From positions 1 through 41,021 of IMG/VR virus record IMGVR_UViG_3300048599_000828: 41,021 bases of DNA; one strand, given 5' to 3'. How positions within the stretch are numbered: position 1 is the first letter of the stretch; each line of letters begins with the position of its first letter. Below the pieces are notes generated by a model, which was not told the DNA's origin, did not search any database, and worked only from the letters and a program-made list of their open reading frames with translations. The position numbers were made by a program, and so were the translations under genes. This document shows positions 1-41,021 of this stretch, piece by piece. This stretch comes from a virus. Taxonomy: Duplodnaviria > Caudoviricetes.

Positions 1-234
1 ATGAGACTACGATCTGTGCTGGCGGCGAATCTACGCCGAGAAATGTCAGTGCGAAGCCTGACGCAGGTTGAGTTGTCTCGACGGTGCGATATCGCGCAAC
101 CACATATTTCCGCGTTGCTTAACGAGAAGAGCAGCACGACGATCGACACCGTGGAGCGCATCGCGTCCGCACTGGATATTTCGGCGGCTTCTTTGCTGCT
201 GCCGATTTCCGGCGAAGTCCTCTTGACTACCTAG
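1..234 (+). CDS. XRE/Cro-like HTH transcriptional regulator
   Basis: 77 aa; pattern LAANLRREM..LTQVELSRRCDIAQPHISALLNEKSSTTIDTVERIASALDI matches HTH_XRE. Confidence 0.88.
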   Translation: MRLRSVLAANLRREMSVRSLTQVELSRRCDIAQPHISALLNEKSSTTIDTVERIASALDISAASLLLPISGEVLLTT

Positions 235-250
235 AGATATTCTGTATATT
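223..250 (+). promoter_or_regulatory. Putative sigma70-type promoter (TTGACT-16 bp-TATATT)
   Basis: TTGACT at 223-228 and TATATT at 245-250 in a locally AT-rich patch just before the structured leader. Confidence 0.5.
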
Positions 251-251
251 G

Positions 252-470
252 GCCGGTGATGTGATTCACCGGCGCTCTTTAGCTCACATCTGAGCTACCG
301 GGTGCCAAGCACCGTTCGAGACGGTGTCACGCCGCACGACTGTGGCGTGGCCTGCCGGGATGCACCCGATCATGGATGCGCGTCTGACGACATGCGCCGA
401 TTTCTCACGCGTAGGAGTGACCTACGCTATTGGATGGGATCGGCACGCATTGTGGGGTGGCATCCATGAT
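252..470 (+). ncRNA. Highly structured leader / putative small RNA upstream of the recombinase
   Basis: Successive inverted repeats at 252-273, 280-297, 310-326, 328-349, 356-368, 392-401/439-450 and 409-427, plus an 11-bp long-range pair 369-379/460-470 that covers the ATG at 466. Confidence 0.5.
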
Positions 471-1350
471 TGTTGCATCGACGATTTCCGGCTACCTGGA
501 GGGCATCTACCTCCGGGAGAATTTTGGTCTTTCGGATGGCTATGTGGCGGAACTTCGCCGGGCCGTTCGCCAATTTTGCTCGCATTGCGGGTTCGAACCG
601 ACCGTCGACGAACTCTGCCCGCACCTCTTTTCCGGCTGGCTGAAATCACTGCTCGATGCTGGGCTTGCTCCTGCGACCATCAACAACAAGCGTCGGATGC
701 TGATGACAGTCTGGAAGGCGGCTTGTCGCTGGAAGCGATTGCCCAGGCCGAAGACGCGATCTGTCAAGAAGCTTGTGGAACCGTCGCCGATTCCGACCGC
801 GTGGACTCCAGACCAATGCGCTCGGATCTTCGACGCGTGCCGTCGCTTGCGAGGTTCGATTGCCGGTGTTCCGCGGGCAGCCTGGTGGCTGTCGCTGTTT
901 CTGGCGGTCTACTCGTGCGGGGAGCGGATTCGAGCGGTTCGGTTGGCGAAAACTCTGGATTGCGACATCGACGCCGGAACGATTTTACTGCGGTGGTCGA
1001 CGGTCAAGACAAGGAAAAATCGCCAGGTGTGGCTGACACCAGATGCGGTGTCGGCGATCCGGAGCATCTACTCGCCAACCAGAGAATTGCTTTGGCCGTG
1101 GCCATATGGGAAGAGGCATTTCTTCAGGCAGGCCAGAAGGATCATCGAGTCGGCCGGAGTTCCATGCCCGAAGGGCGAGGGAAAGAACCTGTTCCAACGG
1201 ATGCGTCGAACATCGGGAAGCTTGGTCGAGGCTGCTGGCGGAGACGGTGCGAGGCATCTTGGGAACACGCGGCAGGTATTCGAGAAGCACTATCGAGCCG
1301 CCGACATCTGCGGAGCTTCCCAGGTGCATCTACTTCCGGTCCCTCGCTGA
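466..1350 (+). CDS. Tyrosine recombinase/integrase family protein with atypical catalytic motifs
   Basis: SAM-like N domain (GLAPATINNKRRML); box I SCGERIRAV (Arg), VKTRK (Lys), FQRMRRT (HxxR-like), HLGN, C-terminal KHY. Start could be 430. Confidence 0.85.
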   Translation: MIVASTISGYLEGIYLRENFGLSDGYVAELRRAVRQFCSHCGFEPTVDELCPHLFSGWLKSLLDAGLAPATINNKRRMLMTVWKAACRWKRLPRPKTRSVKKLVEPSPIPTAWTPDQCARIFDACRRLRGSIAGVPRAAWWLSLFLAVYSCGERIRAVRLAKTLDCDIDAGTILLRWSTVKTRKNRQVWLTPDAVSAIRSIYSPTRELLWPWPYGKRHFFRQARRIIESAGVPCPKGEGKNLFQRMRRTSGSLVEAAGGDGARHLGNTRQVFEKHYRAADICGASQVHLLPVPR

Positions 1351-1398
1351 ATAGCGGTGGCCGTCTAGAAATCTCACACCCGGCACGGAGGCCAGGCC

Positions 1399-1869
1399 AT
1401 GCACGGCGCTAACCGCGCTCGCTCTGCGCTCACGCCCCGCCAGCGCGACATCCTCTCGCACATCGAGCGGTTCACCGCCGACGCCGGACACAGCCCCAAC
1501 GACCACCAACTCAGCCTGATGGCCGGACTTTCGCTCTCGGCCGTCCAGGGGCACCTGCGTCAGTTGAAACGTCTTGGGTCCATCGAGAGCGATCCAGCCG
1601 GGCCGCGTCGTGGGTGCGTGAGGATCGTCCAGTCGCCACTTCTGGCGTCACTGCCGGTGAACATTGCCGAGCCCGAATCTGGCCACACGTACGAGGAGGC
1701 ACGGAAGGACATTGGATTGTTCCTGGGGTTGATTCTGCTGGCTGCCCTGCTGGCCCTCCAGGGCTGCCGCGTGACCCAGGAATACTCGGTCAGCTACGAG
1801 CACCGTGAGGCCAGCGGCGAGGTTGTGAAGGCCGCGTGGAAGCTTTGCACAGAGGAGCCTAAGCGATGA
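1399..1869 (+). CDS. LexA-type winged-HTH N-terminal domain fused to a hydrophobic/lipobox-like segment
   Basis: LTPRQRDILSHI..GHSP....LS..AGLS.SAVQGHLRQLKRLGSIE matches the LexA DNA-binding domain. No S24 peptidase domain. TM-like IGLFLGLILLAALLALQGC. GGAGG RBS. Confidence 0.7.
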   Translation: MHGANRARSALTPRQRDILSHIERFTADAGHSPNDHQLSLMAGLSLSAVQGHLRQLKRLGSIESDPAGPRRGCVRIVQSPLLASLPVNIAEPESGHTYEEARKDIGLFLGLILLAALLALQGCRVTQEYSVSYEHREASGEVVKAAWKLCTEEPKR

Positions 1870-2048
1870 ACCAACCTGAATCGACAAAGCCCGACGACAC
1901 GATCCTCGTCAACGGCGTCCAGATCCGCCGGGAGCAGACCGGCAGCGGCGCGCCGGACAACCCCGGCCTGCGGCTCGGTAACGTCCGGGTCAGCCGGGCG
2001 ATCGTCGGAGGGCGGCCCAACTATCGGGCGCCATTCTACGTGCGGTGA
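1866..2048 (+). CDS. Hypothetical protein
   Basis: ATGA overlap with the upstream stop codon; 60 aa. Confidence 0.5.
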   Translation: MNQPESTKPDDTILVNGVQIRREQTGSGAPDNPGLRLGNVRVSRAIVGGRPNYRAPFYVR

Positions 2049-2072
2049 AACAGCCGGGCGTGTGACCCGGCA

Positions 2073-2113
2073 CCGGCCAGGCCGTGGCCTATCACTGGGG
2101 GCGGCCTGGCCGG
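2073..2113 (+). other. Strong intergenic hairpin (terminator/attenuator-like)
   Basis: Perfect 12-bp IR CCGGCCAGGCCG/CGGCCTGGCCGG; a T-rich tract follows about 10 nt later; a smaller hairpin lies just upstream. Confidence 0.45.
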
Positions 2114-2165
2114 ATGGAAATGGTTTGTTTTTCGTTCCACTAGCAGCGACACGGAGAGAAACGAG

Positions 2166-2453
2166 ATGGCAAAGGCAAAAGAGCGAGCGGTGATCGTTAC
2201 GACTTCCCACCGGGGCGTGTTCTTCGGATACGCGACCGACACGAGCGGCGACACGATCAAGTTGAAGCGTGCCCGCAACTGCGTGTATTGGTCGTCGGAC
2301 TGCAAGGGGTTTATGGGGCTCGCGTCCCAGGGCCCCACGGAGGCGTGCCGGATCGGTCCGGCAGCGGACATTGAACTGCGGAACGTCACCGCGGTTTTGG
2401 AGGTCACCGCGGACGCTGCCGCGCGGTGGGAATCCGCCCCCTGGCGATCGTGA
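2166..2453 (+). CDS. DUF6948-like small phage protein
   Basis: VIVTTSHRGVFFG...IKLKRARNCVYW...GLASQGP matches the recalled family; RBS GGAG; the usual neighbour is a Gly-rich repeat gene, as here. Confidence 0.7.
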   Translation: MAKAKERAVIVTTSHRGVFFGYATDTSGDTIKLKRARNCVYWSSDCKGFMGLASQGPTEACRIGPAADIELRNVTAVLEVTADAAARWESAPWRS

Positions 2454-2461
2454 GGTGCAAG

Positions 2462-2878
2462 ATGCAGGTTACCGCAGAGATCGCGGAACGCGCGAAGCGC
2501 TACGGAGCGTGCAAGGCACCGAAGGCCGGAACTCCGATTGAGCGACTTTCGTTCAGCCAGCTTGTGTGGGCTGAGAACAACCGACTGCTGACCAGAGACG
2601 AGGAAGAATCGCTCGTCCAGCCGGAGGCTCTGGTGCATGGGAAATTGCCGTTGTGGGCTTTCTCCGGCTACGGCTACGGCTCCGGCTACGGCTCCGGCTA
2701 CGGCTCCGGCTCCGGCTACGGCGACGGCTCCGGCTACGGCTCCGGCTACGGCTCCGGCTACGGCTACGGCGACGGCTACGGCTCCGGCTACGGCTCCGGC
2801 TACGGCTCCGGCTACGGCTCCGGCTACGGCTACGGCTCCGGCTACGGCTCCGGCTACGGCTCCGGCGACGGCCGCTGA
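2462..2878 (+). CDS. Protein with C-terminal (Y/S/D)G low-complexity repeat
   Basis: GAGG RBS upstream of ATG 2462; about 67-aa unique N-terminus followed by 35 xG dipeptides. Confidence 0.7.
   Translation: MQVTAEIAERAKRYGACKAPKAGTPIERLSFSQLVWAENNRLLTRDEEESLVQPEALVHGKLPLWAFSGYGYGSGYGSGYGSGSGYGDGSGYGSGYGSGYGYGDGYGSGYGSGYGSGYGSGYGYGSGYGSGYGSGDGR
2663..2872 (+). repeat. Hexanucleotide tandem array (TACGGC/TCCGGC/GACGGC) x35
   Basis: Read directly; only three unit types, no synonymous variation. Confidence 0.97.
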
Positions 2879-2992
2879 CCGCAACACAGGACCGCTGCGG
2901 CGGAGCCGTAGCGGACGGACTGGCACGACGCCAGGAGACAGGACAGCCTGCCGCTGTGACGGAACGCGGCGGCCGGAAACAGGAGGTTCGAC
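2879..2992 (+). promoter_or_regulatory. GGA-motif hairpin array (putative CsrA-binding leader or CsrB/RsmZ-like RNA)
   Basis: Nine GGA in 114 nt (2889, 2902, 2913, 2917, 2934, 2941, 2961, 2975, 2982); GGA loop in hairpin 2892-2914; ACGGAA hexaloop in hairpin 2950-2973; last GGA is the SD of csrA. Confidence 0.65.
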
Positions 2993-3163
2993 ATGCTGGT
3001 TCTGCAGCGAGACATCGACCAGGCAATCGTGATCGGCGGCGTGGTGGTGGTGCGCGTAGTGGACATTCGAGGCGGCCACGTCAAGCTCGGGATCGAGGCG
3101 CCAAGGGACGTGACGGTTCACCGCGAGGAAATCCAAGGCCAATCGCCGAGGGTAAAGCCATGA
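2993..3163 (+). CDS. csrA: Carbon storage regulator CsrA/RsmA family RNA-binding protein (56 aa, absent from ORF track)
   Basis: Own translation: MLVLQRDIDQAIVIGGVVVVRVVDIRGGHVKLGIEAPRDVTVHREEIQGQSPRVKP, colinear with CsrA (L2, L4, R6, G33, A36-P37, H43-R44-E45-E46); AGGAGG RBS at 2981-2986. Confidence 0.93.
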   Translation: MLVLQRDIDQAIVIGGVVVVRVVDIRGGHVKLGIEAPRDVTVHREEIQGQSPRVKP

Positions 3164-4122
3164 ATCCGGTCGGACAGGAACGGACGCAGGCCGGGCCATC
3201 CGACGTTGCGGAACACGTCACGAATGGCCAGCAGCAACGCGAGACGATTTGGGCGCCGCCAGGTCGAGCGGTCCACGTCGACATGCCAAACGATCGATAC
3301 CACCGCCTCGGCAATTGGTCTCACAGCCAACTCAAATACCTGCCCGAAGAGCCCGAGTCGTTCGAATGGAAGTTCATCCTACGCCGCGAACTGTTCGAGC
3401 CGACGCGAGCGATGATTAAAGGCACCGCCTTTCACGCGTGGCTGCTGGAAGGAATCACGCCCACCGAGGTTCCGGCCGACTACCTCACGAAATCAGGCGG
3501 GGTGCGGCCTGGAGGATGGGACGCGATCGCCGCCGACTTGCCGGGCGTTCCGGTTCTCAAGGCCGACGAACTGGTAGAGCTCCGCTACGCTCGGGAGAAC
3601 TGCTACAAGGATCCGGAGATCCGTGCATACCTGGAGACAGCCGGCTGGGTAGAGCATTCCCTCTTCGCGGTCGACGACCTGACCGGACTTCCGACGCGTG
3701 TCCGCCTCGACAAGCTCTGCCGATTCGCCGACGGCCTGGAATGCCTCGACCTGAAATTCAGCGGCGGCTGCGATGACCGCTGGATCGAGCAGCAGGTCAC
3801 CAAGATGTCCTACTACAGCCAGGCTGGCATGTACTGGGACCACGTCGAGCGTGCCTACGAGACACCCAAGCGATGGGTCTTTCTGTTCGTCGAGAACACA
3901 GCACCGTTCCGTGCTCGCCTCAAGGAGCTTGGCGGCCACGACGTGGAGCTCGGGCTGCGTCACACGCGGATTCAGTTGGCTGACCTCAAGGCCCGCATCG
4001 ACGCCGACAACTGGAACGGACACGGGTTTGGAATCGTCGGCATCACGCAGGTCGCCAAGTGGAAATGGGACGAGAACCCAAGCCCCGTCCAGCCGTTTGA
4101 AGAATTCACCCCCTACAAGTAA
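3160..4122 (+). CDS. PD-(D/E)XK exonuclease, RecE/ExoVIII-like (DUF3799 type)
   Basis: YH...SHSQLK, GTAFHAWLLE, RVRLDKL..CLDLK, YYSQAGMY motifs. True start is ATG 3160 overlapping the csrA stop; the ORF-track extension through the repeat is artefactual. Confidence 0.85.
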   Translation: MNPVGQERTQAGPSDVAEHVTNGQQQRETIWAPPGRAVHVDMPNDRYHRLGNWSHSQLKYLPEEPESFEWKFILRRELFEPTRAMIKGTAFHAWLLEGITPTEVPADYLTKSGGVRPGGWDAIAADLPGVPVLKADELVELRYARENCYKDPEIRAYLETAGWVEHSLFAVDDLTGLPTRVRLDKLCRFADGLECLDLKFSGGCDDRWIEQQVTKMSYYSQAGMYWDHVERAYETPKRWVFLFVENTAPFRARLKELGGHDVELGLRHTRIQLADLKARIDADNWNGHGFGIVGITQVAKWKWDENPSPVQPFEEFTPYK

Positions 4123-4149
4123 CCCGCTTTTCCCAAGGAGAGTCGTTAC

Positions 4150-5247
4150 ATGGCAAGCGTCCCCGCAACACGTCCGCAAGCGAACCTTCCCGCGATCGCA
4201 CCGTCGCGGCTTCCGTACCACCCTGCCGCAGAGAAACACTACGGCATCGACCCAACGACCTGGCGGGCCCTAGTGGAGTCGACATTCCCATCGGCCAAGA
4301 CGCCCGAGGCCGTCCTCCTGGCCCTGTCCTACTGCAAGGCCCGCCGGCTCGACCCGTTCAAGCGGCCGGTGCACATCGTTCCCATCTGGGACAAGGAGCG
4401 AAGGTGCTACGTCGAGACCGTTTGGCCTGGAATCGGCGAATACCGCACCACGGCTTTTCGCACCAAGCAGTACGCCGGCCACGACCCGGCCGAGTTCGGC
4501 CCGATGGTCAAGAAGACCTGGCCGGACGGCGACGGCGAGGTGACGGTCGAGTTCCCGGAGTGGGCTCAGATGACCGTATATCGGTTGATCGACGGCCAGC
4601 GGTTCCCATTCCCCGGGCCGCGTGTCTATTGGATGGAGACTTACGCCTCGAAGAAGAGCGGCGCTCCCAACCAAATGTGGACCGACTCGCCCACAGGAAT
4701 GATCGGCAAGTGCGCGGAAGCGGCAGCGTTGCGCGGGGCGTTTCCCGAGGAGATCGGCGACTGGACTGCCGACGAGGCGAGTGAGCGGTTCCTGCAAGGC
4801 CGCGCGAGCGTTGAGATCCGCGAGAACGGCACGGCGTCCCGGGCCGCGTCGGTGATCATCGACGAACCGAAGCCGGATTCGCTGCCGAACCCCGAGGCGG
4901 CCCGGCAGGCCCCACAGCAGCCCGCCCCCGAGCCCGAGGAAGCCACCGAGACCGCCGACGACCAGCAGGAGCCGGCCGGCGATCCAGAAGCCACCCAATC
5001 CGACACGCGGCAGCCGTCGCAGGAGGATCGCGCCAACGCATTGGCGATCTACGACGGGAAAATCGAGGACTGCACCACGGCCGCCGACCTCGACGAGCTC
5101 GCCCAGGACATCGAGACCGACCCGGCACTGATCGAGATCGACCGCGGGCCGCTGCGGGCGATGATCGCGAAGCGTCGGGAGGCCATCGCGTCGCAACCGC
5201 GGTCCGCCACGCGGGCCAGGAAGCCGTCGCAGAAATCGGTGTTCTAG
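4150..5247 (+). CDS. bet: Single-strand annealing recombinase, Bet/RecT family
   Basis: CKARRLDPFKRPVHIVP, GIGEYRTTAFRT, MIGKCAEAAALRGAFPEEIG; acidic linker and helical C-terminal domain; downstream of exonuclease; AAGGAG RBS. Confidence 0.88.
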   Translation: MASVPATRPQANLPAIAPSRLPYHPAAEKHYGIDPTTWRALVESTFPSAKTPEAVLLALSYCKARRLDPFKRPVHIVPIWDKERRCYVETVWPGIGEYRTTAFRTKQYAGHDPAEFGPMVKKTWPDGDGEVTVEFPEWAQMTVYRLIDGQRFPFPGPRVYWMETYASKKSGAPNQMWTDSPTGMIGKCAEAAALRGAFPEEIGDWTADEASERFLQGRASVEIRENGTASRAASVIIDEPKPDSLPNPEAARQAPQQPAPEPEEATETADDQQEPAGDPEATQSDTRQPSQEDRANALAIYDGKIEDCTTAADLDELAQDIETDPALIEIDRGPLRAMIAKRREAIASQPRSATRARKPSQKSVF

Positions 5248-5257
5248 GAGGCCAATC

Positions 5258-5473
5258 ATGCAGCTTGCGGAGCCTGGTATCGAAATCCTGGCGGTCCAGA
5301 AGGGAAGCGAGACGTACATCGTGCTGTGGGACGATCGTACGCCGACAAGCACCGTAACGCACCACGTCGGCCGCTGGGCCGCAGACCCAAGCCTGTCGTT
5401 TACGTGGTACGACGCCGCGATCGCGTGCCAGGCCGTCAGCAGGCGGCAAGACGGGAACTGTTCAGGGAGGTAG
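5258..5473 (+). CDS. Conserved hypothetical protein (Planctomycete-type)
   Basis: AGGAGG RBS; motif LAVQKGSETYIVLWDD...GRWAADPSLSFTWYDAA, recalled from Planctomycete proteins. Confidence 0.65.
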   Translation: MQLAEPGIEILAVQKGSETYIVLWDDRTPTSTVTHHVGRWAADPSLSFTWYDAAIACQAVSRRQDGNCSGR

Positions 5474-5475
5474 CC

Positions 5476-5769
5476 ATGCCCTTTATCGAGCTCACCATCA
5501 CCACCGACACGGCCGAGGCCGAGTACCGCGTATTCTACGCCACGTCTCAGGAGGTCCCTGCGGGAAACGACGGCCCGGGCTATGGCGGCCTGGACATCGC
5601 CGGAGTGCACTGCGTCGCTATTCGGCAGCACGGCTCCATGCCGCTCGTCGGCCAGGTGCTGGACGCGATCCAGGCCGACATGGTCGCCGGGTTCTGGAGG
5701 CGGTACAGCCACGCCGAGGTGCTGGAGCTTTGCGCGGCGGACGCGGCGGGGAAGGCGGTGGTGGTATGA
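5476..5769 (+). CDS. Hypothetical protein
   Basis: GGGAGG RBS before ATG 5476; stop overlaps next start. Confidence 0.6.
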   Translation: MPFIELTITTDTAEAEYRVFYATSQEVPAGNDGPGYGGLDIAGVHCVAIRQHGSMPLVGQVLDAIQADMVAGFWRRYSHAEVLELCAADAAGKAVVV

Positions 5770-6368
5770 GCTCGCAGAGAAAGCCCATCGGGAAACGATT
5801 GCGTTTCGAGATATTCAAGCGCGATGGGTTTACCTGCCAGTACTGCGGCGGCAGGCCTCCCGCTGTCGTACTCCAGGTCGATCACGTCATCGCAGTATCG
5901 CATGGCGGAACGAACGAGATCGAAAACCTTATCACCGCCTGTTTCGAGTGCAACTCTGGAAAATCGGACAGGAATCTGGCGGACGTACCTGATTCGATCA
6001 AGCAGAAGATCGCAAGGCAAAGAGAGTCGTCCGAGCAGATTTCCGAGTACTACAAGTTTCTGGAGCAGGCGAGACAGGAACGCGAGCGTGTTGTCGGAGA
6101 GCTCGGATCGTACTGGTGCGACTCGATTGTCTCGAAGTCGGAACGCGGTCAGTGGACGTGGTCTCAAGACAGGAAGCGTTCCGCGCGCCGGTTCTTGCAG
6201 TCACTGAACCCGAACGAAATCCGCGATGCCATTGACCTGGCGATCTTGCGACTAGCCCCCTCCCTTGACGACGACTCCGCGGCCTGGAAGTACTTTTGCG
6301 GCATCTGCTGGAGCAAGATCCGCGAATCTCGAAGCGATTGCCGCAGGACGATTTACGACGAGTTCTAA
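5766..6368 (+). CDS. HNH endonuclease
   Basis: RFEIFKRDGFTCQYCG...LQVDHVIAVSHGGTNEIENLITACFECNSGK. Confidence 0.93.
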   Translation: MSSQRKPIGKRLRFEIFKRDGFTCQYCGGRPPAVVLQVDHVIAVSHGGTNEIENLITACFECNSGKSDRNLADVPDSIKQKIARQRESSEQISEYYKFLEQARQERERVVGELGSYWCDSIVSKSERGQWTWSQDRKRSARRFLQSLNPNEIRDAIDLAILRLAPSLDDDSAAWKYFCGICWSKIRESRSDCRRTIYDEF

Positions 6369-6370
6369 GC

Positions 6371-7189
6371 ATGGGGCGCATTCGATCCATCAAGCCTGAA
6401 TTCTGGACAAGCGAGCAAATCGTCGAGTGCTCGCCGAGTGCTCGCCTACTGTTCATTGGCTTGTGGAACTTCTGCGACGACGGCGGACGACATCCCGCAT
6501 CGCTCGCTCGAATCAAGATGGAGGTTTTCCCAGCCGACGCCATCACGATCGAAACTATTCGAGGCTGGGTCGATGAGTTGAAAAATGCGCGTGACGAATC
6601 CGGAACTCCTCTCCTAACTGAGTATTCCGTAAATGGTTGCGGATACTGGGAGGTCACCGGTTGGGCGTCTCACCAGCGCGTAGAACGCCCGACGTACAAG
6701 CACCCTGCTCCGGATGGAAAGGTGCCGAATTCGTCGAGTGCTCGTCGAGGCCTCGGCGAGGCCTCGCCCCCGGAGTCGAGTCGAGTCGAGTCGAGTCGAG
6801 TGGATACGACTGATCGATCGATCGATCGAATCGAGTCGATCGACCATTTTCGTGACGAGAAGCCGATCGATTGGAGCGCGGTGGCGTCGTCGGCGAATGC
6901 GATCTGCAAGAAGCTCGCGCTGCCGCCCGGTGATGAGCGCGATCGGAAGATGATCCTCTGCGCGGCCGCGCTGGTTCAGTCCGGGCGATTTCCGGAGGCC
7001 TGGCTTGCCGACTGCGTGGAGGCCGCGAGGGCGACCCAGTCGAAGCAGAAGAAGCCGTGGGCGTACCTCCAGCGGTGCCTGACCAACAAGGCCGCCGAGT
7101 ACCGCGCGAACTTCCCCGCTGAACTGGCCGCGATGGATGTTCCTGCGGCGATGCTGAAGCGAAGGAAGAACCAGGAGGCTCCCGAGTGA
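6371..7189 (+). CDS. Phage replication initiator / replisome organizer-like protein
   Basis: N-terminus MGRIRSIKPEFWTSEQIVECSPSARLLFIGLWNFCDDGGR typical of phage replication proteins; central repeats; C-terminal KKPWAYL DnaD-like motif. Confidence 0.8.
   Translation: MGRIRSIKPEFWTSEQIVECSPSARLLFIGLWNFCDDGGRHPASLARIKMEVFPADAITIETIRGWVDELKNARDESGTPLLTEYSVNGCGYWEVTGWASHQRVERPTYKHPAPDGKVPNSSSARRGLGEASPPESSRVESSRVDTTDRSIDRIESIDHFRDEKPIDWSAVASSANAICKKLALPPGDERDRKMILCAAALVQSGRFPEAWLADCVEAARATQSKQKKPWAYLQRCLTNKAAEYRANFPAELAAMDVPAAMLKRRKNQEAPE
6773..6844. repeat. (GAGTC)5-GAGTG followed by (GATC)4 inside the replication gene; candidate origin
   Basis: GAGTC units at 6773-6797, GATC units at 6812-6827, further GAGTC/GATC to 6841. 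Confidence 0.8.
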
Positions 7190-8157
7190 CCTCCTCCACC
7201 GCCTACCGCTGCACGACCTGCGACCGCACGGTGTTCGCCGACGCGGCCGAGCTCCAGCGCTGCACCGCCCGCAACGGCCAGGCGTGGCAGCGGATCGAAC
7301 GTTACTGCACGCGATGCGGCGAGCGGTACGGCACGGGCGAGCCCTGCTGCCCGCGTTGCCGCAACCCTGAGTTTTCGTTGAACCCTGTTTCTCAATCCCC
7401 AGTTCCCGAGGAGTCGAACACGATGGTGGCGACAGCGACGAAACCCAAGAAGGCTGGCAAGAAACACAAGGCGCCGAAGAAGCCGAAGGCGACCAAGAGC
7501 GAACTGCTCGAGGAGGCCGCCGACCTGCTGAAGCGGATCGAGAAGGCCGAGGAGCGTTGCCAGGAGGCTCTGCGCACGATGCAAGACCTCAAGGACCAGT
7601 ACAAGGAGGCGAAGGAGCGCTACAACGGGGCCGTGAGCGACCTGCGCCGCCTGGCCAGGGCTCGCAAGGAAAAGCTCCCGTTGTTCGACCAAGCAGCGAA
7701 GACCGCCGCGAAGCCGGCCGACGCGTCGACCGACCCCGCGGCGATCGCCACCGACCCGGAAATCGTCCGCGGCAAGCTCGAAGGGCTCTGGCACGACCCG
7801 AGCGTCGAACTGAACGAGACCGAAGAGAAGTTCGTCGACGACGTGCTGGAAGGCCGCGAGAAGCTGGTAGGCATCGCGCTCGACAAGGCGTTGGACGTCA
7901 TCGAGGCCCACGCCAAGCCGGCCGCGGCGGAGCCTGGCGACGCGTGGAAGTCGCACACGCTCGACAAGGCCGACTTCAAGCCGAATCACCGCGACGCACT
8001 GGAAGCCGCCGGCGTTCACACGCTCGGGGAGCTTCAGGCGAAGATGAACGGCCACGGCCAGTTCTGGGCCAAGGAGCTCCGCATCAACGGGAAGTTCAGA
8101 GAGCCGATCGAGGACGCTTTCAACGCGTACCTGATGACGGTCACGGCGGCAGCATAG
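7186..8157 (+). CDS. Hypothetical protein: Cys-rich N-terminus, coiled coil, C-terminal alphaCTD/HhH-like domain
   Basis: GTGA overlap start; CxxC pairs; internal GAGGAG + ATG 7423; C-terminal HRDALEAAGVHTLGEL. Confidence 0.65.
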   Translation: MTSSTAYRCTTCDRTVFADAAELQRCTARNGQAWQRIERYCTRCGERYGTGEPCCPRCRNPEFSLNPVSQSPVPEESNTMVATATKPKKAGKKHKAPKKPKATKSELLEEAADLLKRIEKAEERCQEALRTMQDLKDQYKEAKERYNGAVSDLRRLARARKEKLPLFDQAAKTAAKPADASTDPAAIATDPEIVRGKLEGLWHDPSVELNETEEKFVDDVLEGREKLVGIALDKALDVIEAHAKPAAAEPGDAWKSHTLDKADFKPNHRDALEAAGVHTLGELQAKMNGHGQFWAKELRINGKFREPIEDAFNAYLMTVTAAA

Positions 8158-8169
8158 CACCAGCAGCAC

Positions 8170-8220
8170 GCGCCGGCCGTGGGTGTCACCCGCGACCCGA
8201 CACGCGGCCACGGCCGGCGC
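8170..8220 (+). other. Strong intergenic hairpin
   Basis: Perfect 13-bp IR GCGCCGGCCGTGG/CCACGGCCGGCGC with inner GTGTC/GACAC stem, directly before the RBS of 8235. Confidence 0.55.
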
Positions 8221-8234
8221 TGGGGAGGTAGACC

Positions 8235-8426
8235 ATGCGAGCTTCGATGCCAAAAGCAAAGCGTACTGATCCAGTGATCCGAGCCAAGGCTTTGGAGCTC
8301 GTCGTCTCCGGCGTCACGCTCACCGAGGCGGCCCGCCAGGTCGGCGTCTCGCAGTCGGCACTCTCGGCCTGGCCGGAGGTTCGCAACGCGGCCCGTGCGG
8401 TGCGTGAGAGGAGCAAGCAACCGTGA
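8235..8426 (+). CDS. Small HTH protein
   Basis: RAKALELVVSGVTLTEAARQVGVSQSALSAW; GGAGG RBS. Confidence 0.75.
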   Translation: MRASMPKAKRTDPVIRAKALELVVSGVTLTEAARQVGVSQSALSAWPEVRNAARAVRERSKQP

Positions 8427-8665
8427 TCCAGGCCGACACTTTGCTCCGCCGATCGCCATGTGCCAGGGCCGTGCTCGCCATGCTGCGGTCGGCGGCGCTG
8501 TCGGTGCCCGGGCTGGCCTACGTGTTCTGTGGGCGGTTCGACGAGGCCACGATCCGGCGCTGCGTGCTGGAGCTACGCCGGCTCGGGCTGGTGACGTGGA
8601 GCGGTCGATGGGTGGCGGCCAGGGCAATTGGCTGCGGCAGGGCGAAGGTTTGGAAAGCGAGGTAG
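8423..8665 (+). CDS. Hypothetical, possible winged-helix protein
   Basis: GTGA overlap; EATIRRCVLELRRLGLV..SG pattern. Confidence 0.55.
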   Translation: MIQADTLLRRSPCARAVLAMLRSAALSVPGLAYVFCGRFDEATIRRCVLELRRLGLVTWSGRWVAARAIGCGRAKVWKAR

Positions 8666-8668
8666 CAC

Positions 8669-9157
8669 ATGGACGTTGAAACGACACCGCGGCCAACCAG
8701 GGTAAAGCGGCCACCGCGAGTCAAGGGCCGTAAGCTGAAGGCCGGCCAGCGATCGCTGCGTCACTTGCGTGACCTCGGGTATACGGCCGAGGTCTGCGAG
8801 AAGTACGCCGCACGGGCCGCCGGCAAGGGCCAAGCGGCGATCTTCGCGGGCGGATTCCGTAAGGACCTGTTCGGGTTCGCCGACATTCTTGCCTACAACG
8901 GCGTGGAGACGATTGCCGTGCAGACGACCAGCCGGCAGCAGGTGACCGCGCACGTGCGTGCCTACCGCAAAGACGCCGAGGTGTCGCAACGGATCCGCGA
9001 CTGGATTCGGCATCCTGGCCGGCGACTTGTGCTCCACGGCTGGGAGTGTGTCGAGGTTCCGGCGAAGCGCGGAGGAACCAAGGCCGCGTGGCAACTGACG
9101 GAGCGGGTGATCGCGGCGGAGGACCTGGCCGAGTCGGCGAAAGGCGGTGGAGCGTGA
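8669..9157 (+). CDS. PD-(D/E)XK-like endonuclease, possible Holliday junction resolvase
   Basis: LRDLGYTAEV...KDLFGFADILA....IAVQTTS; position after replication genes. Confidence 0.6.
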   Translation: MDVETTPRPTRVKRPPRVKGRKLKAGQRSLRHLRDLGYTAEVCEKYAARAAGKGQAAIFAGGFRKDLFGFADILAYNGVETIAVQTTSRQQVTAHVRAYRKDAEVSQRIRDWIRHPGRRLVLHGWECVEVPAKRGGTKAAWQLTERVIAAEDLAESAKGGGA

Positions 9158-9732
9158 GCAAGTGCCCGAAGTGCGGAGCGGATCGTCTGATAGCGCAGGA
9201 CATGACCACAGCCCGCTGGAAGCAGGCCGCGGAGAGGATGGTGTCACTCGTCTGGCGGTACTCCGGAATGTGCAACCAGATTATTACCAAGGATGATATA
9301 CGTCGGGTTGACGAGCAGATCGCTGCCGCGATGGGCGAGGCACAGAAGGAAACGCCGCCCGGCCCTCGGGGATGCGGGGAGGAGCAATCCCCCGCCACGT
9401 CGAACGACACCCCGGGGGCCGGCGGGGAGAAAGACCAGATTGTCACCGAGCGATGGGAGTGCGGAGTCTGCGGGCTCCCATGTCGCATCGAGATCGTTGC
9501 GGACGACTCGGCCATTCCGTGGCGCAAAGGACAATCGCGGTTTCGGGATCGCGAGTGCCCTTGCCGAGAGCCAGTGTTTCCAAATTGGACACGATGCGAT
9601 GATCCGCCCTCCGACCCGCTCACCGCGGAGGAGAGGGAGACGGTGGAGCGATGGCGACGAAACTCGCTCGTTGACTGTCACAAGCTGCTCGCCATCATCG
9701 ACCGGATCGCGGGGAGGACCGGGAACACGTGA
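9154..9732 (+). CDS. Hypothetical Cys-containing protein
   Basis: GTGA overlap start (MSKCPKCG); CxxC motifs. Confidence 0.5.
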   Translation: MSKCPKCGADRLIAQDMTTARWKQAAERMVSLVWRYSGMCNQIITKDDIRRVDEQIAAAMGEAQKETPPGPRGCGEEQSPATSNDTPGAGGEKDQIVTERWECGVCGLPCRIEIVADDSAIPWRKGQSRFRDRECPCREPVFPNWTRCDDPPSDPLTAEERETVERWRRNSLVDCHKLLAIIDRIAGRTGNT

Positions 9733-9746
9733 ATGGAGTCGCCGCT

Positions 9747-10229
9747 ATGGCCAGGAAGCTTTCGAAGTCCGAACGACGCCGCGTCGACGACGCGGAGCGT
9801 TCTCGGGCCGTCGCCCCACGCTCCAGGCTCGACCGGCCGCGGCGGATCATGCTCACGGCGGCCGAGGAGGCGGAGATCTTCCGGCTGCGTGCCGACGGTG
9901 CATCGCCGGCCGACATCGCCCGGGCATTCGGACAGCCGCTTGATCTTGTCTGCCGCCTCCTGGGGCTTCGGTGCCAGTCCGAACCAGCGCACATCGACTA
10001 CGAGCTCCGCGACGACGAGGCGTCGCGGTGGATGCGCTACCAGACCACGAAAGCGGCCGAGGCACTGATCCGCGCGCGGATGCGGGAAGGACGGACGCTC
10101 GAAGAGATTTCCGAGGAGTTCGGGCTTCCCCTGGAGGATCTAATCGTCCTGACGACTGGGCAGCGGCGGCTGGAGGATCTCCCTTTCTCGCCGGCACAGC
10201 AGCGCCAGCAGTCCACCCGGACGGGTTGA
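9747..10229 (+). CDS. Tandem-HTH protein, candidate late regulator
   Basis: Two HTH-like units EIFRLRADGASPADIARAFG and IRARMREGRTLEEISEEFG; GGAG RBS; last early gene. Confidence 0.6.
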   Translation: MARKLSKSERRRVDDAERSRAVAPRSRLDRPRRIMLTAAEEAEIFRLRADGASPADIARAFGQPLDLVCRLLGLRCQSEPAHIDYELRDDEASRWMRYQTTKAAEALIRARMREGRTLEEISEEFGLPLEDLIVLTTGQRRLEDLPFSPAQQRQQSTRTG

Positions 10230-10380
10230 TCCGTATCGTGGGCTTCACATAATCGAAGCCATCTGCTAGCCATTGACGCATTGCCCAGTGTTCTCGTCGC
10301 TGGGACCGTGGGACGATGCCGGCACGCTGGGCGGCCTGGAACCACGCCAGGCCGCCCACTGCTGGCCGGGAACTGGCTCG

Positions 10381-10851
10381 ATGGTGGCACCGGCTCGAAA
10401 CACGACGAAGCGTTATCGGCGCGCGCCTGCGCATCCAGGCGGGGCCGGATTCTCTCCGCTGCGCACCGAATTCGTCGGATGTCCGATTCACCGCTGGTGG
10501 ATCTTTGCCATTCCCGGGCGAAGTACGTGGCGGCTGACGGCCGACCTCCGTTTCGAGTGCGTGATCGGCGGTAAGGTCCGCCGGTTCACCGTGCCGAAGG
10601 GCTACGAGACGAACTTCGCGAGCACGCCCTGGTACATCCGGTGGCTGTTCCCCGCTGACGGCCCGTGGACGCCGATCGCCGTCGTGCACGACTGGCTCTA
10701 TTCGCAAGGTCTGGCCGGAGGAAGCCGGCTGTTCGCTGATACGGTGTTTCTGGAAGGGCTCCGGATGCTTTCGGTGCCCGAGATCATGGCCGTGCCCATG
10801 TATCTCGGCGTACGGGCCGGCGGTCGGTCTCATTTTGGAGTGTCGGCATGA
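10381..10851 (+). CDS. DUF1353 domain protein
   Basis: FTVPKGYETNFASTP...AVVHDWLY...ADTVFLEGL...MYLGVRAGG; start uncertain. Confidence 0.85.
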   Translation: MVAPARNTTKRYRRAPAHPGGAGFSPLRTEFVGCPIHRWWIFAIPGRSTWRLTADLRFECVIGGKVRRFTVPKGYETNFASTPWYIRWLFPADGPWTPIAVVHDWLYSQGLAGGSRLFADTVFLEGLRMLSVPEIMAVPMYLGVRAGGRSHFGVSA

Positions 10852-12572
10852 AACGCAAATTACGCGATCTGGCCGAGTTGCTCCTGGTGGTGCTGGTGTT
10901 TGCCGGGGTCGCCGCGGCGATCGCGGAATCGGCCGGCGGCGCCGAGCCGCGAGTCAATGTTCTCGAGTTCTACGCCGATTGGTGCCTCCCATGCCGGGCG
11001 TTCTCGCATACGATCAAGGCATTGATCGCCGAGGGCTACCCGATCACCCGAATCAACGTGGACGCCAACCAGCCAGCGGCAAGGCAGTGGCGGGTGATCG
11101 GACTGCCGACCTGCATCGCGGTGCTAGATGGTCGGGAGATCGCCCGTGTGGAGGGCCAAGTCACGCGGGATCGGGTGCTTGCCCTGTTCAACGCAAACTC
11201 CCCAGCGTCCGCGCCGATCGCCGCGCCGGCTGTTGTGCGGATCGCAAATCAACTCCAGGCTGAAACGAATGTCGGAACGGGCTTCATAGCTGGGCAGGCC
11301 GACGGCCGGGCGGTGGTGTTCACATCCCGCCACCTATTCCGGGAGGGCACAGGGGACGTCTGGATCCGCTTGTTCGATTCTCGGGAGTTGCGGGGAATCC
11401 CCTGGCAACTCGACGCCTCGGCAGATCTGGCCGCGATCGTGATATCGGATCCGGGCATCGAGCCCATGCAGATTGCCGAGGTCGATCCGGCGCCGGGCGA
11501 GCACGTTGTGAGCTACGGTTGGGGCGGTGGCACGTTTGCCGCGAGCCCAGGCCAGGTCATGGAATACAACCCGGCAAACCCGTGGCTGTTCGCCAGTGGG
11601 ACGCAACGCGATGGCGATTCCGGGGCCCCGCTCGTCGACTCCCGGGGGCACGTCGTCGCCTGCCTTTGGGCGCGAACGCCTGCAGGCCAGCGGTACGGAT
11701 GCCGCCCTGGGCCGCTCCGCCGCCTTTTGCTCGCCCTGATTCCTGGATGTCGCCGGCCGATGGTCGCGGTTCCCAGGACTGGCCAAGCCACTCCCAAGCC
11801 GTCGCTCCCGATCCCCAGCCAAACCCCGCCGGCCGTCACTCAGCCGGAACCACCAGCGGCCTCGACAGCGGCGCCCATGACTCCGGCGCCGCTTGTGCCC
11901 CCGACGCCGCCCCAAGCCCTCCCGGCCACACCGGCGTCGGGGGCCTCTCAATCACCGGCGCCAGCGCCGCCCGCGACATCCCCGAGCTCGCCGAGCTCGC
12001 AGACTCCACCGACGCAGAGCTCGACGCCGCCGAGCTCGATGCCGGCCTGGTTGCCTACAGACTCGGCCGGTCCTCAGGCCTCGGGCGTTGAGTCGCAGCC
12101 GGCGAGCTCGGGCAGTTCATATCCCTGGTGGGGAAAATGGCTCGGGCTGGCTGGAATCGCGCTCTGGAGCGTATTTCCATCGTACATGGCGGCAAAGTGG
12201 ATCGCGGGGAAACTGGCGTCGGCGGCGATCCGCCGGGCAGCCACCGCGTCCGGGGCTCTCGGCCACGTTGCCGGCGCTGGAGCCGGCCTGGTTGTCGATC
12301 AGTTCGGGAAGGTCGTCGGCCAGGTCGCGGGTTCGACATCCTCTGCCGTGTCGTCGTCGACTTCGGTGGAGGTTCCAACGGTCCCCGTGATAACGGCTCC
12401 CAATCAAATCAAGACCGAGACCCTGTATGTGTCGGTCCCGGTTGTAGACCCAAGAGAAGAGGCAAAGCGAGCCGCGGAACGACACATCGCGGCGAGCAAC
12501 TCACAAGCTGCGGCGTTTTTCATGTACCGGGATCGCCTGGCGGCGTCCCAACTACCACCCCAATCAGTGTAG
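10848..12572 (+). CDS. Membrane-anchored thioredoxin-like + trypsin-like serine protease fusion with Pro-rich linker
   Basis: N-terminal signal/TM; FYADWCLPC; triad TSRHL / DLAAI / GDSGAP; P/S/T-rich linker; second TM WWGKWLGLAGIALW. Confidence 0.88.
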   Translation: MKRKLRDLAELLLVVLVFAGVAAAIAESAGGAEPRVNVLEFYADWCLPCRAFSHTIKALIAEGYPITRINVDANQPAARQWRVIGLPTCIAVLDGREIARVEGQVTRDRVLALFNANSPASAPIAAPAVVRIANQLQAETNVGTGFIAGQADGRAVVFTSRHLFREGTGDVWIRLFDSRELRGIPWQLDASADLAAIVISDPGIEPMQIAEVDPAPGEHVVSYGWGGGTFAASPGQVMEYNPANPWLFASGTQRDGDSGAPLVDSRGHVVACLWARTPAGQRYGCRPGPLRRLLLALIPGCRRPMVAVPRTGQATPKPSLPIPSQTPPAVTQPEPPAASTAAPMTPAPLVPPTPPQALPATPASGASQSPAPAPPATSPSSPSSQTPPTQSSTPPSSMPAWLPTDSAGPQASGVESQPASSGSSYPWWGKWLGLAGIALWSVFPSYMAAKWIAGKLASAAIRRAATASGALGHVAGAGAGLVVDQFGKVVGQVAGSTSSAVSSSTSVEVPTVPVITAPNQIKTETLYVSVPVVDPREEAKRAAERHIAASNSQAAAFFMYRDRLAASQLPPQSV

Positions 12573-12584
12573 GAGAGAATTCAG

Positions 12585-13544
12585 ATGGCGGAAGCAAACC
12601 AAGTGATCGGCGACATCGGGGCACAGGGAGGCAATCCCGCGATTCTGACGCCCACGGCGATTCCGGACATCGACACCGGAGCCATGAGCGTGAAGATCCC
12701 TGCGGTGCTGACGTCGCTCCTTCCGTTGTGGGTTGCCAACGTTCCCACCGTGTGGCAACAGATGGGCTTGGCCGTGGCCGGTTGCGGCGGGCGACTGCGG
12801 ACGGCTCACCCCATGGTCGAGTACCTCTACAACCGCATCGGTGAGCACCTGCAGGCCGTGATGTTTCACCCCTGCGCGCGGCTGGATCGATGGCCGGAAA
12901 TGGACATCCTGCGGGTCATGCACAACTGCTACACGAACGCCCGCGACTTGTTGAATTCGAACCTGATCGCGGACAGCGTGGAGCGTCCTCGAGCAACGGA
13001 GATCGGAGCTCAATCCATCGCATTCAGGGCGTGGGTACTCCCGTTCTTCGGGAACTATGTTCGCAACCAGCAGATTTTGCTCTGGGCCCGCCGGAACTTG
13101 GAGTTGATGACGATGCTGATCAACTCCAGCGAGAACGCGTTCAGCTACGGCTTCTCCCAGCAGTTTGTCAACAAGATCGCGGTCCCGCTCAATGAAAACT
13201 ACCGGTTCATGTTGATCAACTTGCTCAAGGTCGACCCGGCCAAGGTCACGAACGCGTACGTGGCCGTCGAGGCGGACTTCGCCGCCTATGCCGCGAGCAC
13301 CAAGAGCGTCGATGCCAACCTGATCCAGTCGGAGGGAACGATCGATCCGCTATGGGTGCCCACGGCCAACGACCGCACGTGGTGCGCCGGGGCGTACACG
13401 TTCGCCCAGATCGCTCCGCTGCTGAAGACTTGGCCGGAGAACGCCGCGCCGGCGATCGCCGAGGGATCGAGCGGTTCGGGCTCGACGAGTTCCGGGGCGT
13501 CTGGGTCCGGACAGGCGGCCGGTGGAATCAACACGACCACGTAG
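12585..13544 (+). CDS. Hypothetical protein
   Basis: 319-aa ORF, AGGAG RBS, coding-like codon use, G/S-rich tail. Confidence 0.75.
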   Translation: MAEANQVIGDIGAQGGNPAILTPTAIPDIDTGAMSVKIPAVLTSLLPLWVANVPTVWQQMGLAVAGCGGRLRTAHPMVEYLYNRIGEHLQAVMFHPCARLDRWPEMDILRVMHNCYTNARDLLNSNLIADSVERPRATEIGAQSIAFRAWVLPFFGNYVRNQQILLWARRNLELMTMLINSSENAFSYGFSQQFVNKIAVPLNENYRFMLINLLKVDPAKVTNAYVAVEADFAAYAASTKSVDANLIQSEGTIDPLWVPTANDRTWCAGAYTFAQIAPLLKTWPENAAPAIAEGSSGSGSTSSGASGSGQAAGGINTTT

Positions 13545-13563
13545 CGCAGGCCCCTGGGAGAAT

Positions 13564-13607
13564 GCTCGGCCGTCGTGCGTAGCCGCGCCGGCGGCCGAGC
13601 CGGTTTT
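13564..13607 (+). terminator. Possible intrinsic terminator
   Basis: GCTCGGCCG/CGGCCGAGC stem followed by CGGTTTT. Confidence 0.4.
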
Positions 13608-13643
13608 ACTGTCAATCGACAACGCAAGCAGGAAGGAAACCAG

Positions 13644-13916
13644 ATGATCCGACTCGTTCCCGTGCCGCTCACGATCCTCGTCATTGTCGGTGCCCTGGCA
13701 GTCCACGCCGAGGCGTCCGTCGCGCCGCGTTGCCACGGCGGACAATGCCTCAGCCTGACCGTCGACCATGTCCCCACGATCAAGATCGACACCCCAGCCC
13801 AGGCACCGATCGAGATCACCACGCCGGCCACCGATGAAAAGGCGATCTCGCCCATTCCCGATCCTGGCTCCCGCAAACGCCGTGGGGCACCCCGCCGGCT
13901 GTTCGCCAGGCGATAG
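13644..13916 (+). CDS. Small exported protein
   Basis: AAGGA RBS; signal-like MIRLVPVPLTILVIVGALAVHAEA; C-x4-C; basic tail RRLFARR. Confidence 0.6.
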   Translation: MIRLVPVPLTILVIVGALAVHAEASVAPRCHGGQCLSLTVDHVPTIKIDTPAQAPIEITTPATDEKAISPIPDPGSRKRRGAPRRLFARR

Positions 13917-13991
13917 GACCCGTTCTGGCCGCCCCGGGCCGAGGCGTGCGACTCGGGGAGGCCATGGCGTTTCAGTTGAAAGGATTGCCGC

Positions 13992-14471
13992 ATGTCGAAA
14001 TCACTACTCTTGGCCATCGCCGCCTTGATCGTACAGCGTGCGATCGCGGACGCCGGCGAGTGGAAAGTCCCGGTTGTCCAGCCTCGGGTATGCGATGGCG
14101 ACACCGTGGCCGTGTTTCCGGACTTCCCGCTCAAAGTCCGCCTGAACGGCATCGACACGCCCGAGATGCACGACGAGCGACAGGCCGCAGCCGCCCTGGT
14201 CTGCCGCTTGGCCCTGGCCTGGTGGATCGATCAGGTGCCGGCCGACAAGCTCGAGCTCCGCAGCTCGAGCTGGGACAAGTACGGCGGGAGAGTGCTCGGC
14301 GATCTGGCCGACTCCAGCCGGCCCGACGCTCAGACCGCCTGCCAATGGATGCTGGAGCACGGCTACGGCCGTCCGTACCACGGTGACAAGAAGAGGCCCT
14401 GGACCGACAAGGAACTCGCAGACATCGTCGCCAAGGGCTACCCGAAAACCAAGGAAGCGAAGGGAAAGTAA
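13992..14471 (+). CDS. Thermonuclease (SNase) family protein with signal peptide
   Basis: RVCDGDTV, VRLNGIDTPE, DKYGGRVLG, MLEHGYGRPY.G.KK. Confidence 0.92.
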   Translation: MSKSLLLAIAALIVQRAIADAGEWKVPVVQPRVCDGDTVAVFPDFPLKVRLNGIDTPEMHDERQAAAALVCRLALAWWIDQVPADKLELRSSSWDKYGGRVLGDLADSSRPDAQTACQWMLEHGYGRPYHGDKKRPWTDKELADIVAKGYPKTKEAKGK

Positions 14472-14473
14472 GG

Positions 14474-14800
14474 ATGTCCGCAAGGGACTTTTTGGCAAGG
14501 CGTGACTGGCAATCTGCAATCGAGCGTCTGGGGATCGGCACGGCGATCTGTTGTGCCGTGTTGTTCGGATGCTGGAAAGGGTTGGGCTGGATTGGCGAGA
14601 CGGTCGTAAAGCCGCTCGTCGAGCAGAACGTCGAAACCACACGGGTCTTGCGAGAGCAGTTGCCCCAGCAGACGGCAGTCTTGCGGGCGTTGAGCGATTC
14701 GACGGCCCGACAAGAAACGATGCACGCACAGGACCACGATGCCTTGATGGCGATTGGCCGGGCCGTGGAGAAGGCATGCGAGCAGAGGCCGAAGAACTGA
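14474..14800 (+). CDS. Small membrane protein, holin-like
   Basis: One TM (LGIGTAICCAVLFGCW) plus amphipathic/coiled C-terminus. Confidence 0.5.
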   Translation: MSARDFLARRDWQSAIERLGIGTAICCAVLFGCWKGLGWIGETVVKPLVEQNVETTRVLREQLPQQTAVLRALSDSTARQETMHAQDHDALMAIGRAVEKACEQRPKN

Positions 14801-14812
14801 AAGGGATCGACC

Positions 14813-16399
14813 ATGACGACGTGGTACGTGCAGCGCGACTACGACACGCTCATTTCCGAGAACCTGCTGAACGATCAGCCGGATGGTTCGGGGAGCTATG
14901 GCTATCCGGCGGCCGGAGACACGGTGAATGGAAACGGCAAGAGTGAAGTCTACATCAACGCCAGTTGCCCGCTCTATGACGGTGTAATTCTCCAAGGCTG
15001 TAATTACATCCTCACGAGCGCGTACTCGTTCGGTGACGGATCGTCGCCACTATCCGTGGACTTCACTGGCGCAGTTTACGGGCGGCTGCAAACCGGCGCC
15101 TACCTGCTGGAGATCACCAAGGGCTTCACGTTCAACGGCAACGTGACAATCAACGCCAGTGGAGAGCTTCGGTTACGTGGGCTCGTTGCTGGAGACATCA
15201 TCGTCGAAGCCGGCGGCTCGCTGTATTATGTTCCGAGCGGATCGTACACGGGAAACGTCAGTGGCGGTGGGAAGATCAACCTCGCCGAGATGCCGACGTT
15301 CTTGCTTGGCGGCCCGTATCAGATCAACGGGAATGATTACATCCCGTCGACGGAAGAAGCCACGCGCAACACCGACCCCGGCGTTGACAATGTCGCGGAT
15401 GGCGTGACCTACAAGATCCAGGGGGTGGATAAAGAGGGGACGTTGGTCGGTGGCGGCGGTACGGCCCCGACCGTCGACGAGATCGCCGCTCGTTTGCTCA
15501 CCAACCCGGATAACAAGATCACCAGCGACGCGTCGGGCAACGTTCGGGCGGTCGACGGTTCAGGAAATGCGATCGCGCCGGCATCAACAGCGCTCAGTAG
15601 CACTGTCTATACCAATTCTCGCGCGGGCTACCTCGACTACCTCAACGTCGGAGGCAACGTTGCAAGCTCGGCCGAGGTCGTGGTGATCCAGAACAACACG
15701 CGGTGCGTGCGTGTGGTGCCTCAGCAGATGCCGAGGCCGGCCGATGGATCGGCGACCTACAGGATCGAGCTATTCCTCTACGATGCCGCCGGAGCGATGG
15801 AAGCTCCGGACTCCGCCCCGACGTTGTCAGTGGTCAATGCCATCGGAACCGACAGGTCGGCAAACCTCGATTCCGGAACAATGACACTCGTTTCAACGGG
15901 TCGTTACCGATCCACCTACACCGTGGCAAGCACGCACGCCGCGGAGGAATTGATAATCACGTTTTCCGTCACTGAAGGCGGAGCAACCCGCGTCTACGCG
16001 AATGCCGCGATCGTCTGCGACACGGTGGCCGTCGACTTCACGGCGGCCGATCGTGCCAAGCTCGGCGCCCTGGCCGACGATCGCCTGACGGCAGCCAGAG
16101 CGGCAAAGCTCGATGCGGTGGCCCAGGTCGGATCGGCTATGGGCCTTGCCGACGGAGCGATCAAGGCAGCGACGATCACCGACGGGGCGATCACGTCGGC
16201 CAAGTTCACAATCGGAACGATCGCTGGGCCGGCTACGGGCATCCTCGAGCAATTGCGCCAGCTTTGGCGGAGATTCTTCGCTAAGGCCACGGCCACGAGC
16301 TCGGCCATGACCACGTACGCCGACGACGGAACGACGGCGATTACCACGCAGGGCGTGAGCGACGACGGCACAACGCAGACCGTGGGGGCGGCCCAATGA
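14813..16399 (+). CDS. Putative virion accessory protein (beta-rich N-terminus, Ig/BppU-like middle domain)
   Basis: G/T/S/A-rich 528-aa ORF; beta-helix-like N-terminus; IELFLYDAAG...STGRYRSTYTV; ends TYADDGTT...QTVGAA. Confidence 0.55.
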   Translation: MTTWYVQRDYDTLISENLLNDQPDGSGSYGYPAAGDTVNGNGKSEVYINASCPLYDGVILQGCNYILTSAYSFGDGSSPLSVDFTGAVYGRLQTGAYLLEITKGFTFNGNVTINASGELRLRGLVAGDIIVEAGGSLYYVPSGSYTGNVSGGGKINLAEMPTFLLGGPYQINGNDYIPSTEEATRNTDPGVDNVADGVTYKIQGVDKEGTLVGGGGTAPTVDEIAARLLTNPDNKITSDASGNVRAVDGSGNAIAPASTALSSTVYTNSRAGYLDYLNVGGNVASSAEVVVIQNNTRCVRVVPQQMPRPADGSATYRIELFLYDAAGAMEAPDSAPTLSVVNAIGTDRSANLDSGTMTLVSTGRYRSTYTVASTHAAEELIITFSVTEGGATRVYANAAIVCDTVAVDFTAADRAKLGALADDRLTAARAAKLDAVAQVGSAMGLADGAIKAATITDGAITSAKFTIGTIAGPATGILEQLRQLWRRFFAKATATSSAMTTYADDGTTAITTQGVSDDGTTQTVGAAQ

Positions 16400-16617
16400 G
16401 GATTGCGCCTACACCGGGCATTATCGACCGGCTCTACCTGGTGGCTCCGCCGTTCTCGCGGCGGCCGTCACCGGTCGAGCCGGCTATCGTCTATGGCGTG
16501 GAGGCCAGGGAAGTCTACCTGCCGGACATTGCCCGCTGCGTGAGCATGGCAGGTTCGCCAGCAACCATGGTCGCAATGCCAGGTGCCGAGGCGGGATCGG
16601 TTTGGACAACCATTTAG
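16396..16617 (+). CDS. Hypothetical protein
   Basis: ATGA overlap; fills the gap to the next RBS. Confidence 0.5.
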   Translation: MRIAPTPGIIDRLYLVAPPFSRRPSPVEPAIVYGVEAREVYLPDIARCVSMAGSPATMVAMPGAEAGSVWTTI

Positions 16618-16630
16618 GGAGGAAATTCCG

Positions 16631-17029
16631 ATGGCGGACGCGAACGAATACCGGAAGTCGATCTACAAGGATGGCTCGGCAACGTGCCTCGCCCGTGTGC
16701 TCGATGTCGACGGCCAACCGATCACGGTCGCGTCGATCGAGTCGGCCACCTACACGATCGCGTTGATTGACCCGATGGATGAAGACGGCGATACGCCCGT
16801 CGTGAACCACGCCGACGTGGCGTTGACGCCGGCTGACATTATCTTCGACACATTGCAGAAGGACGCGGCATGGTCGACGGACGCAGACGGCTACAACTTC
16901 CGGCACACGATCGACGTCAGCGAGCACGCGGCATTCACGCATCGTGGCAAGGAGTATCGGGTCACCTACAAGCTGATCCCCGACGAGGGGCAGGTGATCA
17001 TCTTGCGATTCCGGCTCAAGGCGATCTGA
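16631..17029 (+). CDS. Hypothetical beta-rich protein (possibly structural)
   Basis: GGAGG RBS before ATG 16631; 132 aa. Confidence 0.65.
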   Translation: MADANEYRKSIYKDGSATCLARVLDVDGQPITVASIESATYTIALIDPMDEDGDTPVVNHADVALTPADIIFDTLQKDAAWSTDADGYNFRHTIDVSEHAAFTHRGKEYRVTYKLIPDEGQVIILRFRLKAI

Positions 17030-17060
17030 ACAGTCAACGGGCCCCGGGGGGCCGGGCGTC

Positions 17061-17115
17061 GGGTCCTTCCTGGCATACCCGTGCAGGGATCCCGCCCCGC
17101 AGGCCGCGCCTTTTA
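17061..17115 (+). other. Candidate cos site (cosQ-like GGGTCCT plus downstream cosN region)
   Basis: GGGTCCT at 17061-17067 is identical to lambda cosQ and lies in the noncoding gap upstream of TerS. Confidence 0.55.
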
Positions 17116-17188
17116 TACACACGGCGCGCCGAGGGGCCGGTAAGTAACTCTTTCCAGCACGGCGCGCAGCCGCTGGACAGGACAGGCG

Positions 17189-17806
17189 ATGGCTGAACAG
17201 CCGGATCGAGGGGGTGGGGTAGATCGCAAGCTAGCGGATGTCGCTCGGGAAAAGCTGCGAACAGGGAAGCGGCCATCGCGGGAAGAACTGGCGGCGTTGC
17301 GGCGTTGGGAAAAGGCGGAACAGGAGCGTTTGCGGTGGGAGCACTACGGCGCGTGCCCGAAAAAGATCTACCTGGCGATGGCCAACCGCCAGGCCAAGGT
17401 CGTGAACGATCAGGCCATGCGCTACGGGCTGCCGGTCGACGGGCCGATTATCAATCTCGGCGCGGTGATCCACTGGCTGCACGACTTCCTGGCCAGCCAC
17501 AAGTACTCCGGAGACGAGGAGGAAGAGTCTTCCATCGAACTGGACGCCGCCGAGCGGTTGAAGGAAGAGCAGTTCCTGACCGCCCGGCTGAAGCGACTCG
17601 AGCTCGAAGGCCAGCTCGTACGCCGCGACCTTGCGCGGGAATGGCTGGACGGCCTGGCCGCCAGCCTCCGCAACCTGCGAACCGAGCTGGCCGCGTACCC
17701 CGGAGCCGTGCAACTCCTGGAAGAGCTGTTGGATGATTGGCAACGCAATCTGGATGATCATTTTGACGGCGCTCCTGACGACGCTGAATCCACGAGCGAC
17801 GTATGA
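17189..17806 (+). CDS. Terminase small subunit (Nu1-like)
   Basis: HTH-like INLGAVIHW and coiled coil ARLKRLELEGQLVRRD; directly upstream of TerL. Confidence 0.78.
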   Translation: MAEQPDRGGGVDRKLADVAREKLRTGKRPSREELAALRRWEKAEQERLRWEHYGACPKKIYLAMANRQAKVVNDQAMRYGLPVDGPIINLGAVIHWLHDFLASHKYSGDEEEESSIELDAAERLKEEQFLTARLKRLELEGQLVRRDLAREWLDGLAASLRNLRTELAAYPGAVQLLEELLDDWQRNLDDHFDGAPDDAESTSDV

Positions 17807-19778
17807 GGAGCTTCGCGCGATGCGCGAGCGGGTCCGTGTGCCAGAGCGCCGCGGGCTGATGGAGTTTGCCCCGAAGGAGATCGTGGTCCCGAAGGGCAAG
17901 TACAAGAACCTGAAGTTCCGGTTCCGCACCCAGCCCTACGTGCGGTTGCTGTACGCCGCGATCGACAGCGCGCAATGGCCACGTACCGTCGTGGTCGGCT
18001 GCGTCCAGAGCGGCAAGACGTTCTCCGGGTCCGTCGTGCCGACCATGCACAGCCTCTTCGAACTCGAGGAGGAAACCGTGTTTGGCCTCCCGACGATGGA
18101 CATGGCCAACGACAAGTGGACCAAGGAGATTTTGCCAGCCATCCGCGCCAGCAGGTACAAGCGGCTCATTCCCTGGCGCGGCCGGGGAAGCCGCGGCGGT
18201 ACGAGCAACCTCGAGTCGGTCCAATTTCGAAACGGCGCGACGCTCAAATTCATGAGCGCCCACGGCGGCGACGAAAAGCGATCTGGATTCACCGGCCGGA
18301 CCCTCGTGATCACCGAAGTCGACAAGTGCGACACGGCCGCGGCCAGCTCGCGAGAGACGGATCCCGTAAGCCAGATGGAAGCACGCCTCGGAAGCTACAC
18401 GTGGCGCGAACGGCGGATCTTCCTGGAGTGCACGGTCTCCGTGAAGCAAGGCCGGATTTGGCGCGAGTACGTCGCGGGGACGGCCAGTCGGATCGTATGC
18501 CCGTGCCCGCATTGCGGCGAGTACGTGACGCCAGAGCGTGAGCACCTCCGCGGCTGGCAGGAGGCTGCGACGAAGCTCGAGGCCGCTGAACGAGCCCATT
18601 TCGTCTGCCCGGCCTGCGAGCACGCGCTGAGCGAACATGAGCGGACTGATATGAACCTGGCGGCCGTGCTGGTCCACCGCGGCCAGACGATCGACAGGGA
18701 TGGAAAGATTCAGGGAGATCCGCCGGCGACCGACACCTTGGGGTTCCGCTGGAACGCATTCAACAACCTGTTCTGGACCCCTGGCGACATCGGGATGAAG
18801 GAGTGGGCCGCAAAGCGTTCCGAGCACGCTGAAGAGGCCGAAAAGGAGCTTTGCCAGTTCTACTGGGTTCAGCCCTACGCGCCGCCGGAGTTCGATCTAA
18901 CGCCCTTGGAGCCCGAGCAGATTCGGCTCCGGGTGGGTCGCGAACGCCGGGGCATCGTGCCCGCCGACGCAACCTGTTTGACGATGGGCGTGGACCTCGG
19001 GAAATACGTCGGATGGTGGGTCCTGATGGGCTGGTTCGAGAGCGGGTCCAGTCTGATTGTTGACTATGGAACGATCGAGATTCCGGGGGCGTCGATGGAC
19101 GTCGCCAAGGCGATCGAAAGGGGCCTGCAGACGTTCCGTGACGAATGCGTGATGCTCGGGTGGCAGACGAGTGACGGCCGGACTCTCCTGCCCGATCAGG
19201 TGTGGGTCGACACCGGATACTACTCCGACGCGGTCTACGCGTTCATCCGGGAGTCGCGTCCCCGGTTCATGGCCGTCGACGGCCTGGGCTACGGGCAACA
19301 CTACCGCCGGCGTTACTCGCGGCCGTCGAAGACCGGTGCCGAGGTGGTGCTCATCGGCGACGAATACCACGTGATGTGGCGGCCTCTGCATCAAGTGCAC
19401 GTCGTCGAGGAAAACGTCGACCACTGGAAGACGTGGCTGCACGACCGCCTGCGGACGCCGGCGGAAGAGCCCGGGGCGATGCGATTCTATTACGATCCGG
19501 ATCCCAACGCGCACGTCGCGCTGTCGCAACAACTGTGCGCGGAGCGGCCGGTGGAGAAGTTCATTGAAGGCCGCGGGCTGGTCAAGGTCTGGGAGCGCAA
19601 ACGTCGCGGCGGCCGTAAGAACCACTATCTTGATGACGTGGCCTACGCCTCCGCGGCCGCCCACATGTGTGGCGTGCGGCTGGTGGCGCCGCCGGCGCCC
19701 ACGGCGAGGCCGGCCGCGGCCGTGACCAGCCCGCTACGGACGCCCGATGGCCGTCCGTACCTACTCACCCAACGCTAA
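17754..19778 (+). CDS. Terminase large subunit, lambda GpA family
   Basis: QPY motif, Walker A VQSGKT, Walker B VITEVD, CPCPHCGE/CPAC Zn motif, nuclease MGVDLG...VDTGY...NHYLD. Start 17754 or 17820. Confidence 0.93.
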   Translation: MIILTALLTTLNPRATYEELRAMRERVRVPERRGLMEFAPKEIVVPKGKYKNLKFRFRTQPYVRLLYAAIDSAQWPRTVVVGCVQSGKTFSGSVVPTMHSLFELEEETVFGLPTMDMANDKWTKEILPAIRASRYKRLIPWRGRGSRGGTSNLESVQFRNGATLKFMSAHGGDEKRSGFTGRTLVITEVDKCDTAAASSRETDPVSQMEARLGSYTWRERRIFLECTVSVKQGRIWREYVAGTASRIVCPCPHCGEYVTPEREHLRGWQEAATKLEAAERAHFVCPACEHALSEHERTDMNLAAVLVHRGQTIDRDGKIQGDPPATDTLGFRWNAFNNLFWTPGDIGMKEWAAKRSEHAEEAEKELCQFYWVQPYAPPEFDLTPLEPEQIRLRVGRERRGIVPADATCLTMGVDLGKYVGWWVLMGWFESGSSLIVDYGTIEIPGASMDVAKAIERGLQTFRDECVMLGWQTSDGRTLLPDQVWVDTGYYSDAVYAFIRESRPRFMAVDGLGYGQHYRRRYSRPSKTGAEVVLIGDEYHVMWRPLHQVHVVEENVDHWKTWLHDRLRTPAEEPGAMRFYYDPDPNAHVALSQQLCAERPVEKFIEGRGLVKVWERKRRGGRKNHYLDDVAYASAAAHMCGVRLVAPPAPTARPAAAVTSPLRTPDGRPYLLTQR

Positions 19779-19798
19779 CCCTCAAGGAGTGTCGGACC

Positions 19799-20224
19799 AT
19801 GGCGAAGAAGCCAACCCCCGCGTCCCCGCGGATTCCCGCGGAGCTGATGACGATTCCCACCTCTGCGGAGCGACCTATTTCCGCGCCGGAGACGCCGGCC
19901 GACCCGGACGCCGCGACCGCGCCGCCGGCCATCATGCGAACCGAGCCGCCAGCCCCGGAGGCGAGGAAATACCCGATGGACGCTCTCGTGATGCCTCTGG
20001 TGTCATCCGCGGAGGCGTCTGGAGGATACGTCCCAAAGCACGTGGACGTGCAGCTCGACGCCAATCAGGGCTTGTTCCTGGCCCGGCTCGTCGCCGGGCT
20101 GGACCGCGATCACGCGCGGCTGCTCAACGGGCGTGCCGTCCAGACAAAGGCGGACACCATCCGGTGGCTCTTGGAGCGCTGCGCGGAACTGACGACGGAC
20201 ATCGCGGATAGCCAGACGGCGTGA
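19799..20224 (+). CDS. Hypothetical protein
   Basis: AAGGAG RBS; Pro-rich N-terminus, helical C-terminus. Confidence 0.65.
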   Translation: MAKKPTPASPRIPAELMTIPTSAERPISAPETPADPDAATAPPAIMRTEPPAPEARKYPMDALVMPLVSSAEASGGYVPKHVDVQLDANQGLFLARLVAGLDRDHARLLNGRAVQTKADTIRWLLERCAELTTDIADSQTA

Positions 20225-20311
20225 GTCGAGCATCCGGTCCGAAAAAAATACGGTCCATACGGCGCCGTATGCTGTGCTGTCGCGGCATGGCCGGCGATAT
20301 CATGATCCCTC

Positions 20312-20596
20312 ATGTCAACGGCTCAAGCAACTCTCGTCGCCGTCCGGACTGCGTACCTGGAGAACGCCGACTATGCGTCCGTGGAGTCGCTGGCCAAGGC
20401 CCAGGACTTCGCGACCGCGTGCCGGAGACTGCTGTTGCTTCTCCCCCAGCACACCGGCGAAGCCGGCTTTGAGACCGATTTCGACCCAGCGGTTCTGCAG
20501 GCGGAGGCCCGCGAAGCCGAACGCTGGATCGCAACGTATCGCGCCGCATCGGGTTCCGGCTCGGTGAATCACTTCTCCTTTCGGAACTTCCGATGA
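20312..20596 (+). CDS. Putative head completion protein (gpW position)
   Basis: Small helical ORF whose stop overlaps the portal start; assigned by synteny. Confidence 0.55.
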   Translation: MSTAQATLVAVRTAYLENADYASVESLAKAQDFATACRRLLLLLPQHTGEAGFETDFDPAVLQAEAREAERWIATYRAASGSGSVNHFSFRNFR

Positions 20597-22191
20597 CGCG
20601 CCGGGTGCGGAGCCAAGTCGAGGTCGGATCCACGCTGGCGGAATCCTTCGCCGGATTGCGCGCCGATTACGACGCCGCCCGGCCCAGCATCTACCGGCGA
20701 GCCCGAGTGGGGATCGTCCCGGGCGGCAGCTCGGCCGACTACCACTACCGATCGGCCGGCCACTACTTCGGCATGATGGAGCTGGCGCGGGACATCTTCC
20801 GCAACAACATCGTGGTCGGACAGGGAATCCGGCGTCTGGTGGCGAACATCGTCCAGGACGGGTTCAATCCCGATCCTCAGTCGCCCGACAAGGTGCTGAA
20901 CGACGAACACTCCGCAATGTGGGAGGAGTGGGCCAAGGACCCTGAGCAGTGCGACGTGATGGGCGAGCTGAATTTCGTCGACCAGCTCGACCTCGCCCTG
21001 CAGCAGACGATCGTTGACGGGGACGTGCTGACGCTCCTGCCCGAGACGCCCCAACTCCAAATGTTCGAGGCCCATCGCCTCCGCACACCGAGGAACACGA
21101 AGAAGAACGTGGTCCACGGCGTGCTGGTCGACGGCATGCGACGCCGGCGAGAATACTGGATCACAAAGGATGACGTCGACCTCTCGAGCGTCGTCGAGCG
21201 CGTGAGCGACATTACGCCTTATCCCGCCCGGGATGACGAGGGACACCGACGCGTGGTCCACCTCTACCGACCGGACCGGATGACGCAGACCCGCGGCGTG
21301 ACCGCGCTTGCAGCGCCGGCCGACACCGCCGGGATGGGCGACGACCTGATGTTCGCCCAGTTGGTCAAGGCCCAGGCGGCGAGCTGCTTTACGATCCTCC
21401 ACGAAATGGCGGCCGGGAGCATGCCCGTTCCTCGGTCGCAGAAGGGTGAGGCGACCGAGGAGACGCGGCCCGACGGGTCGACCCGCCGGATCGAAGGGGT
21501 GAGCCCAGGTATGGAGCTCTTCGGGTTCCCTGGGGAGACTCTGAAGGGCTTTTCTCCGAACATCCCGAACCCGGAATTCTTCGAGCACGCCTCGCTGATC
21601 CTGTCGTTCATCGGGATCAATCTCGACCTGCCCCTGATGATCTTGCTGCTGGACCCTTCGAAGACCAACTTCTCGGCCTGGCGCGGCGCGATGGACCAGG
21701 CCAAGATGCGGTTCCGCAAGTTCCAGTGGTGGCTCCGCGATCACTACTGCCGGCCGATCTACGAATGGAAGGTCCGGCAATGGGCCAGCCGCGACCCCGC
21801 CCGCCGCGCGGCCATGGAGCGACTGGGGAAGGCCTACTTCCGCTGTGAGTGGGGCCTGCCGAACTGGCCCTATATCGATCCACTCAAAGACGCATCGGCC
21901 GACCTGCTGGTCGAACGCAACGCGCAAAACTCTCCGCGGAGGATCCAGGCGGCCAACGGCCGTGACTTCTGGAAGGTGACCGACGAGATCATCGATGACA
22001 ACGCCTACCGGATCGTCGAGGCGAAGAAGCGGGCCGCGAAGATCAACGCCGAGTATCCGGATGACCCGGTGCACTGGCGCGAGCTGATCGGGCTGCCGCT
22101 GGCCGAGGGTGTCAATTTCTCGGTGGTCGCCGGCGGCGACGAGACGGCCAAGAACCCGGAAGGAGGCAGCGATGCCAAACCTCAAGAATGA
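20593..22191 (+). CDS. Portal protein, lambda family
   Basis: ARDIFRNN, DGDVL, QTRGV, NFSAWR, WPYIDPLKD motifs. Confidence 0.95.
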   Translation: MTRRVRSQVEVGSTLAESFAGLRADYDAARPSIYRRARVGIVPGGSSADYHYRSAGHYFGMMELARDIFRNNIVVGQGIRRLVANIVQDGFNPDPQSPDKVLNDEHSAMWEEWAKDPEQCDVMGELNFVDQLDLALQQTIVDGDVLTLLPETPQLQMFEAHRLRTPRNTKKNVVHGVLVDGMRRRREYWITKDDVDLSSVVERVSDITPYPARDDEGHRRVVHLYRPDRMTQTRGVTALAAPADTAGMGDDLMFAQLVKAQAASCFTILHEMAAGSMPVPRSQKGEATEETRPDGSTRRIEGVSPGMELFGFPGETLKGFSPNIPNPEFFEHASLILSFIGINLDLPLMILLLDPSKTNFSAWRGAMDQAKMRFRKFQWWLRDHYCRPIYEWKVRQWASRDPARRAAMERLGKAYFRCEWGLPNWPYIDPLKDASADLLVERNAQNSPRRIQAANGRDFWKVTDEIIDDNAYRIVEAKKRAAKINAEYPDDPVHWRELIGLPLAEGVNFSVVAGGDETAKNPEGGSDAKPQE

Positions 22192-23554
22192 GCCTGCGGT
22201 GATCGCCGCGGACCTCTTTGTGCGTACCCGGGGCCTCGAGGGCCTCGGTCTTGGGCATCTGGACCAGTATTTCGGGCCTTGGGCGATCCTCGAAGAGCCC
22301 TTCCGGACCGCGGTCGAACGAATCAACGGGATGGACATGGCGGCCCACGTCCGGGCAACCCAGGCTGCCACTGCCGAGCCGAAGGCCTCGTCGCGGGAGA
22401 GCGATTACCCGCTGACCTCCGACGGCGTCGCGCTGATCGCGATCCAAGGCGAAATGATGAAGTTCGCCAGCTCGCTTTCGGCCGCCACCTCCACGGTGTG
22501 GGTTCGCCGGCAGCTCCGCGCGGCTACGGCCGACGAACGAGTCAAGGCGATCCTGCTCACGATCGACTCCCCGGGAGGCACCGTGGCCGGGACCCGCGAC
22601 CTGGCCGACGACGTCGTCGCCGCCGGCCAGCGCAAACCGCTCTGGGCCTTCATTGAGGACATGGGCGCGTCGGCGGCCTATTGGGTCGCCAGCCAGGCCG
22701 AGCGCGTCTATACGAACGCGACGGCGATGGTCGGGAGCATCGGCACGTTTGCCGTGCTCGAGGATTACAGTGGCGCGGCCGCGGCCAAGGGGATCAAGGT
22801 CCACGTCCTGCGGGCCGGCGCGCACAAGGGAACCGGCGTTCCGGGAACCGAGGTCACTGCCGAGCAGCTCGCGGAGTGGCAACGCAAGGTTGACGAGCTG
22901 AACGAATTCTTCCTGGCGGGTGTCTCGGCCGGCCGCAAGCTGCCGTTGGAAAAGGTCCGCCAGTTGGCCGACGGCCGCGTCCACGTGGGCGCGGCGGCAC
23001 AGGGACTCGGGTTGACCGATGGCGTGCGATCGATCGACCAGGTCCTTGGGGAACTTTCCACCAAGGTGAGCACGCGGAGGACAAGAGCAATGTCGGAACC
23101 GACGAATGCCCCTGCCGCCGGCAATGGGCCGCGCGCGGCAACGATCCAGGAACTCAAGGCCGCCTGCCCGGGGGCCAGTGCCGACTGGCTGATGGGCCAG
23201 CTCGAGGCCTCGGCGACGGTCGAACAGGCCTCAAAGGCGCACCTCGCGGAGATGGCCAAGCAGCTCGCCGCCGCGCAGGCCGAGTTGAACGATCTGAAAA
23301 CAAAGGGGACCTCGGGCAAGGCGGCCTTCCAGCCGCTTGAGACGAGGTCGGGAACGCCGGAGCAGGACGAGTCCAGCGGCGAGCCGGTTGAGGCCTTCGA
23401 CGCCGCGGTTCGCGAGGTGATGAAGTCCGGCGCCACCCGGCAGTCAGCCGTCGCCCGAGTCGCGGCGCGCAATCCGAAGCTCCACCAGGCGTACTTGCTC
23501 GCCACGAACCCCGGCCTGCGTGCCCAGCGTCTGATCCAGGAGAAGTACTCCTAG
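22172..23554 (+). CDS. S49 (SppA-type) head maturation protease with C-terminal scaffold region
   Basis: IDSPGGTV, GASAAYWVAS, GSIG, GAHK; follows portal like lambda gpC. Confidence 0.93.
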   Translation: MPNLKNEPAVIAADLFVRTRGLEGLGLGHLDQYFGPWAILEEPFRTAVERINGMDMAAHVRATQAATAEPKASSRESDYPLTSDGVALIAIQGEMMKFASSLSAATSTVWVRRQLRAATADERVKAILLTIDSPGGTVAGTRDLADDVVAAGQRKPLWAFIEDMGASAAYWVASQAERVYTNATAMVGSIGTFAVLEDYSGAAAAKGIKVHVLRAGAHKGTGVPGTEVTAEQLAEWQRKVDELNEFFLAGVSAGRKLPLEKVRQLADGRVHVGAAAQGLGLTDGVRSIDQVLGELSTKVSTRRTRAMSEPTNAPAAGNGPRAATIQELKAACPGASADWLMGQLEASATVEQASKAHLAEMAKQLAAAQAELNDLKTKGTSGKAAFQPLETRSGTPEQDESSGEPVEAFDAAVREVMKSGATRQSAVARVAARNPKLHQAYLLATNPGLRAQRLIQEKYS

Positions 23555-23621
23555 TCCCGGCGCTGGCGCGGCCGTTTGCCTCCATCCACCAACCAACTGA
23601 ATCCACTGAAAGGCGAGAGTC

Positions 23622-24524
23622 ATGATCGTTCGAAATGGTTCGCTCACGTTCACCGCCAACCAGGCGATGGACCCGTATCTCCGCGTGAAGCTCACCGCGG
23701 GGAAGCTCGTGCCGGCCGGTGCGGCCGACGAGGATATCGGCACGCTCGAATCGCGGGTGCTCGCGGCCAACGATCCGGCCGCCGTTGTGCCGCGCAACGT
23801 TCACGGCACGATCAAGATGGTCGCCGCCGGCACCATCGCCCAGTTCGCCACGGTCTACGCCGCGGCCGCCGGAAAGATCGCCGATTCCGGCGCGATCATC
23901 CGTGGTCTGGCCCTTCAGGCGGCCAGCGGAAACGGCAGCATCATCGAGGTGTTGCCCATGTCGGACGCGATCCTTGGGACCGTCGCCCGGGCGAACCTCC
24001 AGGAGGACGCGCTCCAGTCCTACCCGATCGTGCTGATCAATCTGCGGGTGCACGACGCCATCCAGACGAACCTCGTCACGACCGCGTCCAGCGATGACCT
24101 GGCCGTGATCGGCGGCACGTTCGGGACGGACGCGGTGAAGGTCCAGTCGAGCGACGCGAAGGCCACCAGCGTCACGCAATACGCTCGTTTCCAGGTCGCA
24201 GTCCCGCCGGAGTACGTCGCCGGAGGCGACGCCAAGCTCCGGATCAACGCCGGCATGATCACCACGGTTTCCGACACGTCGGCCACGATCGACGTGGAGG
24301 CGTTCCGGCAGGCCGCGCCGACGGCGGACATCTGCGCCACTGCGGCCCAGTCGATCAACAGTCTCACCGCGGCCAACAAGGATTTTGCGCTCACGGCGAC
24401 CAACCTCGTCCCGGGCGACATCCTGGACGTCCGCGTCAAGGTGGCGATCGCCGACTCGGCCACCGCCACGGCCGTGATCGGACAGCTCAACAAGATCGAG
24501 CTGCTCCTGGACATCAAGGGTTAA
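23622..24524 (+). CDS. Capsid cement/decoration protein (DUF2190-like) with C-terminal extension
   Basis: First ~110 aa: TFTANQAM...GTIKMVAAGTI...VYAAAAGKI...GLALQAASGNGSIIEVL; position between protease and capsid. Confidence 0.75.
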   Translation: MIVRNGSLTFTANQAMDPYLRVKLTAGKLVPAGAADEDIGTLESRVLAANDPAAVVPRNVHGTIKMVAAGTIAQFATVYAAAAGKIADSGAIIRGLALQAASGNGSIIEVLPMSDAILGTVARANLQEDALQSYPIVLINLRVHDAIQTNLVTTASSDDLAVIGGTFGTDAVKVQSSDAKATSVTQYARFQVAVPPEYVAGGDAKLRINAGMITTVSDTSATIDVEAFRQAAPTADICATAAQSINSLTAANKDFALTATNLVPGDILDVRVKVAIADSATATAVIGQLNKIELLLDIKG

Positions 24525-24615
24525 CACACACCAGCGCGGCCCGATGGGTCGTGCGCGGGCGGGGCCCGGGCCGACCTGGATGTGAGCCGACGAACCACGA
24601 AAGGAACGTTTTTCC

Positions 24616-25617
24616 ATGGCCAGCCCCCGAACTGCCATCAACCGCTTCGACCTCTCGCTGAGCTATAGCGAGTTTTCCCTCCGCGCCAACCGTCGGGGCT
24701 TCATCGGCCTCAGGGTTTTGCCGGCCGTCGGCGTGGCGCTGCAAGCGGCAGCCTTCCTCCGCGTGAAGATCGCCAGCGTCCTCGGCCCGATCGAGGACAC
24801 CAAGCGGGCCCCCAAGGGGACCTACCCCCGCTCGGACTACGAGTGGGATGATGACAGCTACAAGACCGATGACCACGGCGTGGAGGAGGTCGTCGACGAT
24901 CGGACGATCAAGATGTATGGCAACGAAATCCGGGCCGAGCAGATCCACACCGAGCGGGCCATTAACCGCGTTCTCCAGGCCTATGAGCAGGCCTGCGCCA
25001 ACGCGGTTTTTGACACGGCGCGGTGGACCGGATCGTCGCTGACGACGAGCGTCGCCGTCCCCTGGACCACCAAAGCCACGGCAACTCCGATCGACAACAT
25101 CGACGCGGCGATCGACGCGGTCGTCACATCCTGCGGGCGGAAGCCGAACACCTTGATCATTCCGCACCTCGGGCTCCGCGCGCTGAAGCGGACCGCCCAG
25201 GTCGAGGACTTGCTGAAGTACTCCGGGAAGGATGACCCGAAGAACCTGGGAATCCTGACCGGCCTGCAGGAGCTGTTCGACCTGGAGAACATCCTCGTCG
25301 CCGACGGTGTGAAGAACGCCTCCGACGAGGGCCAGACGCCGAGCTTCAGCCGGTTTTGGGATCCGACCATGTGCATGGTCTGCCACGTCACCGCGAGCGA
25401 GGACCTCGAGGACCCCGAGCCGACGATCGGTCGCACGATCATGTGGAACGAGGAGAACGCCTCGATCCCCGGTGCCGGCGACACGGAAATGACCCTGATC
25501 GTCGAGGAATACCGGGAGGAGAACCGACGCGGGGGCGTGATCCGGGCCCGGTGCGACCGGCAGATCAAGATGCTCCACACCGAGGCGGGGCACCTGTTGC
25601 AGGGAATCCGCGAGTAA
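24616..25617 (+). CDS. Major capsid protein (lambda gpE-like, HK97 fold)
   Basis: 333 aa; FIGLRVLP.V.V, TKRAPKG, W....ATPIDNI, GRKPNTLII; synteny. Confidence 0.88.
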   Translation: MASPRTAINRFDLSLSYSEFSLRANRRGFIGLRVLPAVGVALQAAAFLRVKIASVLGPIEDTKRAPKGTYPRSDYEWDDDSYKTDDHGVEEVVDDRTIKMYGNEIRAEQIHTERAINRVLQAYEQACANAVFDTARWTGSSLTTSVAVPWTTKATATPIDNIDAAIDAVVTSCGRKPNTLIIPHLGLRALKRTAQVEDLLKYSGKDDPKNLGILTGLQELFDLENILVADGVKNASDEGQTPSFSRFWDPTMCMVCHVTASEDLEDPEPTIGRTIMWNEENASIPGAGDTEMTLIVEEYREENRRGGVIRARCDRQIKMLHTEAGHLLQGIRE

Positions 25618-25629
25618 GCGGGGAGAAAT

Positions 25630-26007
25630 ATGTCCTACGCCCGGGCCCTTTTCGATACCGCAGGCCTGCCCGTGCTGTTCGACCAGCACGGGCAGGCCAT
25701 GGTGTACGCCACCCCGTCCGGGGAATGCCCAATGACGATGGTTCCTGCCTCGCCGGCGACCCGGTTGGACGGCGATACCGTCGTTCCAATCGGCGTCGAT
25801 CTCTGCGACTTCCTCGTGGAGGCCGTCGAACTCGAGCAAAACGGGATCGATTCGCCGGCCAGTGGCCACGAGATCGCATGGCATCGGGGGGCTCATCGGG
25901 AGAAGTACCTTGTGGTTCCTCCATCTCCCGATCTGCGGTGCTTCGAGCGTGAGGACGCGGCCGGTCTGGTTCTGAGGATCCACGCGAAACGGATCTCCAA
26001 AGGTTAG
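25630..26007 (+). CDS. Putative head-tail joining protein
   Basis: Synteny after capsid; beta-rich; ends LRIHAKRI. Confidence 0.6.
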   Translation: MSYARALFDTAGLPVLFDQHGQAMVYATPSGECPMTMVPASPATRLDGDTVVPIGVDLCDFLVEAVELEQNGIDSPASGHEIAWHRGAHREKYLVVPPSPDLRCFEREDAAGLVLRIHAKRISKG

Positions 26008-26009
26008 CG

Positions 26010-26453
26010 ATGCTCTCGATCGTCGACATCACGACCGCGATTGCCGCGGAGCTCGCCGGCCACCAGTTCGGCAAGCTGATGGTGGTCGAGCGCACCTACG
26101 AGCCGGAACACGGCCTCGAGGAGCTCCGTACCGCCCGGCTGATTGTCGTTCCCCGGAGCGACAAGACGTCGGTTGCTACCCGCGAGGCCGACCAGTCGGA
26201 TTACGAAATCGACATCGCGATTCAGGCGAAGCTCGCGAAGCAAGGGGCCGAGCTCACAACCGAAATCGATGGTTGGATGGCGGTCGCCGACCAGGTCAAG
26301 CGGTTCGTCAACCGGCTCCGGCCGTCGACGGCCACCGGCGCGAAGGTCGTTCAGGTCGTGAACAAGCCGATTTACGATTGGGACCACCTTCGCAACTCCG
26401 GCGTGTTCACGTCCGTTATCACGGCCACCGTCCGTGTAGTGAGGGCCGCATGA
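26010..26453 (+). CDS. Putative tail terminator / neck protein
   Basis: Synteny; YEIDIAIQAKL, FTSVITAT. Confidence 0.55.
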   Translation: MLSIVDITTAIAAELAGHQFGKLMVVERTYEPEHGLEELRTARLIVVPRSDKTSVATREADQSDYEIDIAIQAKLAKQGAELTTEIDGWMAVADQVKRFVNRLRPSTATGAKVVQVVNKPIYDWDHLRNSGVFTSVITATVRVVRAA

Positions 26454-26917
26454 TGTTCGGAGCAACCGTCAAACGCGTGTTCTGGGAATCGGCAGGTGTC
26501 GTGAAGGCCTTCGACCAGGCCACGCGCAGGGTCCTCGGACGATTCGGCGCCGGAACCCGTAGGGCGGCCCTGGCCGAGATCAAGGAAGCCCCGCCGGACG
26601 TCCACGCGCCGGCTGGATCCGCCCCGTTCTCCCACCGGGCGGCCGTGCGTCGCGTGATCAACGCCCGCCGCAAGGCGTCCGGGAAGCCGAAGGCCCGGGG
26701 ACTCTTTGGAGGTCTCCGGTTCATCCTGTACGCGCTAGACCCGTCGGCCAGGTCGGTCGTGATCGGCCCGGCCAGCAACCGCACGCGTTCCATCACAATC
26801 CCCGAGATCCTCGAGGAGGGCCGCCTCGAGGTTCCCAAGCACCCGTTCATGGGGCCCGCGTTCGAACAGCAGAAAACCCGGCTGCCGTCCCTTTGGGCCG
26901 GAAGCCTCAGCAAGTAG
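26450..26917 (+). CDS. Putative tail completion protein (HK97 gp10-like)
   Basis: Basic protein with LEEG...HPFMGPAF motif; ATGA overlap. Confidence 0.6.
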   Translation: MMFGATVKRVFWESAGVVKAFDQATRRVLGRFGAGTRRAALAEIKEAPPDVHAPAGSAPFSHRAAVRRVINARRKASGKPKARGLFGGLRFILYALDPSARSVVIGPASNRTRSITIPEILEEGRLEVPKHPFMGPAFEQQKTRLPSLWAGSLSK

Positions 26918-26929
26918 GAGAAGTGAGCC

Positions 26930-27379
26930 ATGGCAGAAGGCGACGGCTGGAAACTGGGAATCGAGGGCACGCTCTATTGCGGGCCGTCCGGGTCAACCCC
27001 GACGACGAAGCTCGAAGGGATTTGCTCCGACCTGACGCTGAACCTCGATCCGATCAAGGCAAGCGCGCGCGTTCGCGAGGTTGCGTTCAACCTCACGAAG
27101 GTCGTGGCGTTTGATGCCTCGATCGAATTCGACATGATACGCGACTCGGCGAACACGCAATGGGCGGCGATTTGGACAGCGTTCACTACGCGGGCACCGC
27201 TGGCGTTCAAGCTGGAAGGTGCTGGCGGCGTGAAGTTCGACGCGGACTTCGCGATCGGCATCACGATCAAACAGCCCGAAGGCGGGTTTGAGACCGCCAC
27301 CGTGTCGATTTGGCCGGCGTACCACGCAACCCACAAGCCGACATTCTCACCGGCGGAATCCGGCGGCGGCGGAACCTGA
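26930..27379 (+). CDS. Putative tail tube protein
   Basis: AGGAG RBS; LGIEGTLY...SDLTLNL...ASIEFDMI; precedes chaperone and tape measure. Confidence 0.7.
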   Translation: MAEGDGWKLGIEGTLYCGPSGSTPTTKLEGICSDLTLNLDPIKASARVREVAFNLTKVVAFDASIEFDMIRDSANTQWAAIWTAFTTRAPLAFKLEGAGGVKFDADFAIGITIKQPEGGFETATVSIWPAYHATHKPTFSPAESGGGGT

Positions 27380-27399
27380 TCGACTCGAAAGGATAGGCC

Positions 27400-27891
27400 T
27401 TGAAGACGTTCAATGACTCCAGAGGCCGCGAGTGGATGCTTGCGGTCACGATCGGATCCGCGAAGCGGGTCCGCGACCTGCTGCAGGTCGACCTGTTGCG
27501 TCCGAACGAAGGCGAGCCGGTTCTAGTGGGCCGGCTCAATACCGACGTTGCGGCGCTGATCGACGTGATCTTCGCGCTCGTCAAGCCCCAGGCGGATGAG
27601 CGCGGAGTCACCGACGTGGACTTCGCCGAGGCCCTGGACGGCCAGGCCGCATACGACGCCTGGCTCGGTTTTATGGAGGACTGGCGGGGTTTTTTCCAGA
27701 AACTCCGCCGCGACGACCTGGCGACGATGATCGACAGGACGATCGCGTTGGTCCGAAAGGCCGTCGAGTTCCAGGACAACCTGGTCGACCGCGAGGCGGA
27801 GAAGATGGAGCGGACCCTCGGCGCGATGGGTGGACCTGGTCAGACGTCTGGAAGTACGCCGGCCGAGCGGGAATCGACGCCAACGGGCTGA
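27400..27891 (+). CDS. Tail assembly chaperone (gpG-like)
   Basis: MKTFNDSRGREW start (TTG); lies between tube and tape measure; contains slippery GGGTTTTTTC. Confidence 0.72.
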   Translation: MKTFNDSRGREWMLAVTIGSAKRVRDLLQVDLLRPNEGEPVLVGRLNTDVAALIDVIFALVKPQADERGVTDVDFAEALDGQAAYDAWLGFMEDWRGFFQKLRRDDLATMIDRTIALVRKAVEFQDNLVDREAEKMERTLGAMGGPGQTSGSTPAERESTPTG

Positions 27892-28145
27892 CGCTCCGGG
27901 AGCTCGTTTGGGCTCACGACGGCCGCCGGGACGCCGAATGGGAGGTCGCGGGGCGGTTGATATGGCATCTGTACGACGCCGCACCGTTCCGCTCCGGGCC
28001 GCTCCGCGCAAAACCGGAAGACTTCTACCCATACCGCACTGAACGCCGACACAAGCAACCGCTCCCGAAGCTCGACGACGACGCGTTTCTAACCAGTCTG
28101 TTTGGGATCCGAGGCAAGTCTGATGGTCAGCAGCGGAGCAATTAG
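27687..28145 (+). CDS. gpT-like extension reached by -1 frameshift
   Basis: The -1 frame is open 27600-28145 and encodes WKYAGRAGIDANGLTLRELVW...PEDFYPY; slippery site at 27687-27696. Confidence 0.6.
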   Translation, partial: GFFPETPPRRPGDDDRQDDRVGPKGRRVPGQPGRPRGGEDGADPRRDGWTWSDVWKYAGRAGIDANGLTLRELVWAHDGRRDAEWEVAGRLIWHLYDAAPFRSGPLRAKPEDFYPYRTERRHKQPLPKLDDDAFLTSLFGIRGKSDGQQRSN

Positions 28146-30102
28146 GGCCGGCCGTGCGTTCGTTGAGTTGTTCTCTGACGATTCGAAGCTGGTCCGTGGA
28201 CTGAAAGCAGCCGGCAGCAAAGTCAAGGCCTGGGGCGAATCGATCGCGTCTGTGGGCCGCCGGATGGCCCTCCTCGGCACCGGGACCCTCGGCGGCCTGT
28301 TCGCGGCGGCCAAGGCCGCGGCCAGCCTCGGCGGCAGCCTGGCCGATATGGCCGGCCGTACGGGCTTGTCGGTGGAAGCGATCCAGGAGCTCGACTACGC
28401 GGCCAAGATGACCGGGGCGTCGACTGAGGACCTCGAGGCCGGCGTCCGCAAGATGCAAAAGACGATCGCCGAGGCCGCGTCGGGGAGCCAGTCGGCACAG
28501 GAGGCCCTCTCCGCGTTGGGGCTCACGGCCGACAGTCTGGCCGGCATGACACCCGATCAACAATTCGAGGCCCTGGCCGACCGCCTGGACAAGATCGACG
28601 ACCCGGCCAGGAAGGCCGCCGCGACGATGGAAATCTTCGGCAAGTCGGGGACAAAGCTCCTGCCGATGATGGCCGGCGGGGCCGCCGCGGTCGAGAAGTT
28701 CCGCCAGCAGGCCCGCGAGCTCGGCCTGGTTCTCAGTTCGGAGGACGTCGAGGCGGCCGACAAGTTCGGCGACACGCTCGACACCGTCTGGGGGTCGCTC
28801 AAGATCGGTTTCGCCCGTATCGGCGTCGCGTTGTTGCCGGCGTTGACCGAGCTCGCCGGCAAGGTGCTCGAGGTCTCGGCGAAGGTCGGGGCCTGGATCG
28901 CCCGAAACCGGGGGCTGATCGTTTCGGTCGCCAAGATCGCCGCGGCTGTCACTGGGGCCGGCGCCGCAGTCTTCGCGGTCGGTAAGCTGTTTGTGGGCGT
29001 TGGGCTCGGGATCCGCGCCGTGGCGACGGTCTTCTCCGGGGTCGGATCGGTTCTGAAGTTCGTTGCTCCCATGTTCGCCGCCATGGTTTCGCCCGTTGGC
29101 CTGGTCGCGGCCGCGGTGGCTGGCGCAACAGGGGCGGTCGTCTATTTCAGTGGCGCCGGCGGCCGACTCCTCGCCTCATTGTCGAACGCCTTCGCAACGC
29201 TGAAGGATGACGCAACGCAGGCGTTCGGAGCGATCGCGAACGCGCTCCGATCGGGCGACATGGGATCGGCCGCCAAGGTCGCAATTGCGCTCGTCGAGCT
29301 CGAGTTGACCCGGGCCAAGACATTCTTCACCGGTCTGATGGATGGGTTTTCGAGTATCGCGGAAGGTGCCTGGAATGACATCGCGGACTTCACCACACGC
29401 ATCTGGTTCGGGATGATCTCGGAAATGGCGAAGGGCCTGGCCGAGTTCCAGTCGTCGTTTTCCCTGATGTTGAACGATCTCCGATCCGGTACGGCGGACC
29501 TGTTTGACCGCGCCTCGGTCGGCCTGGCGAAACAGTTCGTCGATCTCAAGTACGCAATGGGCCTCGGCTCGGGCGACAAGGAAGACGAGAAACGGACGAT
29601 CGACCGGACGGCGGAATACCTCAAGGGGAAGCGCGAGCAGGTATTCGCCCAGGAGAGCCAAGCCAGCGAACAGCATCGGCAGGAGGTGATCGCCGACGCC
29701 GATCGGTTCGCGGAGAGGTCCGGCCGCCCCAAGGAAGAGCCGGCCGTCGAGCCGTTTTCGGACGCCTGGGGAAAATCGATCCGCGATGAAGCGGCCAAGA
29801 TCCGCGGCGCCAGCGAGCTCGCCGAGGCTCAGCGGAAGTATCAAGAGGCCATCGCCGAGGCGGGCCGCAAGTCGGCCAGCAACGCCATGTTGCCCGGCGC
29901 CAGGGGTACGCCGGCGTTCGAAGGCGTCGACACGATGGGCCTCTCCAAGACCTCGACGTCCGGAACGTTCACCGGGGCCGCCCTTTGGGGGTTCGGGTCG
30001 GGTTCCCCAGTTGTGAGCCGACTGGACGCGATCGCGGCCAACACGGCCAAGACCGCGCGGGCGATCGAGCGGGCCGGCGAAAACGGGAATTGGGACCAAT
30101 GA
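28123..30102 (+). CDS. Tail tape measure protein
   Basis: AIRAGRAFVEL start; DMAGRTGLSVEAIQEL; MEIFGKSGTKLLPM; Ala-rich helical, central hydrophobic stretch; 659 aa. Confidence 0.92.
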   Translation: MVSSGAIRAGRAFVELFSDDSKLVRGLKAAGSKVKAWGESIASVGRRMALLGTGTLGGLFAAAKAAASLGGSLADMAGRTGLSVEAIQELDYAAKMTGASTEDLEAGVRKMQKTIAEAASGSQSAQEALSALGLTADSLAGMTPDQQFEALADRLDKIDDPARKAAATMEIFGKSGTKLLPMMAGGAAAVEKFRQQARELGLVLSSEDVEAADKFGDTLDTVWGSLKIGFARIGVALLPALTELAGKVLEVSAKVGAWIARNRGLIVSVAKIAAAVTGAGAAVFAVGKLFVGVGLGIRAVATVFSGVGSVLKFVAPMFAAMVSPVGLVAAAVAGATGAVVYFSGAGGRLLASLSNAFATLKDDATQAFGAIANALRSGDMGSAAKVAIALVELELTRAKTFFTGLMDGFSSIAEGAWNDIADFTTRIWFGMISEMAKGLAEFQSSFSLMLNDLRSGTADLFDRASVGLAKQFVDLKYAMGLGSGDKEDEKRTIDRTAEYLKGKREQVFAQESQASEQHRQEVIADADRFAERSGRPKEEPAVEPFSDAWGKSIRDEAAKIRGASELAEAQRKYQEAIAEAGRKSASNAMLPGARGTPAFEGVDTMGLSKTSTSGTFTGAALWGFGSGSPVVSRLDAIAANTAKTARAIERAGENGNWDQ

Positions 30103-30914
30103 CAGAATTCGCCTTCCAGGAAAGACCAGACAGCCGGACACGCACCTACGGCGGGGACAGCCCGTCGGGCGTGTTGCGTTATTGGTGCCAGGGGCCGACC
30201 GTCGAGGCCGACGTCTACGCCGCGGCGATCTCGCGGGCGCCGACGGTGTGGGACGGCCTGGTGCGGCAGACGTTCCAGATTGATCCGCAAGGCCTGGACT
30301 TTTGGTACATCGACGTTTCCTACGGCAAGCGAAGGCCGGCCACCTATGGCGATTGGAAGTTCACTTGGGACACCACGGGGGGCCGACAGCACATCACCCA
30401 GAGCATTGAGACCGTCCATAAGGTGGCCATCCAGGGCCGAACGCCGACGGACCACGGCGGGGCGATCGGCGTCAGCAGTGATTCCGTCGACGGTTGCGAG
30501 ATCGTGGTCCCCGCGTTCCAGTTCTCGATCATTTACTACTGGGATCCGTCGGTCCTGTCGATGGCCTACGCCCGCATCACGCGATCCGTGACGGGGAAAC
30601 GGAATACCGCGAAGTTCTGGGGCTGGGCCGCGGGCGACGTTCTCTTCCTGGGGTCGGTCGGGAACATCGAAGGCAATTCCGCGGGCACAACACCGATTCA
30701 GGTCGAGTACCGGTTCGCGGCCGAGGAGGGCGTCACGCAGACCGTTGCCGGGATGCAGGTCGTCAAGGAAGCGAACCATTACACCTGGTTCGAGTACCAG
30801 GACAAGAAGGACGCCGCGTCAAAGCGGATCGCAAAGCGCCCCGTCGCCGCGTACACCGAGCGGGTATACCGCGACGCCGATTACTCCGTCCTGGGCCTCG
30901 GCAATGGGGGCTAG
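30099..30914 (+). CDS. Putative distal tail protein
   Basis: ATGA overlap directly after tape measure; aromatic, beta-rich. Confidence 0.6.
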   Translation: MTEFAFQERPDSRTRTYGGDSPSGVLRYWCQGPTVEADVYAAAISRAPTVWDGLVRQTFQIDPQGLDFWYIDVSYGKRRPATYGDWKFTWDTTGGRQHITQSIETVHKVAIQGRTPTDHGGAIGVSSDSVDGCEIVVPAFQFSIIYYWDPSVLSMAYARITRSVTGKRNTAKFWGWAAGDVLFLGSVGNIEGNSAGTTPIQVEYRFAAEEGVTQTVAGMQVVKEANHYTWFEYQDKKDAASKRIAKRPVAAYTERVYRDADYSVLGLGNGG

Positions 30915-30916
30915 GG

Positions 30917-32101
30917 ATGGCGATCAACAAGGTCTTTCCAGGCGATCCGCGCGGCCGGCCCAGCGCCAGGGCCCATAACGAGCTCGTCGACGCGATCGCG
31001 ACGCTCCGGCAACTCCCCACGGGCGGCGCCGGCCAGGCCAGCCCGCCGCGGCGATCGAGCGGGTTTATCCGCGTCCAGAACGCCACGGGCGGCGATCGCG
31101 ACCGCGGCCAGGTCGTCGGCCTCGAGGCCCCGCTATTCAAGCCCAGCGACGACGAGGACGCATTTCTCGAGCGGGTCCAGTTCGTCGGGGTCGCGGCCGA
31201 CGCCGAGATACACGGGAGCAAGTTCGCGATTCTCCTCGAGCCCCTGGCGGCCGACGATGTCGGATGGGCGGCCGTCTCCGGGGTGGTGCCCGCGTTGATC
31301 TCGGTTGGCGACGAGGGTCACAGCTTCGCCGAGCTCGGGAGCGACGCCCCGAAGCTACTCAAGAGCTCCGGATCCGGACCGGTGCGGATCCTCTGGAAAG
31401 AGACCGGTAAAGGAACCAAGAAGGCGTACGTCTACTTGGGGCCGACCGCCGATTCCGGATTCCGAATCAGGAACGAGACCGGGAAGGATCTCGAGCTCGG
31501 CCAGGTCGTCGGGATCGACTATCCGATTCACCACCCCGGCACCGACCGCACACGGCGGCCGGCGTACTTCGACGACTACGACACCGACGACGTCCGCAAG
31601 ATCGACCTGTTCGAGCAGGACGCCGGCGACATGGTCGGCGTCAAGCCGGCGGCAAGGCACGTCGGGCGGTTCGCGATCACGTCGGCCGCGATCAAGAAGT
31701 GGGAGACCGGCCCGGCCGTGGCATCCGGCGTGGCGATTTGCAAGGTCACGTTCCCGCGAAACGGGCAGTTCGAATTCGCGGACGTCAGCAGGGAACGGCC
31801 AACGGTCGAGTCCTTAACCGCGTGCCCAGTGGGCGCGGCGCAGATCCTTTGGGCCGGCTCGCCGTGGGCGATCGTCCGAGTCGGCTCGAAGGTGCAACAG
31901 GGCTTCCGGGGAATCCTGCTCGGCAAGCTTGAGATGGGCAAGTCGGCCCGGGTGCAACTCCTGCGTGATGGCATGGTGATCGAGGCGTTCGACCACATGC
32001 TCGTGCGCGGCGAATCGATGGAGAAGGACACGAAAGTTTGGTTGGGTGTTGAGGACGGAATTTACTACGTGGTTGAGGGCTCTTGCCCCGCCGACGATTA
32101 A
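30917..32101 (+). CDS. Putative tail tip protein with internal domain duplication
   Basis: SARAHNELVDAI start; two copies of GF.(V/I).N.TG.D...GQVVG...FAI....AV(A)SGV...ILW. Confidence 0.65.
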   Translation: MAINKVFPGDPRGRPSARAHNELVDAIATLRQLPTGGAGQASPPRRSSGFIRVQNATGGDRDRGQVVGLEAPLFKPSDDEDAFLERVQFVGVAADAEIHGSKFAILLEPLAADDVGWAAVSGVVPALISVGDEGHSFAELGSDAPKLLKSSGSGPVRILWKETGKGTKKAYVYLGPTADSGFRIRNETGKDLELGQVVGIDYPIHHPGTDRTRRPAYFDDYDTDDVRKIDLFEQDAGDMVGVKPAARHVGRFAITSAAIKKWETGPAVASGVAICKVTFPRNGQFEFADVSRERPTVESLTACPVGAAQILWAGSPWAIVRVGSKVQQGFRGILLGKLEMGKSARVQLLRDGMVIEAFDHMLVRGESMEKDTKVWLGVEDGIYYVVEGSCPADD

Positions 32102-32114
32102 CAAGGATGCGACG

Positions 32115-35100
32115 ATGGTGAACGTGAATCATTGGATCGGTGGGGCCCCGGCGGTTGCGACGAAGGACGAAGTCAAGTTTCCGCTCAACGTGCAACCGGG
32201 GACTGTGATTACCGTCGGGGTGGGAGGACAGTACATCAGCCACACCGCGCTGTCAGCGTCCGACCACGACGCAGCCGTGGCCGTTGCCGCGGCCTGGAAC
32301 AACTCCCCGGCGGCGCAGATCTCCAAGAGCTACGCGATTGTCAGCGATACCGGCGTCGAATTTACGGCCAAGGAAGCCGGGGCGGCTTACGGTCCCATCA
32401 CGGGGTCCGTTTCTGGCGTCGCGGTCGGGCCGAGCAACGAGCAGCAGTTGATTGTTTTGCCACCCGAGAAGTATTTCGGGACGTTCCAACTCGTATTTTC
32501 CGGGTCGACAACCGCCTCTCTCACGTTCAGCGCGACCGCCGGCCAGGTCCAGGCGGCCCTCGAGGCAATCCCGTCGATCGGCGCCGGGAATGTGACCGTC
32601 TCCGCGACCGCGGGCGGTGCACTTCTCGTTGGTTTTCAGGGGGGGCTCGCGGCGAAGAATCTGCCCATGATGACGATCGTGTCTTTCATGCGGGGCCTGT
32701 CGCCGGTGATCGCAACCGAGGTCGAAAAGGGTGGCTATGGCGTCGACCATGTCCTCGAAATGACGGTCGGATCAACGATCGACGGAGGACAATATGCGTT
32801 CGAGTTCGAGGGGAAGCGGTCGGGTTACATCCCTTGGAATTCGCCGGCCGCCACGGTCCAGGCGACGCTTGAGGGAATTTCGACGATCGGGACCGGCAAC
32901 ATCCAGGTGAGCGACGGGGCGACCGGCGGAAAATTCGTGATCACGTTCACGGGCACACTGGGGCACCAGTTGCCGCCGACACTGATCGCCGACACTGACC
33001 TCGACGAGGTCCCGGGGATCGATATCTATCAGATCTCCGAAGGCCGGGATAACGCGACCGAGAAAGACCGGATTACGGTCAACACGGCCGGAGTCGTGGC
33101 GGGAACCTGGTGGATCGATTTTAACGGCGAGTCGACGGTGGGAATGAACGTTAACGCGGCGGCATCGGACGTCAAGGCGGCCCTCGTCGGCCTGGCGTCG
33201 ATCGGCGCGTCGGACGTGGACGTCACCGATGCGGGAACCAGGGACTATGTAATCACGTTCAGCGACACCGGCGGGTGGGCGAACACGGTCATGCCGGCGT
33301 TGATTCCTCGAGCGGCGTGGTCGATCGACGACGTGCTGCTGGCAACCCAGTCACAGATCGGAATGGCCGGCACCAACGAGCTACAGCACATCTGGGTCAG
33401 TGGGTACAACTCGGGGACGTTCACCATCTCGCATGGCGGCGGAACAACCTCTGCGATCACATGGAACGCGACGGCCGCCACGGTCAAGGCGGCGCTCGGG
33501 GCGTTGAGCTCGATTGGCGGGGCGGCCAATGTCGACATCACGTCGCCGACGGTGGGGCAGTGGTACGTGGGGTTCCAGAATGGCCGATCTAGCCGGCCGA
33601 TGGACCTGATCGCCATCAACTCCGGAGGGTTACTGTGGGCCGTGCCGGCAAGCGTAGACGACAAGCAAGACGGGACCGCAGATGCCCACCCTCAGTTCCA
33701 TGCGGGGGTCGGCAACAACCCGACTGGTGGCACATGGAAGATTTCGACGAATTACGGCGACACGCCACCCATTCCATATACTTCCACCTCGGGGGAAATC
33801 GTTTCGGCGCTCGAATCAGTGTTCGGGTCTGGAAACGTCACGTTTAACGAATCCCTGTTCTTTTACGAGATCAATCTCGGAATCTACGTAACGGCCCAGG
33901 CAGTCGACATTGACCTCCAAGGAGGATACCCGGCACCGGAGCCCTATATTGCTAACCTTGTCAACGGACATCCGCCGCAAAATGAGCTCCGATCTCTAAA
34001 GCTCGGGACATGCGACGGTGGAACCTACTCCCTGACGTTCAATGGATACACCACGGCCGCGCTGCCGCACTCCGCAGGAAACTCCGCCATCGAGTCTGCG
34101 CTCCAGGGGATCACATCGATCGGTGCGGGAAACGTCGGCGTCTACACCCTGTATGGATCGTCCGAACGCGTGATCGAATTCTGCGGATCAAAAGCCGCGC
34201 AGGACATCACGCAGCCGATCACCGTCAACAACCACCTGACCTATAGCGGCGCCGGCTCGCGCGCGTCGACCAGGCGGATCAAGGAAGGGAAGCTCGGAGA
34301 CGACTGCATCCAGAAGCTCGCCTATCAGACACTCCCGGCCGGCGGGACCTATAGCCTCACCTTCATGGGCCAGACCACGACCGGGATTGCCTACAGCGCG
34401 GAGGATTCGGCGGTTCAGTCTGCCATCGAGGCGTTGCCGACAATCGGAGTCGGGAACGTGTCGGTAACGGGTTCCATGTCGGGCGGGTGGTACTGTCGGT
34501 TTACCGGCGACAAGGCGTCGACTCCGCTCCAGACGTTCGCGGTCCACGACGAGACGATCGTGTGCTCGCAACCCGCCCCGACGGTACAACAGTTGATTCG
34601 CGGACAAAACGGCCAGCCTGAAACGCAATCCGTACGCCTGGCCGACGGCGTCACGTCGGGCACCTGGACGCTCGGGTTCAATGGTCACACGACGGTCCCG
34701 CTCGCCTATTCCGCGAGTGCGTCGACCGTGACGGCGGCACTGGAAAGCCTGCCCGACATCGAGGGGGGAAACGTGTCGGTCTCCGGCGGCCCGGCCAACG
34801 TCGATCGGATGATCGTTACCTGGATCGGAACCGAGTCCGGGAAACCACAGGAATTGCTCACGTGGGAAAGTCACCTCCGCCGCAAGGGCAATATCCAGTT
34901 TTCCACGCTCACAATGGGAGCCAACGGGATTCCGCCGATCCAGTCGGTCACAATGCCGACCCAAGCCAGCGGCGGGTACTGGCAACTGGCATGGAAGCCG
35001 GCCGGCGCGATGCTGATCGAACAAACGTCGTGGATTCCCTACGGGGCGTCGGCCGACGACGTCAAGGCGGCGATCGAAGATTTCGATTCGATCGGGCCCG

Positions 35101-38100
35101 GCGAGGTCGACGTCACGTCGACGACGGGAGGCCAGTACATCGTCACTTGGCAGGGACCGAGGTACGGAACAACGGCCGTCCCACTACTGAAGGCGGCCGG
35201 GCAGTTGACCAGGTCGGTCGACGTTCTCGTCGATTCAAACTACGTCAAGCCGAAGGCAGGCAAGGCGTGCGTTCAAAAGCTAACGATCAGATACTGCACC
35301 GGAGGGCGGGTGCAGATCGTGCGTTACAATAGCGCGTCGGCTGACGCGCATGCCGTCGATGTACTCAACCCAGTGATGCAAAGCGAGCACATCAGCGCCT
35401 ATGAGACCGTCGAGATCCCATTCGACATCGGTCAACTGACCGAATTGCTCAAGCGCCGCCTCGGACTGTTCGGGATCGAAGTCGACATCAGTATCGAGGC
35501 TAAGGAGATCCCAGGCGGTGGAGAGTGGACAATCTCGTTTAACCGCCCGATGATCAAAAGTTGGCGATTCGCAAGCTTCAACACCGGCGACGGAGTTTAC
35601 ACCGACCTCATCTTCGCCGACTATGGCTTGGGACACGCCATCTACGAAAACACAGGCCGGGAATATGGGGCGGATTTCTACGCGCTCACAATTCCGGTCA
35701 TCGGCTTCGCGCCCTATTCCACGCGTACGTACAGCGACTCCGACGAATATCAGTTCTGGGTTGTGCAGGGTAACGACAAGTCGATCCTAATGAACCGCAT
35801 GGAGAAAAAAGTCTGGAAGAAGCAGGACGGACACAAAGACAGAAACCACATTCAGTCGGTAATTGTTCAGGACGTCGTCGATTGTGTTTACAGGCTCCAG
35901 TTCGACGGGCAGGAGACGGCAGCCATTGCATTGAGCGCGACGGCCGACGAGGTCAAGACAAAGCTCGAGGCGTTGTCAACGATCGGGACCGGACGCGTCG
36001 CCGTGAGACCATACACCCATCTGGTGCCGCAAGTCGAGTACCCGGGGCTGTTCGACCGGGTCCCGGACCCTGGAAAGTTCTATATCGAGTTCATTGGGGA
36101 CAAGTCGCTACAGAACCAACCGGAGATTACCGGTTCGTTTGTCACTGCAAAACCGAAGGGTGTCGATATCGAGGTCGGACCGGCGAAAGGTCCGATGGGA
36201 ACAAATCCAACCTATTCAGTCTACGACCTGAAAATCAATCTTCAGGTGAACGCACCGGTTTACCTTAGTCTGTGGTGGCCTCAACACACGATGCGAATCG
36301 ACGGGAGCACAACGGCGGCACAGATCAAGTGGGAATTGCAGAAGGTCCGCGAGGCCGGACATGCTCCCGCCAACTCCGCGGATCTCGAAATCTTCGACAT
36401 GCCGTCGGTCACCGAGACTCGCGAGGTGTGGGTCAACCCAAACTACGAAACGCGGACCATCGGGTTTAAGGTCTTTCGGTTCCAGTTCACCGGCGCCAAT
36501 TGGGGAAATCCGTACGACTTGCCAGCCTTTGAGAGCATGTTCAAACCGCGGTGCGGCGACCCAGCATTCCAGTACCACTACGAGCGAGTGGAGACCGGCC
36601 GGGACGGCACCAACGCAATGGCAGGCGTCAAGTTCGGCTATCGCACCAGCGACGCGGAGACGCAATTCAGCGACTACAGCTTGCTCTACCTGACGGAAGG
36701 CGGAGATCCGCGGATAATGTCGTTGGGCGACCTTGAAAACAGGTATTTCGTCCGCCTCATCCCTACGTCTGGCACCTGGACGCTTACTTTCGCTCGCACC
36801 GACCAGGACGGGAACCCTCAGCCTGGTACGGGAGATACCGCGGTACTCAATTGGAATTCAACCTCCACAGAAGTCCAGGCGGCCCTCGAGTCCTTGCCGT
36901 CGATCGGCGTTGGGAATGTGACCGTGGTCGGCGACCCGCAGATTTCTCCGATGGAGCTCGACCAGGCGATGAACAATCCTTGGATCATCAACACCCCGGG
37001 AGAAAAGGAGAAGCGTTACCCGGCGTTTACGATCACCTTTGTCAACCAACTAGGCATGAGACAAATCCCCGGCCGAGCCCTCCTTGCTCAGAGCTACATG
37101 CCGCGGCCCGGGATAAGCCCGAAGATCACGGTGAACGACTTCCAGCTTGCCGGAGCCGCTCAAAACACGATTATTTCGCTGACATACACTGGTTACGTGA
37201 GCAGTGCCGACGTCGAGATATGGGGTGACGGGAACGTCAAGTATCATTCACCGTCAGTCCACCTTACCAATCTGATGATGGACCTGACGAACACGTCGGA
37301 GCAAGCCGTTGCCGAGCGTGAGGCGTACGCCAAGAAGAACTGCGAAGCACTGGAAAGCGCGGTCGGATGGTGGTACGGGCCCGGGAGCGTCGATGTCACA
37401 TTCGAGTACACGAACGACGCGATGCGGACGTTCCATTTTGAGTTCAAGGGGTCGCGGTTGCATGAATCCGTAAATGAGTTCCGGGCCTTCGGACCGCAGC
37501 AGGGCCCGACCCCGGAGCTCGACCATGCATACATGCAGTCGTACCGGAGGGGACAGCCCGACCTGCAACGGGTGCAACTTCCCTACGCGTTTAAGGAACT
37601 AGGGACAGCAGCACGCAATCACATTTTCCATATTGAGTTTACCCTAACCGATGACGCGGTCTCGAGCGACGACGACGAAACCACAATCGGCTACGTGAAC
37701 TTGTTTGGCCTGGAAAAGGCGGCTCTGTATATCCCGAAGGCGTGGAGGGCCTCAGACATCAACGATTGGAAGGTAGGCGTTGCTAACCAATACTCGAAGT
37801 TCCTCACGAACGGGTTTGTTCCAACGCAACAGGGACACACTCCGATCACCATCCCGGATTCCGGGACGTCGTACATGGCACTCAAGAATATCAAGTTCCA
37901 CGACTCGCAACCTGACAACGAGCGGTCTCCCGACCGAGTGCGGGCGTTTGACGTGGAAATGATGAGTGAGTTTTCGGCGATGCCTTTCTTGTTTGAAAGC
38001 GTGTTCACGGCAGCCGATGCTCCTGGTGGCTTTTCGCGACGCGTCGCGCAATGGGCTCGCCCGGCGGGCGCCGGTGAGGTCGCGACAGGGACGTGGACGC

Positions 38101-40415
38101 TCACCTACAAAGGAGAGACGACTTGCGTACTGCCGATGCCGGTCGACTCGTTCGGCCAGGTAGGAGCCGCAATTCGAGCATTGCAATCAATCAATCAGAA
38201 CGCGGTGTTCTGCCAAGAGGCCAAGAACGCTATGGTGTTTTTTGACCCGGGCGAGGGCATTGGATCATACGGCATATTGAACACATTGGGCGAATTGATT
38301 CCGACCACCTACGGCTGGGCCAAGGAGTACGTGATTCGGTTTATCGGTGCCGACGAGTTCAAGGACAATCCACCGTTCACGGTGAACGCATACGCGGTGG
38401 ACGGCCGCTTGAAGCCGGCCGTCGACGAGCTGCAGGTCGGCAGGTCTCGATCCTCGGCCGTGCAGCTCTTGACCTGCCAACAGGGCAGGTTAGCCACCGA
38501 CGGAACCTGGACACTGACCCATGGCGGATCGTCGGCGGCGCTGAATTGGAATTGCACGGCGTCTGAAGCGTCCGTCGCACTCGACGCGGTCTTCGGGCCA
38601 TCGAAGCTTGTCCCAACTGGCGGGCCGTTCCCGACCTCCCCTCTGACGATCACCTTCGATGGATACGACGAGCAAGACCTGATCACGACATCGAGCCAGA
38701 TCGTCTACCCGATCGGCGGCGCTGCTGACGCGAACATCGTCGGATCGGACATCACGACGACCGAGATATCGGGGCTTGCGAGCCAGTCCGGCGGCCTCTT
38801 GATCAAGCTTCCCCGAAACGCGAATAAGGGGATTTGGGGATTCGAGATGCTAGGCAAACAGGTTACGTTCCCCTGGAACGCGGAAACCGAGGAAATACAA
38901 TCGGCAATTTATAAGGTGTTCGGCGTCTACGAGGTATCAAACACGACAGGGAACTATCTTTCGATCAGTGATATCTTTTGGCCAATGGTGACGGCGTCCA
39001 ACACGATTTACAAAAAAACTGGAATCCTGGGGGACAATACGACCGAAACGGAGGCGGTTCACAACTACAAGCTCCAGGCGAACGGGACCTACTTGACGGA
39101 GATCCGTGCCGGCCGGATCCGGTTCTTTTCAAACTTCGATCAGCGCTACACCGCGGGAACGGGATCCGTAACTGTAGCGCGAACGACGATCATTACCGAT
39201 TTCATCCGGATCTTCCTGAAAATGAGCGAGGGCGTCTATGCCGGGACGTGGGGATTCGACCTGATGGGCAAGCGGTTCGTCTACCCGTACAACGTCGCCG
39301 CTCAGAAGGTGTGTTACGACCTACAGCAGGCCTTCCCGCCGATCATGGATGGGATCAACGTTACGGGATTCGTTTGCGTGGGCGGCCGGGAGTTCCCGCA
39401 GAGCTGGCTTGTGATCGAAGCTCGCGGGGCGTACAAGACCGAGCTCGCCAAGCCGAACACGTTTTCGTTGTTCTACAACCTGACGGCCGACGCCGGCGTC
39501 GACGAGCTCACATCGCAGCATTGCGACGTTCGGCTGATCCGCGATGGCTCCCCGGGGACTCAGTTCGACGTGAGCCGAACGCGGGAAGGCGCCGGGCCGA
39601 ATTACTGGGGCAGTGACAAGAATTGGTCGCTCGGCCACAAGCCCGTCAACGGCGAGCTCGTCGTGATGGGCAATTGCTCCGTTGCGATGCTGGCTGGATT
39701 CCCGACCGACGGGACGCTCGACCTGGCCGGCTTCCGCATCGAGGCCGACTACGCTGCGGCGTTCGGCCCCGACGACCCAACGCAGCCGGCGCCGTGTTTC
39801 AAGGCCAAGGCGGTGACGATCGACGCGAGCTCGTCGCCCTACGTGCGGCTGAACCTGGCGGCCGGCGACGGGACCGACCGCCTGGCGGTCGTGCAGAACA
39901 CCAGCGATCCGGCCGCGACGGACCAGGTCGTGAACATCAGCGGCGGCGATTCGCATACCGACCTGATCGTCCGCAAGGGCTCAGTGGGCGTCGCCGTGTA
40001 CGCCGGCGAGACGCACACCTTCCGATCGATCGTGTCGACCCACGATGGCAATCCTGCCGACGACGTGAGCCTGAAGATCGGCTCGGGCGGGACGGTTCCG
40101 CTCTTGTACCAGTCGGGCGGCCATGTCGAGTCGTGGGCCGCGGTGGCCATATGGAAGCAGGCCGCCGGCGAGGCCTTCGCACGCGGCGGATCGGTCGGCA
40201 AGATCGAGTCGATCGGCGGGACGTTCTATTACGAGATCGGCACGTCGACGCTGGAGGAGCTGCGGTATACCGAGCTCGCCGGCCTGGTAGATGGAATCGT
40301 CGACTTCTCGCGCAACTCCGGCGCCGTGACCGTGACCGCGGCCGTCATCCCCACGGGGGCCGAAGTGTCCAAGATCGTGTTCGACCCGATGCACCGCGTT
40401 ACGCTCCCGAGTTGA
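32115..40415 (+). CDS. Giant (2,766 aa) repeat-containing tail/adhesin protein
   Basis: AAGGA RBS before ATG 32115; at least 14 copies of an ~90-aa module GT(F/W/Y)xLxF.G.TT...A....V.AALE.L.(S/T)IG.GNV.V....(Y/F).(I/V).F.G; C-terminal GPNYW...NWS...P..G beta-helix-like domain. Confidence 0.85.
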   Translation: MVNVNHWIGGAPAVATKDEVKFPLNVQPGTVITVGVGGQYISHTALSASDHDAAVAVAAAWNNSPAAQISKSYAIVSDTGVEFTAKEAGAAYGPITGSVSGVAVGPSNEQQLIVLPPEKYFGTFQLVFSGSTTASLTFSATAGQVQAALEAIPSIGAGNVTVSATAGGALLVGFQGGLAAKNLPMMTIVSFMRGLSPVIATEVEKGGYGVDHVLEMTVGSTIDGGQYAFEFEGKRSGYIPWNSPAATVQATLEGISTIGTGNIQVSDGATGGKFVITFTGTLGHQLPPTLIADTDLDEVPGIDIYQISEGRDNATEKDRITVNTAGVVAGTWWIDFNGESTVGMNVNAAASDVKAALVGLASIGASDVDVTDAGTRDYVITFSDTGGWANTVMPALIPRAAWSIDDVLLATQSQIGMAGTNELQHIWVSGYNSGTFTISHGGGTTSAITWNATAATVKAALGALSSIGGAANVDITSPTVGQWYVGFQNGRSSRPMDLIAINSGGLLWAVPASVDDKQDGTADAHPQFHAGVGNNPTGGTWKISTNYGDTPPIPYTSTSGEIVSALESVFGSGNVTFNESLFFYEINLGIYVTAQAVDIDLQGGYPAPEPYIANLVNGHPPQNELRSLKLGTCDGGTYSLTFNGYTTAALPHSAGNSAIESALQGITSIGAGNVGVYTLYGSSERVIEFCGSKAAQDITQPITVNNHLTYSGAGSRASTRRIKEGKLGDDCIQKLAYQTLPAGGTYSLTFMGQTTTGIAYSAEDSAVQSAIEALPTIGVGNVSVTGSMSGGWYCRFTGDKASTPLQTFAVHDETIVCSQPAPTVQQLIRGQNGQPETQSVRLADGVTSGTWTLGFNGHTTVPLAYSASASTVTAALESLPDIEGGNVSVSGGPANVDRMIVTWIGTESGKPQELLTWESHLRRKGNIQFSTLTMGANGIPPIQSVTMPTQASGGYWQLAWKPAGAMLIEQTSWIPYGASADDVKAAIEDFDSIGPGEVDVTSTTGGQYIVTWQGPRYGTTAVPLLKAAGQLTRSVDVLVDSNYVKPKAGKACVQKLTIRYCTGGRVQIVRYNSASADAHAVDVLNPVMQSEHISAYETVEIPFDIGQLTELLKRRLGLFGIEVDISIEAKEIPGGGEWTISFNRPMIKSWRFASFNTGDGVYTDLIFADYGLGHAIYENTGREYGADFYALTIPVIGFAPYSTRTYSDSDEYQFWVVQGNDKSILMNRMEKKVWKKQDGHKDRNHIQSVIVQDVVDCVYRLQFDGQETAAIALSATADEVKTKLEALSTIGTGRVAVRPYTHLVPQVEYPGLFDRVPDPGKFYIEFIGDKSLQNQPEITGSFVTAKPKGVDIEVGPAKGPMGTNPTYSVYDLKINLQVNAPVYLSLWWPQHTMRIDGSTTAAQIKWELQKVREAGHAPANSADLEIFDMPSVTETREVWVNPNYETRTIGFKVFRFQFTGANWGNPYDLPAFESMFKPRCGDPAFQYHYERVETGRDGTNAMAGVKFGYRTSDAETQFSDYSLLYLTEGGDPRIMSLGDLENRYFVRLIPTSGTWTLTFARTDQDGNPQPGTGDTAVLNWNSTSTEVQAALESLPSIGVGNVTVVGDPQISPMELDQAMNNPWIINTPGEKEKRYPAFTITFVNQLGMRQIPGRALLAQSYMPRPGISPKITVNDFQLAGAAQNTIISLTYTGYVSSADVEIWGDGNVKYHSPSVHLTNLMMDLTNTSEQAVAEREAYAKKNCEALESAVGWWYGPGSVDVTFEYTNDAMRTFHFEFKGSRLHESVNEFRAFGPQQGPTPELDHAYMQSYRRGQPDLQRVQLPYAFKELGTAARNHIFHIEFTLTDDAVSSDDDETTIGYVNLFGLEKAALYIPKAWRASDINDWKVGVANQYSKFLTNGFVPTQQGHTPITIPDSGTSYMALKNIKFHDSQPDNERSPDRVRAFDVEMMSEFSAMPFLFESVFTAADAPGGFSRRVAQWARPAGAGEVATGTWTLTYKGETTCVLPMPVDSFGQVGAAIRALQSINQNAVFCQEAKNAMVFFDPGEGIGSYGILNTLGELIPTTYGWAKEYVIRFIGADEFKDNPPFTVNAYAVDGRLKPAVDELQVGRSRSSAVQLLTCQQGRLATDGTWTLTHGGSSAALNWNCTASEASVALDAVFGPSKLVPTGGPFPTSPLTITFDGYDEQDLITTSSQIVYPIGGAADANIVGSDITTTEISGLASQSGGLLIKLPRNANKGIWGFEMLGKQVTFPWNAETEEIQSAIYKVFGVYEVSNTTGNYLSISDIFWPMVTASNTIYKKTGILGDNTTETEAVHNYKLQANGTYLTEIRAGRIRFFSNFDQRYTAGTGSVTVARTTIITDFIRIFLKMSEGVYAGTWGFDLMGKRFVYPYNVAAQKVCYDLQQAFPPIMDGINVTGFVCVGGREFPQSWLVIEARGAYKTELAKPNTFSLFYNLTADAGVDELTSQHCDVRLIRDGSPGTQFDVSRTREGAGPNYWGSDKNWSLGHKPVNGELVVMGNCSVAMLAGFPTDGTLDLAGFRIEADYAAAFGPDDPTQPAPCFKAKAVTIDASSSPYVRLNLAAGDGTDRLAVVQNTSDPAATDQVVNISGGDSHTDLIVRKGSVGVAVYAGETHTFRSIVSTHDGNPADDVSLKIGSGGTVPLLYQSGGHVESWAAVAIWKQAAGEAFARGGSVGKIESIGGTFYYEIGTSTLEELRYTELAGLVDGIVDFSRNSGAVTVTAAVIPTGAEVSKIVFDPMHRVTLPS

Positions 40416-40418
40416 TCG

Positions 40419-41021
40419 ATGGGCCGAGGGTTCAGATTCACACCCGGTTGCTGTTGCCGCCGCGGCTGCAAGGTCGTGGTCGAGAAGTCGCCGATTGCGC
40501 TGAAGTTCGCGCTAGCGGGGGCGGCGGACGGGCCGGAGCGCGAAAACCACGTCAACGGAAAGGGGCTCGACGACCTCAATCGGGAGTACGCCTTCGACGA
40601 TATTCGCTCGGGCGTCTGGTCGGGATTCCCGGAAGGACCCGGGATGAAGAAGTGCACGCGCGAAAGCGAGATGGCAATCTACTGGCCGGAAAAGTACGAC
40701 GCGGAACACTTGCCGATCCCGCCGTACTTGTACTGGAGCACGCAGAGCCAGGGTAACCAGGCATCGTCCTGGGAGTCTTGGTATGAGATCGGCCACCATG
40801 TCACGGAGCGTCGCCGGTGGATCACGTTCGTATTTCGGCTCTACATCGTGAACGCCGACTTTGGGGGCGGAGTCTGGAAGCTCGAGGAAACCGGCGTCGA
40901 CGGTCCGTTCAAGGCCCTCGACCTGAAGGCGCGGAACATGCCCCTTGTATCCGCTCCGCCGAGCGACTGGCCGGGGAACTGGTCGTCGGTCGCCGTGAAG
41001 GTCTCGGGATACCGCCCATGA
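40419..41021 (+). CDS. Hypothetical tail-associated protein with N-terminal Cys cluster
   Basis: FTPGCCCRRGC; follows the giant gene by 3 nt; stop at window end. Confidence 0.6.
   Translation: MGRGFRFTPGCCCRRGCKVVVEKSPIALKFALAGAADGPERENHVNGKGLDDLNREYAFDDIRSGVWSGFPEGPGMKKCTRESEMAIYWPEKYDAEHLPIPPYLYWSTQSQGNQASSWESWYEIGHHVTERRRWITFVFRLYIVNADFGGGVWKLEETGVDGPFKALDLKARNMPLVSAPPSDWPGNWSSVAVKVSGYRP

What the first reader, a model, noticed from the sequence alone, without database searches (positions are those of the whole stretch)
2879..3163. Phage-encoded CsrA preceded by its own GGA-hairpin array (autoregulatory leader or cis-encoded Csr sponge)
Seen: an unannotated 56-aa CsrA gene (2993-3163) with intact R44. 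The 114-nt gap before it holds nine GGA (roughly two expected from base composition). One sits in the loop of a 10-bp stem (2892-2914), one in an ACGGAA hexaloop on a 9-bp stem (2950-2973), several occur as CAGGA, and the last is the SD itself. Established: CsrA/RsmA binds A(N)GGA hairpin loops, and CsrB/RsmZ sRNAs are arrays of such motifs. Inference: this is a self-contained phage post-transcriptional switch, either CsrA autorepression, a sensor of host CsrA level, or a processed RNA that titrates host CsrA.
Basis: partly seen in the sequence, partly recalled or inferred. Interest (0 to 1): 0.82.

Follow-up and report, generated by a model that had tools for sequence, protein, structure and literature searches.

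The report
CsrA-binding leader of phage csrA gene
This prophage, likely from a planctomycete bacterium, carries its own copy of the translation regulator gene csrA behind a 114-base stretch holding nine copies of CsrA's GGA motif, which likely lets CsrA shut off its own synthesis and possibly that of the recombination gene next door, rather than acting as a separate decoy RNA.

Summary
Observation confirmed, with one correction: about four GGA are expected by chance, not two. The 114-nt gap holds nine GGA (33 of 20,000 dinucleotide shuffles), four CAGGA (0 of 20,000) and two GGA-loop stems of 9-10 bp (0 of 20,000). The gene is a true CsrA (Pfam, fold, R44), but has Asp at residue 7 (0 of 180 homologues) and a short C-terminal helix.

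Best reading: a multi-site CsrA operator inside the early operon. The ACGGAA hairpin lies 21 nt from the Shine-Dalgarno GGA, as in E. coli csrA autorepression. The csrA stop overlaps the start of the exonuclease VIII gene, which may be coupled. Across 112 other viral csrA leaders, a GGA-site score ranks first of 64 triplets against same-contig starts (p 3e-4); raw GGA counts were not enriched, and dense arrays are rare (4 of 112) and do not align.

A stand-alone sponge is unsupported: no Rfam match, promoter or terminator. Hairpin 1 is antisense to the upstream gene's repeat and is predicted to lose its loop in context. Binding is untested. The scan has reported this kind before on other DNA. 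New variant of a known kind; interest 0.4.

The parts
2879..2992 (+). Intercistronic leader of csrA with nine GGA (four CAGGA, two ACGGA); predicted multi-site CsrA operator
   Evidence: highest GGA count of 41 modelled gene starts
2892..2914 (+). Hairpin 1: 10-bp stem with GGA triloop and no preceding A (non-canonical); forms only in local folding
   Evidence: (-18.4 kcal/mol)
2901..2912 (+). 12-nt exact antisense of the repeat unit in the upstream gene; overlaps the loop and 3' arm of hairpin 1
   Evidence: 18 of 20,000 shuffles
2950..2973 (+). Hairpin 2: 9-bp stem with ACGGAA hexaloop directly on the stem (ANGGAX type); best predicted CsrA site; closing pair G-C instead of the usual C-G
   Evidence: (-15.6 kcal/mol); PMC4005645 passages
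2980..2986 (+). Shine-Dalgarno CAGGAGG, also a CAGGA motif; its GGA is 21 nt from the hairpin-2 GGA
2993..3163 (+). csrA, 56 aa; R44, V42, L2, I47, V40, L4 and R6 kept; D7 and Q5 unusual; helix only at residues 45-48; stop overlaps the next start (ATGA)
3160..4122 (+). Exonuclease VIII (RecE-like, DUF3799 / phrog_412); candidate coupled target; three GGA at 3172, 3177 and 3182 just after its start
4150..5247 (+). RecT/Bet recombinase with its own Shine-Dalgarno
2462..2878 (+). Upstream gene ending in a (GGC TAC/TCC/GAC)n Gly-Tyr/Ser/Asp repeat (2666-2875), the pairing partner of 2901-2912
2166..2453 (+). DUF6948 gene, usual partner of the Gly-Tyr repeat gene
223..250 (+). Only sigma-70-like promoter match on the left arm (10 of 12); candidate start of the early polycistronic mRNA; weak evidence
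   Evidence: 3 found in 12 kb, 1.4 expected

Best explanation
The 114-nt gap holds nine GGA motifs ending in csrA's own ribosome-binding site and is likely a multi-site CsrA operator through which the phage's CsrA would repress its own translation. Shown: the motifs, the ACGGAA hairpin 21 nt upstream of the Shine-Dalgarno GGA, a CsrA-family gene, and the ATGA overlap with the exonuclease VIII gene. Inferred: a CsrA dimer docks on hairpin 2 and bridges to the Shine-Dalgarno site, blocking ribosome loading; the single-stranded CAGGA copies load further dimers cooperatively; the negative feedback caps the dose of a potent global regulator. Host CsrA paralogues would feed into the same operator. 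More weakly inferred: repression passes to the exonuclease VIII gene through translational coupling and the three GGA just after its start.
For: Local statistics: two GGA-loop stems of 9 bp or more in 0 of 20,000 shuffles and four CAGGA in 0 of 20,000. csrA is the only one of 41 modelled starts with a GGA-loop stem of 7 bp or more in its last 45 nt. Geometry: the 21-nt spacing lies within the 10-63 nt bridging range (optimum over 18), and E. coli CsrA represses its own translation through four leader sites, one over the Shine-Dalgarno (PMC7652899, section 4 and passages). An ANGGAX hexaloop directly on a stem is the high-affinity form (PMC4005645 passages). Population: in 112 non-redundant viral csrA leaders (-130 to -20, Shine-Dalgarno excluded) against 259 other starts on the same contigs, the GGA-site score is 4.2 against 2.9, p 3.4e-4, rank 1 of 64 triplets, with CAG, CGG and ACG next; scores of 12 or more occur in 4 of 112 against 0 of 259. 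There is a weaker trend in 68 genome-borne, mostly planctomycete csrA leaders (p 0.01). The array tracks csrA, not the recombination genes: none of 85 loci of RecE/RecT relatives has one upstream. The protein keeps 7 of the 8 residues most important in E. coli (list in PMC6692469 passage; alignment) and folds as CsrA. Coupling: the exonuclease gene's Shine-Dalgarno is weak (-6.4 against -10.7 kcal/mol) and mostly paired (unpaired 0.24-0.26), with precedent in iraD (PMC5574718 abstract).
Against: There are no binding or expression data. Raw GGA count was not enriched in 77 viral csrA leaders against 414 other starts (1.82 against 1.64, p 0.28). The structure-matched loop test was borderline for viral loci (rank 6-13 of 64, p 0.05-0.11). 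The composite score was devised after seeing this window, gene starts were called by heuristics, and the loci are not phylogenetically independent. Dense arrays are a minority (4 of 112) and four of them do not align, so there is no covariation evidence. The phage CsrA has D7 (0 of 180 homologues) and Q5 (1 of 180) and a helix broken after residue 48 (3 of 179), so it may bind weakly. Hairpin 1 is lost in native context, and hairpin 2 varies from 0.16 to 0.99 by context. Leaders of csrA genes that precede an exonuclease are no richer in GGA than others (8 against 104 loci, p 0.53), so control of recombination is not a general theme.
Confidence: 0.48

Rival explanations
1. Host-CsrA sensor: the same operator is read mainly by host CsrA paralogues. 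The phage protein is a weak binder that serves as a coupling ORF for the exonuclease gene, or modifies host CsrA as a heterodimer partner.
For: D7 in 0 of 180 homologues, at a position whose alanine mutant impairs E. coli and C. jejuni CsrA (PMC6692469 passages). The helix is short, and helix residues contact the looped-out base in RsmE complexes (PMC4005645 passages). Two planctomycete genomes hold 13 and 4 CsrA matches. Plasmid RsmQ heterodimerises with host Rsm proteins (PMC9928087 passages).
Against: R7 is the weakest of the eight listed residues and the other seven are kept. Position 7 is variable among homologues (K, R, H, Q, L and others). The host is only inferred.
Confidence: 0.2
2. 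By-product: a purine-rich spacer with ordinary stabilising or processing hairpins. Hairpin 1 arose as a fold-back copy of the upstream repeat, and CsrA binding there has no role.
For: Hairpin 1 reads as a quasi-palindrome of the repeat unit, its GGA being the complement of a TCC codon. Two other regions of the window reach nine GGA. The sequence is not conserved in any relative.
Against: This does not explain hairpin 2, the four CAGGA (0 of 20,000 shuffles), the position directly before a csrA gene, or the enrichment at other csrA leaders.
Confidence: 0.17
3. Cis-encoded sponge: the gap is cut out, or the early mRNA is abundant enough, so that it titrates host CsrA like CsrB or RsmZ.
For: Size and motif number resemble RsmZ (eight GGA; PMC4005645 passage). 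The four CAGGA resemble the CsrB repeat CAGGA(U/A/C)G. Fold z-score is -3.0.
Against: No Rfam match at E up to 10 in 1-6000. No promoter-like site in 1500-4500 and no terminator-like site at the gap. The last motif is csrA's ribosome-binding site. Only one canonical loop is present, against four in RsmZ. Making CsrA and a CsrA sponge from one transcript is self-cancelling unless the phage protein is weak (inference).
Confidence: 0.1
4. Translation-coupled switch: ribosome traffic on the upstream Gly-Tyr repeat decides whether 2901-2912 pairs with the repeat or forms hairpin 1, which changes how many GGA sites CsrA can see.
For: With the repeat free, hairpin 1 has probability 0.0 and hairpin 2 0.16; with the repeat fully masked, 1.0 and 0.97. 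A 12-nt antisense match occurs in 18 of 20,000 shuffles.
Against: Partial ribosome masks do not restore hairpin 1, since any free copy of the 12 suffices. Shine-Dalgarno accessibility is unchanged (0.36 against 0.37). No anti-repeat element follows the repeat gene in 62 evaluable of 80 DUF6948 loci.
Confidence: 0.05

Closest known systems
E. coli csrA leader autorepression (Yakhnin et al. 2011, as summarised in PMC7652899)
   Same: Several CsrA sites in csrA's own leader, one over the Shine-Dalgarno; negative feedback
   Different: Here it is a prophage, intercistronic in an early operon, with nine motifs rather than four, a probable planctomycete host and a divergent CsrA; untested
E. coli iraD repression through a translationally coupled upstream ORF (PMC5574718)
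   Same: CsrA sites on the start region of a short ORF whose stop overlaps the next start, and a paired downstream Shine-Dalgarno
   Different: Here the short ORF is csrA itself and the downstream gene is a recombination exonuclease; coupling is untested
CsrB / RsmZ / RsmY sponge RNAs
   Same: Dense GGA and CAGGA array of about 110 nt with hairpin loops
   Different: No Rfam match, no detected promoter or terminator, ends in a ribosome-binding site, one canonical loop only
Mobile-element CsrA homologues (30 phages incl. RsmM, PMC7366521; plasmid RsmQ, PMC9928087; PHROG 9500/5527)
   Same: csrA carried by a phage
   Different: The passages read describe no GGA-rich leader or autoregulation for them; this protein lacks the RsmM C-terminal extension and has D7

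Membership tests
CsrA/RsmA protein family (PF02599) | Profile match above the curated cut-off | tested here: met
   70.7 bits against 27; phrog_9500
CsrA/RsmA protein family (PF02599) | CsrA fold | tested here: met
   AF2 monomer pLDDT 87; Foldseek TM 0.81-0.84 to CsrA/RsmE; helix only at 45-48
CsrA/RsmA protein family (PF02599) | RNA-contact residues R44, V42, L2, I47, V40, L4, R6, R7 | tested here: inconclusive
   7 of 8 kept; R7 is Asp, seen in 0 of 180 homologues
CsrA/RsmA protein family (PF02599) | Homodimer that binds GGA RNA | not testable with these tools
   needs EMSA or ITC; no complex prediction was run
CsrA-repressed mRNA leader (csrA autoregulation type) | A GGA site overlapping the Shine-Dalgarno | tested here: met
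   CAGGAGG at 2980-2986
CsrA-repressed mRNA leader (csrA autoregulation type) | Upstream ANGGAX hairpin within bridging distance (10-63 nt) | tested here: met
   ACGGAA loop, 21 nt; pairing probability 0.16-0.99 by context
CsrA-repressed mRNA leader (csrA autoregulation type) | Motif conservation or enrichment in relatives | tested here: inconclusive
   score enriched; raw count not; loop test borderline; no homologous leader
CsrA-repressed mRNA leader (csrA autoregulation type) | GGA-dependent repression of translation | not testable with these tools
   needs a reporter assay
CsrB/RsmZ/RsmY sponge sRNA | Match to the Rfam models | tested here: not met
CsrB/RsmZ/RsmY sponge sRNA | Own promoter and intrinsic terminator (recalled feature) | tested here: not met
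   none at the gap by consensus scan; the scan covers sigma-70-type promoters only
CsrB/RsmZ/RsmY sponge sRNA | Many GGA displayed in loops or single strands | tested here: inconclusive
   nine GGA; one canonical loop; 5 of 9 with unpaired probability above 0.6 in the gap-only fold, 1 of 9 in long context
CsrB/RsmZ/RsmY sponge sRNA | Discrete small RNA species | not testable with these tools
   no RNA run laid on the region
Diversity-generating retroelement target (hairpin after a variable repeat; features recalled) | Reverse transcriptase and adenine-rich template repeat nearby | tested here: not met
   no PF00078 in G000 (record 78% complete); no template repeat and only three codon kinds in the repeat

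The most novel reading that the evidence does not exclude
The phage has turned a weakened CsrA (Asp7, clipped helix) into a self-sensing coupling ORF: a nine-site operator counts total host plus phage CsrA and, through the csrA-recE overlap and three more GGA in recE, sets the dose of RecE/RecT recombination, while the same mRNA soaks up host CsrA. One site was built by fold-back from the neighbouring gene's repeat and can be hidden by pairing with it.
Probability: 0.1. Interest if true: 0.72.

Novelty: new variant of a known kind. Interest (0 to 1): 0.4.

Why it matters
Phage-borne csrA genes were catalogued in 2020 (30 phages, PMC7366521), and that paper said loss-of-function tests were still needed. 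My searches showed no reported RNA target for one. This locus supplies a compact protein-RNA pair testable in E. coli, plus a small statistical case that phage and planctomycete csrA genes are autoregulated. Two planctomycete genomes checked carry several CsrA paralogues, and my two literature searches on planctomycete CsrA listed nothing on their targets. If coupling to RecE holds, phage recombination would be tied to a host global regulator. The mechanism itself is textbook, which caps the interest.

Tried and rejected
Diversity-generating retroelement (GGA triloop after NNC codons; idea from recall): no reverse transcriptase, no template repeat. Rejected.

Known RNA family: none in 1-6000.

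Phage-wide regulon of GGA hairpins on ribosome-binding sites: no other of 41 modelled starts has a stem of 7 bp or more. The gene model missed at least the genes at 3160 and 6365.

Array as a leader of recombination genes (lead from earlier notes): in 85 loci of RecE/RecT relatives, the best upstream score averaged 9.5 against 9.8 downstream in the 62 long loci, none reached 16, and csrA was present in 2 of 85, neither adjacent.

Conserved anti-repeat element: none in 62 evaluable of 80 DUF6948 loci; 18 ran off the contig or had no repeat.

Close relatives for covariation: best CsrA relatives only 53-64% identical; no INPHARED phage hit; exonuclease not found in viral contigs or in 401 genomes of the phylum sample; gap not matched at length in 401 genomes; repeat-gene N-terminus gave one 9-residue hit; four GGA-rich leaders do not align.

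Expression: 20 runs with small word shares; the two RNA runs laid (X4, X19) gave no contig on either stretch, which shows nothing either way.

Atlas look-up of the repeat protein named no family. No complex prediction was run, since a pass would follow from likeness to solved CsrA dimers.

Full report
CONTEXT. The window is the whole record G000, classed as a provirus, 78% complete. The identical CsrA is on record on contigs up to 372 kb. The left arm runs on the + strand: HTH repressor, integrase-like gene, LexA-type HTH, DUF6948, a Gly-Tyr repeat gene, csrA, exonuclease VIII, RecT, HNH and a replication initiator, followed by head and tail genes. A planctomycete host is inferred, not shown. 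Most of the 80 best csrA loci in named genomes are Planctomycetota (the query alignment was planctomycete-like, so this is biased). The integrase has relatives in 18 of 301 genomes of the order that holds a Thermoguttaceae genome, best 38% identical (no control outside that order), and that best locus also carries a csrA.

OBSERVATION. The coordinates are right. The gap 2879-2992 has nine GGA. The expectation is 3.8-4.2 by shuffling (nine or more in 43 and 33 of 20,000) and 2.7 from the + strand density. Two other regions of the window also reach nine; they show no strong GGA hairpins. So the raw count is significant but not unique. The structure is more telling. Of 986 + strand GGA, 4 sit in loops of stems of 9 bp or more, and 2 of these are in the gap. 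In 20,000 dinucleotide shuffles, two such stems occurred 0 times, four CAGGA 0 times (mean 0.27) and six A(N)GGA 135 times (mean 1.8). The region folds with z -3.0. A contig of public run X1 is identical over 2886-3036; its independence from the source sample is not established.

THE TWO HAIRPINS DIFFER. Hairpin 2 has an ACGGAA hexaloop directly on the stem, the high-affinity ANGGAX form described for RsmE, although its closing pair is G-C rather than C-G (PMC4005645, passages). Its GGA is 21 nt from the Shine-Dalgarno GGA, inside the 10-63 nt bridging range (PMC7652899, section 4). Hairpin 1 has a bare GGA triloop. Its loop and 3' arm (2901-2912) are the exact antisense of a 12-nt unit present 12 times in the upstream gene (18 of 20,000 shuffles). 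With the repeat included, hairpin 1 has probability 0.0. It returns to 1.0 only if the repeat is fully masked or pairing is limited to 35 nt, and partial ribosome masks do not rescue it. Hairpin 2 ranges from 0.16 to 0.99 and Shine-Dalgarno accessibility does not change. I infer that hairpin 1 arose as a fold-back copy of the repeat. It is not conserved in 62 evaluable of 80 DUF6948 loci.

THE PROTEIN. It is a CsrA by profile, sequence and predicted fold. Of the eight residues ranked most important in E. coli (R44, V42, L2, I47, V40, L4, R6, R7; PMC6692469, passages), seven are kept. Residue 7 is Asp, seen in 0 of 180 homologues, and residue 5 is Gln, seen in 1 of 180. The helix spans only residues 45-48, and 3 of 179 proteins have two or more Gly/Pro at 48-52. 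Binding may be weaker than usual (inference).

RELATIVES. No close relative exists in the collections searched, so covariation could not be tested. I tested enrichment instead. Viral csrA loci came (best 80 of 448); 180 usable hits collapsed to 112 non-redundant plus the window. Named genomes gave 68.

Results against: in the first 77 loci the raw GGA count was 1.82 against 1.64 at 414 other starts (p 0.28), although GGA-loop stems of 6 bp or more were 0.19 against 0.09 (p 0.007). The structure-matched test ranked GGA 11th, 13th and 6th of 64 triplets in viral loops (p 0.05, 0.11, 0.06) and 1st, 12th and 2nd in genome loci (p 0.002, 0.34, 0.05).

Results for: a composite score (GGA, preceding A, loop position), with the Shine-Dalgarno zone excluded, gave 4.2 against 2.9 at 259 same-contig starts (p 3.4e-4, rank 1 of 64; next CAG, CGG, ACG). 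In the intergenic subset it gave 4.45 against 2.68 (62 against 134; rank 2 behind CAG). Scores of 12 or more occurred in 4 of 112 against 0 of 259. The window scores 16 and only L040 (17) is higher among the 112. In 3.45 Mb of fetched DNA, both strands, 27 stretches reached a sliding score of 16; they include this gap and the csrA leaders of L040 (fetched twice), L051 and L238. These leaders do not align, which suggests separate origins. Caveats: the score was devised after seeing the window, gene starts are heuristic, and the loci are not independent.

WHAT IS CONTROLLED. No other of 41 modelled starts in this phage has a GGA-loop stem of 7 bp or more near its start, so the clear target is csrA itself. 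Its stop overlaps the exonuclease VIII start (ATGA), whose Shine-Dalgarno is weak and mostly paired. Three GGA follow at 3172-3184, the most among 33 window starts and more than in any of 28 other csrA-coupled genes; these may simply reflect codons. A recombination-type exonuclease follows csrA in 8 of 70 next genes scanned (70 of 85 called), but those leaders are not GGA-richer (p 0.53). Relatives of this RecE/RecT pair carry no upstream array. The array therefore goes with csrA, and coupling to RecE is a locus-specific possibility.

MECHANISM. Most likely (0.48) a CsrA dimer binds hairpin 2 and bridges to the Shine-Dalgarno, with extra CAGGA sites loading more dimers, so that the phage's CsrA limits its own synthesis. 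Next is a host-only sensor (0.2): two planctomycete genomes hold 13 and 4 CsrA matches, and heterodimers are known for plasmid RsmQ (PMC9928087, passages). Together, a functional CsrA operator is about 0.7. By-product 0.17, sponge 0.1, translation-coupled switch 0.05. The sponge lacks an Rfam match and a promoter or terminator, and the array ends in a ribosome-binding site.

KNOWN AND NEW. Phage csrA genes are in print (30 phages; PMC7366521, passages). csrA autorepression through four leader sites is known in E. coli (PMC7652899, passage), and repression through a coupled short ORF is known for iraD (PMC5574718, abstract only). The csrA-TldR loci are chromosomal, not phage-borne (10.1101/2025.07.22.666180, passages). 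Searches listed no paper whose title or abstract start describes a phage csrA with its own GGA leader; I read only the listings, the library lacks most subscription papers, and no supplements were read. Earlier unchecked notes of this scan report the same kind on other genomes; they are leads, not support. Verdict: real feature, textbook mechanism in a new setting, untested; new variant of a known kind; interest 0.4.

Noticed in passing
window 2901-2912 and 2666-2875: A 12-nt exact antisense copy of the upstream gene's tandem repeat unit forms the loop and 3' arm of hairpin 1; it looks like a fold-back duplication and gives alternative pairing.
   Followed up: yes
window 3172-3184: Three GGA (incl. 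CAGGA and ACGGA) just after the exonuclease VIII start codon; possible second CsrA operator, or only codon choice.
   Followed up: partly
window 2666-2875: The Gly-Tyr/Ser/Asp repeat uses only GGC alternating with TAC, TCC or GAC. DUF6948 is followed by such a repeat gene in nearly all of 80 viral loci, often with a shared C-terminal domain ending in about EREIIGEC; no function found.
   Followed up: partly
L040 about 1865-2000 (same record as L190): Viral csrA leader with three GGA-loop hairpins of 8-12 bp including an AGGGAUC loop; a cleaner array than the window's.
   Followed up: partly
L325 upstream of csrA at about 522: Leader of a csrA in a Tepidisphaeraceae genome contains ACAGGGAUGU in a hairpin, close to the E. 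coli SELEX consensus, plus a second GGA-loop hairpin.
   Followed up: no
L070 (csrA at about 855 and 1871): Viral contig with two csrA genes about 1 kb apart, both with Gly/Pro-broken C-terminal helices like the window's; one has a GGA-rich leader.
   Followed up: no
L069 about 1070-1260, L109 about 1830-2000, L315 about 2225-2415: GGA-rich hairpin chains not directly before csrA: about 890 nt upstream of csrA, before a DUF6948 gene, and just downstream of a csrA.
   Followed up: no
P0009-P0158; L090, L091: Many proteins carry two or more CsrA-like domains in one chain (tandem, possibly single-chain dimers), including in viral contigs.
   Followed up: no
window 430-1350: The integrase-like gene (PF00589, below cut-off) lies inside the left-arm operon, in the same direction as and directly behind the HTH repressor gene, after a hairpin-rich 195-nt spacer.
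   Followed up: no
window 32046-40415: A 2,789-codon ORF with tail-protein and sheath-like profile matches.
   Followed up: no
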